Shown here in pieces: positions 1 through 64,000 of a stretch of DNA of 64,000 nt. The translations under genes and the position numbers were made by a program. The stretch is from Callorhinchus milii (taxonomy: Eukaryota). A model generated the notes under the pieces. That model did not search any database, was not told where the DNA came from, and saw only the letters and a list, made by a program, of their open reading frames with translations. The stretch is from positions 50,406,001 through 50,470,000 of the forward strand of contig NW_024704744.1 of the NCBI RefSeq assembly GCF_018977255.1, given 5' to 3'. Every line of letters starts with the position of its first letter. Positions within the stretch are counted from its first letter, which is position 1.

Positions 1-998
1 TATCCCCTTTATCTTACTAATGGCTATGTCCCTTTTTTCTACTGCCATGATTTTAGCCCTAATAAGTACAGCTACTCCACCGTCCTTTTTCCTGTCTCTA
101 TCCTTTCTAAATATTTTATACCCTGCAATTTTTATTTGCCAGTCCTGTTCTTTCTGTAGCCATGTTTAGGTAATCCCTACTATATCTGGTTCCTCACTAC
201 AAATTATTGCCTCCAGTTCTCCTGTTTTATTTCAGATGCTGTGTACATTGCTATACAGACAGTTTAATTTGGTTTTATTAGTTGTTCCTCTCACTTTATT
301 TTTGACAGTCTTCTTATACTTCTGTTCTATAATTGTATTAATTTCTTGACCATTTATGTTCTTTATTCCTTAGTTTCTGTCTGACCTATACTCTCATCTC
401 CTATTTCCTTTATATTTGGGCTTATGTAATTTCCTTCTGATCCCTTCCCCTTTTTACTAGTTTGAAGCCTTTGCCACAGCCCTATTTACCCTTTCCACAA
501 GGACTCTGGTCCTATTCCGGTTCAGATGGAGCCTGCCCCATTGGTACAACTCCTTCCTGTCCCAGTACTGGTGCCAGTGTCCCATGAAATGGAACCCTTG
601 TTTCCCACACCAATCTTTCAGCCATGTGTTAACTTTCCTAATTGGTTTTTCCCTACTCCAATTTGCAAGTGACTCGGGTAATAATCCGGAGATGATTATT
701 GAGGTCCTGTCGTTTAATTTCGCTCCTAACTCCTGAAACTCCCTCTACAAGACTTCCTTCCCCATTCTTACCTATGTTGTTTGTCCCAACATGGACCATG
801 ACAACTGGATCTGCCCCATCCCTTTCCAAATTCCTCTACAGCCTCCACGAGATATCCCTTACCCTGGGCCCAGGCAGGCAACACACTTTTTGGGACACTC
901 ATTCTCAGACATTTCCTGCAGACGTGACAGTCCGGGACAGTCTCACAGTCCACAAACTCCCACATGCTGCATTCCCGACACACTGCCTGTGCTGTCAT
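1..998 (-). mobile_element. CR1-clade LINE 5' part: ORF1 (zinc finger + SGNH esterase) and start of ORF2 APE endonuclease, degenerate, runs off the window
   Basis: Minus-strand translation: ORF1 MTAQAVCRECSMW..HVCRKC (CxxC..CxxC), VCCLPGPRVRDI, VVMVHVGTNNIG, VNTWLKDWCGKQGFHFMGHW..RLHLN. ORF2 (270->1) CLYSNVHSI*NKTGELE..DIVGIT*TW..GYKIFRKDR..GGVAV. In-frame stops present. Confidence 0.9.
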
Positions 999-1426
999 TT
1001 TTATTCATTTTATTAGTTATTTATGTAGTTCACTTAGCACCTCCTTCCCCCTTTGCACCTAATTCTCACTCTCACCCAATTCCTTCTCACTCTGACTCCA
1101 GGTCACTCCATTGGGTTCTGTTTCTACCTTTCAGCCTCTCCTCTGTCAGGTATTATCAATGAGATCTTTCACCTGTAACACAGTCAGCGGCTAGATTTAC
1201 ATCTTCAAAGAGAATGTCAGCCTCCTTGCTCTCAGGAGGAGGACTATTATGCAGCCGACATCGATGCTGAGGAGCCAGGATTGAGAGAGATATGGTAAAA
1301 TGAGGCCATTGATCTTCTCTTCCTTTCCAAATCCCCGGCTCCCACACAATAGTCTGCCTCTACAGCAAAAAGTACAGCTGCACGTCAAAACTCAGAGGCC
1401 AAGTTAGATAATGGAAGAGTGGCATA

Positions 1427-1815
1427 ACAATTTACATTTATATAACACTTTTAACATCAGGAGGACAACTCAAAGCACATCACACAAGTGACAGGGGGCC
1501 TGAGCTGGGTACATGGTGGAAGAACTGAGGGGAGGTTAAGGTGGCCGAAAGCTCAGTTGAAGAGAAGGGTTTTGAAGGCAGAGAGTGAGCAGGTGAAGCA
1601 GAAGGGATGAGTTTCAGTGGGTGTAAAATTTTAGAACTCATTCAGACAGTTGGGTCAGTGCAACAGTGATCCTGGAATCAAGCAAAGAGGCAGAGAGAGA
1701 GAGTTGGGAATCATCCATGTACATGTGGAAGTGGACTCTGTGTATAGATGATGTCACCATTGTCACTGCAAGCACTGGAGAGATGCAGAGGAAGGAGAGA
1801 TGGAAGAGGGAAGTG
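1427..1815 (-). mobile_element. L2 LINE fragments (3' tail joined to an RT fragment)
   Basis: L2-type tail at 1427-1620 resembling other copies in the window; ORF 1638..1964 contains HFHMYMDDSQL (YADD motif relic). Confidence 0.75.
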
Positions 1816-2479
1816 TAGCATTGTGAGGCACCTTGTAGCAAGGTTTCTGCCCCCAGTAAAATTATGGAATGTTTTCCCATTAACTCCACAAATTTCATCA
1901 ATCGTCTTGATTTAGAGAAGTACTGTCCTGTGCAGAATTTAGGAGTCCTTATGCATTCATTCATACTGAGGTGTATATGTTTGGAGGGGATATTTGTTAG
2001 TGGTGTATTGGAAAGACATGAAAGGAGGTGGAGATGTTTCCTTTACAAATACCGAATGTTTTATGTATGATTTCTGTTCCTATGCAGTGTCTGAATGAAA
2101 CAAAATGAACCTGAGATGCACAAAGCTTGTTTTTGCTTTGCTTGCCCTGCTTTCATCCTTTAATCATGCATTGCACAGAGGAGCTATTTGTGAAAATGAA
2201 ACTGCTGATGTATTGCCTTAAAAATAAACTACTATGCAGCGGAGGTGGAGTAAAACCATGGATTATATGAGGAAGTGAGAGTTGTGGACGTACCAAAATT
2301 AAATAGTGAGGTCAGAAAACACGAAATGATAAAAATATAAGAAATTGAAATGTTGGAGGTAAAAAAAGGACAGAATTCAATACAAATCCAATGCCAAAGA
2401 CTGATTAAAAATCTTGGAGAGTGAAGGCTGGATGTACCAAGAAATAAACACAAATAAAAGCCAGCAAGTAGCAAAACAC

Positions 2480-2590
2480 AAATTGGCCTACAAAGTACAC
2501 AGTCACTGTATTTTACGGTAAATCCTCTGAAGTTCTTTAAAACACATTCCTGACATGAAAGTCGCAAACTCAAATGCAAGGATTATTATT
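2480..2590 (+). mobile_element. SINE 3' tail fragment
   Basis: Ends in caaatgcaaggattattatt, the tail shared by many SINE copies here. Confidence 0.65.
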
Positions 2591-2739
2591 AATTAAATAG
2601 AATAGACTGTCTGTGAGGTCGGAGGTCTTGTGAAAACGTAAGATTGATCTATGATGAAAAGGTGAAAATCAAAAGAGAGATTTAGGCGAAAAATATTCTA
2701 AAAGTCCTACCCTATCTTTCCACAACAGCATCAAGTTTT

Positions 2740-2970
2740 TTTTAATAAGTCCAGCATCCTGGTCTCTAGCAACTTTCCTTTTATCCCTCTGTGTAAATAA
2801 TTATTTTCCAAGGTCTGTCCTAAAATTCATGACTTGGTGCTTTCTTGCCCTTCTGCCTTGATATATCTGAAAGTGTTGTCCTGGGTTTACTTTTTCTATC
2901 CAGTTAACCATTTTACATACCTCTATAAATTTTCTTTGTGAAGGCCCTTTTGAAGGCTGAAAACTATCAG
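2740..2970 (-). mobile_element. CR1 ORF2 C-terminal fragment
   Basis: FIEVCKMVNWIEKVNP..F..GRRARKHQ..FRTD resembles the CR1 C-terminal DLIEVYK..RTRGH region. Confidence 0.65.
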
Positions 2971-4049
2971 TGGGGAAACGTTCCAATGAGCGTTAAGCTC
3001 AGTGCCTTTGGTGATGTGCGATTATAAAGGGAAATCCCATAAGTATTCGACATTGGCAAGGTGATGCATGTAACTCTTACTGGAATTTTTCCCTGTTGTT
3101 GACTCAGTTGTTTGGTTCAAAAGTACAGAGAGTAGTGAAGTTAAGGTGTGGACAGAAAAGACTAGCTTACCTGCTTAGCCAAATTTTAAGTTAGGAACCC
3201 GTGAACAGAGAAAACAAAGTCATTTTTTTTTAAAGCTTGTTACCTTAATAAGGCAGAAAGACATCATTTTGCATTGGTTCAACAAACATAGTTACATTCA
3301 GCAGGGTTACGACCACAATATCGGCAGTTATGCTGACGTATCGTAATGTCACTACTGTAATGACAATATCAAAATTCATAAGTTTATAAGCGATAGGTGA
3401 ACATCTCTTGTTTCTCTTTTTGCTGTAACACTGATAATAGTGGGTGTTGAATCAAAAAATAAAGTTGAATTTCTAGCAGATGTATTGCAGCTGCATTCTC
3501 ATATCGTTGCCATCTATTCTTCTCTTTTGCTTTTTTTCCAACGTTGCAGGAATTGCTGGAACTGAAACAGTCAAGGTTGAGTGACTTGAACTGTAGAAAA
3601 CAGTAGGAAAGCGAAAGTTGTACTTGCTCTCACCAGCTCAGATCGAACACCAGGCATGCCCAACTCTGACTGAACAAAGTATAGCTTAGCTATACCTCTT
3701 TTATCATTGTTCTTTTTTAAACATCAGGTTGATCCATGCAAATCTGCACATTCTCACTGACCTAATAGTTGTTTACTGGCTGAGAGCAACTTACAACTTA
3801 ATTCACCAACAACTTAATTCTTCAAGGCACACATACTGTCATTTTCCCATAACATTTTGTCTAGAGTTATACCAACCCTATTCCCTGCTACATAAATCAC
3901 TCTTAGATACGAATTCTACAATTTAACACAATTTAATTAGGCTTATAGTTTCTACAAGTCATTTTAATACTAGCCAGCATAAACATTCTTAACTGAACTC
4001 AAACAATATTTTAAGCAATACTATATTTTTGATCACAGCACAGTGTTCC

Positions 4050-4760
4050 TCATCTGTCTAACACTGGGGATCAGCCTTGTTGCTCTCTTCTTTGATGTTT
4101 GGGCAGTGCCCTTATGCCGCAGAAACCAGAACAATATTTAGTACTTTAGGTGTGGCTAAACCAGAGAACTGTAAAACTTGAGCATTACTTGTGAGGATCT
4201 GAAATCAACTGATTTAGCAATATAGCCCACATCCTGTTCTGTTTGTTTATTGCTGTGTCACACTGATTGGTGATTAGCAAGACAACCAACACTCCAGGTT
4301 TCTTTCAACTTTCCTGTTGTCAAGTTCGGTTCAGTCCACAAAGTACATGTGTCTGCTGCTATTTTTACTTCCAATATGACATGCAGGACCACCCCAAATA
4401 GAATACACCTCAGTTGAGCGCAGGTTCCCTTTGCGTGTACTGGGGGCCCACAGTATGCCGTCCTCCAGCACTGACTAGCCAGCTTTACACCCTGAAAGAT
4501 TGACCAACTTCCGTGTCATCAGGTTGCCTCTGATGTCACTTCTTGTGTGTTATGCCTGAGAATCCCAGTGCAAACACTCCTCTATTTTGATCTAGCTTCC
4601 CTAAGGTTACCTTCTTCTTCATTTCTTTTAGCCAGGTACTAATCCATACGCACATCTTATCCAAAGGAATTTCTCATGCAGGACTTTATCAAAGACCTTT
4701 TGGATGTTTATGTATACTATGCCATACAGCTTCCAACTCTGAAATTGAGATAGCATCTTC
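4050..4760 (-). mobile_element. Old CR1 RT fragments
   Basis: Minus strand near 4680-4730 reads GIVYINIQKVFDKVLH (CR1 RT motif VYLDFQKAFDKVPH). Confidence 0.65.
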
Positions 4761-5119
4761 TCAGAAAAGGTCTTTCAAATCCGTGATAGATGTCATTTAT
4801 TTAGTTATTTTCGGTTGATACTCTTTCATTTTATATAAATAAATTTTCCATGCTAAATTTGCTATAGTTGTAAGTTGTGAACATGGATACAATATTTGCT
4901 TATTTTAACAGAGTCTAACAGACCTTCTCAGAGGTGACTGCCTCAAAATGACTATTGGCTTGAAATTCAAAAATGAATGTCACTTGGCTCAGTTGGTAGA
5001 CCACACAAACCTCTTATACACCAGGGTACAGTTTTTCGCTTTTCGATTTATCTGCTTTGAATCACTTAAATTCTATGCTTCACTAATGGCCTTTGTAAGA
5101 TGTGTAAATGAAGTGATTC

Positions 5120-5380
5120 AATAATAATACTTGTATTTCATATAATGCTTCATCATGTCAAAGATTTGCAGATTAATTCACACCAATGTCCTACTAACTG
5201 CCATGAGTGAATTACCATATTTTTTATCTGGAGGAATTTTGGTCAGGACACCAGGAGAAACTCCCTTCTCTTTTCGAGGAGTGTTCTGTATTACATGATT
5301 CAATGTCCCAATATGGGATTTGATACCCCAACCTTCTGACTTAGAGGCAAGAATGCTACCAACTGAACCAGGGTATCAGT
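5120..5380 (-). mobile_element. Deu-domain SINE relic
   Basis: ggtcaggacaccaggagaaactcccttctctttt and aaccttctgacttagaggcaagaatgctacc match the reverse of the copies at 21975 and 31290. Confidence 0.7.
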
Positions 5381-6689
5381 CATTTGTGAATTTCATGCTA
5401 ATCTACAGTCTAAAATAAAAGACCAGTGAAGAAATCTCACAGGGGAAAAAAGCCTAGTTATTTTTCTCAACGGGCTGCTTCAGATGTCTCTGATTTAGAA
5501 TTCTCAAGCTGTGAATTTCACTGTGATTCACAAACGGCAAGTCCCAAACCTGAAATTCCAATAAATATAACAAATCCAGTTTAGGAATATTGTCAAATAG
5601 AACTCAATATTAAAGTCTCAGAGCTCGTATTGCATATATTGGATGTCAGGGAGCCCGAACAGAGGAGCCCGAGAATGTGGCTACATCAATATTAACACTT
5701 GCTGTAAATCAGGAATTGTTCCCAATCTATTTCATTACTCTTATGCATTAATGGGTTCTTCACATGCAGTATGACACTGTAAATTTAACTTTACTACTAA
5801 AAATTCTGGATGTTCAGGATTGGGTTTGACATCTCTGGAGGGCAACTTTATTACCGTACTCATTAACATTCACACCCTGGGCTCCAGTTTAATGTAATCA
5901 CTGACTATGAATATGTGGGCAAATCCCAGCAACAGGGATCCATGAAGACTGAGCATTGGAAATCTGACCTCCCAATTTGTCAAATCTGAGATGACTGTGA
6001 TTGCAAAATTTCCCTGAAATCTATTAAAATGCAGCATTGGTACTCCTCAACTAAATTAGGCCGCCTACCTTTGTGAGTATTTCTACCCTTTGTGAATCCA
6101 CTTAAAAAGATACAGCAGATAGATTTACTGTTTAGTAATTTATCTCCAAAATATATATCAATAAAGTAATCTGTGGTGTTTTATTCCCACACATTCCACT
6201 AACCTGCAACTCACTACCTGTAACATTTGAAGTTACAGAAATGCTTTTTGATCTTTCTGTATCTTTTTTGCTGCCAACTCCAAATTTTTTGCTTGATCGT
6301 TTTTTTGCAACTTATCCTTTATTATGAGCAAAATTAAAGAATGACAATTTTGAAGAATGTCTGGAAAAGGTACATTAATGTGAACCTCAATTTATTAACT
6401 ACCACAGGGCCTAATAGAGTAAGTATTTAATGTGATAGCTATTACGCTTGTCCCTTGGATGTCAGGACCTTCTGCTTTGTGACCCTATCCTGGTGAGTGC
6501 TCCAGGGAGGTTAAAACAGTAGCATATTTATATGCTGAATAAGTCTCTCTAAAGAGGTAGGAAATAAAGAACTCTGAATAGTCGTATCTGCAACTAGTCC
6601 TGAAAGTTCTGCATTCGTATCAGAGGTGGCTGGTGCTCTTGTCGCTGTGGACTCAATGCTCTCAGACACAGAATCTAATGACACTTGTT

Positions 6690-7028
6690 AATAATAATAA
6701 TAATCCTTACATTTAATATAATGTCTTATCACATCTTTGAGATGTTGGAAAGCGCTTCAAAGAATGTACTGAAAAGTGAATTGACTGTATATTTTGTGGG
6801 CGAAATATAGCAGCCAATTGCACACAGCAGTGTCCCACAAACATGTCATGGGTTGAGTGACCAAATTATTATTTATTTAGTGTTTGAAGGGATTATTACC
6901 CCCGTAAAAGCGATCTGCCAATCAACTAACAACCAGGTTCCTACTTCCTGCTAGGTAAACAGAAGCGGGTCAAGTAAAGACCTTTTCGCTTGTAAGGCAA
7001 GCGCTCTAACCAATATGCTACAGGACTC
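6690..7028 (-). mobile_element. tRNA-headed SINE, long variant, partly deleted
   Basis: (aat)n tail, body shared with the 58468 copy including aaccaggttcctact..ctgctaggtaaacag, and tRNA head relic gctacaggactc. Confidence 0.85.
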
Positions 7029-7039
7029 TATGTTCTGGT

Positions 7040-7235
7040 CTATGTCACGTTAATGGAGGTGCTGCTGTCACAAGTGTCAATTTGTGCTGCTTCCCACACA
7101 CCACCAGTTGAGGGCATCTATGTTCGCTTACACACAGTAACTACACTTTACAGTAAAACTCCTCTGAAGAGCTGTGAGATGTTTCAAGGCCAAGATAAAG
7201 CACCAAATCAAATGCCGGAATTATTATTATTATCA
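7040..7235 (+). mobile_element. SINE relic (Deu-like body and tail)
   Basis: gaggtgctg..; tail ctgaagagctgtgagatg..tcaaatgccggaattattatt. Confidence 0.55.
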
Positions 7236-8589
7236 TTCACAATCTGAACGCCCCTTCAGAAGTCAGCACACAGCAATTTCAGACAATATTCGTTGGTTTT
7301 ATACATGAGCAAAACCACCCAATGTTAGTTTGGTCCAGGACCCTATAAAGCACAATGAAAATACTCTCTGATTGGGAACATTAGCGTTGGCCACTTGAGT
7401 AAACAATGTTGCCAGTGACTTCAGCCAACTTCAGGCTCAACTATTCTGCTAAAATGGTATGTGTAGCGAGGGGGTTCACACTCGAAACTAGTTGATAATT
7501 ATCAATGGAAATTCTGATGATTTTGCAGTGTGGTAAGAAATTGTTATGAAACAATGCACTTTTCACCCCATCACACAGATGGTTGCAAAATGGCCCCTGA
7601 TCAGAAAAATCTTGAATCAGGAGTATTGATTTTAATATGCCGCTCCAGACGGTGGCTTAAAACGCATTTTAAAAGTTTAAAAATATATATGTTGAAAAGC
7701 TATTCTCCCGGCTAGGGTCAGTTCTGAAAAAGCTGAAAAGATAAACAAATCTTCAGATTCATGGAGAAAGTAGAGCCCAGCAACAGGCCATTCAGTCCAT
7801 CCAGCCCTACAACTGTCTTTAGAGATACGTCAAGATCAACTGCATATCGTGTCCTCATCACATGCAATATATTTTGCCCTGTAGTTCTAAAAATTTGATT
7901 CTGAACATTTGTAAAAATGTGCATGTGGTGGTTTTTGTGTTGATCTGCAATTCACAAACACCAGAAAAACATGTCTGCAGAAACCCACACATTTCCACAT
8001 ATTGCCTCAAAAGGGGTGTGTTATCACACAAGGTAAAATGCTGATATTGTTCATGAGCGTCGTAGGCATACCTGTAATCAGTCATCTTTTAAACCAAAAA
8101 GAATGTAGTATCAAGAGAATCAAACTTTAGTGTCTGAGCCACAATTTAAAAGATTTGGCCTCAATTCGCATAAACTGCACTGAAACTAAGATTACAACTG
8201 TAGGGGAAAGATATGTTTATTCACATAATAAATGTGTCTAGGTGAAAAACAGAAAGCCACATTAAAACCCCAAAACCCCATCAATGTGTTATCCTCACAC
8301 CTATAACAGAGTTTAACTGCAAGCTAATAAAAACACACCCAAGTAACGCCCACCAGCAGCTAAAAATGAAACTATAAACTACTAGCTCTGACCATTTTTT
8401 TNAAGAAAATATGATTTTTTTATTATAACCTCCAATGTTAGTTCTTGGGCTCAGAAGGTAACTCTCTGACCATTAGTAAATGTAATGGGTTTTGTAGTAT
8501 GAGCTTCATCGTTAAAAATCCCATTACGATTGAACACACTGAAGGTCAGTAACTTTACTGATAATATAGTATACAATAGTATACAATAT

Positions 8590-9180
8590 ACATTCATACA
8601 GTGAATTTCATATTAGGGGTCACCTCAAAATGCTTTGTAGTGCTGGATGGGTACCAAGCTGGGGATAGGAACCGAGGAAGGTGGGAGGGGAAAGATGACT
8701 GAAAGTGCATTCGAAGAGGTACATTTTGACTTCCATCTTGAACAAGGGGAGGGAAGAGCAGAGGGAGTTGGAGGTACTCCAGGATGCAGTTCAAGAGAGC
8801 AGGGGCAACGTGATTGAAAGCCTGCCCGCCAATGATGGGGCGGATAGAGTGTAGGGGATAGGGTGGGCGGGATAAGGGTGGGGGGGACATGAAGCAAGTC
8901 ATTGTTCGTTGATTGAAGGGAGTAGCCAAATAGTGCAGTTGGAGGAGGTCACAGAGGTAGGGTCAGACAAGACTTTTTGAATGTGAAAACAACAATGTTG
9001 AAATTGATGGACTGGGGTATGGTACAGCTAAGTGAGGGTGATAGACTTGTGATGCCTGGTGTAGAAAAGACATGAGGTGCAGATAGGTTGTAGCTGGTGT
9101 AGGGAAGCTGAGTAATTTAGAGGCTCAGGTGACCAGCATTGACAAAGGTCTTACAGAAGGCCTCTTCCTTAGTCAGAGCT
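8590..9180 (-). mobile_element. L2 LINE 3' fragment
   Basis: PIIGGQAFNHVAPALLNCI and RWKSKCTSS/FKxxLKTxLF-like relics; L2 3' tail. Confidence 0.75.
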
Positions 9181-9719
9181 GAGGTACTACAGACAAAAAG
9201 GAGGAGAGTAAATGTACTCTGACATTGAAAAGGAAATACAATGTACTCTATTTAAGAGAAAGTTTTCTCTGTGTATACATTTCTTTCACATTGAATTGTA
9301 TGCCAATACATTTTTATGAAGTTTTACTTACCTAACATTTATTTTCAGCTGAAGTGAAACTTCAGGAATCTGAATGTTACTCTTGTCTATTTGTCTTGAA
9401 GTTTGACCCATTCATTATCCACTAAAAATGGCCCGTAGTCACAATGCAAAAGCTGGGGATAAAGGTAGCTGAGAATAAACACAAAGGCAAATCTTTAATT
9501 TGTACTACACATACATGGGGAATTAGGGGATTCCTTTTATTTTGGCTAGCAGGCCATTGAAATATGTTCACTTGTTATTTAGAATCTTAAGCTTAAGGTA
9601 CAAAGTCATAGAGCAATTGAGATTGAGAAAATAAACCCAGTACAATACTTTTGGTTGCACCAAGACAGTAGAACAAGTCACACAAGTTTAGAGTGCTTAA
9701 CATTGGAGTTGTCAAGCTT

Positions 9720-9790
9720 TGCCACTGTTAAGCGCTTTGAGACACTACCCCGTGTGAAGGGAGGTATATAAATGCAAGTTGCTGCTGTTG
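9720..9790 (+). mobile_element. L2-type 3' tail, second subfamily
   Basis: gccactgttaagcgctttgagacactacc..aatgcaagttgctgctgttg, near-identical to 25057-25125. Confidence 0.7.
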
Positions 9791-9794
9791 AGTT

Positions 9795-9960
9795 GCAAAG
9801 GGCAATTTCAGAACAGACAACAGAAAGTATTTCTTTACCTAGAGAGTATTTAATGACTGGAACAGGTTACTAGGAAGAGTGGTTGAAGCTAGAACTCAGG
9901 ACTCATTTTAAAAAAATGTTTGCTGCTGTGATGGGAGGTTAGTTATTCTCGAAAGAAGAA
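9795..9960 (+). mobile_element. CR1 3' fragment
   Basis: Translates KGNFRTDNRKYFFT*RVFNDWNRL (CR1 C-terminal FFTQRVxxxWNxL). Confidence 0.75.
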
Positions 9961-10466
9961 ATCAAATGAACCAATCTTGTGATCTCATGTAAATTAATGG
10001 TGCCACAAATTTTCAATTTTTCAGCCAATCATAATTATTTTGAAGTTTAATGCAATCCATTATAAAACTTTAATTTCCATTAGCTAATCTCTGAAACAAG
10101 GTTTCTAAAATAGGCGCATGATAGGCCCTATTGTACTTGTGCTTATGTGATTGTAACACAATCTGGTTATTCAGTGTAACCCAAGTATTATAAATCACAT
10201 TTATTATGTATCATTCTGAACAATGCTACATGACAAAAACACACCAGAAAAGCATACTGTCACTTTTGTGTCGTTCAGACACTCTTTTCTGAAGAACAAT
10301 CATCAAGTAATTAAAAATTCTTTTCATTCACTTGATGGTTGTGCAAGTCTCTTGGCAATGCCAACATATCACATCCTGGAGCATACTGCTGAACTTCCTC
10401 ATACTCTGGTTCCATTGTACATATAGATTCTTCAACAAGTTAAAGTAGCAGATTCCCCTATGATAT

Positions 10467-10786
10467 GGAGTCCTGTAGCTCAGTAGTTAGAGCACTCGCT
10501 TTGCAAGTGAGAGACCTGAATTCAATTCCAGGCAGAGGGCGAAACCTTGGTCAAGTTTCCTTACTCCACACGCCTAATAATAATCCCTCCAAAACGAAAA
10601 ACAATAATAAAAATTGGTCATTTTCAATCCACGACTGTTTGTGGGACATTGCTGTGCGCAATTGGCTGCCGCGTTCGCCCACAAATATACAGTCAATTCA
10701 CTTTACAGTGTGTTCTGTGAAGCGCCTTGGGACATCCTCCCGATGTGAAAAAGCGCTATATCAAATGCAAGGATTATTATTATTAT
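10467..10786 (+). mobile_element. Full-length young tRNA(Ala)-derived SINE with L2-type tail, short variant
   Basis: A-box tagctcagtag, anticodon arm ctcgc-tttgcaa-gtgag (UGC), B-box-like aattcaattcc, tail gcgctatatcaaatgcaagg(att)n; close copy at 18239-18556. Confidence 0.9.
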
Positions 10787-10904
10787 ATCAGATAATGTAA
10801 CATACAGCAAAGATAGTGTACATGTCCCCTGGGTTTATAATCATCAATATTTCCATCTTTGTTTCAGTACTCCACATGTACACTTAACCAGCCTTGTTCC
10901 TTTA

Positions 10905-11050
10905 TCCTTTCAGTTCTGACGAAGGGTCATGGACCCGAAACGTTGACTCACTTTCCTTTCTCGATAGATGCTGCCTGATCTGCTGAGTGTTTCCAGTGAC
11001 TTCTGTTTTTGTTTCAGATTTCCAGCATTTGCAGTGTTTTGCATTTTGTT
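10905..11050 (+). mobile_element. Penelope-like (PLE) terminal-repeat fragment carrying a hammerhead ribozyme motif
   Basis: ctgacgaagggtcatggacccgaaacgttgact..gatgctgcctgatctgctgagtgtttccag; minimal hammerheads are known from PLE repeats; related inverted relic at 60420-60540. Confidence 0.75.
10912..10948 (+). ncRNA. Minimal type I hammerhead ribozyme motif
   Basis: Stem I agtt(10912-15)/gact(10945-48); CUGACGA 10916-22; stem II gggtc/gaccc with atg loop; GAAA 10937-40; palindromic ACGU stem III; GUU cleavage triplet. Confidence 0.75.
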
Positions 11051-11109
11051 CTTTTATCTGTCCCCCTAAAAGTATATCCTACTTCATTTTTCAGGGTTGA
11101 AAATGTTTC

Positions 11110-11270
11110 TTGACATATCATATTCTCGTCCTTACCTTCAAGGCCCTTCATGGCCTTTTCCCCTCCTACCTCTCCAACCTGCTAACATCTTATCAATCTG
11201 TCCACTCCCTCCACTCCATCCATTCAGCAGGCTCCAGCCTGCTTCATGTCCCCCGCCCGGCCCACCCCAC
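11110..11270 (+). mobile_element. Host L2 3' fragment, left half (continues at 14148)
   Basis: ILVLTFKALHGLFPSYLSNLL..AGSSLLHVPRPAHP; interrupted at cccaccccac. Confidence 0.85.
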
Positions 11271-14147
11271 TAACAACAACAACAAAATTACATTTATAGA
11301 TCGCCTTTCACGTCGGGAGGACGTCCCAAAGCGCTGAACAGTCAGGTGTCGGGGCCCAAGCATGGGGAAGGGGTGGTGTAGGGGTGAGGGAAGGCAGAGA
11401 GGGTGGGAGGATGGCTGAAGGCACGGTCAAAGAGGAGGGTCTTGAGGCGTGCCTTGAAGGAGGCAAGGTAGAGAGCGAGGCAAAGGGAGTTCCAGAGGGT
11501 GGGGGGAGAAGCTGAAGGCCCGACAGCCGATGGTGATCTTGCCCTATCCCCCTACTCCACCGTCTTGTAAAGAAGAGTATCGAAAAGAAGGGTCTTGAAA
11601 CCGGCCTTGAAGGAGGTAAGGGAGGAAGCGAGGCGAAGGGACTGTGGGATGGAGTTCCAAAGTGTGGGGACAGAGGCTGAAAGCCCAGCCACTGATGGTA
11701 GGGTGGGTCGGGCAGGAGACATGGAGCAGGCCGGAGCCCGCTGAACGGAGGGTGTGCGCAGGTTGGTAGGGAGTCAGCAGGTCAGAGAGGTAGGAGGGGG
11801 CAAGACCATGGATGGCCTTGAAAGTGAGGATGAGGATCTTGAACTCGATTATCTGGGGGATGGGGAGCCAGTGGAGTCGGGCGAGGGTGGGAGTGATGGG
11901 GTCACGGAGCCTGGTGCGTGAGAGTACACGAGCTGCAGAGTTTTGGATGATCTGCAGGTTGTGAAGGGAAGAGTTGGGAAGGCCGATGAGGAGGAAGTTC
12001 CCGTAGTCGAGCCTTGATGTGATGAACACGTGGGTGAGGGTTTCGGCAGCCTGAGGGGTGAGACAGTGGCGGAGTCTGGCAATGTTGCGGAGGTGGTGGT
12101 AGGCAGTGCCAGTCATGGCGCGGATGTGGGGGAGAAAGGACAGTTCAGGATCGAACAAATACCCAGATTCCTGACTGGCTCAGTGAGGTTGAGTGTGCAG
12201 CCGTGGAGGCTGATGCTGACAGCGCCTGAGATGCGGAGGCGCTGGCGTGAGCCAATCAGGAGGACCTCAGTCTTGCTGACGTTGAGTTGGAGAAAGTTGG
12301 CCCCCATCCAGGACTTAATGTCGGACAGGCAGTGGGTCAGGACGCCAGTATTCCTGAAGTTCAGGGTGGAGGCAGAGAAGTAGAGTTGGGTGTCATCCGC
12401 ATACATGTGGAAATTACCCCACATCTGTGGATGATGTCATCAAGGGCGAGCATGTAGATGGTGAAGAGGAGAGGACCGAGGACAGAGCCCTGAGGAACAC
12501 TGCACGAGACGGTGCGGGGGCTGGAGGAGAAGCTGTTTACTGTGACAAAGTGGAGGCGGTGTGAAAGGTAGGACTTGATCCAATCAAGGACAGAACCTTG
12601 AAGGTTGGGGTGGGAGGAGAGGCGGTGGAGGAGGATTGAGTGGTCCACGGTGTCAAGGTGGCGGAGGGGGACGAGGAGGTAGAGGGAGCCCTGGTCACAC
12701 ATGGTCAGGATGTTCTTTATAACCTTGACCAGAGCAGCTTCCAAGCTGTGGGCAGCATGGAAACCCGATTGGAGGGGTTCATGGAGGGAGTGAGAGGAGA
12801 GGAAAGAGCGAAGCTGGAAGGCAACGGCTCTCTCAAGGACCTTGCATTGGAAGGGGAGATTTGAGATGGGCCAGAAGCTAGATAGCTGTGATGCGTCAAG
12901 GGAAGGTTTCTTCAAGGTGGGGGTGATAGTGGCTATTTTAAGGGGGGAAGGAACAGTGCCAGATGACAGGAAGAGGTTAATGATGTCGGCAAGTATTGGG
13001 ACAAGGAGGTGGAGCTGGGATTTAAGGAGAGGGGTGGGGATGGGGTCCAGGGTGCAGGTGGTGGGCTTCATGGAGGTTACAATGGTGAAGACAGAGGAAA
13101 GGTGACAGGTTCAAAGGTGTGGAAGGACAGATGGGTAGTTGTCGAGTGGGTAGTTGTGTGGGGTGGGGGTAGGGAGGGGTTGGAAGTTGGGAGGGCAGAG
13201 GCAGCTGAGCGGATTCCCTCAATTTTGGACTCGGGGAAGTCCAGCATTTTCTCGCAGTGAAAGAATTTGCGAGGCATGTCGGGGAAGGTGGAGGAGTCGG
13301 TTGGTAGAGAACTGGAGCCTGGGGTTGCCTTTCGTTTCCAGGATTAACCTGGAATAGAAGGATGATTTGGCTGAGGCGAGAGCGGAGCGGTAGGTTTTGA
13401 TGAGGTCCAGCCAGATGTGGCAGTGGACCGTTAGGCTAGATTTGAGCCAAGTGCATTCGGCAGACCACCCCTGGCCCTTAAGTGAGTGGAGGTGGCTGGT
13501 GAACCATGGTGACGATCGGGAATAGGAGGCAGTTTAGGAGGTGAGGGGTTCAAGTACGTCGAGTGCAGTGGAGAGGGTGCTGTGGAGAAGAGTGAGTGCA
13601 GCGAGTGTGCTGGTGCGAGGGGTGGGCTAGAGGGGGAGGAGATCAGTGGACTCCAAGGCAGGGGCGAGGGATTGTGGGGAGATCTTCTTCCACGGGCAGT
13701 AGAAGATGGTGATAGGTTTGGAGGCAGTGGGGAGAGGGATATGGGAGTTGAGGGAGATGAAATGGTGGTCAGAGATGGCCTTGTCAGTGATGGTGACATC
13801 CAAGATGCTGAGACCCCGGGTGATCACCAGGTCGAACGGGTGACCGTGGGTGTGGGTAGCAGAGTGGAGGTGGAGGGTAAGGTTGAGAGAGGAGAATAGA
13901 GAGGAGATGTCTGAGGAGGTGGAGCAGGAGGGGGTGAAGTGGAGGTTGAAGTTGCCTAGGATGATGAGGCGGTCGGAGCAGAGGCAGAGGGAAGCAAGGA
14001 GGGTGGAGATGTCAGAGATGAAGGTGGGAGAGGATTTTGGGGAGCAATAAAGTAAGAGACTTTTTAGAGAGAGGTGGGAGGAATGGCAGATGGTAAGGTG
14101 TTCAAAAGAGGGGAACGAGACGGTGGAGTAGGGGGATAGGGCAAGAT
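11271..14147 (-). mobile_element. 5'-truncated L2 LINE ORF2 (APE + RT + C-terminus + 3' tail), frameshifted pseudo-copy
   Basis: APE motifs IILGNFNLH, THTHGHPFDLV, ISDHHFI; RT motifs [36 protein letters not shown]; C-terminal SRLDYGN..IQNSAAR..LHWLP; (gtt)n tail. Confidence 0.95.
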
Positions 14148-14402
14148 CACCATCGGCTGTCGGGCCTTCAGCCTCTTCCCCCACCTTTGGAACTCCCTTT
14201 GCCTCGCTTTCTCCCTTGCCTCCTTCAAGGCCCGCCTCAAGACCCTCCTCTTTGACTGTGCCTTCAGCCATCCTCCTACCCTCTCTGCCCTCCACCCTCC
14301 CTAATCCCAACCCCTCCGCTCAGGTCATAATCCCTGACTGTTCAGCACCTTGGAACATCCTCCTGATATGAAAGGTGCTTTACAAATGTCATTTTGTATT
14401 GT
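14148..14402 (+). mobile_element. Host L2 3' fragment, right half with 3' tail
   Basis: caccatcggctgtcgggccttcagc..ttcaaggcccgcctcaagaccctcctcttt..gaaaggtgctttacaaatgtcattttg resumes the 11110-11270 fragment. Confidence 0.85.
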
Positions 14403-14884
14403 ATACGTCATGTTGAATCTGTTATTAACATCACAATTTCTAGTTGATGGCTAAAGACTAAAAAAAGTTTTGAACCCTTCCCCCACCTCAGGTAAGAGTG
14501 CTACCATCTGAGCTAGGCTGAAAATAGAGAGACTCAAGGGATGCTTTAAAGCTGGGATTCGTTGATGTGTCCATCAATCACACAAATGTTTGCATTCATC
14601 ATGAAATACAGTTCACTTTGATCTTAAGTTTTAAGGTACTTACTTTATTGGGTTTTATAGGTTACTCCACTTAAAAGCAAATGGACTGAGACAAATTTAT
14701 TCCCCCATGTTTCAGGTTTTTAAATCGTTTGTGGCAAACAAAAGATACATTCTTGATTAGCAAAGTTTAATTAAGAATAGTTTTCTTGCAAACTTGGCCT
14801 GGCTTCTAAGAGAAATTGACTTGTAATACATGATCACTGAGTATCAAGGGCAATACATGGACTCAAAATTGGCTGCTGGAAGGA

Positions 14885-15122
14885 AGGCGGTCTCATCTGC
14901 CTGTCAGGTGGATGTTAAAGATCCCATAGCACTATTCGAAAAGAGATAAATCCCCAAAATAAAATTGGTCACTCACTCTATGGCTGTTTGTGAGACATTG
15001 CTGTACCCAACTGGCTGCTGCATTCGGCCACAAAATACAGTAACTCCAGTTTACACTATATTCTGTGAAGCGCTTTGAGACATGATAAGACGCTATATCA
15101 AATGCAAGGATTATTATTATTA
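14885..15122 (+). mobile_element. Deu-domain SINE, 5' truncated
   Basis: tgcctgtcaggtggatgttaaagatcccatagcactattcgaa body plus standard tail. Confidence 0.85.
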
Positions 15123-15149
15123 GAGGAGAGCAATGAGGAGAGCCCCCAG

Positions 15150-15450
15150 TGGTAGATGGATGAGCGATGAGTAATGAATAGACAAGCTAGGGCTCTTCAG
15201 ACTTGAAAGACGGAGAATCAGAGGGGCCTCATAGAAGTGTACAAAATTTTAAATGTGATTGAAAAGGTAAACCCAGATCAATACTTTACAATGATTTACA
15301 GCAAAGGTAGTAGAGGCCAGGAACACTGGACTCATTCAAAAAAGCAGCTTGACCCATGCTGTGATGGGGAACGGTAGGGTTGGTGTTCTGCAGGGTTGAG
15401 ATGGGCTGAAGAGCTTTCTTCATCCAGATCAATCTTGGGATCTTATGGAA
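15150..15450 (+). mobile_element. CR1 3' fragment
   Basis: LGLFRLERRRIRGGLIEVYKILNVIEKVNP-like translation. Confidence 0.75.
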
Positions 15451-16204
15451 TACTAATGTATGATACAGTAATGTCTTCCTTTTCGGCTATTTGTTGGAGA
15501 CTTCTGATAAATACTATTTATATATTATCACAGCTGAAAAATAAATACTACAGTTTAGTGAATCAAACTCTGGATTGTAGTTAACCTCTGTATATTTAGG
15601 GCATTATAAACTGCTTAACAAACGATTGAAGTAAAATTTCTTACTGACTTCATAGATGGCAGTCTGTGGTCAGCCCACACACTACCTTGTGTGGGTGTAT
15701 AAATGTTACAGAACCTGCTTTTTGCCCTGTTACTGCTAAACGTATATTTTCTTACTCCATTACTGTTATACCTAGTGAATTATATAGAAAAATCCCAGAA
15801 CAGAATTTCTCTTGATTTTAGAGTTAACTTGTCTTAAAGTTTCGGTTTATGCAAAATTTGGGAACTTTCTCAAATTGGAAGATGTTTTCCCATCATTCTT
15901 TTGCAAGACTATAGCAAATTGCTTTCTAATTTGCAACTGAATTTAAGAATTGTCCAAAATTCTTTGCACTCTTAAAAACTAAGGCCATTAAGATTTGGGG
16001 GTCTCAGGAGTTTGCCCAAACAAATTATTTAACTCTGCTCTGTACTCTGTGCTCTGCTCCCTATACAAAATATTCAATGAAAAAAGTTCAGTTAGTTGTT
16101 TAAAGTCTTGTTTAAAAATATCAAGGAGAAATATGTGAACATTTTATAAAGATGAGGTTCTTTCCCTTTTGGGTGACATGCTGAACCAAAGATTCTTGTG
16201 CCAA

Positions 16205-16460
16205 AGAATCTTGTTAAGATTCTTAACAGGAGGTTGTTAAGTATCCCATGGCAGTATTCAAAAAAGGCACAAGAGTTTTTCCCAGTCCTGGCCAAGTCAG
16301 TGTTCCAAATTAATTGGTTATTCACCTCATGTTGTGTTGGGATCTTGTTGGCATAAATGGTTAGTGAATGGCTAACCAAACTATAGTTACTGCATATTAC
16401 AGTGATTGCCTGTGAAATGTTTTGAGACATTTCAATGTGACAATGTGCTATAAAAACGAA
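16205..16460 (+). mobile_element. Deu-domain SINE relic
   Basis: atcccatggcagtattcaaaaa..agttttcccagtcctggccaa..tgttgggatcttg. Confidence 0.7.
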
Positions 16461-17977
16461 GTTTAAAAAAAGCTTATTGGAAAGTAAAGTATAGTGTCAG
16501 ATCAGGCCTTCAGTTAGAGAATGGGAAAAAAGTTACCAATTCGGAGAAGGATGTAAGATTTGCAATCATAAATTTCAGTACATCCTTGAAAACATATATT
16601 GATATTGCTGCCATTGATTGTTAGTCATAATGTCCAAGTGGTCAAGAACAAATGAAGAGGGTACTGGAGGCTCACATATAGCAGGCAGTATTACCTGAGA
16701 TGGCAAGTCTACAACACAAATGGCATTTATATAGCAACCCGAGGCACTGGGTATACTCCAATAGAGTCAGCTGTAAAGCAGTTTGGATAGGTTTTGACAT
16801 GACAAGGGTGCTCCACAAATTCATGTTTTTTTGGCCAGAATGGAAGACCAATGCTTGGGGATTGTCAGACTCATGAGGAAGGCTGTAAGGAGTAGTGACA
16901 CCTGTGGTATGAAGAATACTCCATAAACAGCATTGCACTGCCAGTACTATTGAAAGTCACCACTGTCCTCTTTGTTTTAACTCGAGGGAAATCTCAAACA
17001 TTAACTGTGGGCATGATCGGAGTCAACCAGTACTTTGTATAATGCTGAAAAAAGGAGATAGCAGAGCACTCTTTTGACATCCCACTGAATGATACTGGAA
17101 TGACATATGAAAAGTGCAGATTTTTTTTCTCCATTGCTATAAGGAAGCCCTTGCTTAACTCCTACAATTACAACACAAATTTCATCAGGAACACACTGGT
17201 ATAAGGGAAACAATTGAACTTGTGTTGCGCCATTCTGTTGTCATATTGGTTGTTTTTTAAATCATCTGAAAAGTATATTTCTCCTGGCTCAACATGAGTT
17301 GCAAATTGTTATAGTGTAGTCAGTGTGACACCTGAACAGGAACCAGCAGGATCAGCTGAAAGAGGCAGGTAACTGTCTTCCAAAAAGTGCAGGGCATCAT
17401 TGCCTGCTCTCATGAAACCATTTGGGTTCCCACATCAAACCCATTAACACACTGTCTCTGCCTAAAAATGTCACGGGTCAGAACTGAAGTCATTAAGACG
17501 AACTAAATCCATATAGCTTGCCATTGAAAGCACTGTCTGACGAGTTTTCTCACTGTTTGTCCAGCTAGGACCACCTAATCCATTAGGTTTTTGGCTTGAA
17601 TGGATAACAGTAGTTGTGAGAAGAATCCCTGTCTCTGGTGACTGGTCTGAGCTTCCAAGTCCTACCAATAAAACAGGCTGGCTGGTTTCGGTTGGCTGGT
17701 TGTGGCTGGTCTGTCATCACCAGTGCCCATGAGTACTACGGATCAGTTGCTCAGAAACCAGACGTCACAGGGTTGACTCGATTCCGACATTCCTTTGCCA
17801 AGCATGTCACCATGAAGCCAGTTCAGCTTGAAGGAGACCACACTTACCTTTCCCCAAAGACTAGAACCAAAAACATCAATTAATACAGGATTTAGGTCCA
17901 TACATGGGTTCCACAACTAAGAGAACTAATTTTTTAAAAAATCAGAATCAGTGTTTATCCAGAATTAAGATGTCTTA

Positions 17978-18052
17978 ATCAGCGCCTTGGGACGTCCTCC
18001 TGACGTGAAAGGCGCTCTATAAATGGAATCTTGTTGTTGTTATTGTTGTTGT
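17978..18052 (+). mobile_element. L2 3' tail
   Basis: agcgccttgggacgtcctcctgacgtgaaaggcgctctataaatg..(gtt)n. Confidence 0.85.
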
Positions 18053-18238
18053 CTGAATTAAGAACTCAACAGTAGAGTTGGGTACGGTATAAATAGGAAG
18101 CAAGGATACTAACTAATGCAGTATTACAGTTTTAAGGTAAGTTGTAAATAGCAAAAATAGGAAACACCATAGCCTCAACCAGGGTACTGAGAGGCATTTG
18201 TGGTGCACAGAGAAGGATCAGAATAAGATGCAATCATG

Positions 18239-18556
18239 AATAATAATAATAATAATCCTTGCATTTGATATAGCGCTATTCACGTCGGGAGGACGTCCCA
18301 AAGCGCTTCACAGAACACACTGTAAAGTGAATTGACTGTATGTTTGTGGGCGAACGTGGCAGCCAATTGCGCACAGCAATGTCCCACAAACAGTTGTAGA
18401 TTGAAAATGACCAATTTATTATTGTTTTGGGTTTTGGAGGGATTATTATTAGGTGTGTTGAGTAAAGAAACTTGCCCAAGGTTTCGCCCTGCCTGGAATT
18501 GAACTCAGGTTTCTCGCTTGCAAAACAAGTGCTCCAACCACTGCGCTACAGGACTA
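18239..18556 (-). mobile_element. Full-length young tRNA(Ala)-derived SINE, short variant
   Basis: Reverse complement is closely similar to 10467-10786 over its length. Confidence 0.9.
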
Positions 18557-20329
18557 CACATGAAGCTTGCATGACAAGCCACTGTAGGCCAGTGAAGTGA
18601 AGTAGTAATAGAGGGGTGATAGCTTTGAATATTTATAGTGGCAAATTCCTTCTGGTGACACAGCAGAGATGCAGCAAATATATTGTTGTTATCCAGTAAT
18701 GTCCTGATGATGTTATCTTTGATATACTGTATGTCAGCACTGCTAACTGAGTCACACAATTCAAATTGTGAATAGAACCTTGCAAAGATTATGCTGCAAA
18801 TGATGCACAAAAAAATAAAAGTGAAGGTAACAGTGAATGGGGGAAAGTAAAAATGACATTTACGTTAGATAAATTATGTGGTTTTAATATGGCTGACACA
18901 GTATTTTACTGTAACTCGATTATGCTGCGGCAGTGATTTTTCTAACATGGTGTTTACAATGTGTGTTATGTGTAAAGAAAAAAGCTGTTTGAAACAGTTC
19001 CATTTGGAAACTGCATTTTCACACCTTCCTTGATGCAAATTCAGAACAGCAGATGTAAAGGATGACATCAATGCATTTGCTAAACTATAGACCAGCGTCC
19101 CCACTTTCCTGGATGCCAAAGGCTTCCAGGGATTGAGTGGATAAATGGGAAATAATCATTTTGATGCAGAATTCCTGTTAGCATTTGGTATTGTTTTCTT
19201 CAACAATGAATATGATCAAATTTTGACCTTTCCAAGAATTCCATTCATGAGAATTCCAACTCCACACAAGTCACTGATGAAAACTGGGTATATGAGCTCT
19301 TTTTTTCAGTAACAAAGCATCAATGCCAGCCTATGGCTAATGAGGGATGTTTGCCATTAAAGCTATTGAGTGCCAGTGATCGCAAGAACGGGACAATTAC
19401 TATTGGATTAATACAATATTTACATCAAGGCTTTTCATTTGAAATCATCGGTTGCTCCAACTGCACAGCTACTGAAAAATAAAATGGGGTCAATTTTTTC
19501 ATGTTACATATCAACATGTAAAAATAGGAGGGATCTTATCCATTCTTTTGCAAACTCCTAAGGAATTGTATTCATTGATCTCATACATGGTTCCATCTGC
19601 CTGAAGCAGTGTTTCAGTTGCAATTTGTTTTTCCTTTTAAAGTGTACTTTCAGACTTACTTGCTGGTGTTCTGTGCTCTCTCACTTAGATTCGCAGAAGA
19701 CTTTGCATTGTGGCTTCTGCATGCCTGATCTGTCAGGCTCTGCACTTGCTTACAGATATTATGTTTCTCAGAATAGGAAAATTCATATTTTATTTCTTCC
19801 TTCAAAATGGAGTGTTTCATTCATCCCAAAATTATATCTGATAAGAACTGGACTGAACAATATCAACATTAGGATTTGACCTCTGGTGTTCTGAACGGTA
19901 GTACAAATATTATAGACTACAATTGCAAATTCACTTTTTTTACATCAATAAAAACAATGAATCTGATCTAAATCAATTATATTGCATAATGGGTATAAAT
20001 GCAAAGCATAAATTGTGATTTTTGCACTGCACTCCGGATTAAAAGTGCATTAAAGTCACGTTGGTAGCAAAATCTGGTAGGAATTGCGATGGACTCCCAT
20101 CCTTTGATACACACTATCTGGTACATCTGGCTAACAATATCATGTGAACAATGTGACATTGTAAACACTATAAATATGTTCAAATAGATCAAAAAATCTG
20201 CAATGGGAATAGACCCAAAATATTAATGTCAGGATTATGTTTCATCGAAGGCACTTAAACCTTAATCCTAATTGTGTATTTCTCTAAGGCTATGTGGGTT
20301 AATTCACTGTGTCATGCATACTGGGCAAA

Positions 20330-20830
20330 TCACAGAATCTGGTCTGTGGTAAATTATCTGATCTCAGTCAGAGAGCCATAATTAGGCTTTACGCCTTGGA
20401 GTGGTGCAAAAATTAGGCTCAACAACTTGGATAAGGAATGGAAAATCAGCTGGGTTTCTGTTTGTGATCACTATCTAGTGACCTATTCCAGAGGTACATG
20501 CATGCAAATGCAGTGGAGGACAGATCAAGCTTTGCTGTGATGCCCTGTGGTAACAAAATCTGGTCATGTCATAAGCAATAGATGCTTGAGTAAGGAAGCT
20601 TTTTGAAGTTTACCTCATTGGATGGAAAGATGAATTGAGTGCTTTCTCAGGCTCAGAAATGGTTGCACATGGGGTCAGTAGTCTTCTAATAACGTGTCCA
20701 AGTGGCCATTCTACATGTATGAGGCTGGAAAGTGAATGTCAACTATTTTGTGCTCAATCTTGATATACACACACCATCAGAGTTCATTGTTTCCAATCAT
20801 TGATACAAACACTGGTTGATTCCCCTCCAC
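20330..20830. mobile_element. Ancient SINE-like repeat, two fragments in opposite orientation (family not named)
   Basis: + fragment ggtctgtg..tgatctcag..gaaaatcagctgggtttctg..gatcactatctagtgacc..gctgtgatgccc; - fragment ccaagtggccattctacatgt. Resembles an old chondrichthyan repeat recalled from memory. Confidence 0.45.
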
Positions 20831-21389
20831 CACCCGAGCCCCACTACAGCCTTTTCGTAGATTGGAAAGTACAAAGACCATTTCTATGTAACACATACAA
20901 ATTTAACAAGTTGGCTAACCGAGGACAGGCGAATGAGTTTCAGACATTCCAAATTGGAAAGGTTAGTGCTACACCATATTAGCCATGAGGTAACTGTAAA
21001 TATAATTATACTAATAATAATCCTGTCACTTAATATAGTGCCTGCCTTTTATGTCGACAGAAATTCTCGAAACGCTTCACAGGATTTACTGTAAAATGCA
21101 GTGACTGCATTTTTGTAGGTAGATGCTCATCTGTTTGCTGATATTATAGTGTGATGACATTCTGATCAGAAGAAAAGATTTTAATCCTTGGAAATAAAAA
21201 GAAAACCAAAATATTTAACAATACAGTTAATTTACACAATTGACAAACAATATAATTTTATATTGATTACAAATAGCCGGCTTTAAAGGTGCAACAAATA
21301 AGCTTTTAATAGCTTTATGTATTGTTATTTATATAATAACAATGTATATTCACTGTTGTTGATGTTGTTCGGTGCTTGTTATGAAATTG

Positions 21390-21510
21390 CTACCCTCCAC
21401 CCTCCCCAATCCTGACCCCCAGCTCGGGTCCGAAACACTGATTGTCGAGCGCCTTGGGACGTCCTCCAGACTAGAAAGGCGCTATACAAATGTAATTTTG
21501 TTGTTGTTGC
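21390..21510 (+). mobile_element. L2 3' UTR and tail
   Basis: gcgccttgggacgtcctcc..aaggcgctatacaaatgtaattttgttgttg. Confidence 0.85.
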
Positions 21511-21974
21511 TAACATGTTTATAAACATCAGAATGTAAGTACAGAGAAAAGTATCAATGTTGTTATTAACACAGATGTTCTGCAACAGTTAATTGTTGCA
21601 ATTGGCATTTGTTATAACATGTTCAAGAATACCTTTCAGTGCAGTAATTGCAGGGTTGTTGCAACACCCATGTATCAAAACAAATTGCTAACTGACAATA
21701 CACATGCACAGAAATGTACAGATTCTTGGCTAGAGCTAGCCTTTGAGCATTATCCCAATTGGTCTATTAACAAATTATTCCTGCTTATTTGCAAATACTA
21801 AACATAACACAAAGTAAGAATGGAAACATTGCTGATGCAAGTTTGATAAATAAACACTGCTTCACGGCTATTTATTATTCCCATAATTTTAATTGAACAA
21901 TTCTTTGGTTCTTTGCTCCCAAGTTAAATTGCTCACAATGGTTAGGGCTGACCAGACTCAATACAGCATCACCT

Positions 21975-22385
21975 GTCAGTCTGGCTCAGTTGATAGCACT
22001 CTTACCTTTAAGTTACAGGTTTTGGTTCAAACACCAGGATGTAACTTTGAGCTCATAATCTAAGATGGCACGCTAGTGTAGTGCTTGTTAGAGGTACCGT
22101 TCTTCTAGTGAGATGCTAAACGGAGGTCTTTTCTGCCTGTTCCGTTAGATATTAAAAATCCCATGGCACTATTCAAAAAGAAAAGGTAGTTTCTCCTAGT
22201 TCAACAATGTCCCAGATTAGAAGATTGGTCATTCACTTCATGGCTGTTTGTAGGACATTGCTCTATTCAAATTGATTTCCACATTTATCTACAAGTGCAT
22301 GTCAATATATTCTATATAAAAAACTCTGTCAAGAGCTTTGAAATGTTTCAATTTAATAAAATGTTATATCAAATGAGTATTTATA
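21975..22385 (+). mobile_element. Near full-length older Deu-domain SINE
   Basis: Head tggctcagttgatagcactctt..ggttcaaa; Deu body gaggtaccgt..gagatgctaaacggagg..aaaaatcccatggcactattcaaa; tail. Confidence 0.8.
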
Positions 22386-22599
22386 ATATGAGGGGAAAAA
22401 GGATGCAAATCCCTGCAGAGCTAATTTTCCTCTGTATTTTTTTGCAGTCATCCACATGTTTGATATATGTGGAAATCCATTATGATACTTAAGAGTATCC
22501 TAACCAGACAGAATTCCACATTTGCAAGTCATATACACGTGGAACTTTACCTATGTCCAGAAAGGAATGCGTAATCTCTCTCTGGAGGGTTGTACCTAT

Positions 22600-22870
22600 A
22601 TTTTATCGAATTCTTGAGACGATTAGACATTGGTTGTGAGAGCAAGACCCCAGAGTGTGTGTTGAGATACGGCTGGAGTTTGTGGAGACAAGGTGGAGAC
22701 GGTGTGAAAAGTAAGATCTGAATCAGTCAAGGACAGACCATGAAGGTTGAAGTGAGAGGAGATGCAGTGGAGGAGTATAGAGTGGTCAATTGTGTCAAAG
22801 ACAGCAGAGAGGTCAAGGAGGATGAGGAGACACAGGGAGTCCTGGTCACGGATGGACCAAATGTCATTTT
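22600..22870 (-). mobile_element. L2 RT fragment
   Basis: Minus strand LLILLDLSAVFDTIDHSILLH motif. Confidence 0.8.
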
Positions 22871-23369
22871 GTCCAGCTGTGACCTATGTTACATTTAAAC
22901 AATTGTTCCATACAATGGAGACAATTTGAAATCTCTATTTTAACATCTTTGTTGATGTAATTCATAATGTCAGTTTATAAAATCATGAAATCACATGACA
23001 AAAGTCTTGTGTCCATATTCCTCTGCTTCACTTGAATCATAAATTATTTTGTGTCTTCCTGCTTCTGTAGCAGTCATTCTACATTTTGACTACATGTTTA
23101 GCCCACAGTAGTTCTACCTTTCTTGTTTCAACTGGTTTCTTTATTTATTCCTCTTGAATCCAAAACTGAAACTTTGAAGGATATCATTGAGACTTATTTT
23201 GAGGAGAAACCAACAACTGCCATACTGTGCTGTAATCAGCAAGAAGATCAGTCCCATAGGATGTTCTCTGTAAATAATGAAATAAGGCAGAAGATCTGCT
23301 ACAACCAGTGGAAATGTCAACCAGAAAGTAGGTGATGACTTCATCCCACACCCTGTCGGAGACTAATCA

Positions 23370-23680
23370 TTCAGCATCGCTCTGATGGTAGCATTCTCAC
23401 TTCTGAGTCAAAATATTCAATTCCACATCAGTACTTTGAACTCAGAGTTAAGGCTGGCACTCCAATACAGTCCTGAGGGAGTGCTGCATTGTTGGAGCTG
23501 CAAACCTTCAGATGAGACATTAAGCTGAGGTCTTTGTTATTTGCTTCATGGTTGTTTGGGGGACACTGATATGTATTGTGTTCACCTACACAATACATAA
23601 TCACTGCACGTTTTACCTTAAATTCTGTGAAGCACTTTGAGATGTCCTCCTGACTATATCAAAGGCAAAGATTAATCATT
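23370..23680 (+). mobile_element. Deu-domain SINE relic
   Basis: ctggcactccaatacagtcctgagggagtgctgcattgttggag..cagatgagacattaa. Confidence 0.8.
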
Positions 23681-24024
23681 TTAAATTGTACACCTATCTT
23701 GCTGCCGAAGAATGATTTGAACACTGAAAGCAATCCATTTATGATACAAAAGATCTATGAAAAACAACACTGCCCTTTTCCAGAACACTTTAGTTACTTG
23801 CTTTTGCATGTTGTAACATGCAAGCAACACAAGTGTGGGTCAAGTGACATTATTTTCAATCAGCATGATATATAATATAAAGCAAATCCTCTAACTGTAA
23901 TGTGGCAATGCTGTTTCTTTAACATTATGGGTTACTTATGTTAAATGTAATAATTATCTTTAATAATGTAAACTTTAAATGATACAATCTGATATTACTA
24001 AATATAGCCAAAGAGCAGTTATAA

Positions 24025-24235
24025 CAATAATAATCCTTGTAATTATTATAGCGCCTTATCACATCTTCGAGATGTCTCAAAGCACTTCACCATGAATTGA
24101 CTGTATATTTTGTAGGCAAAACGTGTCATCCAGTTAGTGTTCCACAAACAGTTGTAGATTGAATGACCAAATTATTATTTTTGTTAAGGGATTATTACCC
24201 CTGGAAAAGCCAATTGACTAACAACCTGTACTAGA
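24025..24235 (-). mobile_element. SINE 3' half, long variant
   Basis: taataatccttg..atagcgccttatcacatc..; gattattacccctggaaaagc..gactaacaacc. Confidence 0.75.
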
Positions 24236-25056
24236 TTGACCTGATCAACATCCTTCTCCATGAGTAAAGATTATCACCTTTTACATAAAATAATGTTCTC
24301 AACTAATACCTTACTGAGTCCTGCGGAATCATGCATTTAAATACACGGGCGTTTCTTCAGAATGACTTGCAAAGACTACATCTGTAACAAATGCCAGATT
24401 TTGCCACTTGCAAACCACATTGTGAAAATGCCATGAAGAGAAAGGCATTTTCTTGACATCAAACATTTTCCAGACTTAAGCTGAACTTTTCCCATTGTGA
24501 AGGTCTGATAAGGGTTAAATGAGGATAAGCCCCATACTGTACTCTGTGGTCCCCGAAATCCCGGAGTGATCTTGGGGGAGCAGACCACCGTCAGCTCACT
24601 TACTTCACTTCAAAGCACTTGGGAGGCTGGGTTTGAATTATTGATCACTTACGTCAGGAAGCATTACAGCATTTCTTTCGACAGCCACAGAGCAAACATT
24701 TTCAATGCGTAGCAAATTAATTTAGATTTCTGCCAGAATATCTCCAGCATCTGCTGGAGACTGGCCGACTGCAATTCCATTTTTTGTGGAAAAAATATAT
24801 TGTACCCGAATTAGATATTCATCAAACACATTTGTTTGCTTTTGAAAAAAAATTGCCACTGGCTATGAATGTCAGATTCCTACCGCATTGCATTGATGCA
24901 GCATGTAATGAATTTGTGAAATATTAATGCGTTCATTGAATGGATATTTTGGTGTTGGTGGGAGATGTTGTGAAGGGTATTCTGAAGGCAGTAATTTTAA
25001 TATTTTTAATAATATTAAGCATTGTACAGTATGCGACAGAAATGGAGTCAGACTCC

Positions 25057-25125
25057 GCCACTGTTAAGCGCTCTGAGACGCTACTCTACGTGGGGGGGGC
25101 GCAGTATAAGTTCAAGTTGTTGTTG
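25057..25125 (+). mobile_element. L2-type 3' tail, second subfamily
   Basis: Matches 9720-9790. Confidence 0.7.
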
Positions 25126-25373
25126 AAATCACATTAGTTTTCCTATTAAAACCGATTGTAACATCAATTCAACATGATTTAAACGAAGTAACCACAGCGT
25201 TGCTTGGATACAAATCAGAGAAATATTGTTGAATTATAATTGTGAGCAGAGACCAAAAAGAAACATCCAACCAAACAAGCAGGTACGAAAGCGGTACGTA
25301 ATTGGCATTTGCTCTCAGAGTGGAAAGCTGTTCGTGAAAATGCCCGAGCGTGCAAAACAAAATACTGTTACTT

Positions 25374-25404
<31 letters not shown>

Positions 25405-25486
25405 AGGACTCTCACTGGAGAGCGGCGGCAGCGACAAAAGGCTTTTATTAAATAAAGGGTAATAATTCCTGCAGACGAATAAATTG

Positions 25487-25620
25487 GCAATTGGCTGCCA
25501 CGTTCCGCCCGCACGCGCGCAACACCGTCCAGCGCGTTCTGTGAAGCGCTTTGGGACGGCTCAGCAGTGCGATAAGGCGCCGCATCGAACGCAGGGATTA
25601 TTATTATTATTATTATTATT
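25487..25620 (+). mobile_element. SINE 3' relic at the CpG island edge, GC-shifted
   Basis: gcaattggctgccacgttc..ttctgtgaagcgctttgggac..ggattatt(att)n. Confidence 0.85.
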
Positions 25621-25953
25621 GCTTTCACTCAAAATAAAGCAGCAGCACGAGCCCCAGTGCCCAGCCACGTGCCACTGTGTCTGAGAGACACAGAGAGGGG
25701 GGGGGAGCCTCCGCGCATGCGCCGTGCCCGCCTTGAGTGCCGAGTGATGGCATGCCAGCCGGGCGGAATGTGCGCACGCGCACTCTCTCTCTCTGTGTGT
25801 GTGTGCGCTCTCTCTGTCTGTATTCCCTCGTTGGGGGGGGGGGGAGCGTCGGAGTGACGGGTTGGGCGCAGGCGCACTGTGGCGCCGGTGGTGGCTGGTG
25901 GTGGCGGCGGTGGTGGTGGTGGTGGCGAGGCTCGTGAGGGCTCTCTCGGTGAC

Positions 25954-26024
25954 GCGCTCGCTCGCTCGCTCGCTGGCTGGCGCGCGCGCGCGCTGGCTGG
26001 CTGGCGCTCGCTCGCTCGCTCGCT
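25954..26024. repeat. (GCTC)n-(GCTG)n-(CG)6-(GCTG)n-(GCTC)n compound repeat
   Basis: Read directly; (CG)6 at 25981-25992. Confidence 0.9.
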
Positions 26025-26128
26025 CCGGCCCGGAGTCCGTCGCGAGCGCGTGCGTCAGAGGGGACGTCAGCGACCGAATGTCAACAAAGAATGAGCGCGG
26101 CCGCGCGGCGCGTCACTCAGTCAGTGAG

Positions 26129-26485
26129 TGAGAGAGAGAGAGAGAGAGGGGGAGAGAGAGAGAGAGAGAGCAGCACATGAACACAGCGCTGGACCAGAGG
26201 CTCCACCAAAAGCACTGCACCTCCACGTTGTGAAGAGAGCCGAGCGCACTGCAAAACATAACTCAAAATAGCACGCTCTGTGCAACGCACACACCCCCCC
26301 CCCTTCTCCCCACCCACCCACCCCCCCCTCTCCTCCCTCCCTCCCATCTCCTCCCTCTATACCCGCAACCACTCACACACACACACACACTCTCTCTCTC
26401 GTGTGTGCACACACTCATTCACTCGCACATTTCATGTACACACACACACTCCACTCACTCCCTCACTCACACACACACACACACG
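26129..26485. repeat. Microsatellite cluster: (GA)n, C-rich tract, (CA)n/(CT)n
   Basis: (ag)n 26131-26170, pyrimidine tract 26293-26357, (ca)n 26374-26389 and 26469-26484. Confidence 0.9.
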
Positions 26486-27330
26486 GAGTCAAAACAACAG
26501 TCAGCCGTCCTGCTCGGCTCGGCTCGGCATTGCCTCCGTGTCGGGTGACCCGGGGCTCGATTGGCATATGTTCCCTTTGGCCGCACGGAATCATGAGGCG
26601 CTCGTCGTGAACTTGGAGACGGCTCGGAAATAATCGAAAGTTGCCCGGGGGGGTGGGGTAAGGAGGATGCAATTTGTTTATTTTGTTTATTTTTTTTCGG
26701 AGGGGGGGAAAACAAAAAAAAAAAGGGAGGGGGTTGTGAATGACCCCTGTGATCCCGCTGCTACTGTGATGTGATTTGCTGGGAAAAAGGGGAGGCAGAG
26801 TGTCCGGGCTGACGGTCGGGGTTTGCTGGGGTGGAGCTGTGTGTGTGTGTGTGTGTGTGGGGGGTCTCGAGCTGTCACGGTTTGTGCGGAGACGCTTTGC
26901 GGGAACGGGCACTCTCACTCAGTCCGGACCCGAGGCCTGGACCGACCGAACAGAAATAAACAGCAGCCAAAGAGGCAGAGCTGCGGCCCCTCTGATCCGA
27001 TCCGCACGGCATCCTCCAGCGGCTCCGAGGCACATTCCTGCACGGATCCGCTGGTGTTGTGCGTGTGCGTGTGTTGTGTTTTTTTTTCCGCGGTGGTTTG
27101 TTTAGCAGCCGATCGTCCGCGGCGCCGGTGCGTGGAACAGGACTGTGAACATGCAGGGATCCCCCCCCCCCCCCTCACACACACACACACACACATGTTT
27201 TTGGCGTGCACTTTGCTTGGGAAGAGCACCGGCTGTGCAGCAGATTATTTGTGCAGTTGCAAACTGTTGTGGATTTGCATGCCTTTCACCTGCTTTACTG
27301 AACGATCAACCTGGGGTGTGAAAATAGGTA

Positions 27331-27331
<1 letters not shown>

Positions 27332-27362
<31 letters not shown>
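27332..27362. repeat. (AAT)n microsatellite, probably a minus-strand SINE tail relic
   Basis: (taa)n followed by cgcatttgata, like the reverse of the SINE tail. Confidence 0.7.
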
Positions 27363-27363
<1 letters not shown>

Positions 27364-30300
27364 TCGCATTTGATATTACATGCAAAACGTGCAAAAATGA
27401 AACACATCACACCGCACGCGTGACAGAGCGGAGAGGGTCTGCGCGGTGGTACACATACATTGATTGGTTTTTTGTTTTCCCCGCAAAGTCCCCCCACACC
27501 CGCAGCGCCCGTCACAGAGAGGTCCGTTCGTGGGCGACGAGATCCGAATCGGATGCGATAGGGGGGGACTCGCGGGACTCGCGGGGCGCACACACCGCCC
27601 GCGCGGGGATTTGTCAGCGAGTCGGGAATTCACTCCGTTTGGAGCGATCCCATCGGGTACTGCAAAAAAAAAAGGCTCTGACACACAGCCGCAGTCCGGT
27701 CTTGTCGGGCGGTGTGTGTGTGTGCGAGAGCCACTGAAGTTCATGTCGGATGGCGCTCCTGGTTAGACATCCTCTTACTGTGCAGCCGCAGCCCAGGTCC
27801 CCGTCCTGGGCAGATCTGGAGCAGATTTATGTGTATATATATATATATTATTATTATTTTTTGCGGCTCTCTATAACGCGGGGCACTGCTTTCCCGCATT
27901 GTGCGCTGCGCCGCAGGGGACGGGATGTGGGCACAGACCAGGGGAGCGGTGCCATCGGGGAGGCCATTCCTCGTTTGGGCAGCGAGGGCGACCCTGCTTC
28001 CAGGAGCATCCATCGCTCGTCGCTGTTCCTCGGGGAACGGATGAGCAACGTTTCAGGCGCTGCACCTGGAGTCGGGTGGGAGCTGCTGCTGTTTGCTGCT
28101 GCTTTTTCAGACCCCCCCCCCCCCTGTGCAAGTCTTCATATTAGGAATTGCCATCACTCCCCTCTCTCCTCCCCCACTGCTCCCCCCCCCCCCCCCAGGT
28201 GCCATGTCAGGTTACCCCGTCCTCAGTGGGTTACAATGGGAAAGTTTAGTTTACATTTCAATGCAATTTGTGCTCCCAAAATTGTGACATCTCAGAAGTA
28301 AGGTGTCAGCGGTGTGGGGTGAGGAGGGGGCGGCAGAGCAGGCGTGGGTTTGGCCAGTGTTTGGCTTCCTGCGAGGTCTTGGCCAAAGCTTCTGCAATAA
28401 GCATCCGATAAATTGCCTTCTCAAGAGCCGCACACTCTGCCCAAGACAAGGATGGAGTAAGGGTTCAACGAGAAGGGTTTAAATTCCAGAAGGCATCAGC
28501 ATTGCGTTGCAAAGAATTAAACTTCTCAGGGAATAAATACTGACGCCAATTGACAATGTTTTCCATTGAGACAACACAATTCACAGACACATATATCTGC
28601 AGATGGCTTCATACCCTGCGTCAGCAACAGTGCTATCATGTTTGATAAGTAATACTTCTCTTAGGCAATTCAGTGATACAATTTTTACCGTGAAGCTCAA
28701 GGGAGACTGTAAAGGAATGTGAATGAGTTCATCAAAACATTAAGAAAATTAGCTTCAAACTTGCACCAAACTTTGTCAAATTTTAGCTTCGAGGTTGAGA
28801 GGAATGTAAGTGAATTCGAAATGAGTTTCAATTGCTAATGTGTTACAGATTATTAATATTTTTAGAATAAATACCGAAACATCAATCAAAACATCAATTA
28901 ATTAACCCATTTCAGTTAGGAATCCCAAATCATTCTTTCAGACCTAACAGATGTGAAGTATGATCTCTACGTCATCATTGTCATTAATTTGACAGCATTC
29001 ATTTATGATAAAAAGAAAGCAGTAGGGGAATGGCTTATTATGCTTAATTTTAACATGTATTTTTACAGCTTCAGAGTCCAAGAAAGAAATTGTGTCTTTG
29101 GGTGAATACGGTTTGTGAAGCATCTGATTGATGTACATAACATAATAATAATCCTTGCATTTGTGCTTGATGGTTATGTATTATAGCTGCAAATCATTTT
29201 TAAAATCTCTGAACATAAAACAAACAAATGCAAAGTAAATAAATAGAGGATGTGCGGCTAGATTCAGCAACATTAACAGTGAAGAAAATTCCAAGCACTC
29301 CTGAGCACAGATGATGCCTACAAATAATCTACAACTCCTTCTATTTGAGGACTGGCAAGCACTGTTTTTCTAGGTGTTTACTGTTCTGCAGTTTTGTGTA
29401 TATTTTATGGAAAGGTTACAAATAGTTTGAAGTTGCTCTCATTACACTTTCCCACAGGGTTTGGTTTTTTTTTCTGACAGCATCCTACAGATTTGTGTAA
29501 CAAGCCAACGTAAAACATGCTCGCTTTCTCCGTGTGATAACATCACTGTAATACGGTACCAATAAATTAGCAAAGGAGTATTGCTTTTACATTGTGTAAT
29601 TTGTATCGTTTAATCCGTGATTGAACTAAATATAACATTGTTTCATATTTAAAATGATAAATAGTGGACCTATATTTTACACACCTTTTGATTGTCAAGT
29701 AAAACTAATAATTCCTTCAAACATTCTGTTTGCGACACTTTATTCTTATTTTGAACACACTTTATATTTATGAAGTGGGAAACATGCCAAAACAGGAAGG
29801 AGTTGTAGGACTGAGCAGTTACAATGTTAACATGTATTCTGCAAGGTTTCTTTTCTCAGATTATGATGTAGCTTGGCTGTGTTGATACACTTGTCAGGTA
29901 TATTTTTGCAAAGTATTTTTAGTTGTACAGTTACTTTCTTGGGTGAAGGAAAATAGCTGATTCAATAGAAAATTCAAACAGGTTTTAATAGCTCAATCTG
30001 CAATTAACTCACACAATTGAGTGCATAAAATGTCAACAATCAGCAATTGTACAGCAGTGAAGTTTGCATTTGTATTGTTTACTAATCTGTGGTTTTAAAG
30101 TTAACAGAAAGCCGTAATAAAAACGACCTGCTCGCTGCTGGCAGAGGTGCGGCTTTGCTGTGTGAATGTGATTTGCATGCTGTGTGGAGCAGGTCAGAGT
30201 GTGCACTTGAGATCGTTGTCAGCGCTTTAAGCAGGAATGTACGTGTGCTGCTGTCTCACCTGCATCTGACTCAGCAGCAACACAGCCAATTTGTGGTGTG

Positions 30301-31289
30301 ACACAGTCAGTCGCTCCCTTATCCCAGCCGCTACAAACGTGAACGATAAATTACTGTGACCAGTCAGTGATTGCTGTCAGAGGTACCAAATCCATCTGAA
30401 TAAGGACAGTGATACAATGCCATTAGGTTGGAACAGGAATGATTTCATGTTACATTGTCCTTTGCAGATGGGCCACAGACGGGAAATAGCCGTTGTTTTT
30501 AGTGTTTTGATCATTAGAGCATTTGGTTTAGATTGTCACGTTGTTGCTGGTGTTCTGGTTATCACATTGTCAGTAGTTGGTTTAGATTTTTGCATTGGTA
30601 TTGGTTTTGACATTGTTGTCAGTCTTCTGTTTGGATTTTTACATTTTTTCTTTCTGAATAAGAGCATTTTAATAGTAATATCACAGTTGGTGTCCAGTAT
30701 ACCTAGTATATGGCTTTGGACCCGTAAAACATCAGTGGGGTGGCATCTTGCAAGCTACTGTGCAAAAAACTCACCACTAGGCTGCAAACACTTGATGAGG
30801 ATACTGTGATGACTATTTAAAGGTGTATCCTAGAATATGGATTTATGAGCTAGGAAGAAGGGGACTTTGAGGATATTGACTGAAGCCAGAAGACCAAGCA
30901 ATATTGGGAGAAGGTTCAATAAAATGGGGCATACTGGCTAAATCTTGGGCAAAAGGGGTTGAGGGATGAGTAGTACTTATAATATAATTCTTGCATTTTA
31001 TATAGCACCTTAATATATCATTGAGCCATCTCAAAGTCAATCAGAGGATTTTACTATGAAGTATAGTGAATGCATATTTGTAGGCAAATGCAGCAAATGA
31101 CCATGCCTTTGGTCATTTCCCCCCTCCCACTTATCAACTGAACCAGGCTGAAATAGTAGACTTGAGTGGAAGGATGGGCAGAGGATATTAAAGAGGTAGA
31201 CTGGGCAAAAACACAAAGGGAAATGAGGATGAGGGATCTTGAAGTCAATTTTCCCAGGTTTGAGTTTGCTATGTTAATTTTCATTCAAA

Positions 31290-31808
31290 GTATCAGCCTT
31301 GCTCAGTTGATAACACTCTCACCTCTGAGTTAGAAGATTCTGGTGACATTGGGACTTTCAACTGATAGTCGAAGCTGACATCCCATTGCAGTGCTGGTGG
31401 TGTTTTGCATTGTCAGAAGTGTCATTCTTTTGAAGTATCGCCCTTTAGATGAGATGTTAAACCAAGGTCACATCCGCTTGTTCAAGTGGACATTAAAAAT
31501 CCCGTGGCATTACTCAAAAAGAGAAGGGAGATTTCTTGGTGTCCTGAGTAGTCTCTGTGTCCTGACTAACAACTCTCCAGATAAAATTGATTACTGTTTA
31601 TGAGACAATGCTGTGCGCAAATTGACTTGCTATGTTCACCTACAAGAAGACGTAAAAAGTGCTAATTCAAATGCAAGGATTATTATTATATAGAATATAA
31701 ACTCTTGAATGGATTTATTATTGTATTACACAATCAAATTCTGTGAAGCACATTGAGATGTCTCTGATGCGATAAGATGCTATATCAAATGAAAGTATTA
31801 TTATTATT
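31290..31808 (+). mobile_element. Deu-domain SINE followed by two tail copies
   Basis: Head gctcagttgataacactctc..; body gatgagatgttaaaccaagg..aaaaatcccgtggcattac; tails ending ~31688 and ~31808. Confidence 0.8.
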
Positions 31809-34219
31809 TAGACACAGCCACACAGATACATACATATACACACCAACATCCAAACTGGAACTAGTCACTTGTAACATGGGTTAGCGTTGCTGCTGGTGCT
31901 ATAAAAAGTAAATGATAGTCTCCTCGCCACAAAGAAAGATGATTGTAGAGAACGAAGTAGGAGGAGGTCGTAGGTGATTTCTGGTTTCCGCCACTTATTA
32001 ACCAATGGGTGACTCATCAGCATTGTTGTTACTGATAACATTTTGATGAAACATTCAGATGCATCCCATCAGTTGCTGGTGAAAGGTCGGAAAATATTAG
32101 GCAGGATGCTGTCAATCAGATAAACTCTTGATGGGGATCAGATAATCTTTCTGATTCACACATTCACTGCTTTCAGGGGCAACCAAGACACTGCAAATTT
32201 GTTTGATTTTAAATGAGAATGACCTTGCTGTTTTCACAAATGAGCAATGCTAAAATTAGCATCAGGTTTCATAGTTGCTTGCATTAAAATGATTTGAACG
32301 TCCTTTTTTGTGTGGAAACTCAGTGGAAAAATTAGCCATTCACCCACTGAATTGTGAAGGGGTAGATTCAGCACCCAGCCTGTGCATTGTGTTACGCATT
32401 TTCCCCAGTGACTCATTGCCACAACGACCCCGTCTTGTTGTATGAAGCTATAATTAAGCCTCTTCCTGCCTTGGTGAAATATGGCAAATGCTTTTAACCT
32501 AAGAATAAACAAGGCTTGCTCCTTCCACAGATCATGTACAATCTCCCTTATAGTATACTGTTGTGCACCTATTTAATCCTAGGAAATATTCTGTTAAATG
32601 TTCCCTGGTTCCCAATATCGCACACTTGTCAGGAAATTTACTGAACTTTGGCAGTATGTAAGTACAGTGGGATTTCCCAATATAAACATACTCTATCAAA
32701 GATTGGTCAGTGTACTGAAAGAGAAAATAATCCCTTGAATAATCCCCTCAACGTCCATTTCCTCCATCTGACCTTGATCAGGTTTGAATAGTTGATTCTC
32801 CCCACCACTTCCCTCCTTTCTAGCGATGAAGAACATTTGCATCCTGAGTTTTTGACAGACCTTAAAATTTTAGACAAAAACAGAGATCAGTTAAATGAAA
32901 TGTTCTAATCCACTTGCTGTGATGGTCAGTAAGCTTTTTTTCCCCCCATCTCATAGGCCTTTATTGTGTAAATATTGAGATAAGTACTCAGGAGCTCATT
33001 GACTCATTATTAAGGAATTAATATGTTCATTCCCTATGCATCTACATCCAGTCACAATTATAGATTAACATTAGATCATTAGACAGTTGCAGCTAATTTG
33101 CCAAGAATTTTGCACTGCATTAGGAATTTGTATTAAGTACTTTTATTATGGTCCATAATTCATCAGTTATGTAGTTCAAACTTTATATACACAAAGGAAA
33201 GACATTGCAAGTAGAGTCCATACAGTATTATTTCTATCTCATGGGAATATATTTCAGCAATAGAGTGAAATGCATTACTAATAGAAGAGCTGGAATTAGT
33301 CCTTGAATGGGTGGATGGATGTAGGAAGTCTGCATGGATGAAACGGGAGAAGAGAGTTTTAGCACATAAAGGGGAAAAACAAGGATATGACTGAATAGTC
33401 TTGGGACAATCACAGTTACCTGCATGAGGTATTTAACAAGCAGCTTTTATTGAAGGCAATGAATTACACAAAATAAAAAAACGTATTTTGCTGTATTGTC
33501 CAGATTTTTTTTCAAAAACTAAAAAGAAGGTTTGGATGAATCTATTTTACATCCAGATCTTTCACAGGTCTGGAAACTGCTCAATGGTACAGGTACACAT
33601 ACATCTTCATTAATAAGTTCTGTAGCATATGATACAATTACAGTTTGGGTCTCGGACGTTCTCTTTGTTACTTAGTTGACAAAACAGAAAGGCTTTTACT
33701 TGCTATGTACCTTCAAATCTTCCTACTTTTAATGCTGCATTGGGCTGTTTTGGTTTGACTGCTGGTCAGCACAGTCATTTTGACAGTGCGGTCATTTTCA
33801 GATCATTTGGGCTGAAAAAGTGCTCGGCAGGAGAAAAGCAGCACAAAGGGCACCTTGACTTGAGAAAAGCATCCCAATGTGTAAAAGTGTGTCCCCGCCA
33901 TGTAACCCCAGATATATGTCATGCTGACTTGCAAACTCTTAGCTCTGAGGCTTGCTTGTTAACATTTAAGAATATTTATTTTATTATTTTTATTGGGGGT
34001 TTGGGGGGAGGAGGGAAATTGATGAAGTATTCTGGTCTGATAAAGAAATTATTTTCCCATCCCTCCCAAAAATAAAAAAAATCACATTTACTTCCCCTCC
34101 CTCTGAATGAACTGATTTTTTCTAGTGTACAGCTCAATGCGTGCTTGTCCAACTCTACGAACTTTGCAGGTGGACATGTAAATTCCAACTTTACCTGTCT
34201 TCACTATACATAAGTACAT

Positions 34220-34600
34220 ACCCTACATTTGGTTTAGTGCCCTTCATGTCAGAAAGACATCTCAAAGCTCTTTACAGGATTTACTGCAAAGATACTGGTT
34301 GTTTGTAGGCAAAGGTGACAGCCTAATTGGCAGTGTCAATGTCCCACAAGCAGCAATGAAATAGATGACCAATTTAATTTAATTTGGGGAAATTGTTGGC
34401 CAGGACACAGGGAGAAACTCCCTTCTCTTTTTGAGTAGTGCCATGGGATCTTTAATCCTAAAGGTTTATCCAAAGGACGGCACTTCTGACAATGAAGCAC
34501 ATCCCCAGCACTGTATTATATTGTCAGCATGGACTATGAGTTCAAGTCCTGATGAGCCCACAGTCTTCTGAATTAGAGTTGAGAGTGCTACCAGGCTGAT
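34220..34600 (-). mobile_element. Deu-domain SINE
   Basis: ttggccaggacacagggagaaactcccttctctttt..agtgccatgggatcttta..aaggacggcacttctgacaatg. Confidence 0.85.
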
Positions 34601-36139
34601 ATATTTATAATAATAATCCTTGCATTTGATAAAGCGCCTGCTACATATCTGCAATTTATGTCCATAGATCAGCATGTATGGGAAGGGAAATCATTGAATG
34701 CATTGTAGTTTCATGCTTTAACCAGAGTGTGTTTGTCGGAAGTCATCTGCATTTTGTTGATGGCACAATGAATCCATCAATTTTCAGGAAGACGTTTAGA
34801 GGCTGGAGGTAGAATCTGAGTAAATTAAGTCTCTGTGGGAAAACTCTAGTGCTGGCAAGTACTGATGTTGTACTCCAGACTGAGTGGAGCTGGAAGCGGC
34901 ATAGATTGAATTTGGACCACACCTCTATCTAGGTGTTTCAACCTTTTAAACCGGTTGACTTGGATGCCTGTTTCTGAGCTGTCTTTTAGAAAGATGTTGG
35001 AGAGTAAAGTTTTGTACATTTATAACAACATTTTGGCTATTTGGAGTCAGATATTGGGGGATAGGAAAGATGTTTCACTGACATTCATAGTTCTGAATGA
35101 ACTTTAATGATGATCGCTGTCATAATTTTCCACTGGTGGAATTTGTTGGTGATTAAAAGAACACTTGCTAATTCAAACTATTATCCTTTAATAAGAATGA
35201 ATGTTTACTTTACTAGTAACTCTTTTAAGGATTCCAAGACATAAAAAGGTTGCATTTTTATTGTGCATCAAAATGTTTCACAAGTTTTTTACAGTAATTA
35301 CTGTCAAGTGCAGTGACTGTTTTGTGTAGTCAAACAGTACTGTACAGAGTTCATTTTAGGAGCTTTGCCAATTATTTACCTGGAAATGTAAATCAAAAGA
35401 ACACAAGCGAAGGAACAGAAATTGGAGAGGTTCCACAACTACTTAGTCAGAGACATTCCGGAGCCCTGAATGAAGAGATGATGATTTTGGGGTTTCGTTT
35501 AACAGAATGAATATGGAGGCTTTGTTTCCCTCCCTCCTCCCAGTATCCTCGCAAAATTGTTGGCAAAAACTGGGAGGTGGTGCCATGGGTTGTTTGGTAT
35601 CCATCTGTATAGGCACCGGAGGACTTGGCCAAGTGATGGAACCTCCAATACTGTGTATTAGGCAGTGAACACTATCAATCAGATAAATTCCTGATGTAGA
35701 CCAGATAATCTTTCTGATAAGCTTTCAAGTGTAGTTTTGTTTGATTTTAAATGACAGTGAACTCACTTTTCTTAATGCCAGCCTGGACTGAGTTCAGATC
35801 CCACTTTTGTAGTGTTGTTCTGGAGGCCAGAAATGCAGAATGAAAGAGGAAGCACTGCTGCATTTTGCTGCTCCTTTATCTTTCACTACCGTCGGAAGCC
35901 CCACACTGTCATTCCTTTCAATTTAAGCTAAACATTACATCTTGGACCAGGGAAGCTTGCAGTGTAAGTTACTGAAGGGGCTTCAGTGCAGCCTCTTTGG
36001 ATCAGGACCTATTTCTGGACACATTTCATATATGAGGAAGAAGACAATAGAGGGATATAGAAGGAGCGCGGACTCTTGTGGAGTGCAAATACCAGTGCAG
36101 TGATTAAGTCAAATTACCTTTTCCCATGCCATATCACTC

Positions 36140-36485
36140 TTAGTTAATAGTACTCTCACGTCTAAGTAAGAGGATGTGGATTCAAGGATTCTGAACTTGT
36201 ATTGTCTAGTCTGGCACTACAGTAGGAGTGCTGGGAATGTGCCGCATTGTCAGAGGCACCGTCCTTCGGATGTCCAGTTTGCCTGTCCAGATGAACGTTA
36301 AAGTTCCCATGACATTATTTGGAAAGAGAAGGGAGATTCTTCAGGTGTCCTGACCCACAAAACCCCAAAGTATAATTGGCCATTCACACCTGCATTCACG
36401 CACAAAATACATATAATCACACCACTTTACACTGTATCCTGTGAAGCGCTTTGAGAACCTCTCGATGTCGTGATAAAATGCGATA
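36140..36485 (+). mobile_element. Deu-domain SINE
   Basis: gcattgtcagaggcaccgtccttcggatg..gttaaagttcccatgacattattt; tail. Confidence 0.85.
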
Positions 36486-36949
36486 ATCATCAGCTCAGGT
36501 CAATATATTTCCAAATTTCAGGACCATGCTCTAGAACATTTGCAGTAAATTGTTACTCCAGAAGTCCTTTTGAAAAGAAATGTAGATGACTTTCTTTTCA
36601 CATATTGGGTTTGTGAACCTTGTAAATAGTACAGGATATACTGTAGTTTTAAATTCTTTTGTGTGATGTAACTCATGGAGGTTAGAGCAAAGCCTGATGT
36701 GTTGGAATGCCAACAAAGATTTGGTTTACTATCTTCTTGGATTTGCACTTAGTTGAGTATATGCATAGATACAATGCAAGCCCTTTTCAAATACTATGTT
36801 TAAATTATTATCTCAAGATGCCTGAAGGAAGGAATTTTCCCTGGCACTGGAAGTGTTATTCTGAGATGAGGAAATTCAGATTACAAGTCCCTGGCCAGTT
36901 GAAGCGTATTGCAGATCTGTGCTTTCACACAAAACAGTTGTCCACACAA

Positions 36950-37060
36950 CGACAACAAATTGCATTTGTATAGCGTCTTTCACATCAGCATGATGTATGT
37001 CTCAAAGCGATGGACAGTCAGGGATCCGCACCCGAGCTGGTGATAGGGAGTCAATAGAGC
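36950..37060 (-). mobile_element. L2 3' tail
   Basis: acaacaaattgcatttgtatagcgtctttcac. Confidence 0.7.
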
Positions 37061-38767
37061 CGGCACAGGAAAAGAACGCTGAGAACTGCAGCATATTTTA
37101 GGTTCAAACCACCCATATTGTGTTTTCTAGTGGTATTCTATGGTTCACTTGAAGCACCATAGTAGCTATTATATCCCGTTATAGAAATGATTGCAATTTT
37201 TTTTGTTTACTAGCAAATGTTTCAACTTGGCAAACAGGAAGGCATTGCATAGTAAAAAAGAATAAATTGGCAAGTTGATGCAGTTTTTTCAATCTGCTAT
37301 ATTATGGAGTGGTAGGACATGACCCATGCATATTTTTTCCAACTGTGGAACGGAGACCATGGATGCTATTGAGTTATGCATTTTCTCACTGACATAAAGG
37401 GAAAAATAATATGGGGCTTCAATTGTAGACGCGCCCTCCCCCTCCGTGGCTGGATGTAGATTGACAATGGTAAAAATCTGAATAGTCACCAGCCAGCGAA
37501 GGTGGCCAGCGAAGGTGCTTACATGGGGAGATTCCAGGGGAGAACAACATTTAACAAATTGATTGTAAAATATTTCTGGAATTATTTGTGGTTTTGGCAG
37601 TTGTGAAATCTGCAGCCTGTTATGGTGGTTTATTTCTTTAGTCCATGATTGCATTATTAGCTATACAGGTCTGAGACAAATACTTTGTATCATTTTTACT
37701 TAAATACAGTCTTAATTGTTTTATATAGAGTATTGATAAGTGGAAGATAGGTGAATAATAGTATTTCTTGCATTTGATATTTTCAATTTGTACTGATTGA
37801 AGGATTTACTTTGTTGTATCTCATAAAATAATGATTCTGAATTCAGCCACCTCACCATTATAAAATTCCTATTACACCAATGCCACATCTGCTGCTGCTC
37901 AGTATTTCAACAAAGCGCACAGCAAGTCACAATCTGTGCCTGTGCTTATGGATCAGGTTTAAACATCGGTCGGTGCACAGTGACCACAAACTGTTCAGTT
38001 ACAACTGTGGTTGACCGAAGCTGCAGTGTTGAGCAAAGCATTTTACTTTGCACATTAGGAAAGCTAATTTTTTTAAAAAGTGTACTAAATCCACAGAATA
38101 GTGAACGTAAAATCTGGTTCTATACATGTTTTGAACTCTCCACATACCAGCAGAGTGATAGGTCACGGGTTTTCTTCCCCCTCCCTGTGCCACAATTTCC
38201 CACATGGTGATTTCCTGATCTTAGCCAGGCCACCTACTCCAAGTGCCAAATCGAGGTGAGTCACGTCCCCCGAGGGCAGGAAAGTCAGAGCCTGAGTTGG
38301 GCCGCAGCGGTAATTTCTTTGTCGTTGTTGGGAATGTTGTAAAAAGCCATAGAAAATAATACAGAAAAATAGAATGAGAGAAAATCGAACTGATGCCTGT
38401 TACAGGGGTGGTGAGGTTTTAAGAAAAGGAGACACAACTCGCATTTTATAGCGGCAAAGCAGCTGAAAAGATTTGGTTGTAATTATTGACAAGTTGAGTG
38501 ACATTTTTGTGGAGCAAATGTGTTAGCCACTTACCCACAGCAAGATCTCACAAAGAACCATGTGGTGACAGGAGGATTGTTGGCCATGCGCTTTAACCAG
38601 GGATCTATGACCATTCTCATGGCTGCTGAAGTTATTTTGAACATGCAGCTAAATCAATCATTGATAACTGTGTTTCAGAGCCCTGAAACATGATTTGTAA
38701 AACACAATAGTTCAATAAAGTATGGGTCATCCTTCAGGTCTCCACGAGCATGATCACCAATAAGGAG

Positions 38768-39560
38768 AACAACAACTTGTATTTATATAGCTTCCATCAC
38801 GTAGATTAATGTCTTGGAGTGTTTTGCGATCGCAGGTTGGATGCCAATGAGGTGGAGGAAGGGGAGAAGGAAATGACTATAGATATGGTTGAAGAGGTAC
38901 GTTTTGAGGCAGGACTTGAACACATATAGAGAGGGGGTGAGACTGAAGGCTTGAAGGAAGGAGTTTGAGGGTAGGGGCGTAGAATTGGAAAGCTTGGCCA
39001 CCACCACCAACAACTTGCATTTATATAGCACCCCTCACGCAGGGTAGCTCTCAGGGTGCTGGTCAGTGGCAGACCATGACACCGAACCGGGGGAGGAGAC
39101 CGTAGGCATGGTCGAAGAGGAAGCAAGGCGGAAGGATTGAGGGAGAGTATTTCAGAGTTTCGGGGCTTATTTGTTGAAAGCTTGGCCACCAATGGTGGAA
39201 CAGAGGGCATGAGCAATAAGCAAGCGGTTGGCCCTCATGGGACAATGGTGGTATGGATAGGGTAGGGGACATGCAGCAAGCCTGAGGTAACTGATTGGAG
39301 GGTTAAGCAGAGGAATGGGGTAGGAGTTGATAAGAGAAATAGGGAGGTCCTGCAAAATGAAGGCATTTGTAGGTGAGGGTAAGGACCTTGAGATTGGTTT
39401 GTTGAGGGACAGGGAGCCTGGCGTGGACTGGTGTGATGGAGAACATATGAAGTTTGATGTGCATGAGGATGTGGGTTGGAGTTTTGGATAAGTTGAAGTT
39501 GATGGACGGTGGAGCCAGGGAGGTCTAGCAAGTTGCTAAGAAACTGCTCATGGAGACCTG
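38768..39560 (-). mobile_element. L2 3' fragment with a nested second L2 3' fragment (39004-39175)
   Basis: LPGSTVHQLQLIQNS and STIGGQAF relics; two tails; 16-bp direct repeat gaaagcttggccacca at 38988-39003 and 39176-39191. Confidence 0.85.
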
Positions 39561-39914
39561 AAGTCTAGAAAACGTGATGGTTGATGTTAATTTTGAAGTT
39601 ATGGACTCACACAAATGTTCTGCAACAAAAGGGGCTTGTAAGAGAGTAATTTCTTTCTATCCTATTTTTACTCAATTTGCTTTGGCTGTGGAGCCTGAAA
39701 TGGATGTGAGAGTGCATGGTATGCTCCCAGGCGTCTATACCCCATGTTGTCAGCTCTGAATGATGCTGGAGACCACCCAAAGGATGATTCCGTACAACAG
39801 CAATGACAATTTACATTAATATAGCACCTTTCGTATCAGGAGGACATTTCAAAGTGCTTCACACAAATGACTGGGATCTCGAGTTGGCCGGGGGAGGTTT
39901 AGTGGGGGAGATAT

Positions 39915-40052
39915 CTGCAGCAGCAGGAGCTGGCGGTTGGTAAGGACTCAGTGGATAAGGAGACCCTCAGCTTGGGAGTGATTTCCTGACAGCCTCAGAC
40001 TAGCATTATTTAATTCCCCTCCTGTGTCTTCCCAACCGCCAGCTCCTACAAT
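39915..40052. mobile_element. Candidate MITE (~138 bp) with sub-terminal inverted repeats
   Basis: aggagctggcggttgg 39925-39940 and ccaaccgccagctcct 40032-40047 (16-bp perfect IR); gagatat direct repeat at 39908-39914 and 40053-40059. Confidence 0.55.
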
Positions 40053-40513
40053 GAGATATTAGGATGGTTTGCCGGGGAGGGAGGGAGCGGGTGGCCCAAA
40101 GTTGTAAATGGTCTCAGGTCATCTGCCGGGATGCCGATTGGATCACCTTAACTTTGGCAAATATGTGATTTATAGCAAGATGATTTATGAACGTTTACCT
40201 GTTGAGGTTGAAAAAGAGAGGACTTGAGGATAGAGCCCTGAGGACCACATCATACTGCTCAGGTAGATAACTGAGCCGAGTGAGGCCTACACACGTGCTC
40301 TGTGATTACCTTGAATTTTATATGTCTTCTCTGTCACCAATTGAACCTAGAACACTTGTTGGATGTTTGAAATTGTGGTTTGACTATGGTATAGTGAAGA
40401 GCTGGTTTGTTACTCAAGGAATGTATTATGTCGCTGCAGGGAATTGGATGACACAGTTGATCTGAATGCTGCTCATTAATGAAGAAGTGTAAATTTTAAT
40501 CCAATACAGACAG

Positions 40514-40626
40514 ATAATAATAATTCTTGCATTTGATATAGCACCTTGTCACATCTTCGAGACATCTCAAAGCACTTCACAGAATATACTGTAAAGTGAA
40601 TTGACTATATTTTGTGGATGAAACGC
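40514..40626 (-). mobile_element. SINE 3' tail
   Basis: taataataattcttgcatttgatatagcacc..ctgtaaagtgaattgact. Confidence 0.85.
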
Positions 40627-41239
40627 AATACAGACAGATGGGTGGAAAATGTGAGGCTTAAGTGACATGAGCATTGGGAGTCTAAATCCAGTTACCACTG
40701 GATACACGTTCACAGCACATAATTGCCCTTAATTTGTTACTTTTTGCAGTTCTATTTATTTCAGCCAAAAATGTGTGGCAAGTGGAAATGTCATGTCATA
40801 CTGGTTAAATAAGGGTTACCTTAAGCATGGCTTTAATGTGGTGATGGAATTCACAGCATCCCTCTTCTTTCCATTACATCTAAACTGTAAAATTAAACCC
40901 TAATACAACTCATGAGTCCATCATGCCATTAGTGGGTGTACAGTTAAATGAGAATTTTGTTTGCCCTCTCTTTGTAGTGCAGAAATTCATATTAAACTAC
41001 AAAAAATCTAATAATTGGCCAACATGTTGTACACTTTGTAGTACCTTTGAATGTTTTAACTCCACACATAATCCTGTATCCTTTACCACAAAGACAGTGC
41101 AAACCTGCCAGAAATCTACACATTCATAAAATCTAATGCAAGACGTCATTTTGTTCCTCCAAATTTTTTTCAATATAAAAAATCTGCGACTGAAGGTGAA
41201 CTCTGGTTGTCTAAACTCGAATCTTACTTCCTTGCTGAG

Positions 41240-41420
41240 CAGAGAGGGTGAGTGTAGGAGTAGAGTAGAAGGAGGAGAGATGAGTGTGAGGGAGTAGATG
41301 GATTTGTAGGTGAAGGTGAGGACCTTGAAATGGATCCGCTGGGAACCAGTGAATCAGTGGAGACTGGCAAAGACTGGGATGATAGATGTGCAGAGGTTGG
41401 TGTGGATGAGAATGCCGCTG
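41240..41420 (-). mobile_element. L2 C-terminal fragment
   Basis: Minus strand ctccactgattc..ttcaaggtcctcaccttcacctacaaatccat (LHWLP..FKVLTFTYKS relic). Confidence 0.65.
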
Positions 41421-43134
41421 GGGGAATTTTGATGAAGACATTAACGTGAAATTTAACCTTGTGAAGAATCTCATGAGACAAATGCATTATTAGAATTCAT
41501 CAAAAATGCAACTTAATGGTAAATGTGATGTGATCGTCAGTCAGATATTCTTGGGAGTGATTTGAGCCTGATTTTCCCTGAGTCTGCATACATTCCAGCA
41601 AGGCTGGTACATGACCCCCTTTTCTGCCATTTCACGATGGATTTTCCTGTTTAAACAAAGTTTTCGGTCTGTTGGTATGGTTACAGGTAGAGATTCACAG
41701 TGGTGAAAGAATAATAAAAGATTGGACAACTCCAACATTTCATTATTAATAATATTCTATAGAAACAAATTGAACATTTTTCATTTTGCCTCTTTATTTT
41801 TAATTCCCCTTAAAATACATGTAATACATGAATACTACTACAGACCTCAAATGCATCAACACCTTGCATGTTGAACACGATTTAAAAGTTGGTTTAATTT
41901 TCTGCATTTCACTTCTGAAAACAAATTTGTTTTCCTGATTGTCTGTCATTTCTGAAACTGTAGTCCAACAGCAGTATCTCTTGATTGTCCATCTGTGATA
42001 AGAGGTTCCCGTTTCAATATTGTTTTAATCCTAGGTTCTTCATTTTCTTCATTTTAACCATCCAAATTATATATAAATAGAAGTTATCTTATTTTTTTCT
42101 GTACACCACTTGTATTATTTGATGGCTTTCTTAGCATTAGATACATAGTGGGCCAAAGGCCGAGGTGCCTTATGAGAATGGTTTGAAATTGGTTTATTAA
42201 GTACCGTATCACCTTTTCAAAATTGGGTTGTATCCTTGTACCTACTATCCTTTTTGTCCTTCATCTGCCAGTCCCTGTTTCTCTCAAACAAGCACACACC
42301 TGCAGTGATGCAATGTCACAGAACACAGAAACAGCTGAGTTGCAATGTGCTACACATGTGTAGTATGTTAAATACGCACAGTATTAATTTGATATCAGGC
42401 TCAGAGTAAGTGAAGCAGCAAAGTGGTGTCCTCCATGAGATGTGTGCCTTGAGGGTGGTTTTGCATTGTGTTGCCCGCACACTGTGCTCGCGTATCTGCA
42501 ACATCTGTTTGCTTGAAACTGGTTATGGCAATTTAGAAAAATTCCTAATTAGAGCTAATGAACTGCCGCTGCTAATCCGTTCTCACCTGTGTATCAGTGC
42601 TACCAGTTAAGTCAAAAACATTTATTTTGAGCCCTGCGTTATTTTTGGTTACAGTATTGCAGCTTTTCCAGCGGTCAGCAGAAAATATGGGGCTGGAGTG
42701 CTCGACTGCCTATGCTGCATTGCCAAGCTGTAAATCTGATTTACACTCTTCTATAGCAAGTGGGGGTTCGGAAGAGACCAACTACAGCAATAATTGATAA
42801 CTTGCACTTATGTGGCTCTTTTCGAGTAGTTAAATGTCTCAAAAAGTGCTTTAAAGAGATTGAACAGGAGCCCACAAAGAGTGGATGTCGGAGAGAATGT
42901 GTTTCTGTCAGCTATTTCCACATGCACATAGTGGGGTTTGTTGGCACTTGAACTTGTGGTGGTATTTAGAATACACGTGTTGATAGAATTCTCCACTCGG
43001 ATGTGGTGGGCAAGTGACCTCCTCCTGTACCACCCATCAGCTCTGTGCTCTCCTCTCCATATACACAAACGACTTATGACCTTTTAGCCCCAAAGTAATT
43101 AGGTTATTATTTATTGTTAATTTGGAAAGCTGTT

Positions 43135-43370
43135 TTAAGTTCCGTGGATACATGAGGGAGAAGGGAATCGAGGGTTGGAGGCTCATGTGGAGTATGAAAA
43201 ACGGAGTGGACTAATTGGGCTGAATGGCCTCTTTCTGTGCTGTAATACTTTATGTTCTATTAAATATAAATGTTTAGATTTGAGGGTTTGAGGTGGAGGG
43301 ATTTAGAACCATATAAATTAATGGCAAAGAAAAAGGCCATTTGGCCCATCGTGTCTGTGTTGGCTCTTTT
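43135..43370. mobile_element. Two CR1-type 3' tails in convergent orientation
   Basis: + ttgggctgaatggcctctttctgtgctgtaat..tatgttctat; - ggccatttggcccatcgtgtctgtgttggctct. Confidence 0.7.
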
Positions 43371-45590
43371 GAGAGCAACCCTTTCAATCACATAGGGAGA
43401 GAGTTCAGGAGAACAGGGGCAAGATCGTTGAATGTTTATCCACCAAGTGTGAGACACAGGGGCAGAGACAAGAAGCAAGCTAAAGTTGGGTCAGTGGACG
43501 GAGGGAATGGGTGGAGTAGGACTACAGAAAATCACAGAGGTAGGTTGGAACAAAAGTACGGAGGCATTTGAAATTTAAGTTGAGAATCTAAAAGTCACTT
43601 TGCTGGCGATAATGGAATTGGGAGCCAATGGACCCTGGGAGTTGGGTGTGTGATGAACTCACAAAGCCTGATAGGGGAAAGAAATATGGGCAGGTTTCTC
43701 TGTAACTAGCCTTGAGCATAAACTGGATTGGAGCCTTAACAATAACAACAAACTTGAATTTATGTAGCATCCTTCGCAAGGGAAAACATCTCGAGGAGCT
43801 TGACAGCGGTGTGGTTTGACGTCAAGTTGGAAAGGGAGGGTAGATGATGAAGACACAGCGAAGACAAAAGTCTTCAGGTGTGGTTTAAGTTTTAGTTCTG
43901 AAGCTCTGGTTTAGGTTCTAAAGTTGAAACAATCACTCAGGTGAGTATTCATTGATTTTTTTAAAGTCTGGGCAAGGCTGTATGTTATTCATATGCAAAT
44001 ACCTTGAAATATATCTTGAAATATCACCTGCAGTGAAAGGCTGGTGAGAAGAGTCCAGATTTCTGTGATGAATGTGTATAAAAGAACAGCCTTTTTTCCA
44101 GGTCAACAAGATATGTGTGTGGATTGTCCAAGAACATACACTGTATTCCTCCTGCTTGACCCTGCCATTTCTTGTGCGGTATAACCGGGGCATTAATGAT
44201 ACTTTAACACTGGGGTCTCATATGAGGTAATTTGTAATAGGAGTCCCTAACAGTGACTCTTGTCAATAACTGCTATGTGTCACGTCAACCCACAAGAACT
44301 CTGGCAACTGGATATTGAACACATGAGAGAGGGGTGCCTTCAGGTTGGCCAGACACACAAATGGTTATTGACAGGTGTCACTATTTGCTGCTTCTGTGAT
44401 GATTCATTGTTTATTAATCTTGCAGTGAAGATTGAAAGCATAACTTAGAAGAGTAAGCTATCACATACCTGAAGACCTTCAATATTAAATAAAGCCTCCC
44501 ATACTCTGAAAAATGTTATCATGCACAACTTTTGCTTTTTTTACCATACATGAAATAACCCCCAAAACACTTCATTGCTGATTGCTCCACAATCTCGAAG
44601 ATGTGATAAGGTACTATGTCAAATGCAAGATTATTATTAGTAGTAGTAGTAATTAGCCTATTTTGTGAGTTTAACGGTATTTGTAACTTGTGTCAAGTCT
44701 TTGCACGTGAACAAAATGAGGCATTCCCCTTTTTAGGGCATAGGTGACTAATCGCTTGCAAACAAATATTTTGAGATTGTGTGTGATTGCACATATGCAC
44801 ATACATCTATTCTGTACTCATTCACATGCTCTGTGACTCATATGTTATACATCAAAATAGAACATGTGTAAACAAACACACACAGATGTATTGTATTTGC
44901 CCATACTTCGGCGCAAGTTATGTACATAGATATATATGTGTTGTACTGACGCATATATTCTGTGGCTGATATATTTCAGCTGGAAAGTGTGTGGGGAGTG
45001 TACTTCCTGTGAGACTTATACAGGTGGTCGGGGGAGGGACAGTGAAAGGGCGTCGCACCCACTTCCTTTGTCGTACACAGTGATATACTGTAACCCACTG
45101 GCCAAGGCAGATCCTTCAGAAAGTTTCGTTTGTGGTAGCTTTTCACTGCTACTGATTTGTAGGTATGTGACTAAACCTGTGGTTAAAGTTGCCCTTTTTG
45201 GTTTGAAGTTCTGAAGCCTCTTTGTGTATTGGATTGTTCTTTCTGCTGTGCCATCGTCCTTAGCCTTCACAAACTTTCCATGCCTTCCACACCTAAAGGA
45301 GATAATGTAAAACTGAGAAAAAATAATCCTGTGAGAACTGCATGGCTGCAGCTGTCCCCTCCAGTGGAATAGAAACACTGAGAAAACATGACAAGATACC
45401 ATACAGAAAAAGTACTTGACCAAAGATCCAATTGCAGGAGGTGCATTAGGCATCTTTATCCTCATTAAGATTACAGTTTGTTAAGTTCGAAATGTTCATC
45501 CCATTCACCTTGGTGTCGGAGATGAAATCTGCTGTTTCATATTGCATTTGACGCATAGAGGTATGCGTTTCATATCAAATTTGACACATG

Positions 45591-45885
45591 TGGTGTCCTG
45601 AAGCTCAGTGTTTAGAGCACTCGTCTTGCAAGCGAAAGACCTGGGTTCGATTCCTGGCAGAGCGAAATCTTGGGCAAGTTTCCTTACTCCACATGCAATA
45701 GTCCTTCAAGAAAAAAAATTATAATAATAATTTGGTCACTCTATCCACAACTGTGCATAATTGGCATTTACACTTCGCCCACAAATATACAGTCAATTCA
45801 CTTTACAGTATATTCTGTGAAGTATTTTGAGACGTCCAGAAGACGTGAAAACGTTATTTCAAATGCAAGGATTATTATTATTATA
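45591..45885 (+). mobile_element. Full-length tRNA(Ala)-derived SINE, short variant
   Basis: gctcagtgtttagagcactcgtcttgcaagcgaaagacctgggttcgattcc (intact B-box), ttgggcaagtttccttactccac, tail. Confidence 0.9.
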
Positions 45886-47639
45886 GAATGCTTTACAAAA
45901 CAACAAAACACTGAATTTCACCCTATACCATGCAAGGATTATTATTATTATACTTCTTACGGAGGCTTGTAGCACAGAAAACAAAACTATACATGCCATT
46001 TCTAAGTTACCCAACCCTTTTTATTTACTTTTAAATTGAACGTCAGGAGCCTGACGTTTGTTAGGATCTTAGGCTTCAGGGAATTCTGCAGTCTCAGAAA
46101 ACAGTTTTAAAATATCTTGATTTAGAAACCAATTTTCCATAGTGCCCAAAGAACTGGAAAATTGGCTTGCAAATTAAGACTGAATTTAAGTCTGTTTTCC
46201 AAAATAGTGCATTATCTTCAAGCTCAAAACTATTGTCTTAAGTCTAATAACATGAGAAATTTCAGGCCCCAGAAGCAAGAAGCTTTGAAATGTGTATTAA
46301 AGCTGAATAGTAGCATATTTCATGCTTTACAGACCTTGTTGGGTTTACTTGTCAACATCAGTCAAAAAGAAAGGAAATTATCAGAATAGAAATACTATTA
46401 AAGTAACCAATAACAGAGCTAAGAGGCCCATTTCCTAGAGTCAATTTTGAATGAATAATGTGTTACCATGGCTGTGATCGGCAACTTAATATAGAAAATT
46501 ATACTTGAAGATACTGAAAAAGGAGAAAAGCATGTCATTACAAACATTTAACAAAACCGTAGGAGTCTTCTTCCCAATTTGGAAAAATTCCAGGAGTTGA
46601 TGAGTGACATAAAGACTTGGTAAAATGGATTGCAAAACAACAGGTTTTGTTATAAAGCTTAATATTTATCAATGTCTGACTTTAATATGGATCTCTCTTC
46701 AACAACATAGGAACAATGTCCGTCCATTGAGTCAATTCCACCGATTTATGAAATTATGGCAGATCTTTTAATCCCATTTCCTCGCCTTTTATTCCCATCT
46801 CTTCATACTGTTATCCAAGGATAAGGGGATCCTTGTCCCCTGCGATTTAAGCATCCCACTACAGTGTATCTGTCTGTATGACCCTGTCTCTCTCTGTCTT
46901 TTAAATGTGCATTAGATCTTTTTGTTATCTTTTTGTTTGACTCCCACTGAACTTTTTTTTTCTAACGGAGTTCCCATTAAACTCTTTTTCTGACTGGATG
47001 TTTTTTGTTTGCAGTTTTAAAGTTAATAGTTAAACATGATTTTTGCTTTTTTAAAAAAAATTGAGCATTGATGCATTTTACAAACTTAAGTCTGATCGCT
47101 ATGGTCTGTTTTAACGTCACTGTGGTTTCCTTCCTCTGATGCTTTGCCCTCTGTTTGACAGTCACTGACGGAGGCAGGAATGTATACTTACACAGCTGAC
47201 ATCAACATGTTTGGCTGACTTACAAAAGAATTAACCTAGCCAAATCTGTTTTTGGAAAATTGTACTTTCTGGTTATGAATTGTTGATGGAGAACCTTACT
47301 GCAAGAGAATCATTGTCAGAAAAAGGACTCTTTCTCTCAGCTCTTTTTCCTACGTTGGGGAGTGGGGGATATCTGAATAGGACATAACTGTTTTTAATCT
47401 CCACAATTCATGGTCCCACCCCATAAAAACAATTTATTTTGTGTTCCCACATATGGTTAGGGGGCTGCTCTATTTACACTAACGTATAGGACTATAAGCA
47501 TTTGGCTCCATTGGAAATACTGCAGATCTGCATGCTGCCTGCTTCAGAATGGGAGGCATCCGAGTGAGATAAATCTTTTCCTGAGCCAGCATCGTTGTGT
47601 GCCAATCCAGTACTCAACCTTTTGTAGCTCCGATGCTTT

Positions 47640-49008
47640 CCAACTACATTGTAAGAGGTCAGGACTTCGAATCACATCGTCTAAGCTGATGCTCTAATGC
47701 TGTGCTGGAAGTGTGTTGTATTGTCGGAGGTGCCATCCCTCGGATAAGATATTAAACCCATAGGAACATAGCAACAGGAGTAGGCCTTTCAGCCTGTTCC
47801 ACCATTTAGTCAGATCATGGCTGATCTGTATCTCAGCTAATCCTTTCAATTCCAATGTCGTGCTTTCTCCCCATATCCCTTAATACTCTGACCTACCAAA
47901 AATCTATCAAGTTCACTCTTGAAGATGTGGAAGGATCCAGTATCCATGGCCTTTTGGGCGAGAGAACTCCAGATTTCTACTGCCCTTTGAGTGAAAAAAT
48001 ACTTCCTGATTTCACTCTTAAATGGCCTGGTTCTAATTTTAAGACTATGCTCCTTGTTTTGGATTCCCGCACCAGAGGAAATAGCTTCTCTGTATCTACT
48101 CTTATCAAATCCCTTTATCATCTTAAAGACCCCAATCAAATCACCCGTCAGCCTTCTAAACTCAAGGGAATACAATCCAAGTTTACTCAGCCTTTCCTTG
48201 TAACTTAATCCTTTTAGCCTGGTAACATTCTGGTGAACCTGCACTCCACCCCCTCCAGAGCCACTATATCTTTCCTTTGCTGTTCCTTAATTTTACCTGG
48301 AGTGTTTCCACTACCTGATCGCCCTTACTGAAATCTTTCCTTTCCACTGCTGTAATATCAATTATTGCTACTCCTCTTTTCTCAATGTCCCTGTCTTCTA
48401 AATATTTTATCGCCTGGAATATTTAGCTCCCAGTCCTGCCCAGCTTGTAACCAGGTTTCTGTAATGGCTACTACATCATACCCTTTAAGCTGAATTTGTG
48501 CTTCTAACTCACTTGTTTATTTCCTATACTATGTGCATTTGTATACACAACTCATATTTGGGTAACTGTCCCCAACATGCCTATATTCCCTATCAAAGTT
48601 CTTACCTTTTTCTTTCTTGTAGTATTTATGTTACCTTCTTTATCACTATTTGTATTCTGACCGTTGCTCTCAACCTCTCATTGCCTTATGTTTTGGTTAT
48701 TGTTTGTACCCAACCCTCTCCCCCCACCCCCTTTTAAAGCCATCGGCCTGTACATGTGAATGTTAAAGATCCCACGGCACTATTCGAAAACAGAAGGGGA
48801 TTTCCAATAATCTCCCAAATAGAATTGGTCATTCACTTCATGGCTGTTTGTGGGAAATTGTTGTGAGCAACTGGCTGCTGCTTTATGCCCACAAAATACA
48901 CAGTCAATCCACATTACACTAAGACTACTTACACTAAATCCTGTGAAGCACTTTGAGACATCTTAACGATGTGATAAAGCACTAAATCATATGCTAGGAT
49001 TATTATTA
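47640..49008 (+). mobile_element. Deu-domain SINE split by a CR1 insertion (SINE halves ~47640-47759 and ~48740-49008)
   Basis: Left half ends ggaggtgccatccctcggataagatattaaacc; right half resumes gcctgtacatgtgaatgttaaagatcccacggcactattcgaa. Confidence 0.85.
47760..48740 (-). mobile_element. Internally deleted CR1 (ORF1 end + APE N-terminus fused to ORF2 C-terminus and 3' tail)
   Basis: CVYTNAHSIGNK..YDVVAITETWL..VETLQVKLRNSKG joined to KDIVALEGVECRFTRMLP..LSYKERLSKLGLYSLE..YFFTQRAVEIWSSL; tail ggcctactcctgttgctatgttcctat. Confidence 0.9.
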
Positions 49009-50769
49009 ATTGGTGTACAGGATGCTGAACTAGAACTTCTCCAATGTAGCTCTTGTCATTTGTATCAGTGTAATGGCTCCCAACGGTGTATGGGGGAGAG
49101 TCTTTTGAGTGGAGACCTGGAAGAGAGAAGGGAAGAGTTTATAAGCAGGAATGTGTCCTACCATGTAAGACAGGTACACTTTTTAATGTTCGATGCCCCC
49201 ATGCATCTTTCTTTCTGTCTAACCCCAAGAAAACCAATTTGAAATGGGTTCATATATCTGCACCATGTTACTGTCGATCTCTATAAAAGGTGAATTTTTC
49301 TTTACAAAAGATGGTTTTGAAGGGTATAAATAAAAACTGTGCGAACAACATTATGAGAATACCAGCAAAATAAGTATTGTATTAGATAGAGACTTATGAT
49401 TGTTGCAGTTGCCTTGTTGTGTTTAGAAATTGTAAATCAGGGGTTTATGGAAACTCTTTATAATTGTTCTGATTGCCAAAGTCGCTGCATTGTTTTTTTT
49501 GTGAGAATTTCAATGTAGGAAGTACATTTTTTTTCAGAACAAGTGAGTAAGCCCAGTGTTCTAGCATCACTCATGAAAAACTTTTTTCAAATAAAAAGGG
49601 CATCGCTTTCTGCAAGGGCTATTACCTACACATTTTAATGGCTTTTGAAATCAAGTTGCCTTCTCTCGATTGTTTATCAGTGTACAGCATATCAGAGTAT
49701 CATAGTACTTTCACAAGCCATTTCTCCATATGGCTGCTTGTTTAGAATGCATCCTACAATGCTTGGATGAACTGTATCCAGCTTGTGCATTTCAACCTAT
49801 TCCTGGAATTTACCTGCAGTGTTTCATCCCCTACTCTCAGTTATTTGTCAGTAACAACTCAGCTGGCTTAGGATGTTTTTATATAGTGAACAATCCACTT
49901 GTTTACTGTGAATAGAACACTGCTGTTCAACTAAATTCATGTAATGAAGACCAAGTGCTAGCTTTTCATCATTGAGCTCAAAGGAGTAGTGTGATTGAAG
50001 TGCCCTAATCAATACAAACCCTTCTTCAACTCTAGTGACAACATGGCTAATCTCTATGTACTGACTGATTCTGTTATCATGCTTACTTTACAACACTCTG
50101 TATGTAATATGCAGTAGTTTGAAAGAAGAGATACAAATCTGTACAGCTATTATTAATACTTATATTTTCTTCTCACTCACAGATCTTACACTTTTGTTTT
50201 TTATGTTTTTAACGATCAGCGAAGATTAACTCCATCATTTTAACTCTGCTAATTATTCTCTGTATTTCTTCTTGGAAGTATTAATAATACTTTGCATTTG
50301 ATATTTTGCATAATTAGTAGGTGTATTATTCTCTCTCTCTCTCTCTGCAAACGTTTATTTTTCATTTTGCCTTTCATTCAATTGCCCTAAAATCCTGTAT
50401 GCTCAGTGTTGAAGGGTTTCAGGCATGTCCAGTCTGCTGCTGCAGGTTCGTCAATTGCTGAAGTTTCCTTCATTTGAAGATGTATGATCCTTCAGTTGTT
50501 CTTTTCTCCCTCCCCTTCTGATCTCATGGTGAATGACCAAACTAGCCCTAGATCTAATTCAAGGCTGCCTCCCATTTTTTAATCTTTCTGTGTCACAGGG
50601 AATCATGCTTTGAGTTGCTACTGGATGCTAACTAAGCTAATAAAGTTCACCCTACTCTGTTTACACTCTTGTCATATTGGTCGCACATGGATACATGTTT
50701 GAAGGAAGCCAAGCTTGACCAGGTTCCAGTCAGGTACTAACTTTGACCACTTTTCAGAAACTATTTCAA

Positions 50770-50995
50770 GGAAGAATAGGGAGCTCCCCCCGTATCCTGG
50801 ACAGTATTCCCTGGCTTATCAAAAATTCAGTAGTGAACAGATTAATTAATTGGTCATTGGCCATTGTTGTTTGTGTGGCTTTGCTGGCTGCGGATTACAT
50901 GCAAGCAGTCACAACCGTTCAGAGTGTGTGAAGAGCACTGAAATGTTTTAATGTGATAAAGCACTGTATCAAATACAAGAATCGTTTATTATTAA
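50770..50995 (+). mobile_element. Deu-domain SINE 3' half
   Basis: ctatttcaaggaagaatagggagctcccccgtatcctgg..; tail. Confidence 0.7.
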
Positions 50996-51009
50996 AACAT
51001 TGATCTGCG

Positions 51010-52250
51010 TCCTATCTGCAACCTACCTTTCCTTGCCAAAGTCCTGGAACGCATTGTTGCAGGTCAACTTCGGTCACACCTCTCCCTCCACTTCCTCCTC
51101 AAGCCCCTGCAGCCTAGTTTTCTGTGCTGCCCACAGCACAGATACAATGCTTGTCAAAGTCACAAACGTCATTCTCTCTATCTGTGACCAGGGCTCCCTC
51201 TACCTCCTCGTCCTCCTGGATCTCTCTGCCACATTCGACACAGCCAACCATGCCATCCTCTTCCACCTCCTCTCCTCCCTCATCCACCTTAGTGGGACCG
51301 CACTCGCATGGTTTGAGTCCTACTTAACCATCCTCCTCCGTTTCATCTCAGCAAATGGTTTCTCCTCCCTCTCCCGCCCGATCACCTGCGGGTTACTCCC
51401 GGCCTCCATCCTTGGCCCTCTACTTTCCTTATCTATATGCTCCCTCTGGGGGATGTCATCCGCAGACACGGGGTAAACTTCCACATGTATGCGGATGACA
51501 CACAAATCTACTTTGCCTCCTCCAGTACCAACTCCAGGTCCACCGATGTTCTATCAGCTTGTCTGGCAGACATCAGGGCCCGGATTCCTGGAGCTGAATA
51601 TGGATAAGATGGAAGCCATACACCTTGGCTCCTGTGAACACTTTCACTCCTGTGGATCTGAATTTCTCACCCTCCCTGGGCTCTCCCTCAGACTCGCTGA
51701 ACCAGTGCGCAATCTAGGCGTCCGGTTCCATCCCCGCTGTCCTTCCTCCCCCACATCTGGTCCCTGTTCTTCCAACTCCGCCACATTGCCCGCCTCCGAC
51801 CGTACCTTACCCCAAATGCAGCCGAAACCCTCGTGCATGCGTTTGTCACCTCCCGCCTGGATTACTCAAACACACCCTTCTCCGGTCTCCCCAGCTCCAC
51901 TATTCAAAAGATCCAGCTCATTCAGAATTCTGCCGCCCACATACTGACCCGGACCAAACTCCATACCCACATCTCACCAGTTCTGGCCAGGCTCCACTGG
52001 CTCCCCATCATCAAAAGGATCGACTTCAAGATCCTCACACTCGTGTTCAAATCCCTTCATTCCCTGGCACCTCCCTACCTCTCCAACCTCCTCGCTCCCC
52101 AATCCTCTACCCGGCACCTCCGCTTGACTGGCACCGGCCTCCTACTCATCACTTGCACCCTCTGCCCCACCATTGGAGGTTGCGCTTTCAGCCACTACGT
52201 CCAGAAACTCTGGAACACTCTCCCTCAGTCCCTTGCCCCCTCTCTCGATG
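51010..52250 (+). mobile_element. L2 LINE fragment (RT to C-terminus), frameshifted
   Basis: HSTDTMLVKVTN..LLVLLDLSATFDT; catgtatgcggatgacacacaa (MYADDTQ); FVTSRLDYSN..IQNSAAH..LHWLP..FKIL. Confidence 0.95.
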
Positions 52251-52809
52251 CACCTATTTCATATCATTCTGGTGATAAGAGTTTTGTTAGGAGAGCAAAG
52301 AATTGATGTTGCGTTTCTGCTTTGGCTGTTCTGTTTCGTGAAATGGCAATACGACTGTTGCAAAAAGACTGTAAATGTAAATGCAGAGCAAAAGGCACTT
52401 GTCGCTCAGTTACAACTGAATCCTGATAAATGTGCAGCAAGTTTTTCTAGACACGTAATGTGTTTATCCAAACTCAATTGTAGTAACCTGTTATTTCAAT
52501 GGATAAATTTAGTATGCCAAGTGCCTGCCAATTACTACTTTTTATTGTTCCAAAACCAAACCGACAACTGTTTATATTGCAGCTTCTTCTCAGACAAAAC
52601 AGTTCCCTGCAATCAAGCAACTTCTCTGATTTTTTGCCAAATGCAGATCGCAAACTTAAAAGTTACAGTGATTCACAGGAAATTTGTATAAATGTTAATG
52701 TCTCACAAATGAGTTGGGCACCATCACACTGAACTGGCTGCTGTGGTTATTTATTTTCTTTCCAGAGTTTTTACCTTCCGTTCCTCAAGTTGTGACTCAC
52801 ACTGGGGTA

Positions 52810-52920
52810 CGCTATGCCCATGAAATATACAGTCAGTTCACTTTACCCTGTACTCTGTGAAGCACTTTGAGACATCCCAACGACATGAAGGCGCTATATC
52901 AATTGCAAGAGTTATTATTT
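52810..52920 (+). mobile_element. SINE 3' tail
   Basis: atatacagtcagttcacttta..gtgaagcactttgagac..gcgctatatcaa. Confidence 0.8.
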
Positions 52921-53614
52921 AGTCTGTGTTCCAGCTTGCTTGGCTCACAGGTTTTATATACACACACATATATATTTGTAATGATAGATGGGATATTCAG
53001 TGACATGAGCTGTTCACAAAATGCGTCACACACACACACACACACGTGCACAGGGCACAGAGCACAGACTTACTCAGTATGTGGGACAGATGATGATTAA
53101 GGTGAATGGAAAACGTTCATGATTCAGGTGATTCCTGTGTTCAGTGACTAACCTGCAAGTATTTTTTCCTAACCACAGTGCAGTGGGATATGGTGGCAGT
53201 ATATGAAAGATGTTCATTCTGTTGTTTTTTTAGTATTAGTGTGGGCTGCTTATTCAGTAATTATAGCTTTCATCTCCCTCTTGAAAATATTGGGTCCACC
53301 TTGCTCTTATTGTTAAAATAGCGATCTGATAAAGAAGTAACAAAAAGTTTATTTTTTAAAAAGCGATCAGCCTTTGGTGTTGTCTACAATGTCAAATCCC
53401 GCTTGTGAGAAATAAAGCTTATAAATTGAGGATGGTTATAGCTCCAACAATCACATATTTTGCTAAATTGTGCTTACTTTTCAGCATTCTTAAATATTAA
53501 CAAGAATATGAACTGTTGTTGTTGAATATGTACTAAAGTGTTTAGGACAGCATGCAATTTTACTGCTAACCAACACCACCACCAAATTGCATTTATACAG
53601 TGATGGGGAATTAT

Positions 53615-54115
53615 AATAATAATTGCATTTGGCAATGCACATCAAAACGTCTGTAGCGCTTCACAGCAATTACTATATTTGTAGATGAATGAGACAGCAA
53701 GTCCCACAAACAGCTAGGAGGTGAATGACCAATTGAACTGGATTAGTGTCGTCCAGGACACAGGAAGGAAGAAACTTATTTTTCTGAATAGTACCATAGG
53801 TTCACCTGTACAAGTAGATGGAATCTCAATTGAATAATTCAACAGAAGCATGGTTTCCCTGATATTGCACTGGAGTGGAGCCCATGTCAACATTTGTCCT
53901 TTAATGGTATTGGTGTGAGCTGCTTATTCAGTAATTGTGGCTTTAATCTCCCTCTATTGGATATATTGGGTCTTTTTGGGTCCATTGTGCTCTTATTGCA
54001 ATCTTATAAAGAAGTAGCAAAAAGCTTGTCAAATACCACAAATATTTGACATGGGGCTTGAACTGATAACCCTCTGAACCAAACACGAGCACTCGCAACT
54101 ATGCCAGACTGACAC
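53615..54115 (-). mobile_element. Deu-domain SINE relic interrupted by a mosaic insertion
   Basis: cagcaagtcccacaaacagc..ccaggacac..ttgcactggagtg, then resumes atggggcttgaac..aaccctctga. Confidence 0.7.
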
Positions 54116-54164
54116 CTGAATTACAGTTTAGGCTATTGTCACAAGATCATAAGAGAGATTCGGA

Positions 54165-54420
54165 TGAAGAATGCCCTTTGGCCCATTTGATCTTGTGCTT
54201 TCAGAATACTAACTCCATAACACCACCAAAATGTTTCTTAAATTAATCCAATGCCCTGGTCTTAACCACCCCTCCCATTGCTCTGTATGAAGAAATAATT
54301 CCAAGTGTTTGTCATAAAATTGTCCTTTACAATCCTGAACCTGTGTCCTCTTTTCCTCCTGCCTTGGCATATCTGAAAATATTATTCTGGATAATGTTTT
54401 CAATTCCTTTGGGTCATTAA
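54165..54420 (-). mobile_element. CR1 3' fragment
   Basis: Tail gatgaagaatgccctttggcccat; LFLHTE/FFIQ..W relic. Confidence 0.6.
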
Positions 54421-54734
54421 GATACATATTTTAAACAGTGCCAAGATAACATAGAAAAGTGTGACTTTCATAGATTTAATAGCCTTGCTAAATATTGCTC
54501 ATGAAAAATGTTGCTCATTTATTGTGATTAAAAAGTGTAATCTACAACAACGTGTATAGGGCCTCGCATGTAGGATGAGGTCTTGAAACATTCTGTGGTA
54601 TTTTAGCGTGAACCATTTGTAAAAATAACTGGAGCTAGTGACATTCAGATGAGTTTGCGATCTGTACCTCTCTTGCTGATTATGAATTTCATTCCTCAAT
54701 GTTTTTTATGAAGTTTTTATGAAGTCTCCACAAA

Positions 54735-55845
54735 CGTCCTCTCCTCCAGCCCTGCACCGTCTTGCGAAGGGTTCCTCAGGCGCTGTCCTTGCCCCTCCTC
54801 TTCGATATCTACATGCTTCCTCTTGGTGGTATCATCCGCAGACATGAGGTCAATTTCCACATGTATGCGGATGACACCCAAACTCTATTTCTCTGCCTCC
54901 ACCCTCGACTCCAGGCCCACTGCTATCCTACGCAGACTGGCTTTCACACATCAACTCCTGGATGAGAGGTAATTTTTCCAGTTGAACGTCAACAAGGCCG
55001 AGGGTCTCCTGATTGACTCCCGTCAGCGCCTCCACACCTCAGGCGCTGACAGCATCACCATCCATGGTTGCACACTCCACCTTACTGAGCCAGTCCGGAA
55101 CCTTGGCGTCTTGTTTGACACTCAATTGGCCGTTTTACTCCACATCTACTCTGCTTTCCCCCACCTCCACAACATCGCCTGACTCTGCCACTGCCTTAGC
55201 CCTCAGGCCACCGAAACCGTCATCCTCACATTTATCACATCTAGACTCGAATACGCCACCTCCCTGCTTGTCGGCCTTCCCAATGCTTCCCTCCACAAGC
55301 TGCAGATCATCCAGAACTCCACAGCTAATGTCCTCTCCCACACCACACTTCATGATCATATCACCCGCACACTCGCTCGGCTCCACTGACTCTCTATCTC
55401 TCAGAGGATGGAGTTCAAAATCCTCATCCTCCCCTTCAACGTCCTCCCCTGCAATGCCCTCCATGGCCTTGCTCCTTCCTACCTTTATGACCTGCTAACC
55501 CCATATAAACCTGTCCTCTCCCTCTGCTCAGCAGGCTCCTGCCTGCCTGCTTCACATCCTCTGCCCAGCCCGCCCCACCATCGACGGTCGGGCCTGCAGC
55601 CTTTGCCCCCACCCTTTGGAACTCCATCCCATAGTCCCTTCGCCTTGCTCCCTCCTTTCCCTCCTTCAAGGCACATCTCAAGAAACCTCCTCTTCGACCA
55701 TGCCTTCGGCCACCCTCCTCCCATCCCCGTCCTCCACTCTCCCTGATCCCAAACCCCCTGCTTGGGTCTAAATCGCTGACTATCCAGCGCTTTGGAACAT
55801 CCTCCTGACGTGAAAGATGCTATACAAATGTAATTTTGTATTGTG
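54735..55845 (+). mobile_element. L2 LINE 3' ~1.1 kb with tail
   Basis: [27 protein letters not shown]; FKILILPF..LHGLAPSYL; tail gtgaaagatgctatacaaatgtaattttg. Confidence 0.95.
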
Positions 55846-57254
55846 ATGTTTTGCATAACTGAATGAATCGAATCCTATGTAATCCTTACCTTTGAAATAG
55901 CACCTATAAGGTCAAAATATTTCATGAGATTATGTTTTGTGCTAAAGTACAGAATATATCACTGTTGGTGCAAATTTAAAACTTTCTGTTATGTTTGTGC
56001 AACAAAAGGCAGTAATGTACATATCCCGAAGCATTGCACAATCCAGATGAAGCCTGACTAACATTTGTCCTTTAATGAACTCCGTGACCAAATAATTGCC
56101 TTTTTTCGTTGAAGGAAATGTTTTTGAGTATGTTTCAGTGAATGTCAAAATGCAGAAATTTAAAAAAAAACTAAGTCATTCTGCCAACAATAGTTTTGGC
56201 TGAGGAACTTACATTTTCCATGAGGAAAGTAAGTGCATTTCCACCACATGGGTAACACAGGAAACAATCGCCTACAGTTATTTAATGCGTCAGCTGCGAT
56301 CCTCGTTTATATTAAAACAAGTTACTTTGTGCAATGCAGAGGTGGTTGGATGGTTTCTGAAATGTGTGCTGGAGGTGCAGGTACAGTAGGTGGAATGTGG
56401 TCTTTAGATGTCTGTGCAGTCATAGCACATTAACCCTCTAAGAGGATGTAAGTAAAACATGTTTATTAAGACTTAAATATATTACATAACACCATAGTAG
56501 GGTTCAGTGATTTTTAAAACACTCTCAGCACAAACAGTTTACAATGTAGAGTGGACACTAGCTGTGGTTTGGAAAGACAGATGTAAGCATGCAGGTGTCT
56601 TCTGCATATGCTACAGCTATGTCTAGAACACATCCTACACACTGATACCTCCCCCGACACCACCACCGCAGCTAACCTCCCCCGACAACACCACCTTTTT
56701 AGGAAGAACTGAAGGAAGTTACAAATTGTGAAGGTATTGAAGTTTTTAATTCCTCTGTAGTTCAGGCTCATCAAATCTGGAAAATCTTTGTGCACTATCA
56801 ACAAATACGTTCTGGTTTTTGTGCATTTTCAGATCTTAGCATAAAAACCTGCATTCGCAGGAGCCGTACAGATATCTACATCAATCTGTGGAGCAGTTTG
56901 TCACTTTCATCTTCCTACTTTTCTGATTCTGACTCTCTTTCTCCCTGTCTCTTTTTTACTTACATTTCATTTTTCTTTTACATTATTTTATATTACTTTT
57001 ACTCCTTTCTTTACTGTTTTATTTTAAAGGAAGTTTATGTTTAGATTTTTGCCTTGTGCTATTTTATATTATTTTTGCTTGTCACTTGTTTTCCACATAA
57101 TTTTCTGAACACAATTGCACATTGTGCTCTTACCAGATTTGGTGAGAAAACATTTATTCTTCCATGAGTCAATCTTATGTAGAACCAGTAGCAGTTGACA
57201 CGAACAGTGAACTTGTGAACACGAATTATCGGATTTCTAAAGCTTATTCTTATT

Positions 57255-57500
57255 AATAATTATTGCCTTATCACACCCAATGTAGTCTGAAAGCGCCAAA
57301 CAGAATTTTTCAGCAAAATAGAGTGACTATGTTTGAGGCAAATGTAGCAGCATGTTTGCATACAGCAATATTTCACAAACAGCCAATAAGTAAATGAGCA
57401 CAATTTTTATGTGGAGGATTGTTGGTCAGGAGACTGGAAGAAACTCCCTTCTTAAAATAATATCGTAGGACCTTCAACATCCACTTGTTAATCCACTTGA
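57255..57500 (-). mobile_element. Deu-domain SINE relic
   Basis: gttggtcaggagactggaagaaactccctt..ggaccttcaacatccac. Confidence 0.65.
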
Positions 57501-57770
57501 TGATTGCAGACAAATGGGAAAAAAATCATGTATTTATTGGTTTAATGTTCTTGGGTGAAATGGACTCCAGGCACCTGGTCTCAATCCAGTTCCTAATGCA
57601 CTCACTCTCACAGTGCAAACTTACAGAGTAAAACCCATTTTATGCTAAATTGATTGCCAAAAGCAAGGCGAAAATCAATTTTGGTGGCGTAGATGGTGTC
57701 CTGAATTTAACATCAAAATATTCTGTTGCAGCAGAGCAGTAAGAGGTTTTCTTCTCCATCTGGCTGTGTA

Positions 57771-59900
57771 ACAACAACAACAAATTACACTTGTATAGCA
57801 CTCTTCACGTCAGAAAGACGTCCCAGAGCGCTGGACAATCGGGTTTTGGACCCGAGTTGGGGTCAGAAGGAGAGGAGGGCAGGGGGGTGCGGGAGGGTGG
57901 CCGAAGGCACAATCGAAGAGGAAGGTTTTCAAACGGGACTTGAAGGAGGCAGAGGGGGTGAGGCAGAGGGATTGTGGGATAGAGTTCCAGAGTGCGGGAG
58001 CAGAGGTGCTGAATGCAGGAAGTGCGGGGGACCTGAAGCAGGCTGGTGTCTGCCGAGTGCAGGGAGCAGACAGGCTGATATGGGTTATGAGATCAGAGAG
58101 GTAGGGAGGAGAAGACTGTGGAGGGCTTTGAACTTGAGAACGAGGGTTTTGTACTCTATTCTCTGAGCCAGTGAAGCTGGGCAAGAATGGGGTGATAGGT
58201 TCCCGGAGCCTGTTGCGGGAGAGGACATGAGCTGCAGAGTTTTGAATAATCTGCAGCTTGTGGAGGGAAGAGTTGGGAGGTCCAGTGAGCAGGCAGTTGG
58301 AATAGTGAAGCCGAGACATAATGAAAGCGTGGATCAGGGTCTTGGCAGCCTTCAGTGGCGGAGGTGGGCAATGTTGCAGAGGCGTGGAAAGGCAGAACGG
58401 GTCACGGCATAAATGTGGGGTTTGAAGGATAGCTGAGGATCGAAAAGGACACCGAGGTTTTGGATGTGGAATCCTGTAGCTCACTGATTAGAGCACTCAC
58501 CTTGTAAGCGAGACACTTGGGTTTGATTCCCGGCAGGGTGAAATGTCGGGCAAGTTTCCTTACTCCACATGCCTCTGTTTATCCAGCAGTAAGTAGGAAC
58601 CTGGTTGTTAGTCGATTGGCGGATCGCTTTTCCGGGGATAATAATCCTTAAAAAAAAATAATAATTTTGTAACTCAGTCTATGACTGTTTGTAGGACACT
58701 GCTGCGCGCAATTGGCTATCACATTTTGCTCACAAATTGTAGAGTCAATTCACTTTACAGGATATTCTGTGAAGCGCTTTGAGACGTCTAGAGGATGTAA
58801 AAAGCACTATATCAAATGCAAGGATTATTAATATTGGCTCGGTGAGGTGAAGAGTGCAGTAATGAATAGTAATAGTGTCAGCGACTGAGGTGAGGAGGTG
58901 CTGCCAGGAGCCGAGCACGAGGGCCTCTGTCTTGCCAACATTGAGCTGGAGGAAGTTGGCTCTCGTCCAGGACTTGATGTCAGACAGACAATTAGCCAGG
59001 ACATCAATGTATCTGGAGTCGAGGGTGGAGGCGGCGAGATAGAGTTGGGTGTCATCCACATACATGGGGAAATTGAACCCCTGGTCTGCAGATCACATCG
59101 CTGAGCGGGAGCATGTATAGAATGAAGAGGAGGGGACCGAGGACAGAGCCCTGAAGAGCGCCACATGTAACAGTACGAGGACTAGAGGAGAAGCGGTTGG
59201 TGGCCACAGTGTGCAAACAATGGGAAAGATAGGATTGGAACCAGTAAAGAACAGAGCCATTGAGGTAGAGGTGAGGGGAGAGGCAGTGGAGAAGAATAGA
59301 GTGGTCAACAGTATCGATAGCGCCCGAGTCAAGCGTTTGACAAGGAGGCAGAGAGAGCCCTAGTCACAGGTGGTCAGAATGTCATTTGTCACTTTGACCA
59401 GGGCTTCCGTGCTGTCAGCAGCACAAAACCCAGATCATAAGGGTTCATGGAGGGAATGCTGGGAGAGGAAAGAGCGAAGCTGGGAAGCGACAACTTGTTC
59501 CGTGTCATTTGTTTGAAATGGGGGGTAGTTGGAGAGCAGAGATGGATCAAGAGAAGGTTATTTGAGGGTAGTGGTGATGTTGGCTGTCTTTCGGTGGATG
59601 GATACAGTGCCAGTGGACAGGTAGAGGTTAACACAGTCTGTTGTAGGGGGCAAGGAGGTAGAGCTGGGAGGTGAGGAGAAGGGTAGGGATGAGGTCAAAT
59701 CCATCATCTTCTCGCATTTGGTGTTGGGGAGAGGAAAGCAGAGGCATGAGAGTGTGGACGGAGCAGTTGGTTTATGGTAGAAAAGAGGAGTCTGTGGTTG
59801 TCCTTAGCTTCCAAGATGATTTTGGAATAAAAGGATGACTTAGCTGAGACGAGGGCAGAGCAGTAGGTCTTGGTGCAGTCCTGCCAGATCTGATAGTGAA
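57771..59900 (-). mobile_element. L2 LINE fragment, interrupted by a SINE and an internal deletion
   Basis: IHAFIMSRLHYSN..IQNSAAH; MYVDDTQLYL..FLQLNVGKTE; ggctctgtcctcggtcccctcctctt (QGSVLGPLL); YSKIILEAKDNHRLLFSTINQLL; (gtt)n tail at 57771. Confidence 0.92.
58468..58830 (+). mobile_element. Full-length tRNA-derived SINE, long variant, nested in L2
   Basis: Head ggaatcctgtagctcac..gggtttgattcc, extra segment 58575-58637, standard tail; L2 sequence is collinear on both sides. Confidence 0.92.
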
Positions 59901-60419
59901 ACATTCATTTGGATTTGCACCAGGTGCAATGTTTGATCCTGACAGGAGTGATTGATGCTGACACCATGAGTCTGAACTGGGAACATATTGCATCAAACAT
60001 CCCTCACCTCAGTAAGCATAAACAAATAATTTAAACTTCAGAAACTTGCCCTATATTTAAAAGGGATAAAACTTGCATCAGGTTTCACTCCACAAACTTA
60101 TTCACAATTAGAGAGACTAATCTGTACCAGCAATTCGTTGGTAAATTTACAATAATTTATTAATTTCAAATATTTACAGGTTGTATAGCAGGGTTAAACC
60201 TTTGTCCATTTACGAGCAGTGCGTTTGAGATTTCTATACAATGGTGAATAAAATGAAAAGTAGATCTGCATTTGCTGAATGCATGAAGGGAAGGACAATG
60301 AAGAAGAGATGTAGAGAGACTGAAGTCCTTGAGAATAAGGAGCTGAGGAAATCGATCAGGGCTTTCCAACTGAAAAACAGATAAACTCAGCCCATTTATC
60401 TGAGGTAAACTCAAGACAG

Positions 60420-60540
60420 ATAAAAAGAAAACACAAAATGCTGAAAATCAGGAATAAAACCAGAAAATGCTGGAAATCCACAGCAGAGCTGATGGAGAAA
60501 ACAAACATAGCTGTTCAGAATGATCCTTCATCAGAAACCC
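60420..60540 (-). mobile_element. Decayed second copy of the Penelope-like hammerhead repeat
   Basis: Minus strand ttctgatgaaggatc..tctgctgtggatttccagcattttctggttttatt..cagcattttgtgttt resembles 10905-11050; GAAA box decayed. Confidence 0.6.
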
Positions 60541-61689
60541 GGGTAAACCTTCAGCTGCTCTCATCTGAAATCTGAGATTTCTCATATTCTTAGGTTTAAA
60601 AGCATTGTCTTAAAATTGGACCGGAGGAATTTTGGAAAATAGTCTTAAAATCGTACCTCATTTGGAAGCTGATTTTCCACAGTCCACTCAGCTAACTCAG
60701 GCTTGCTGCAAGTCCTGTGCCTACTCTGTGTTTTTATACCTCTAACCTCTGGGATTCGTCCCTAGACCCAGCTCATTCTACTCAGGTGGAAATAGTCCGT
60801 CCTTGTGGTAGGTACAGGTATGAGAAAGGCACTGTTTTCTGCCAATTAAATTCTAACATTACCAGATGGAAGCGAAGTGTTGCCAGATGCACAGCAGAGT
60901 TTCACAGCAGAATTATTGTCTTCCCCTCAAATCAGCATGAAGCACAGTCTGAACTTAGAAAATGGGTCTCTTGGTTCTCGTTTACATACCTGACGCATGT
61001 ACATTAATATAACCATCTTACAAAGCATACAGTCACTACAGTTTACAGTCATGTGAAGTATTTTGAGGTGTCTTCTGAGGTGAAGACTTACAAGGATTGT
61101 TATTTTTCTTAACAATGCAAAAATCAAGCTGTACATGTTATTTTTACCTTTTCAATGGATTTTACCCTTTCTATGCTTTTATCTTTCTACCAACTCTGTT
61201 CGCATTGGTTAATAATAGATGGATTCACATTTAAAGTAGTTTAGTTGCAGGCTCTCTCATCTGAAGTCATTCTTCAGGAATACCAGTGGCAATCTCCATT
61301 CAGGATTTGGTTTTGGTTTCCTTTCATAATCCATGCAATGCGTATGGAGTATAAAGTGCCAAGCAAGAGATTTGAGAATGAAATTGCATTGAAAGGAGTT
61401 ATGTTCCTTGTAGTGGTCTTGGAGTGGTTGGGAGGAGGGGGATTAGAACAGTACAATAATGCAATACTAAGTAATGAGTAATGGTACAGTCAGCTGTTTT
61501 CTGATATCTATCTGCAGGAGGACCAGCAAGGAAGAAACCCAGAATTGAATAATCAGTGGATTTCGAATCCACAGTATTTTTGTTGTAAAACAAACCTGAT
61601 ATATGGGAGTAACTACAAGTACTTTTTTCCTCTTGCTACAATAACTACTGTCTTTCCTTTCGCTCCACCTTTATGGTATTGTCCTTTTG

Positions 61690-61793
61690 CCCACAAAAGC
61701 ATAGTCAATCCACTGTACAATATATTCTGTGAAGCATTTTGAGATGTCGCAACAATGTGATAAGATGCTATATCAAATGCAAGGATTATTATT
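61690..61793 (+). mobile_element. SINE 3' tail
   Basis: attctgtgaagcattttgagatg..gctatatcaaatgcaaggattatt. Confidence 0.85.
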
Positions 61794-62939
61794 ACGTATC
61801 CTAATAGCTTTTCATACTTCCCCTGCACCATCAAACGTGATGTTCCCTAGTGCTCTATCTCCTCTTTCATATCCACATGCTCTCACTTGGAGATTTCATC
61901 CCCAGGCATGGGGTTAACTTTATGACCTCCTTCTGCACTGTAGATTTCTATGTTTCTAGTTCTTGCGTACTGAACTTAATTTCCAAGTTGAGGCTGAATA
62001 TAGGAGTGTTTTCCAAGCTGCGCACCATCTTAAAATTTAAGACAATGGTTTTAAACCTCATTTGAACCCTAAGAGTGAGATCGTTATCTGATTTTTCTCC
62101 TTCCTAACCTGGGTTTGTGAAGCAACCCAACTGGTGTCTTTGCTGGGAGCAGGCAAGGTCATTTCTTCTGTAGTTTGTGGTGTTACCTTTGACTGCTTGT
62201 TGAGATTTCTGCCTTGTATTTATTATTCGGTGTGTAATTAAAACGATTACAAGAGCACTGTTCCTAATTCCATGTTTTCCGTGTGGGCGGCTTAAACTGA
62301 GTGCAGATGTGTAATTCCTGACTCCCCTTTCCCAGCTAGAGTGTACTGCAGTGACAGATGTGACCGGCTCACTCTGACTGACGAGGAGATTTGATGCCAG
62401 GAATTGGGATTGCTTAGATCAGAGAATGTTATTTCTTTAATCATTTTTCATTATTCTTTCAAATAAATCCTTATTTAGAATGAAAGGACTTAATATTTTA
62501 ATTACATCCAGCTGCGTTTTTTCAGCTTTATTAGTCAGTCCCTATTTCAGTTACTACAACAACAACAAAATTACATTTGTATAGCGCCTTTCACTAATAA
62601 GATGTTTTCAAGCAAGTGTATCTTTTTTCCTCCCCTATCTATTCCTTTTCTTCCCCTGGATAAATTTGAGTTTCTAACCTGCTGTTGCATTTGCTGGGAG
62701 TATAGACTGGCACTGGGCTGTGCCTTACAGTCTGGGCTTGTCTGTTCATCGACCTTATTGACAAATAAGGATGCACTTCCAATGCATGCAATGGCCTGAC
62801 TTACTCTAAACTCTTATTTAACCAGACCAGAGAAGCAGATGCATTTCCAAACCAAAATTTAAATGAACAAGGAGGATTCTCGAGATTGTTTGTTTGTTTA
62901 TTTATTGGCTTTTACCCGACTTGTTTGTATACTGTCACC

Positions 62940-63072
62940 ACTTTCAAAACCTTCCTCTTCAACCGCGCCCCTGCTCTTTCCCCTCAGCTCCCACACTCAG
63001 CTCGGACATCAAGTGTCTTGGGACGACTTCCGGACATGACATGTAATGTAAATTTGTAGAGTTTTGTGTTGT
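62940..63072 (+). mobile_element. L2 3' end fragment
   Basis: tcaaaaccttcctcttcaaccgcgcc..ttgggacgacttcc..; further short minus-strand tails at ~62557-62600 and ~63635-63695. Confidence 0.7.
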
Positions 63073-64000
63073 GGTGTGTAATTCAATAGAACCCTGTTAT
63101 TATGCAGCAGTTGGGGTGGTGGGGAGGGCATAAAATCCCGACCAATTTGAATTTTATAACACAGTTCCACAAAATATATATTGCATGAGGTGAGTTATAT
63201 CCTTGTTATAATTAGTGCAGTAATCATCATTGTGCTGCTGAATGAGTCAGTCTTGGTGTCTGATGTTAGAAAATTACTGCTGATGTTCAGCACCAATAAT
63301 CTTTCCACCCTTTGATGCATTCTTGGGGTTCAGGCAACCATGCTGAACTACTTGAACTTAACTCTCAAGGTTTATGCTGTGCTCTGATTCCCTCTGTTAC
63401 TGCCTTGTAGTGTACTCCAGGTTTTGTACTCCTATATGGAACGATGTGTAGTGGGTTTCTTCAAACTTGATTGAAGCTATGTGTCCATTTCAAGTAACAG
63501 GAACTTATAATTTGGAGCTTATTAAGGATAAGGCTAGACACGTTTAATACAGGTTTCTCGTCTTCTATTTCATTGTTGGAAGTGGCTAGCATTAAATAGC
63601 TTTAAGAATGCTGATCCATGCAGAAATTTCTTTCAACAACAAGAACTTACATTTATATAGCGCCCTTCACCTGAGGTAGTTTCTCGAAGCGCTGAAATAC
63701 TTTCCTTGACATAAAAATTTCTACAATAAGAGTGGCAATGTTTTGTGTAAGCAGTAAGGATAGTTATTCTACTGCTAGATTAACAATCGGAGAAAAAAAG
63801 ATATGATTTCTCACCGCTGATTACAAATCTGGGCTCCTAGTGTACTAATCCTTAAAATGGTGATCATTTCCTTGAGTCTGCTGACTGATTCTGAGTTTAT
63901 GTTTAGCAAGGTATGAACTGTGTCTTTAATTCTGAACTCGCTATGATCACATGTACTGAGGCCGAGAGTGGTGGTAACATTGCTGTTTATACAAATTGAT

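Follow-up and report, generated by a model that had tools for sequence, protein, structure and literature searches.

A solo 138-bp hammerhead repeat of Callorhinchus milii read as an end-copy of a Neptune-like Penelope element, probably made from uncut RNA

The window, the whole stretch of 64,000 nucleotides that was analysed, carries a 138-bp repeat that is probably a solo retro-copy of the hammerhead-tail module of a Neptune-like Penelope-like element (PLE), likely made when reverse transcription was primed inside the 5′ part of an uncut RNA and ran off its start, and probably inert today. In the mechanism proposed, the RNA of the element would be capped and would start at A10912, where stem I opens; the reverse transcriptase (RT) of the element would prime internally in the 5′ part of its own RNA, as happens in vitro with the anole element PAc, and would run off the RNA start, where a copied cap would leave an extra G. 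Both sides of the cleavage site would have been retained because the template was not cleaved, and the ribozyme would work, if at all, in the RNA of the parent element, as a dimer or with the protein of the element.

The locus itself is of little weight, being one decaying copy among thousands, but the statistics of its family bear on what PLE hammerheads do, a question described as open in the literature on these elements (PMC8557442, PMC11167929). Should transcription begin at the hammerhead and the integrated copies always span the cut, cleavage would be no step in the making of copies and may limit or switch the fate of the RNA; the base-precise predictions are a start at the A and priming near +65 and +100. 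What is added here is an unbiased count of copy ends, together with the excess of G and the linker motif; the family itself may already be listed in the supplements of PMC4209133 or of bioRxiv 10.64898/2026.07.22.740005.

The hammerhead motif

A complete minimal type I hammerhead of 37 nt, read from the letters and by a descriptor scan, lies at 10912-10948 on the forward strand and consists of the following parts.

10912-10915 and 10945-10948, forward strand: stem I, AGUU with GACU, a U-G wobble adjoining the core
10916-10922, forward strand: CUGACGA core box
10923, forward strand: extra A
10924-10928 and 10932-10936, forward strand: stem II, GGGUC with GACCC, 5 bp, loop AUG
10937-10940, forward strand: GAAA
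10941-10944, forward strand: C-G-U-U, with U17 at 10944 and the predicted cut 3′ of 10944
10940-10943, forward strand: palindrome ACGU, all of stem III

Every element of the original prediction, which had placed all core nucleotides in type I order between these stems, was found at its place, and stem III is indeed reduced to the palindrome. The descriptor had no second match on either strand of the window, and 100 third-order Markov shuffles gave 0.02 loose and 0 strict matches per window. The Infernal search that had been proposed as a check went the other way, as the Rfam hammerhead covariance models left 10912-10948 unmatched at the gathering score and also at E<=10.

Minimal hammerheads of this kind were described by Cervera and De la Pena in 2014 in the pLTRs of metazoan PLEs (PMC4209133), and the motif in the window shares with those described there the type I order, the 4-bp helix I, the unpaired base (A10923) that separates positions 9 and 10.1, the G10.1-C11.1 pair (G10924-C10936), the palindromic 15.2-16.2 (C10941-G10942), the lack of a helix III, and the occurrence mostly as single dispersed motifs from truncated elements. 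It differs from that description in its 5-bp helix II and in the U at position 17. By its letters the window hammerhead thus falls under the published definition of the minimal hammerhead of metazoan PLEs, as had been predicted, and the minimal motif of the family is of an already published kind; the passages of that paper drawn on here name no cartilaginous fish and do not map copy ends.

The insert and its surroundings

The limits of the repeat, earlier put at 10905 to 11050, had to be corrected to a start at 10911/10912 and an end near 11049, with the following features around it.

10912-11049, forward strand: solo stub (hammerhead and tail, long-tail form) from a Penelope-like element that bears an endonuclease, 91-95% identical to other copies
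10894-10906, forward strand: left target-site duplication, 13 bp of which one is mismatched, with 5 filler bases after it at 10907-10911
11046-11058, forward strand: right target-site duplication, its first 4 bases overlapping the T-rich end of the element
10910-10916, forward strand: initiator-like motif (CCAGTTC in the family), A10912 being the putative first RNA base
60427-60537, reverse strand: second, degenerate family member with a broken core and no GAAA (blastn E 1.7e-4, and direct reading)
12364-13110, reverse strand: unrelated LINE RT (Pfam RVT_1, E 5.7e-14), 1.3 kb downstream of the stub

The duplication of the window copy, recognised by visual reading and scored afterwards, matches at 12 of 13 positions; of random 25-nt stretches, 0.055% contain a match like this. 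An automatic finder missed most duplications, this one included, because filler bases intervene. Compared with the family majority, the copy has changes at about 9 of 137 positions, all of them outside the core and the stems. The hammerhead repeat is solo at its locus, as had been said, the only other family member in the window being the degenerate one 49 kb off and on the opposite strand. No Penelope-type RT or endonuclease was found in the 64 kb, which agrees with the earlier statement that no RT or GIY-YIG remnant was recognised nearby, the RT close to the stub being that of the unrelated LINE.

The decayed LINE spans 11280-14300 on the reverse strand, with more copies near 51700-52300, 55000-55800 and 58800-59300. 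A tRNA-derived SINE, abundant and with a LINE-like tail that finishes in ATT repeats, is present at 10463-10786, 18240-18562, 45587-45883 and 58464-58836; four SINE heads in the window score as tRNA in Rfam, and elsewhere several PLE stubs sit inside the SINE. A CpG island at 25500-28300 contains an exon-like stretch at 26494-26658, which has a GT donor after it on the forward strand and is covered by contigs of three of four presumed-RNA runs. This stretch probably represents exon 1 of a host gene, whose start would lie about 15.5 kb to the right of the stub and point away from it, and a leftward transcript may reach the stub. On 1-20000 the presumed-RNA contigs are swamped by repeats, and nothing long or spliced is listed among them near the stub; neither the ends nor the strand of an RNA can be read from such contigs.

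The family and its parent element

The 0.99-Gb genome was searched with a 156-bp query, which gave 3,351 candidates, 40 scored places lying at 91-95% identity, and exact matches genome-wide to a tail motif of 29 nt numbered at least 2,853 and those to the intact core 420, while the reversed-pattern controls had none. The genome-wide search proposed with the original prediction thus finds thousands of dispersed copies, and the family majority keeps CUGANGA and GAAA, the loss of which had been named as grounds for rejection.

Upstream of the hammerhead, about 10 of the first 30 loci have sequence in common. One copy, L023, has a broken frame with RT motifs, then a GIY-YIG-type endonuclease, directly upstream of its hammerhead, and the window stub is 92.8% identical to the 3′ end of this copy, the best stubs being at 91-95%. 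Among nine fragments scanned against Pfam, three had no match, and the best scores in fragments of other copies (RVT_1, E 1.6e-5; GIY-YIG, E 4.5e-4) were all under the curated cut-offs. When the search was made from the endonuclease region, hammerhead or tail sequence was present downstream on the same strand in 16 of 20 loci, so the hammerhead-tail module is linked to RT and GIY-YIG remnants elsewhere in the genome, a linkage that had been put forward for checking. Since longer copies reach these remnants upstream, the window stub would be a truncated end-copy of an autonomous PLE and not part of a retrozyme array. The earlier description as a non-autonomous repeat is accordingly better replaced by that of an end-copy, L023 being as close to the stub as the best stubs are.

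In three copies (L011, L064 and L152) the N-terminal coding region follows on from the tail, which places hammerhead and tail at the 3′ end of the element and also at the front of the transcription unit, an arrangement known from published partial tandems; the ORF likely starts some 140 nt beyond the predicted cut. No full-length intact element was present among 40 body loci, the longest stop-free frames of which are about 300 aa. The family tail, including 10950-11020 of the window, contains acceptor-like pyrimidine runs that end in AG, one of which has ATG directly after it in the family majority; another such run lies just ahead of the likely ORF start. The family may thus retain a 5′ intron, as D. 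virilis Penelope does.

Of 20 body loci, 14 have a CX4CxxC linker ahead of the endonuclease (two with an internal stop). According to Craig et al. (2021, PMC8557442), a CX2-5CxxC linker is present in Neptune and Nematis and absent from Penelope/Poseidon. An assignment of the family to Poseidon was rejected on this linker, and the parent element appears Neptune-like by the linker motif only, which is a Nematis feature as well, no intact ORF having been recovered. With the Neptune-clade PLEs of PMC8557442 the family further shares an RT followed by a GIY-YIG domain, CCHH-type cysteines, and a hammerhead in the pLTR.

The animal non-LTR retrozymes described by Li et al. (2026, bioRxiv 10.64898/2026.07.22.740005) are similar in being PLE-derived, in their type I hammerhead, in their presence in a chondrichthyan and in their monomer derivatives; they are defined there by tandem repeats with a hammerhead in at least two consecutive units. 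A tandem retrozyme array was considered and rejected, as the repeat is solo in the window, the family is dispersed and no same-strand hammerhead pair occurs in 30 unbiased loci. The partial tandems at L010, L011 and L152 are junctions of the PLE type.

Where copies begin and end

The ends were counted on 94 copies for which the tail motif served as anchor; as this motif is located 3′ of the cut, its use does not select for the hammerhead. These copies came from 90 stretches (30 loci and 60 further stretches), taken from the first 100 listed of the 2,853 matches, each with an exact match to the 29-nt motif and all within the first 31 Mb of one contig. In coordinates where 0 is the first base 3′ of the predicted cut, 24 of the 94 copies begin at -34..-31 (15 of them at -32; p 7e-10), 20 extend beyond -37, and the starts of the remainder are spread between. 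No pile-up of 5′ ends was found at the cut site itself (3 of 94 at -1..+1, p 0.81). The 3′ ends are bimodal, about 35 nt apart, with 46 copies ending at +60..+77 and 40 at +92..+107, and an inverted arm stands ahead of 35 of the 94. The window copy belongs to the class with a -34/-33 start and a long tail, its 3′ end lying inside +92..+107.

These ends match the published pLTR, tail and inverted-arm pattern of endonuclease-positive PLEs, in which heavy 5′ truncation, inverted 5′ arms, an optional tail of 30-40 bp and target duplication occur together (for the Neptune clade, PMC8557442, as regards the first three). In PAc, a Poseidon element from Anolis carolinensis, the 30-40 bp tail was traced to two internal RT start sites (Frangieh et al. 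2024, PMC11167929). The present family resembles PAc, as described there, in that two such sites would bound the tail, in the position of the hammerhead at the junction of pLTR and ORF, and in the proposed use of uncut RNA as template. It differs in its Neptune-type linker and in an ORF that likely begins well past the cut, whereas PAc is of the Poseidon type and has its ORF start within stem II. At L143, L211, L135 and L190 the 5′ junctions restart repeatedly on the first 10-20 bases of the hammerhead, which suggests template jumps at the 5′ end of the RNA.

The proposed start of the RNA and the extra G

The pile-up of starts coincides with the motif CCAGTTC, which we take to be initiator-like from the consensus YYANWYY; the A of this motif opens stem I, which cannot lengthen upstream. 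Reverse transcriptases copy the RNA cap as an extra G. The base before the start A was counted in the first 100 of 242 matches with a non-C at that position, 21 that resembled mutated long copies being dropped. Among the remaining 79 there were 42 G, 30 A and 7 T, against an expectation of 27% G (p 5e-7). No such excess was seen before G(-32) (32 of 93, 7 dropped, p 0.18) or before C(-34) (10 of 100). Of the 42 cases with G, 40 were fetched; an inverted arm was present in 17, and microhomology explains the G in at least 4-5. An abutting duplication in five of the G cases puts the G outside the target in four (one ambiguous) and inside it in one.

The simplest reading would take the extra G for a copied 5′ cap, and from these junctions it is likely that the RNA of the element starts at the first base of the ribozyme, A10912, and was copied uncut. 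Counter-evidence to a start at the A is that the commonest start lies one base later, at G(-32) (15 of 94); stalling of the RT before a 2′-O-methylated first base would account for it, which is speculative. Penelope has internal promoters from which transcription begins within the pLTR, and this fits an RNA start at the hammerhead. The GAAACGU at 10937-10944 falls at +26..+32 from the proposed start, the position at which D. virilis Penelope has the downstream promoter element RGACGTGY, and by this analogy the heptamer might serve twice, in the hammerhead and as a promoter element. A limited literature search returned nothing relevant on a published cap-G signature or on shark PLE hammerheads.

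A more far-reaching version is offered tentatively. The family RNA would start on the first base of stem I, so that cleavage would shed a 33-nt capped leader and act as a self-decapping or template-destroying switch and not in the release of monomers, and the stubs would be cDNAs like the strong-stop products of retroviruses, recording the cap and two priming sites.

The explanation that survives next best after copying of uncut, internally primed RNA, and which is nevertheless rather unlikely, is that the copies are ordinary 5′-truncated ones primed at the 3′ pLTR, the 5′ pile-up reflecting either stalling of the RT at the hammerhead stem or a splice acceptor at the CAG. A CAG after a pyrimidine run does lie exactly at the pile-up, an intron of D. 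virilis ends at helix I according to PMC4209133, and the modal start is G(-32) and not the A. Yet 40 fetched flanks have no upstream exon sequence in common, an RT moving 3′ to 5′ would be expected to stall on entering the stem and not after completing it, and the G excess is confined to the copies that start at the A.

That the stubs are instead a SINE-like or retrozyme-like non-autonomous family, amplifying itself from stub transcripts and mobilised in trans by the protein of the element, is improbable. Their ends are fixed and target duplications are present, short copies far exceed long ones (first-look candidates numbered 3,351 with the stub query, 1,109 with the endonuclease query and 108 with the RT-start query), the Penelope promoters are internal, and in a rotifer pLTRs alone are enough for mobilisation in trans. 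Stub and long copies are equally alike, however; the 5′ ends also scatter through the hammerhead and far upstream, the tandem arrays that retrozymes require are lacking, and a stub ending at a priming site would need a read-through RNA.

Is the ribozyme active in the window?

Among 49 copies that span the core, 21 have all core bases and 6 have the core, stem II and the palindrome. Conservation averages 0.94 both in the core and immediately beyond the cut, the CpG positions being the worst; G12, which lies in a CpG, is changed in 25% of copies. The core decays neutrally, like the neighbouring sequence, and the window copy would be intact by chance, as is expected at about 6% divergence.

In a nearest-neighbour model, which leaves out tertiary contacts and protein, the best fold of the 37-nt monomer is a rod that pairs the core GACG with CGUU (-10.8 vs -8.2 kcal/mol), and the active double hammerhead of the dimer, at -14.5 kcal/mol, lies 13 kcal/mol above the dimer minimum of -27.9. 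In the whole stub, stem I is outside both the minimum and the centroid folds, and the stability shows no excess over shuffled sequences (z 0.29). No same-strand hammerhead partner was found in the window, nor a same-strand pair in the 30 unbiased loci of 3 kb each. In the published work, a Schistosoma minimal hammerhead is described as inactive alone and weak as a dimer or trimer (PMC4209133), and the PAc hammerhead as needing the protein of the element and as dispensable for insertion (PMC11167929).

The original prediction had the window copy cleave in trans with another transcript of the family, as a repeat-encoded RNA-processing signal of the host, and this is now very improbable: the whole core and the two stems survive here, which is true of just 6 of the 49 sampled copies, GUU is among the listed cleavable triplets, the initiator-like start is kept, and dimers of minimal hammerheads cleave in vitro, weakly, according to PMC4209133, but such intactness is what chance provides, the core decays in CpG fashion, the models favour the inactive rod over the active dimer, a partner is lacking, the copies do not start at the cut, and the PAc RNA-seq of PMC11167929 is reported to contain no reads ending at the cut.

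Covariation across copies, the absence of which had been named as a refutation, makes an unfair test because the copies decay after insertion and only subfamilies can covary. One subfamily does have 10.1-11.1 changed from G-C to A-U (8 of 56) together with 2.1-1.1 from U-G to U-A, a single inherited event in which the C to T may be CpG decay, and three copies have A-U at 10.2-11.2.

Other minimal-hammerhead families in the assembly

Most of the 958 pattern matches in the assembly belong to two other minimal-hammerhead families, with a 7-bp stem II and visible covariation. They are found at L105, L106 and L113-L130, on contig C5 near 68.0 Mb and on the small contigs C75-C154, and one of their loci, L114, has a Poseidon-type RT (RVT_1, E 1.6e-11) and an endonuclease without the linker. 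The CpG observed/expected ratio is 0.54-1.05 at these loci vs about 0.3-0.5 at loci of the main contig, and the two families may be young unmethylated arrays or the DNA of another organism in the assembly.
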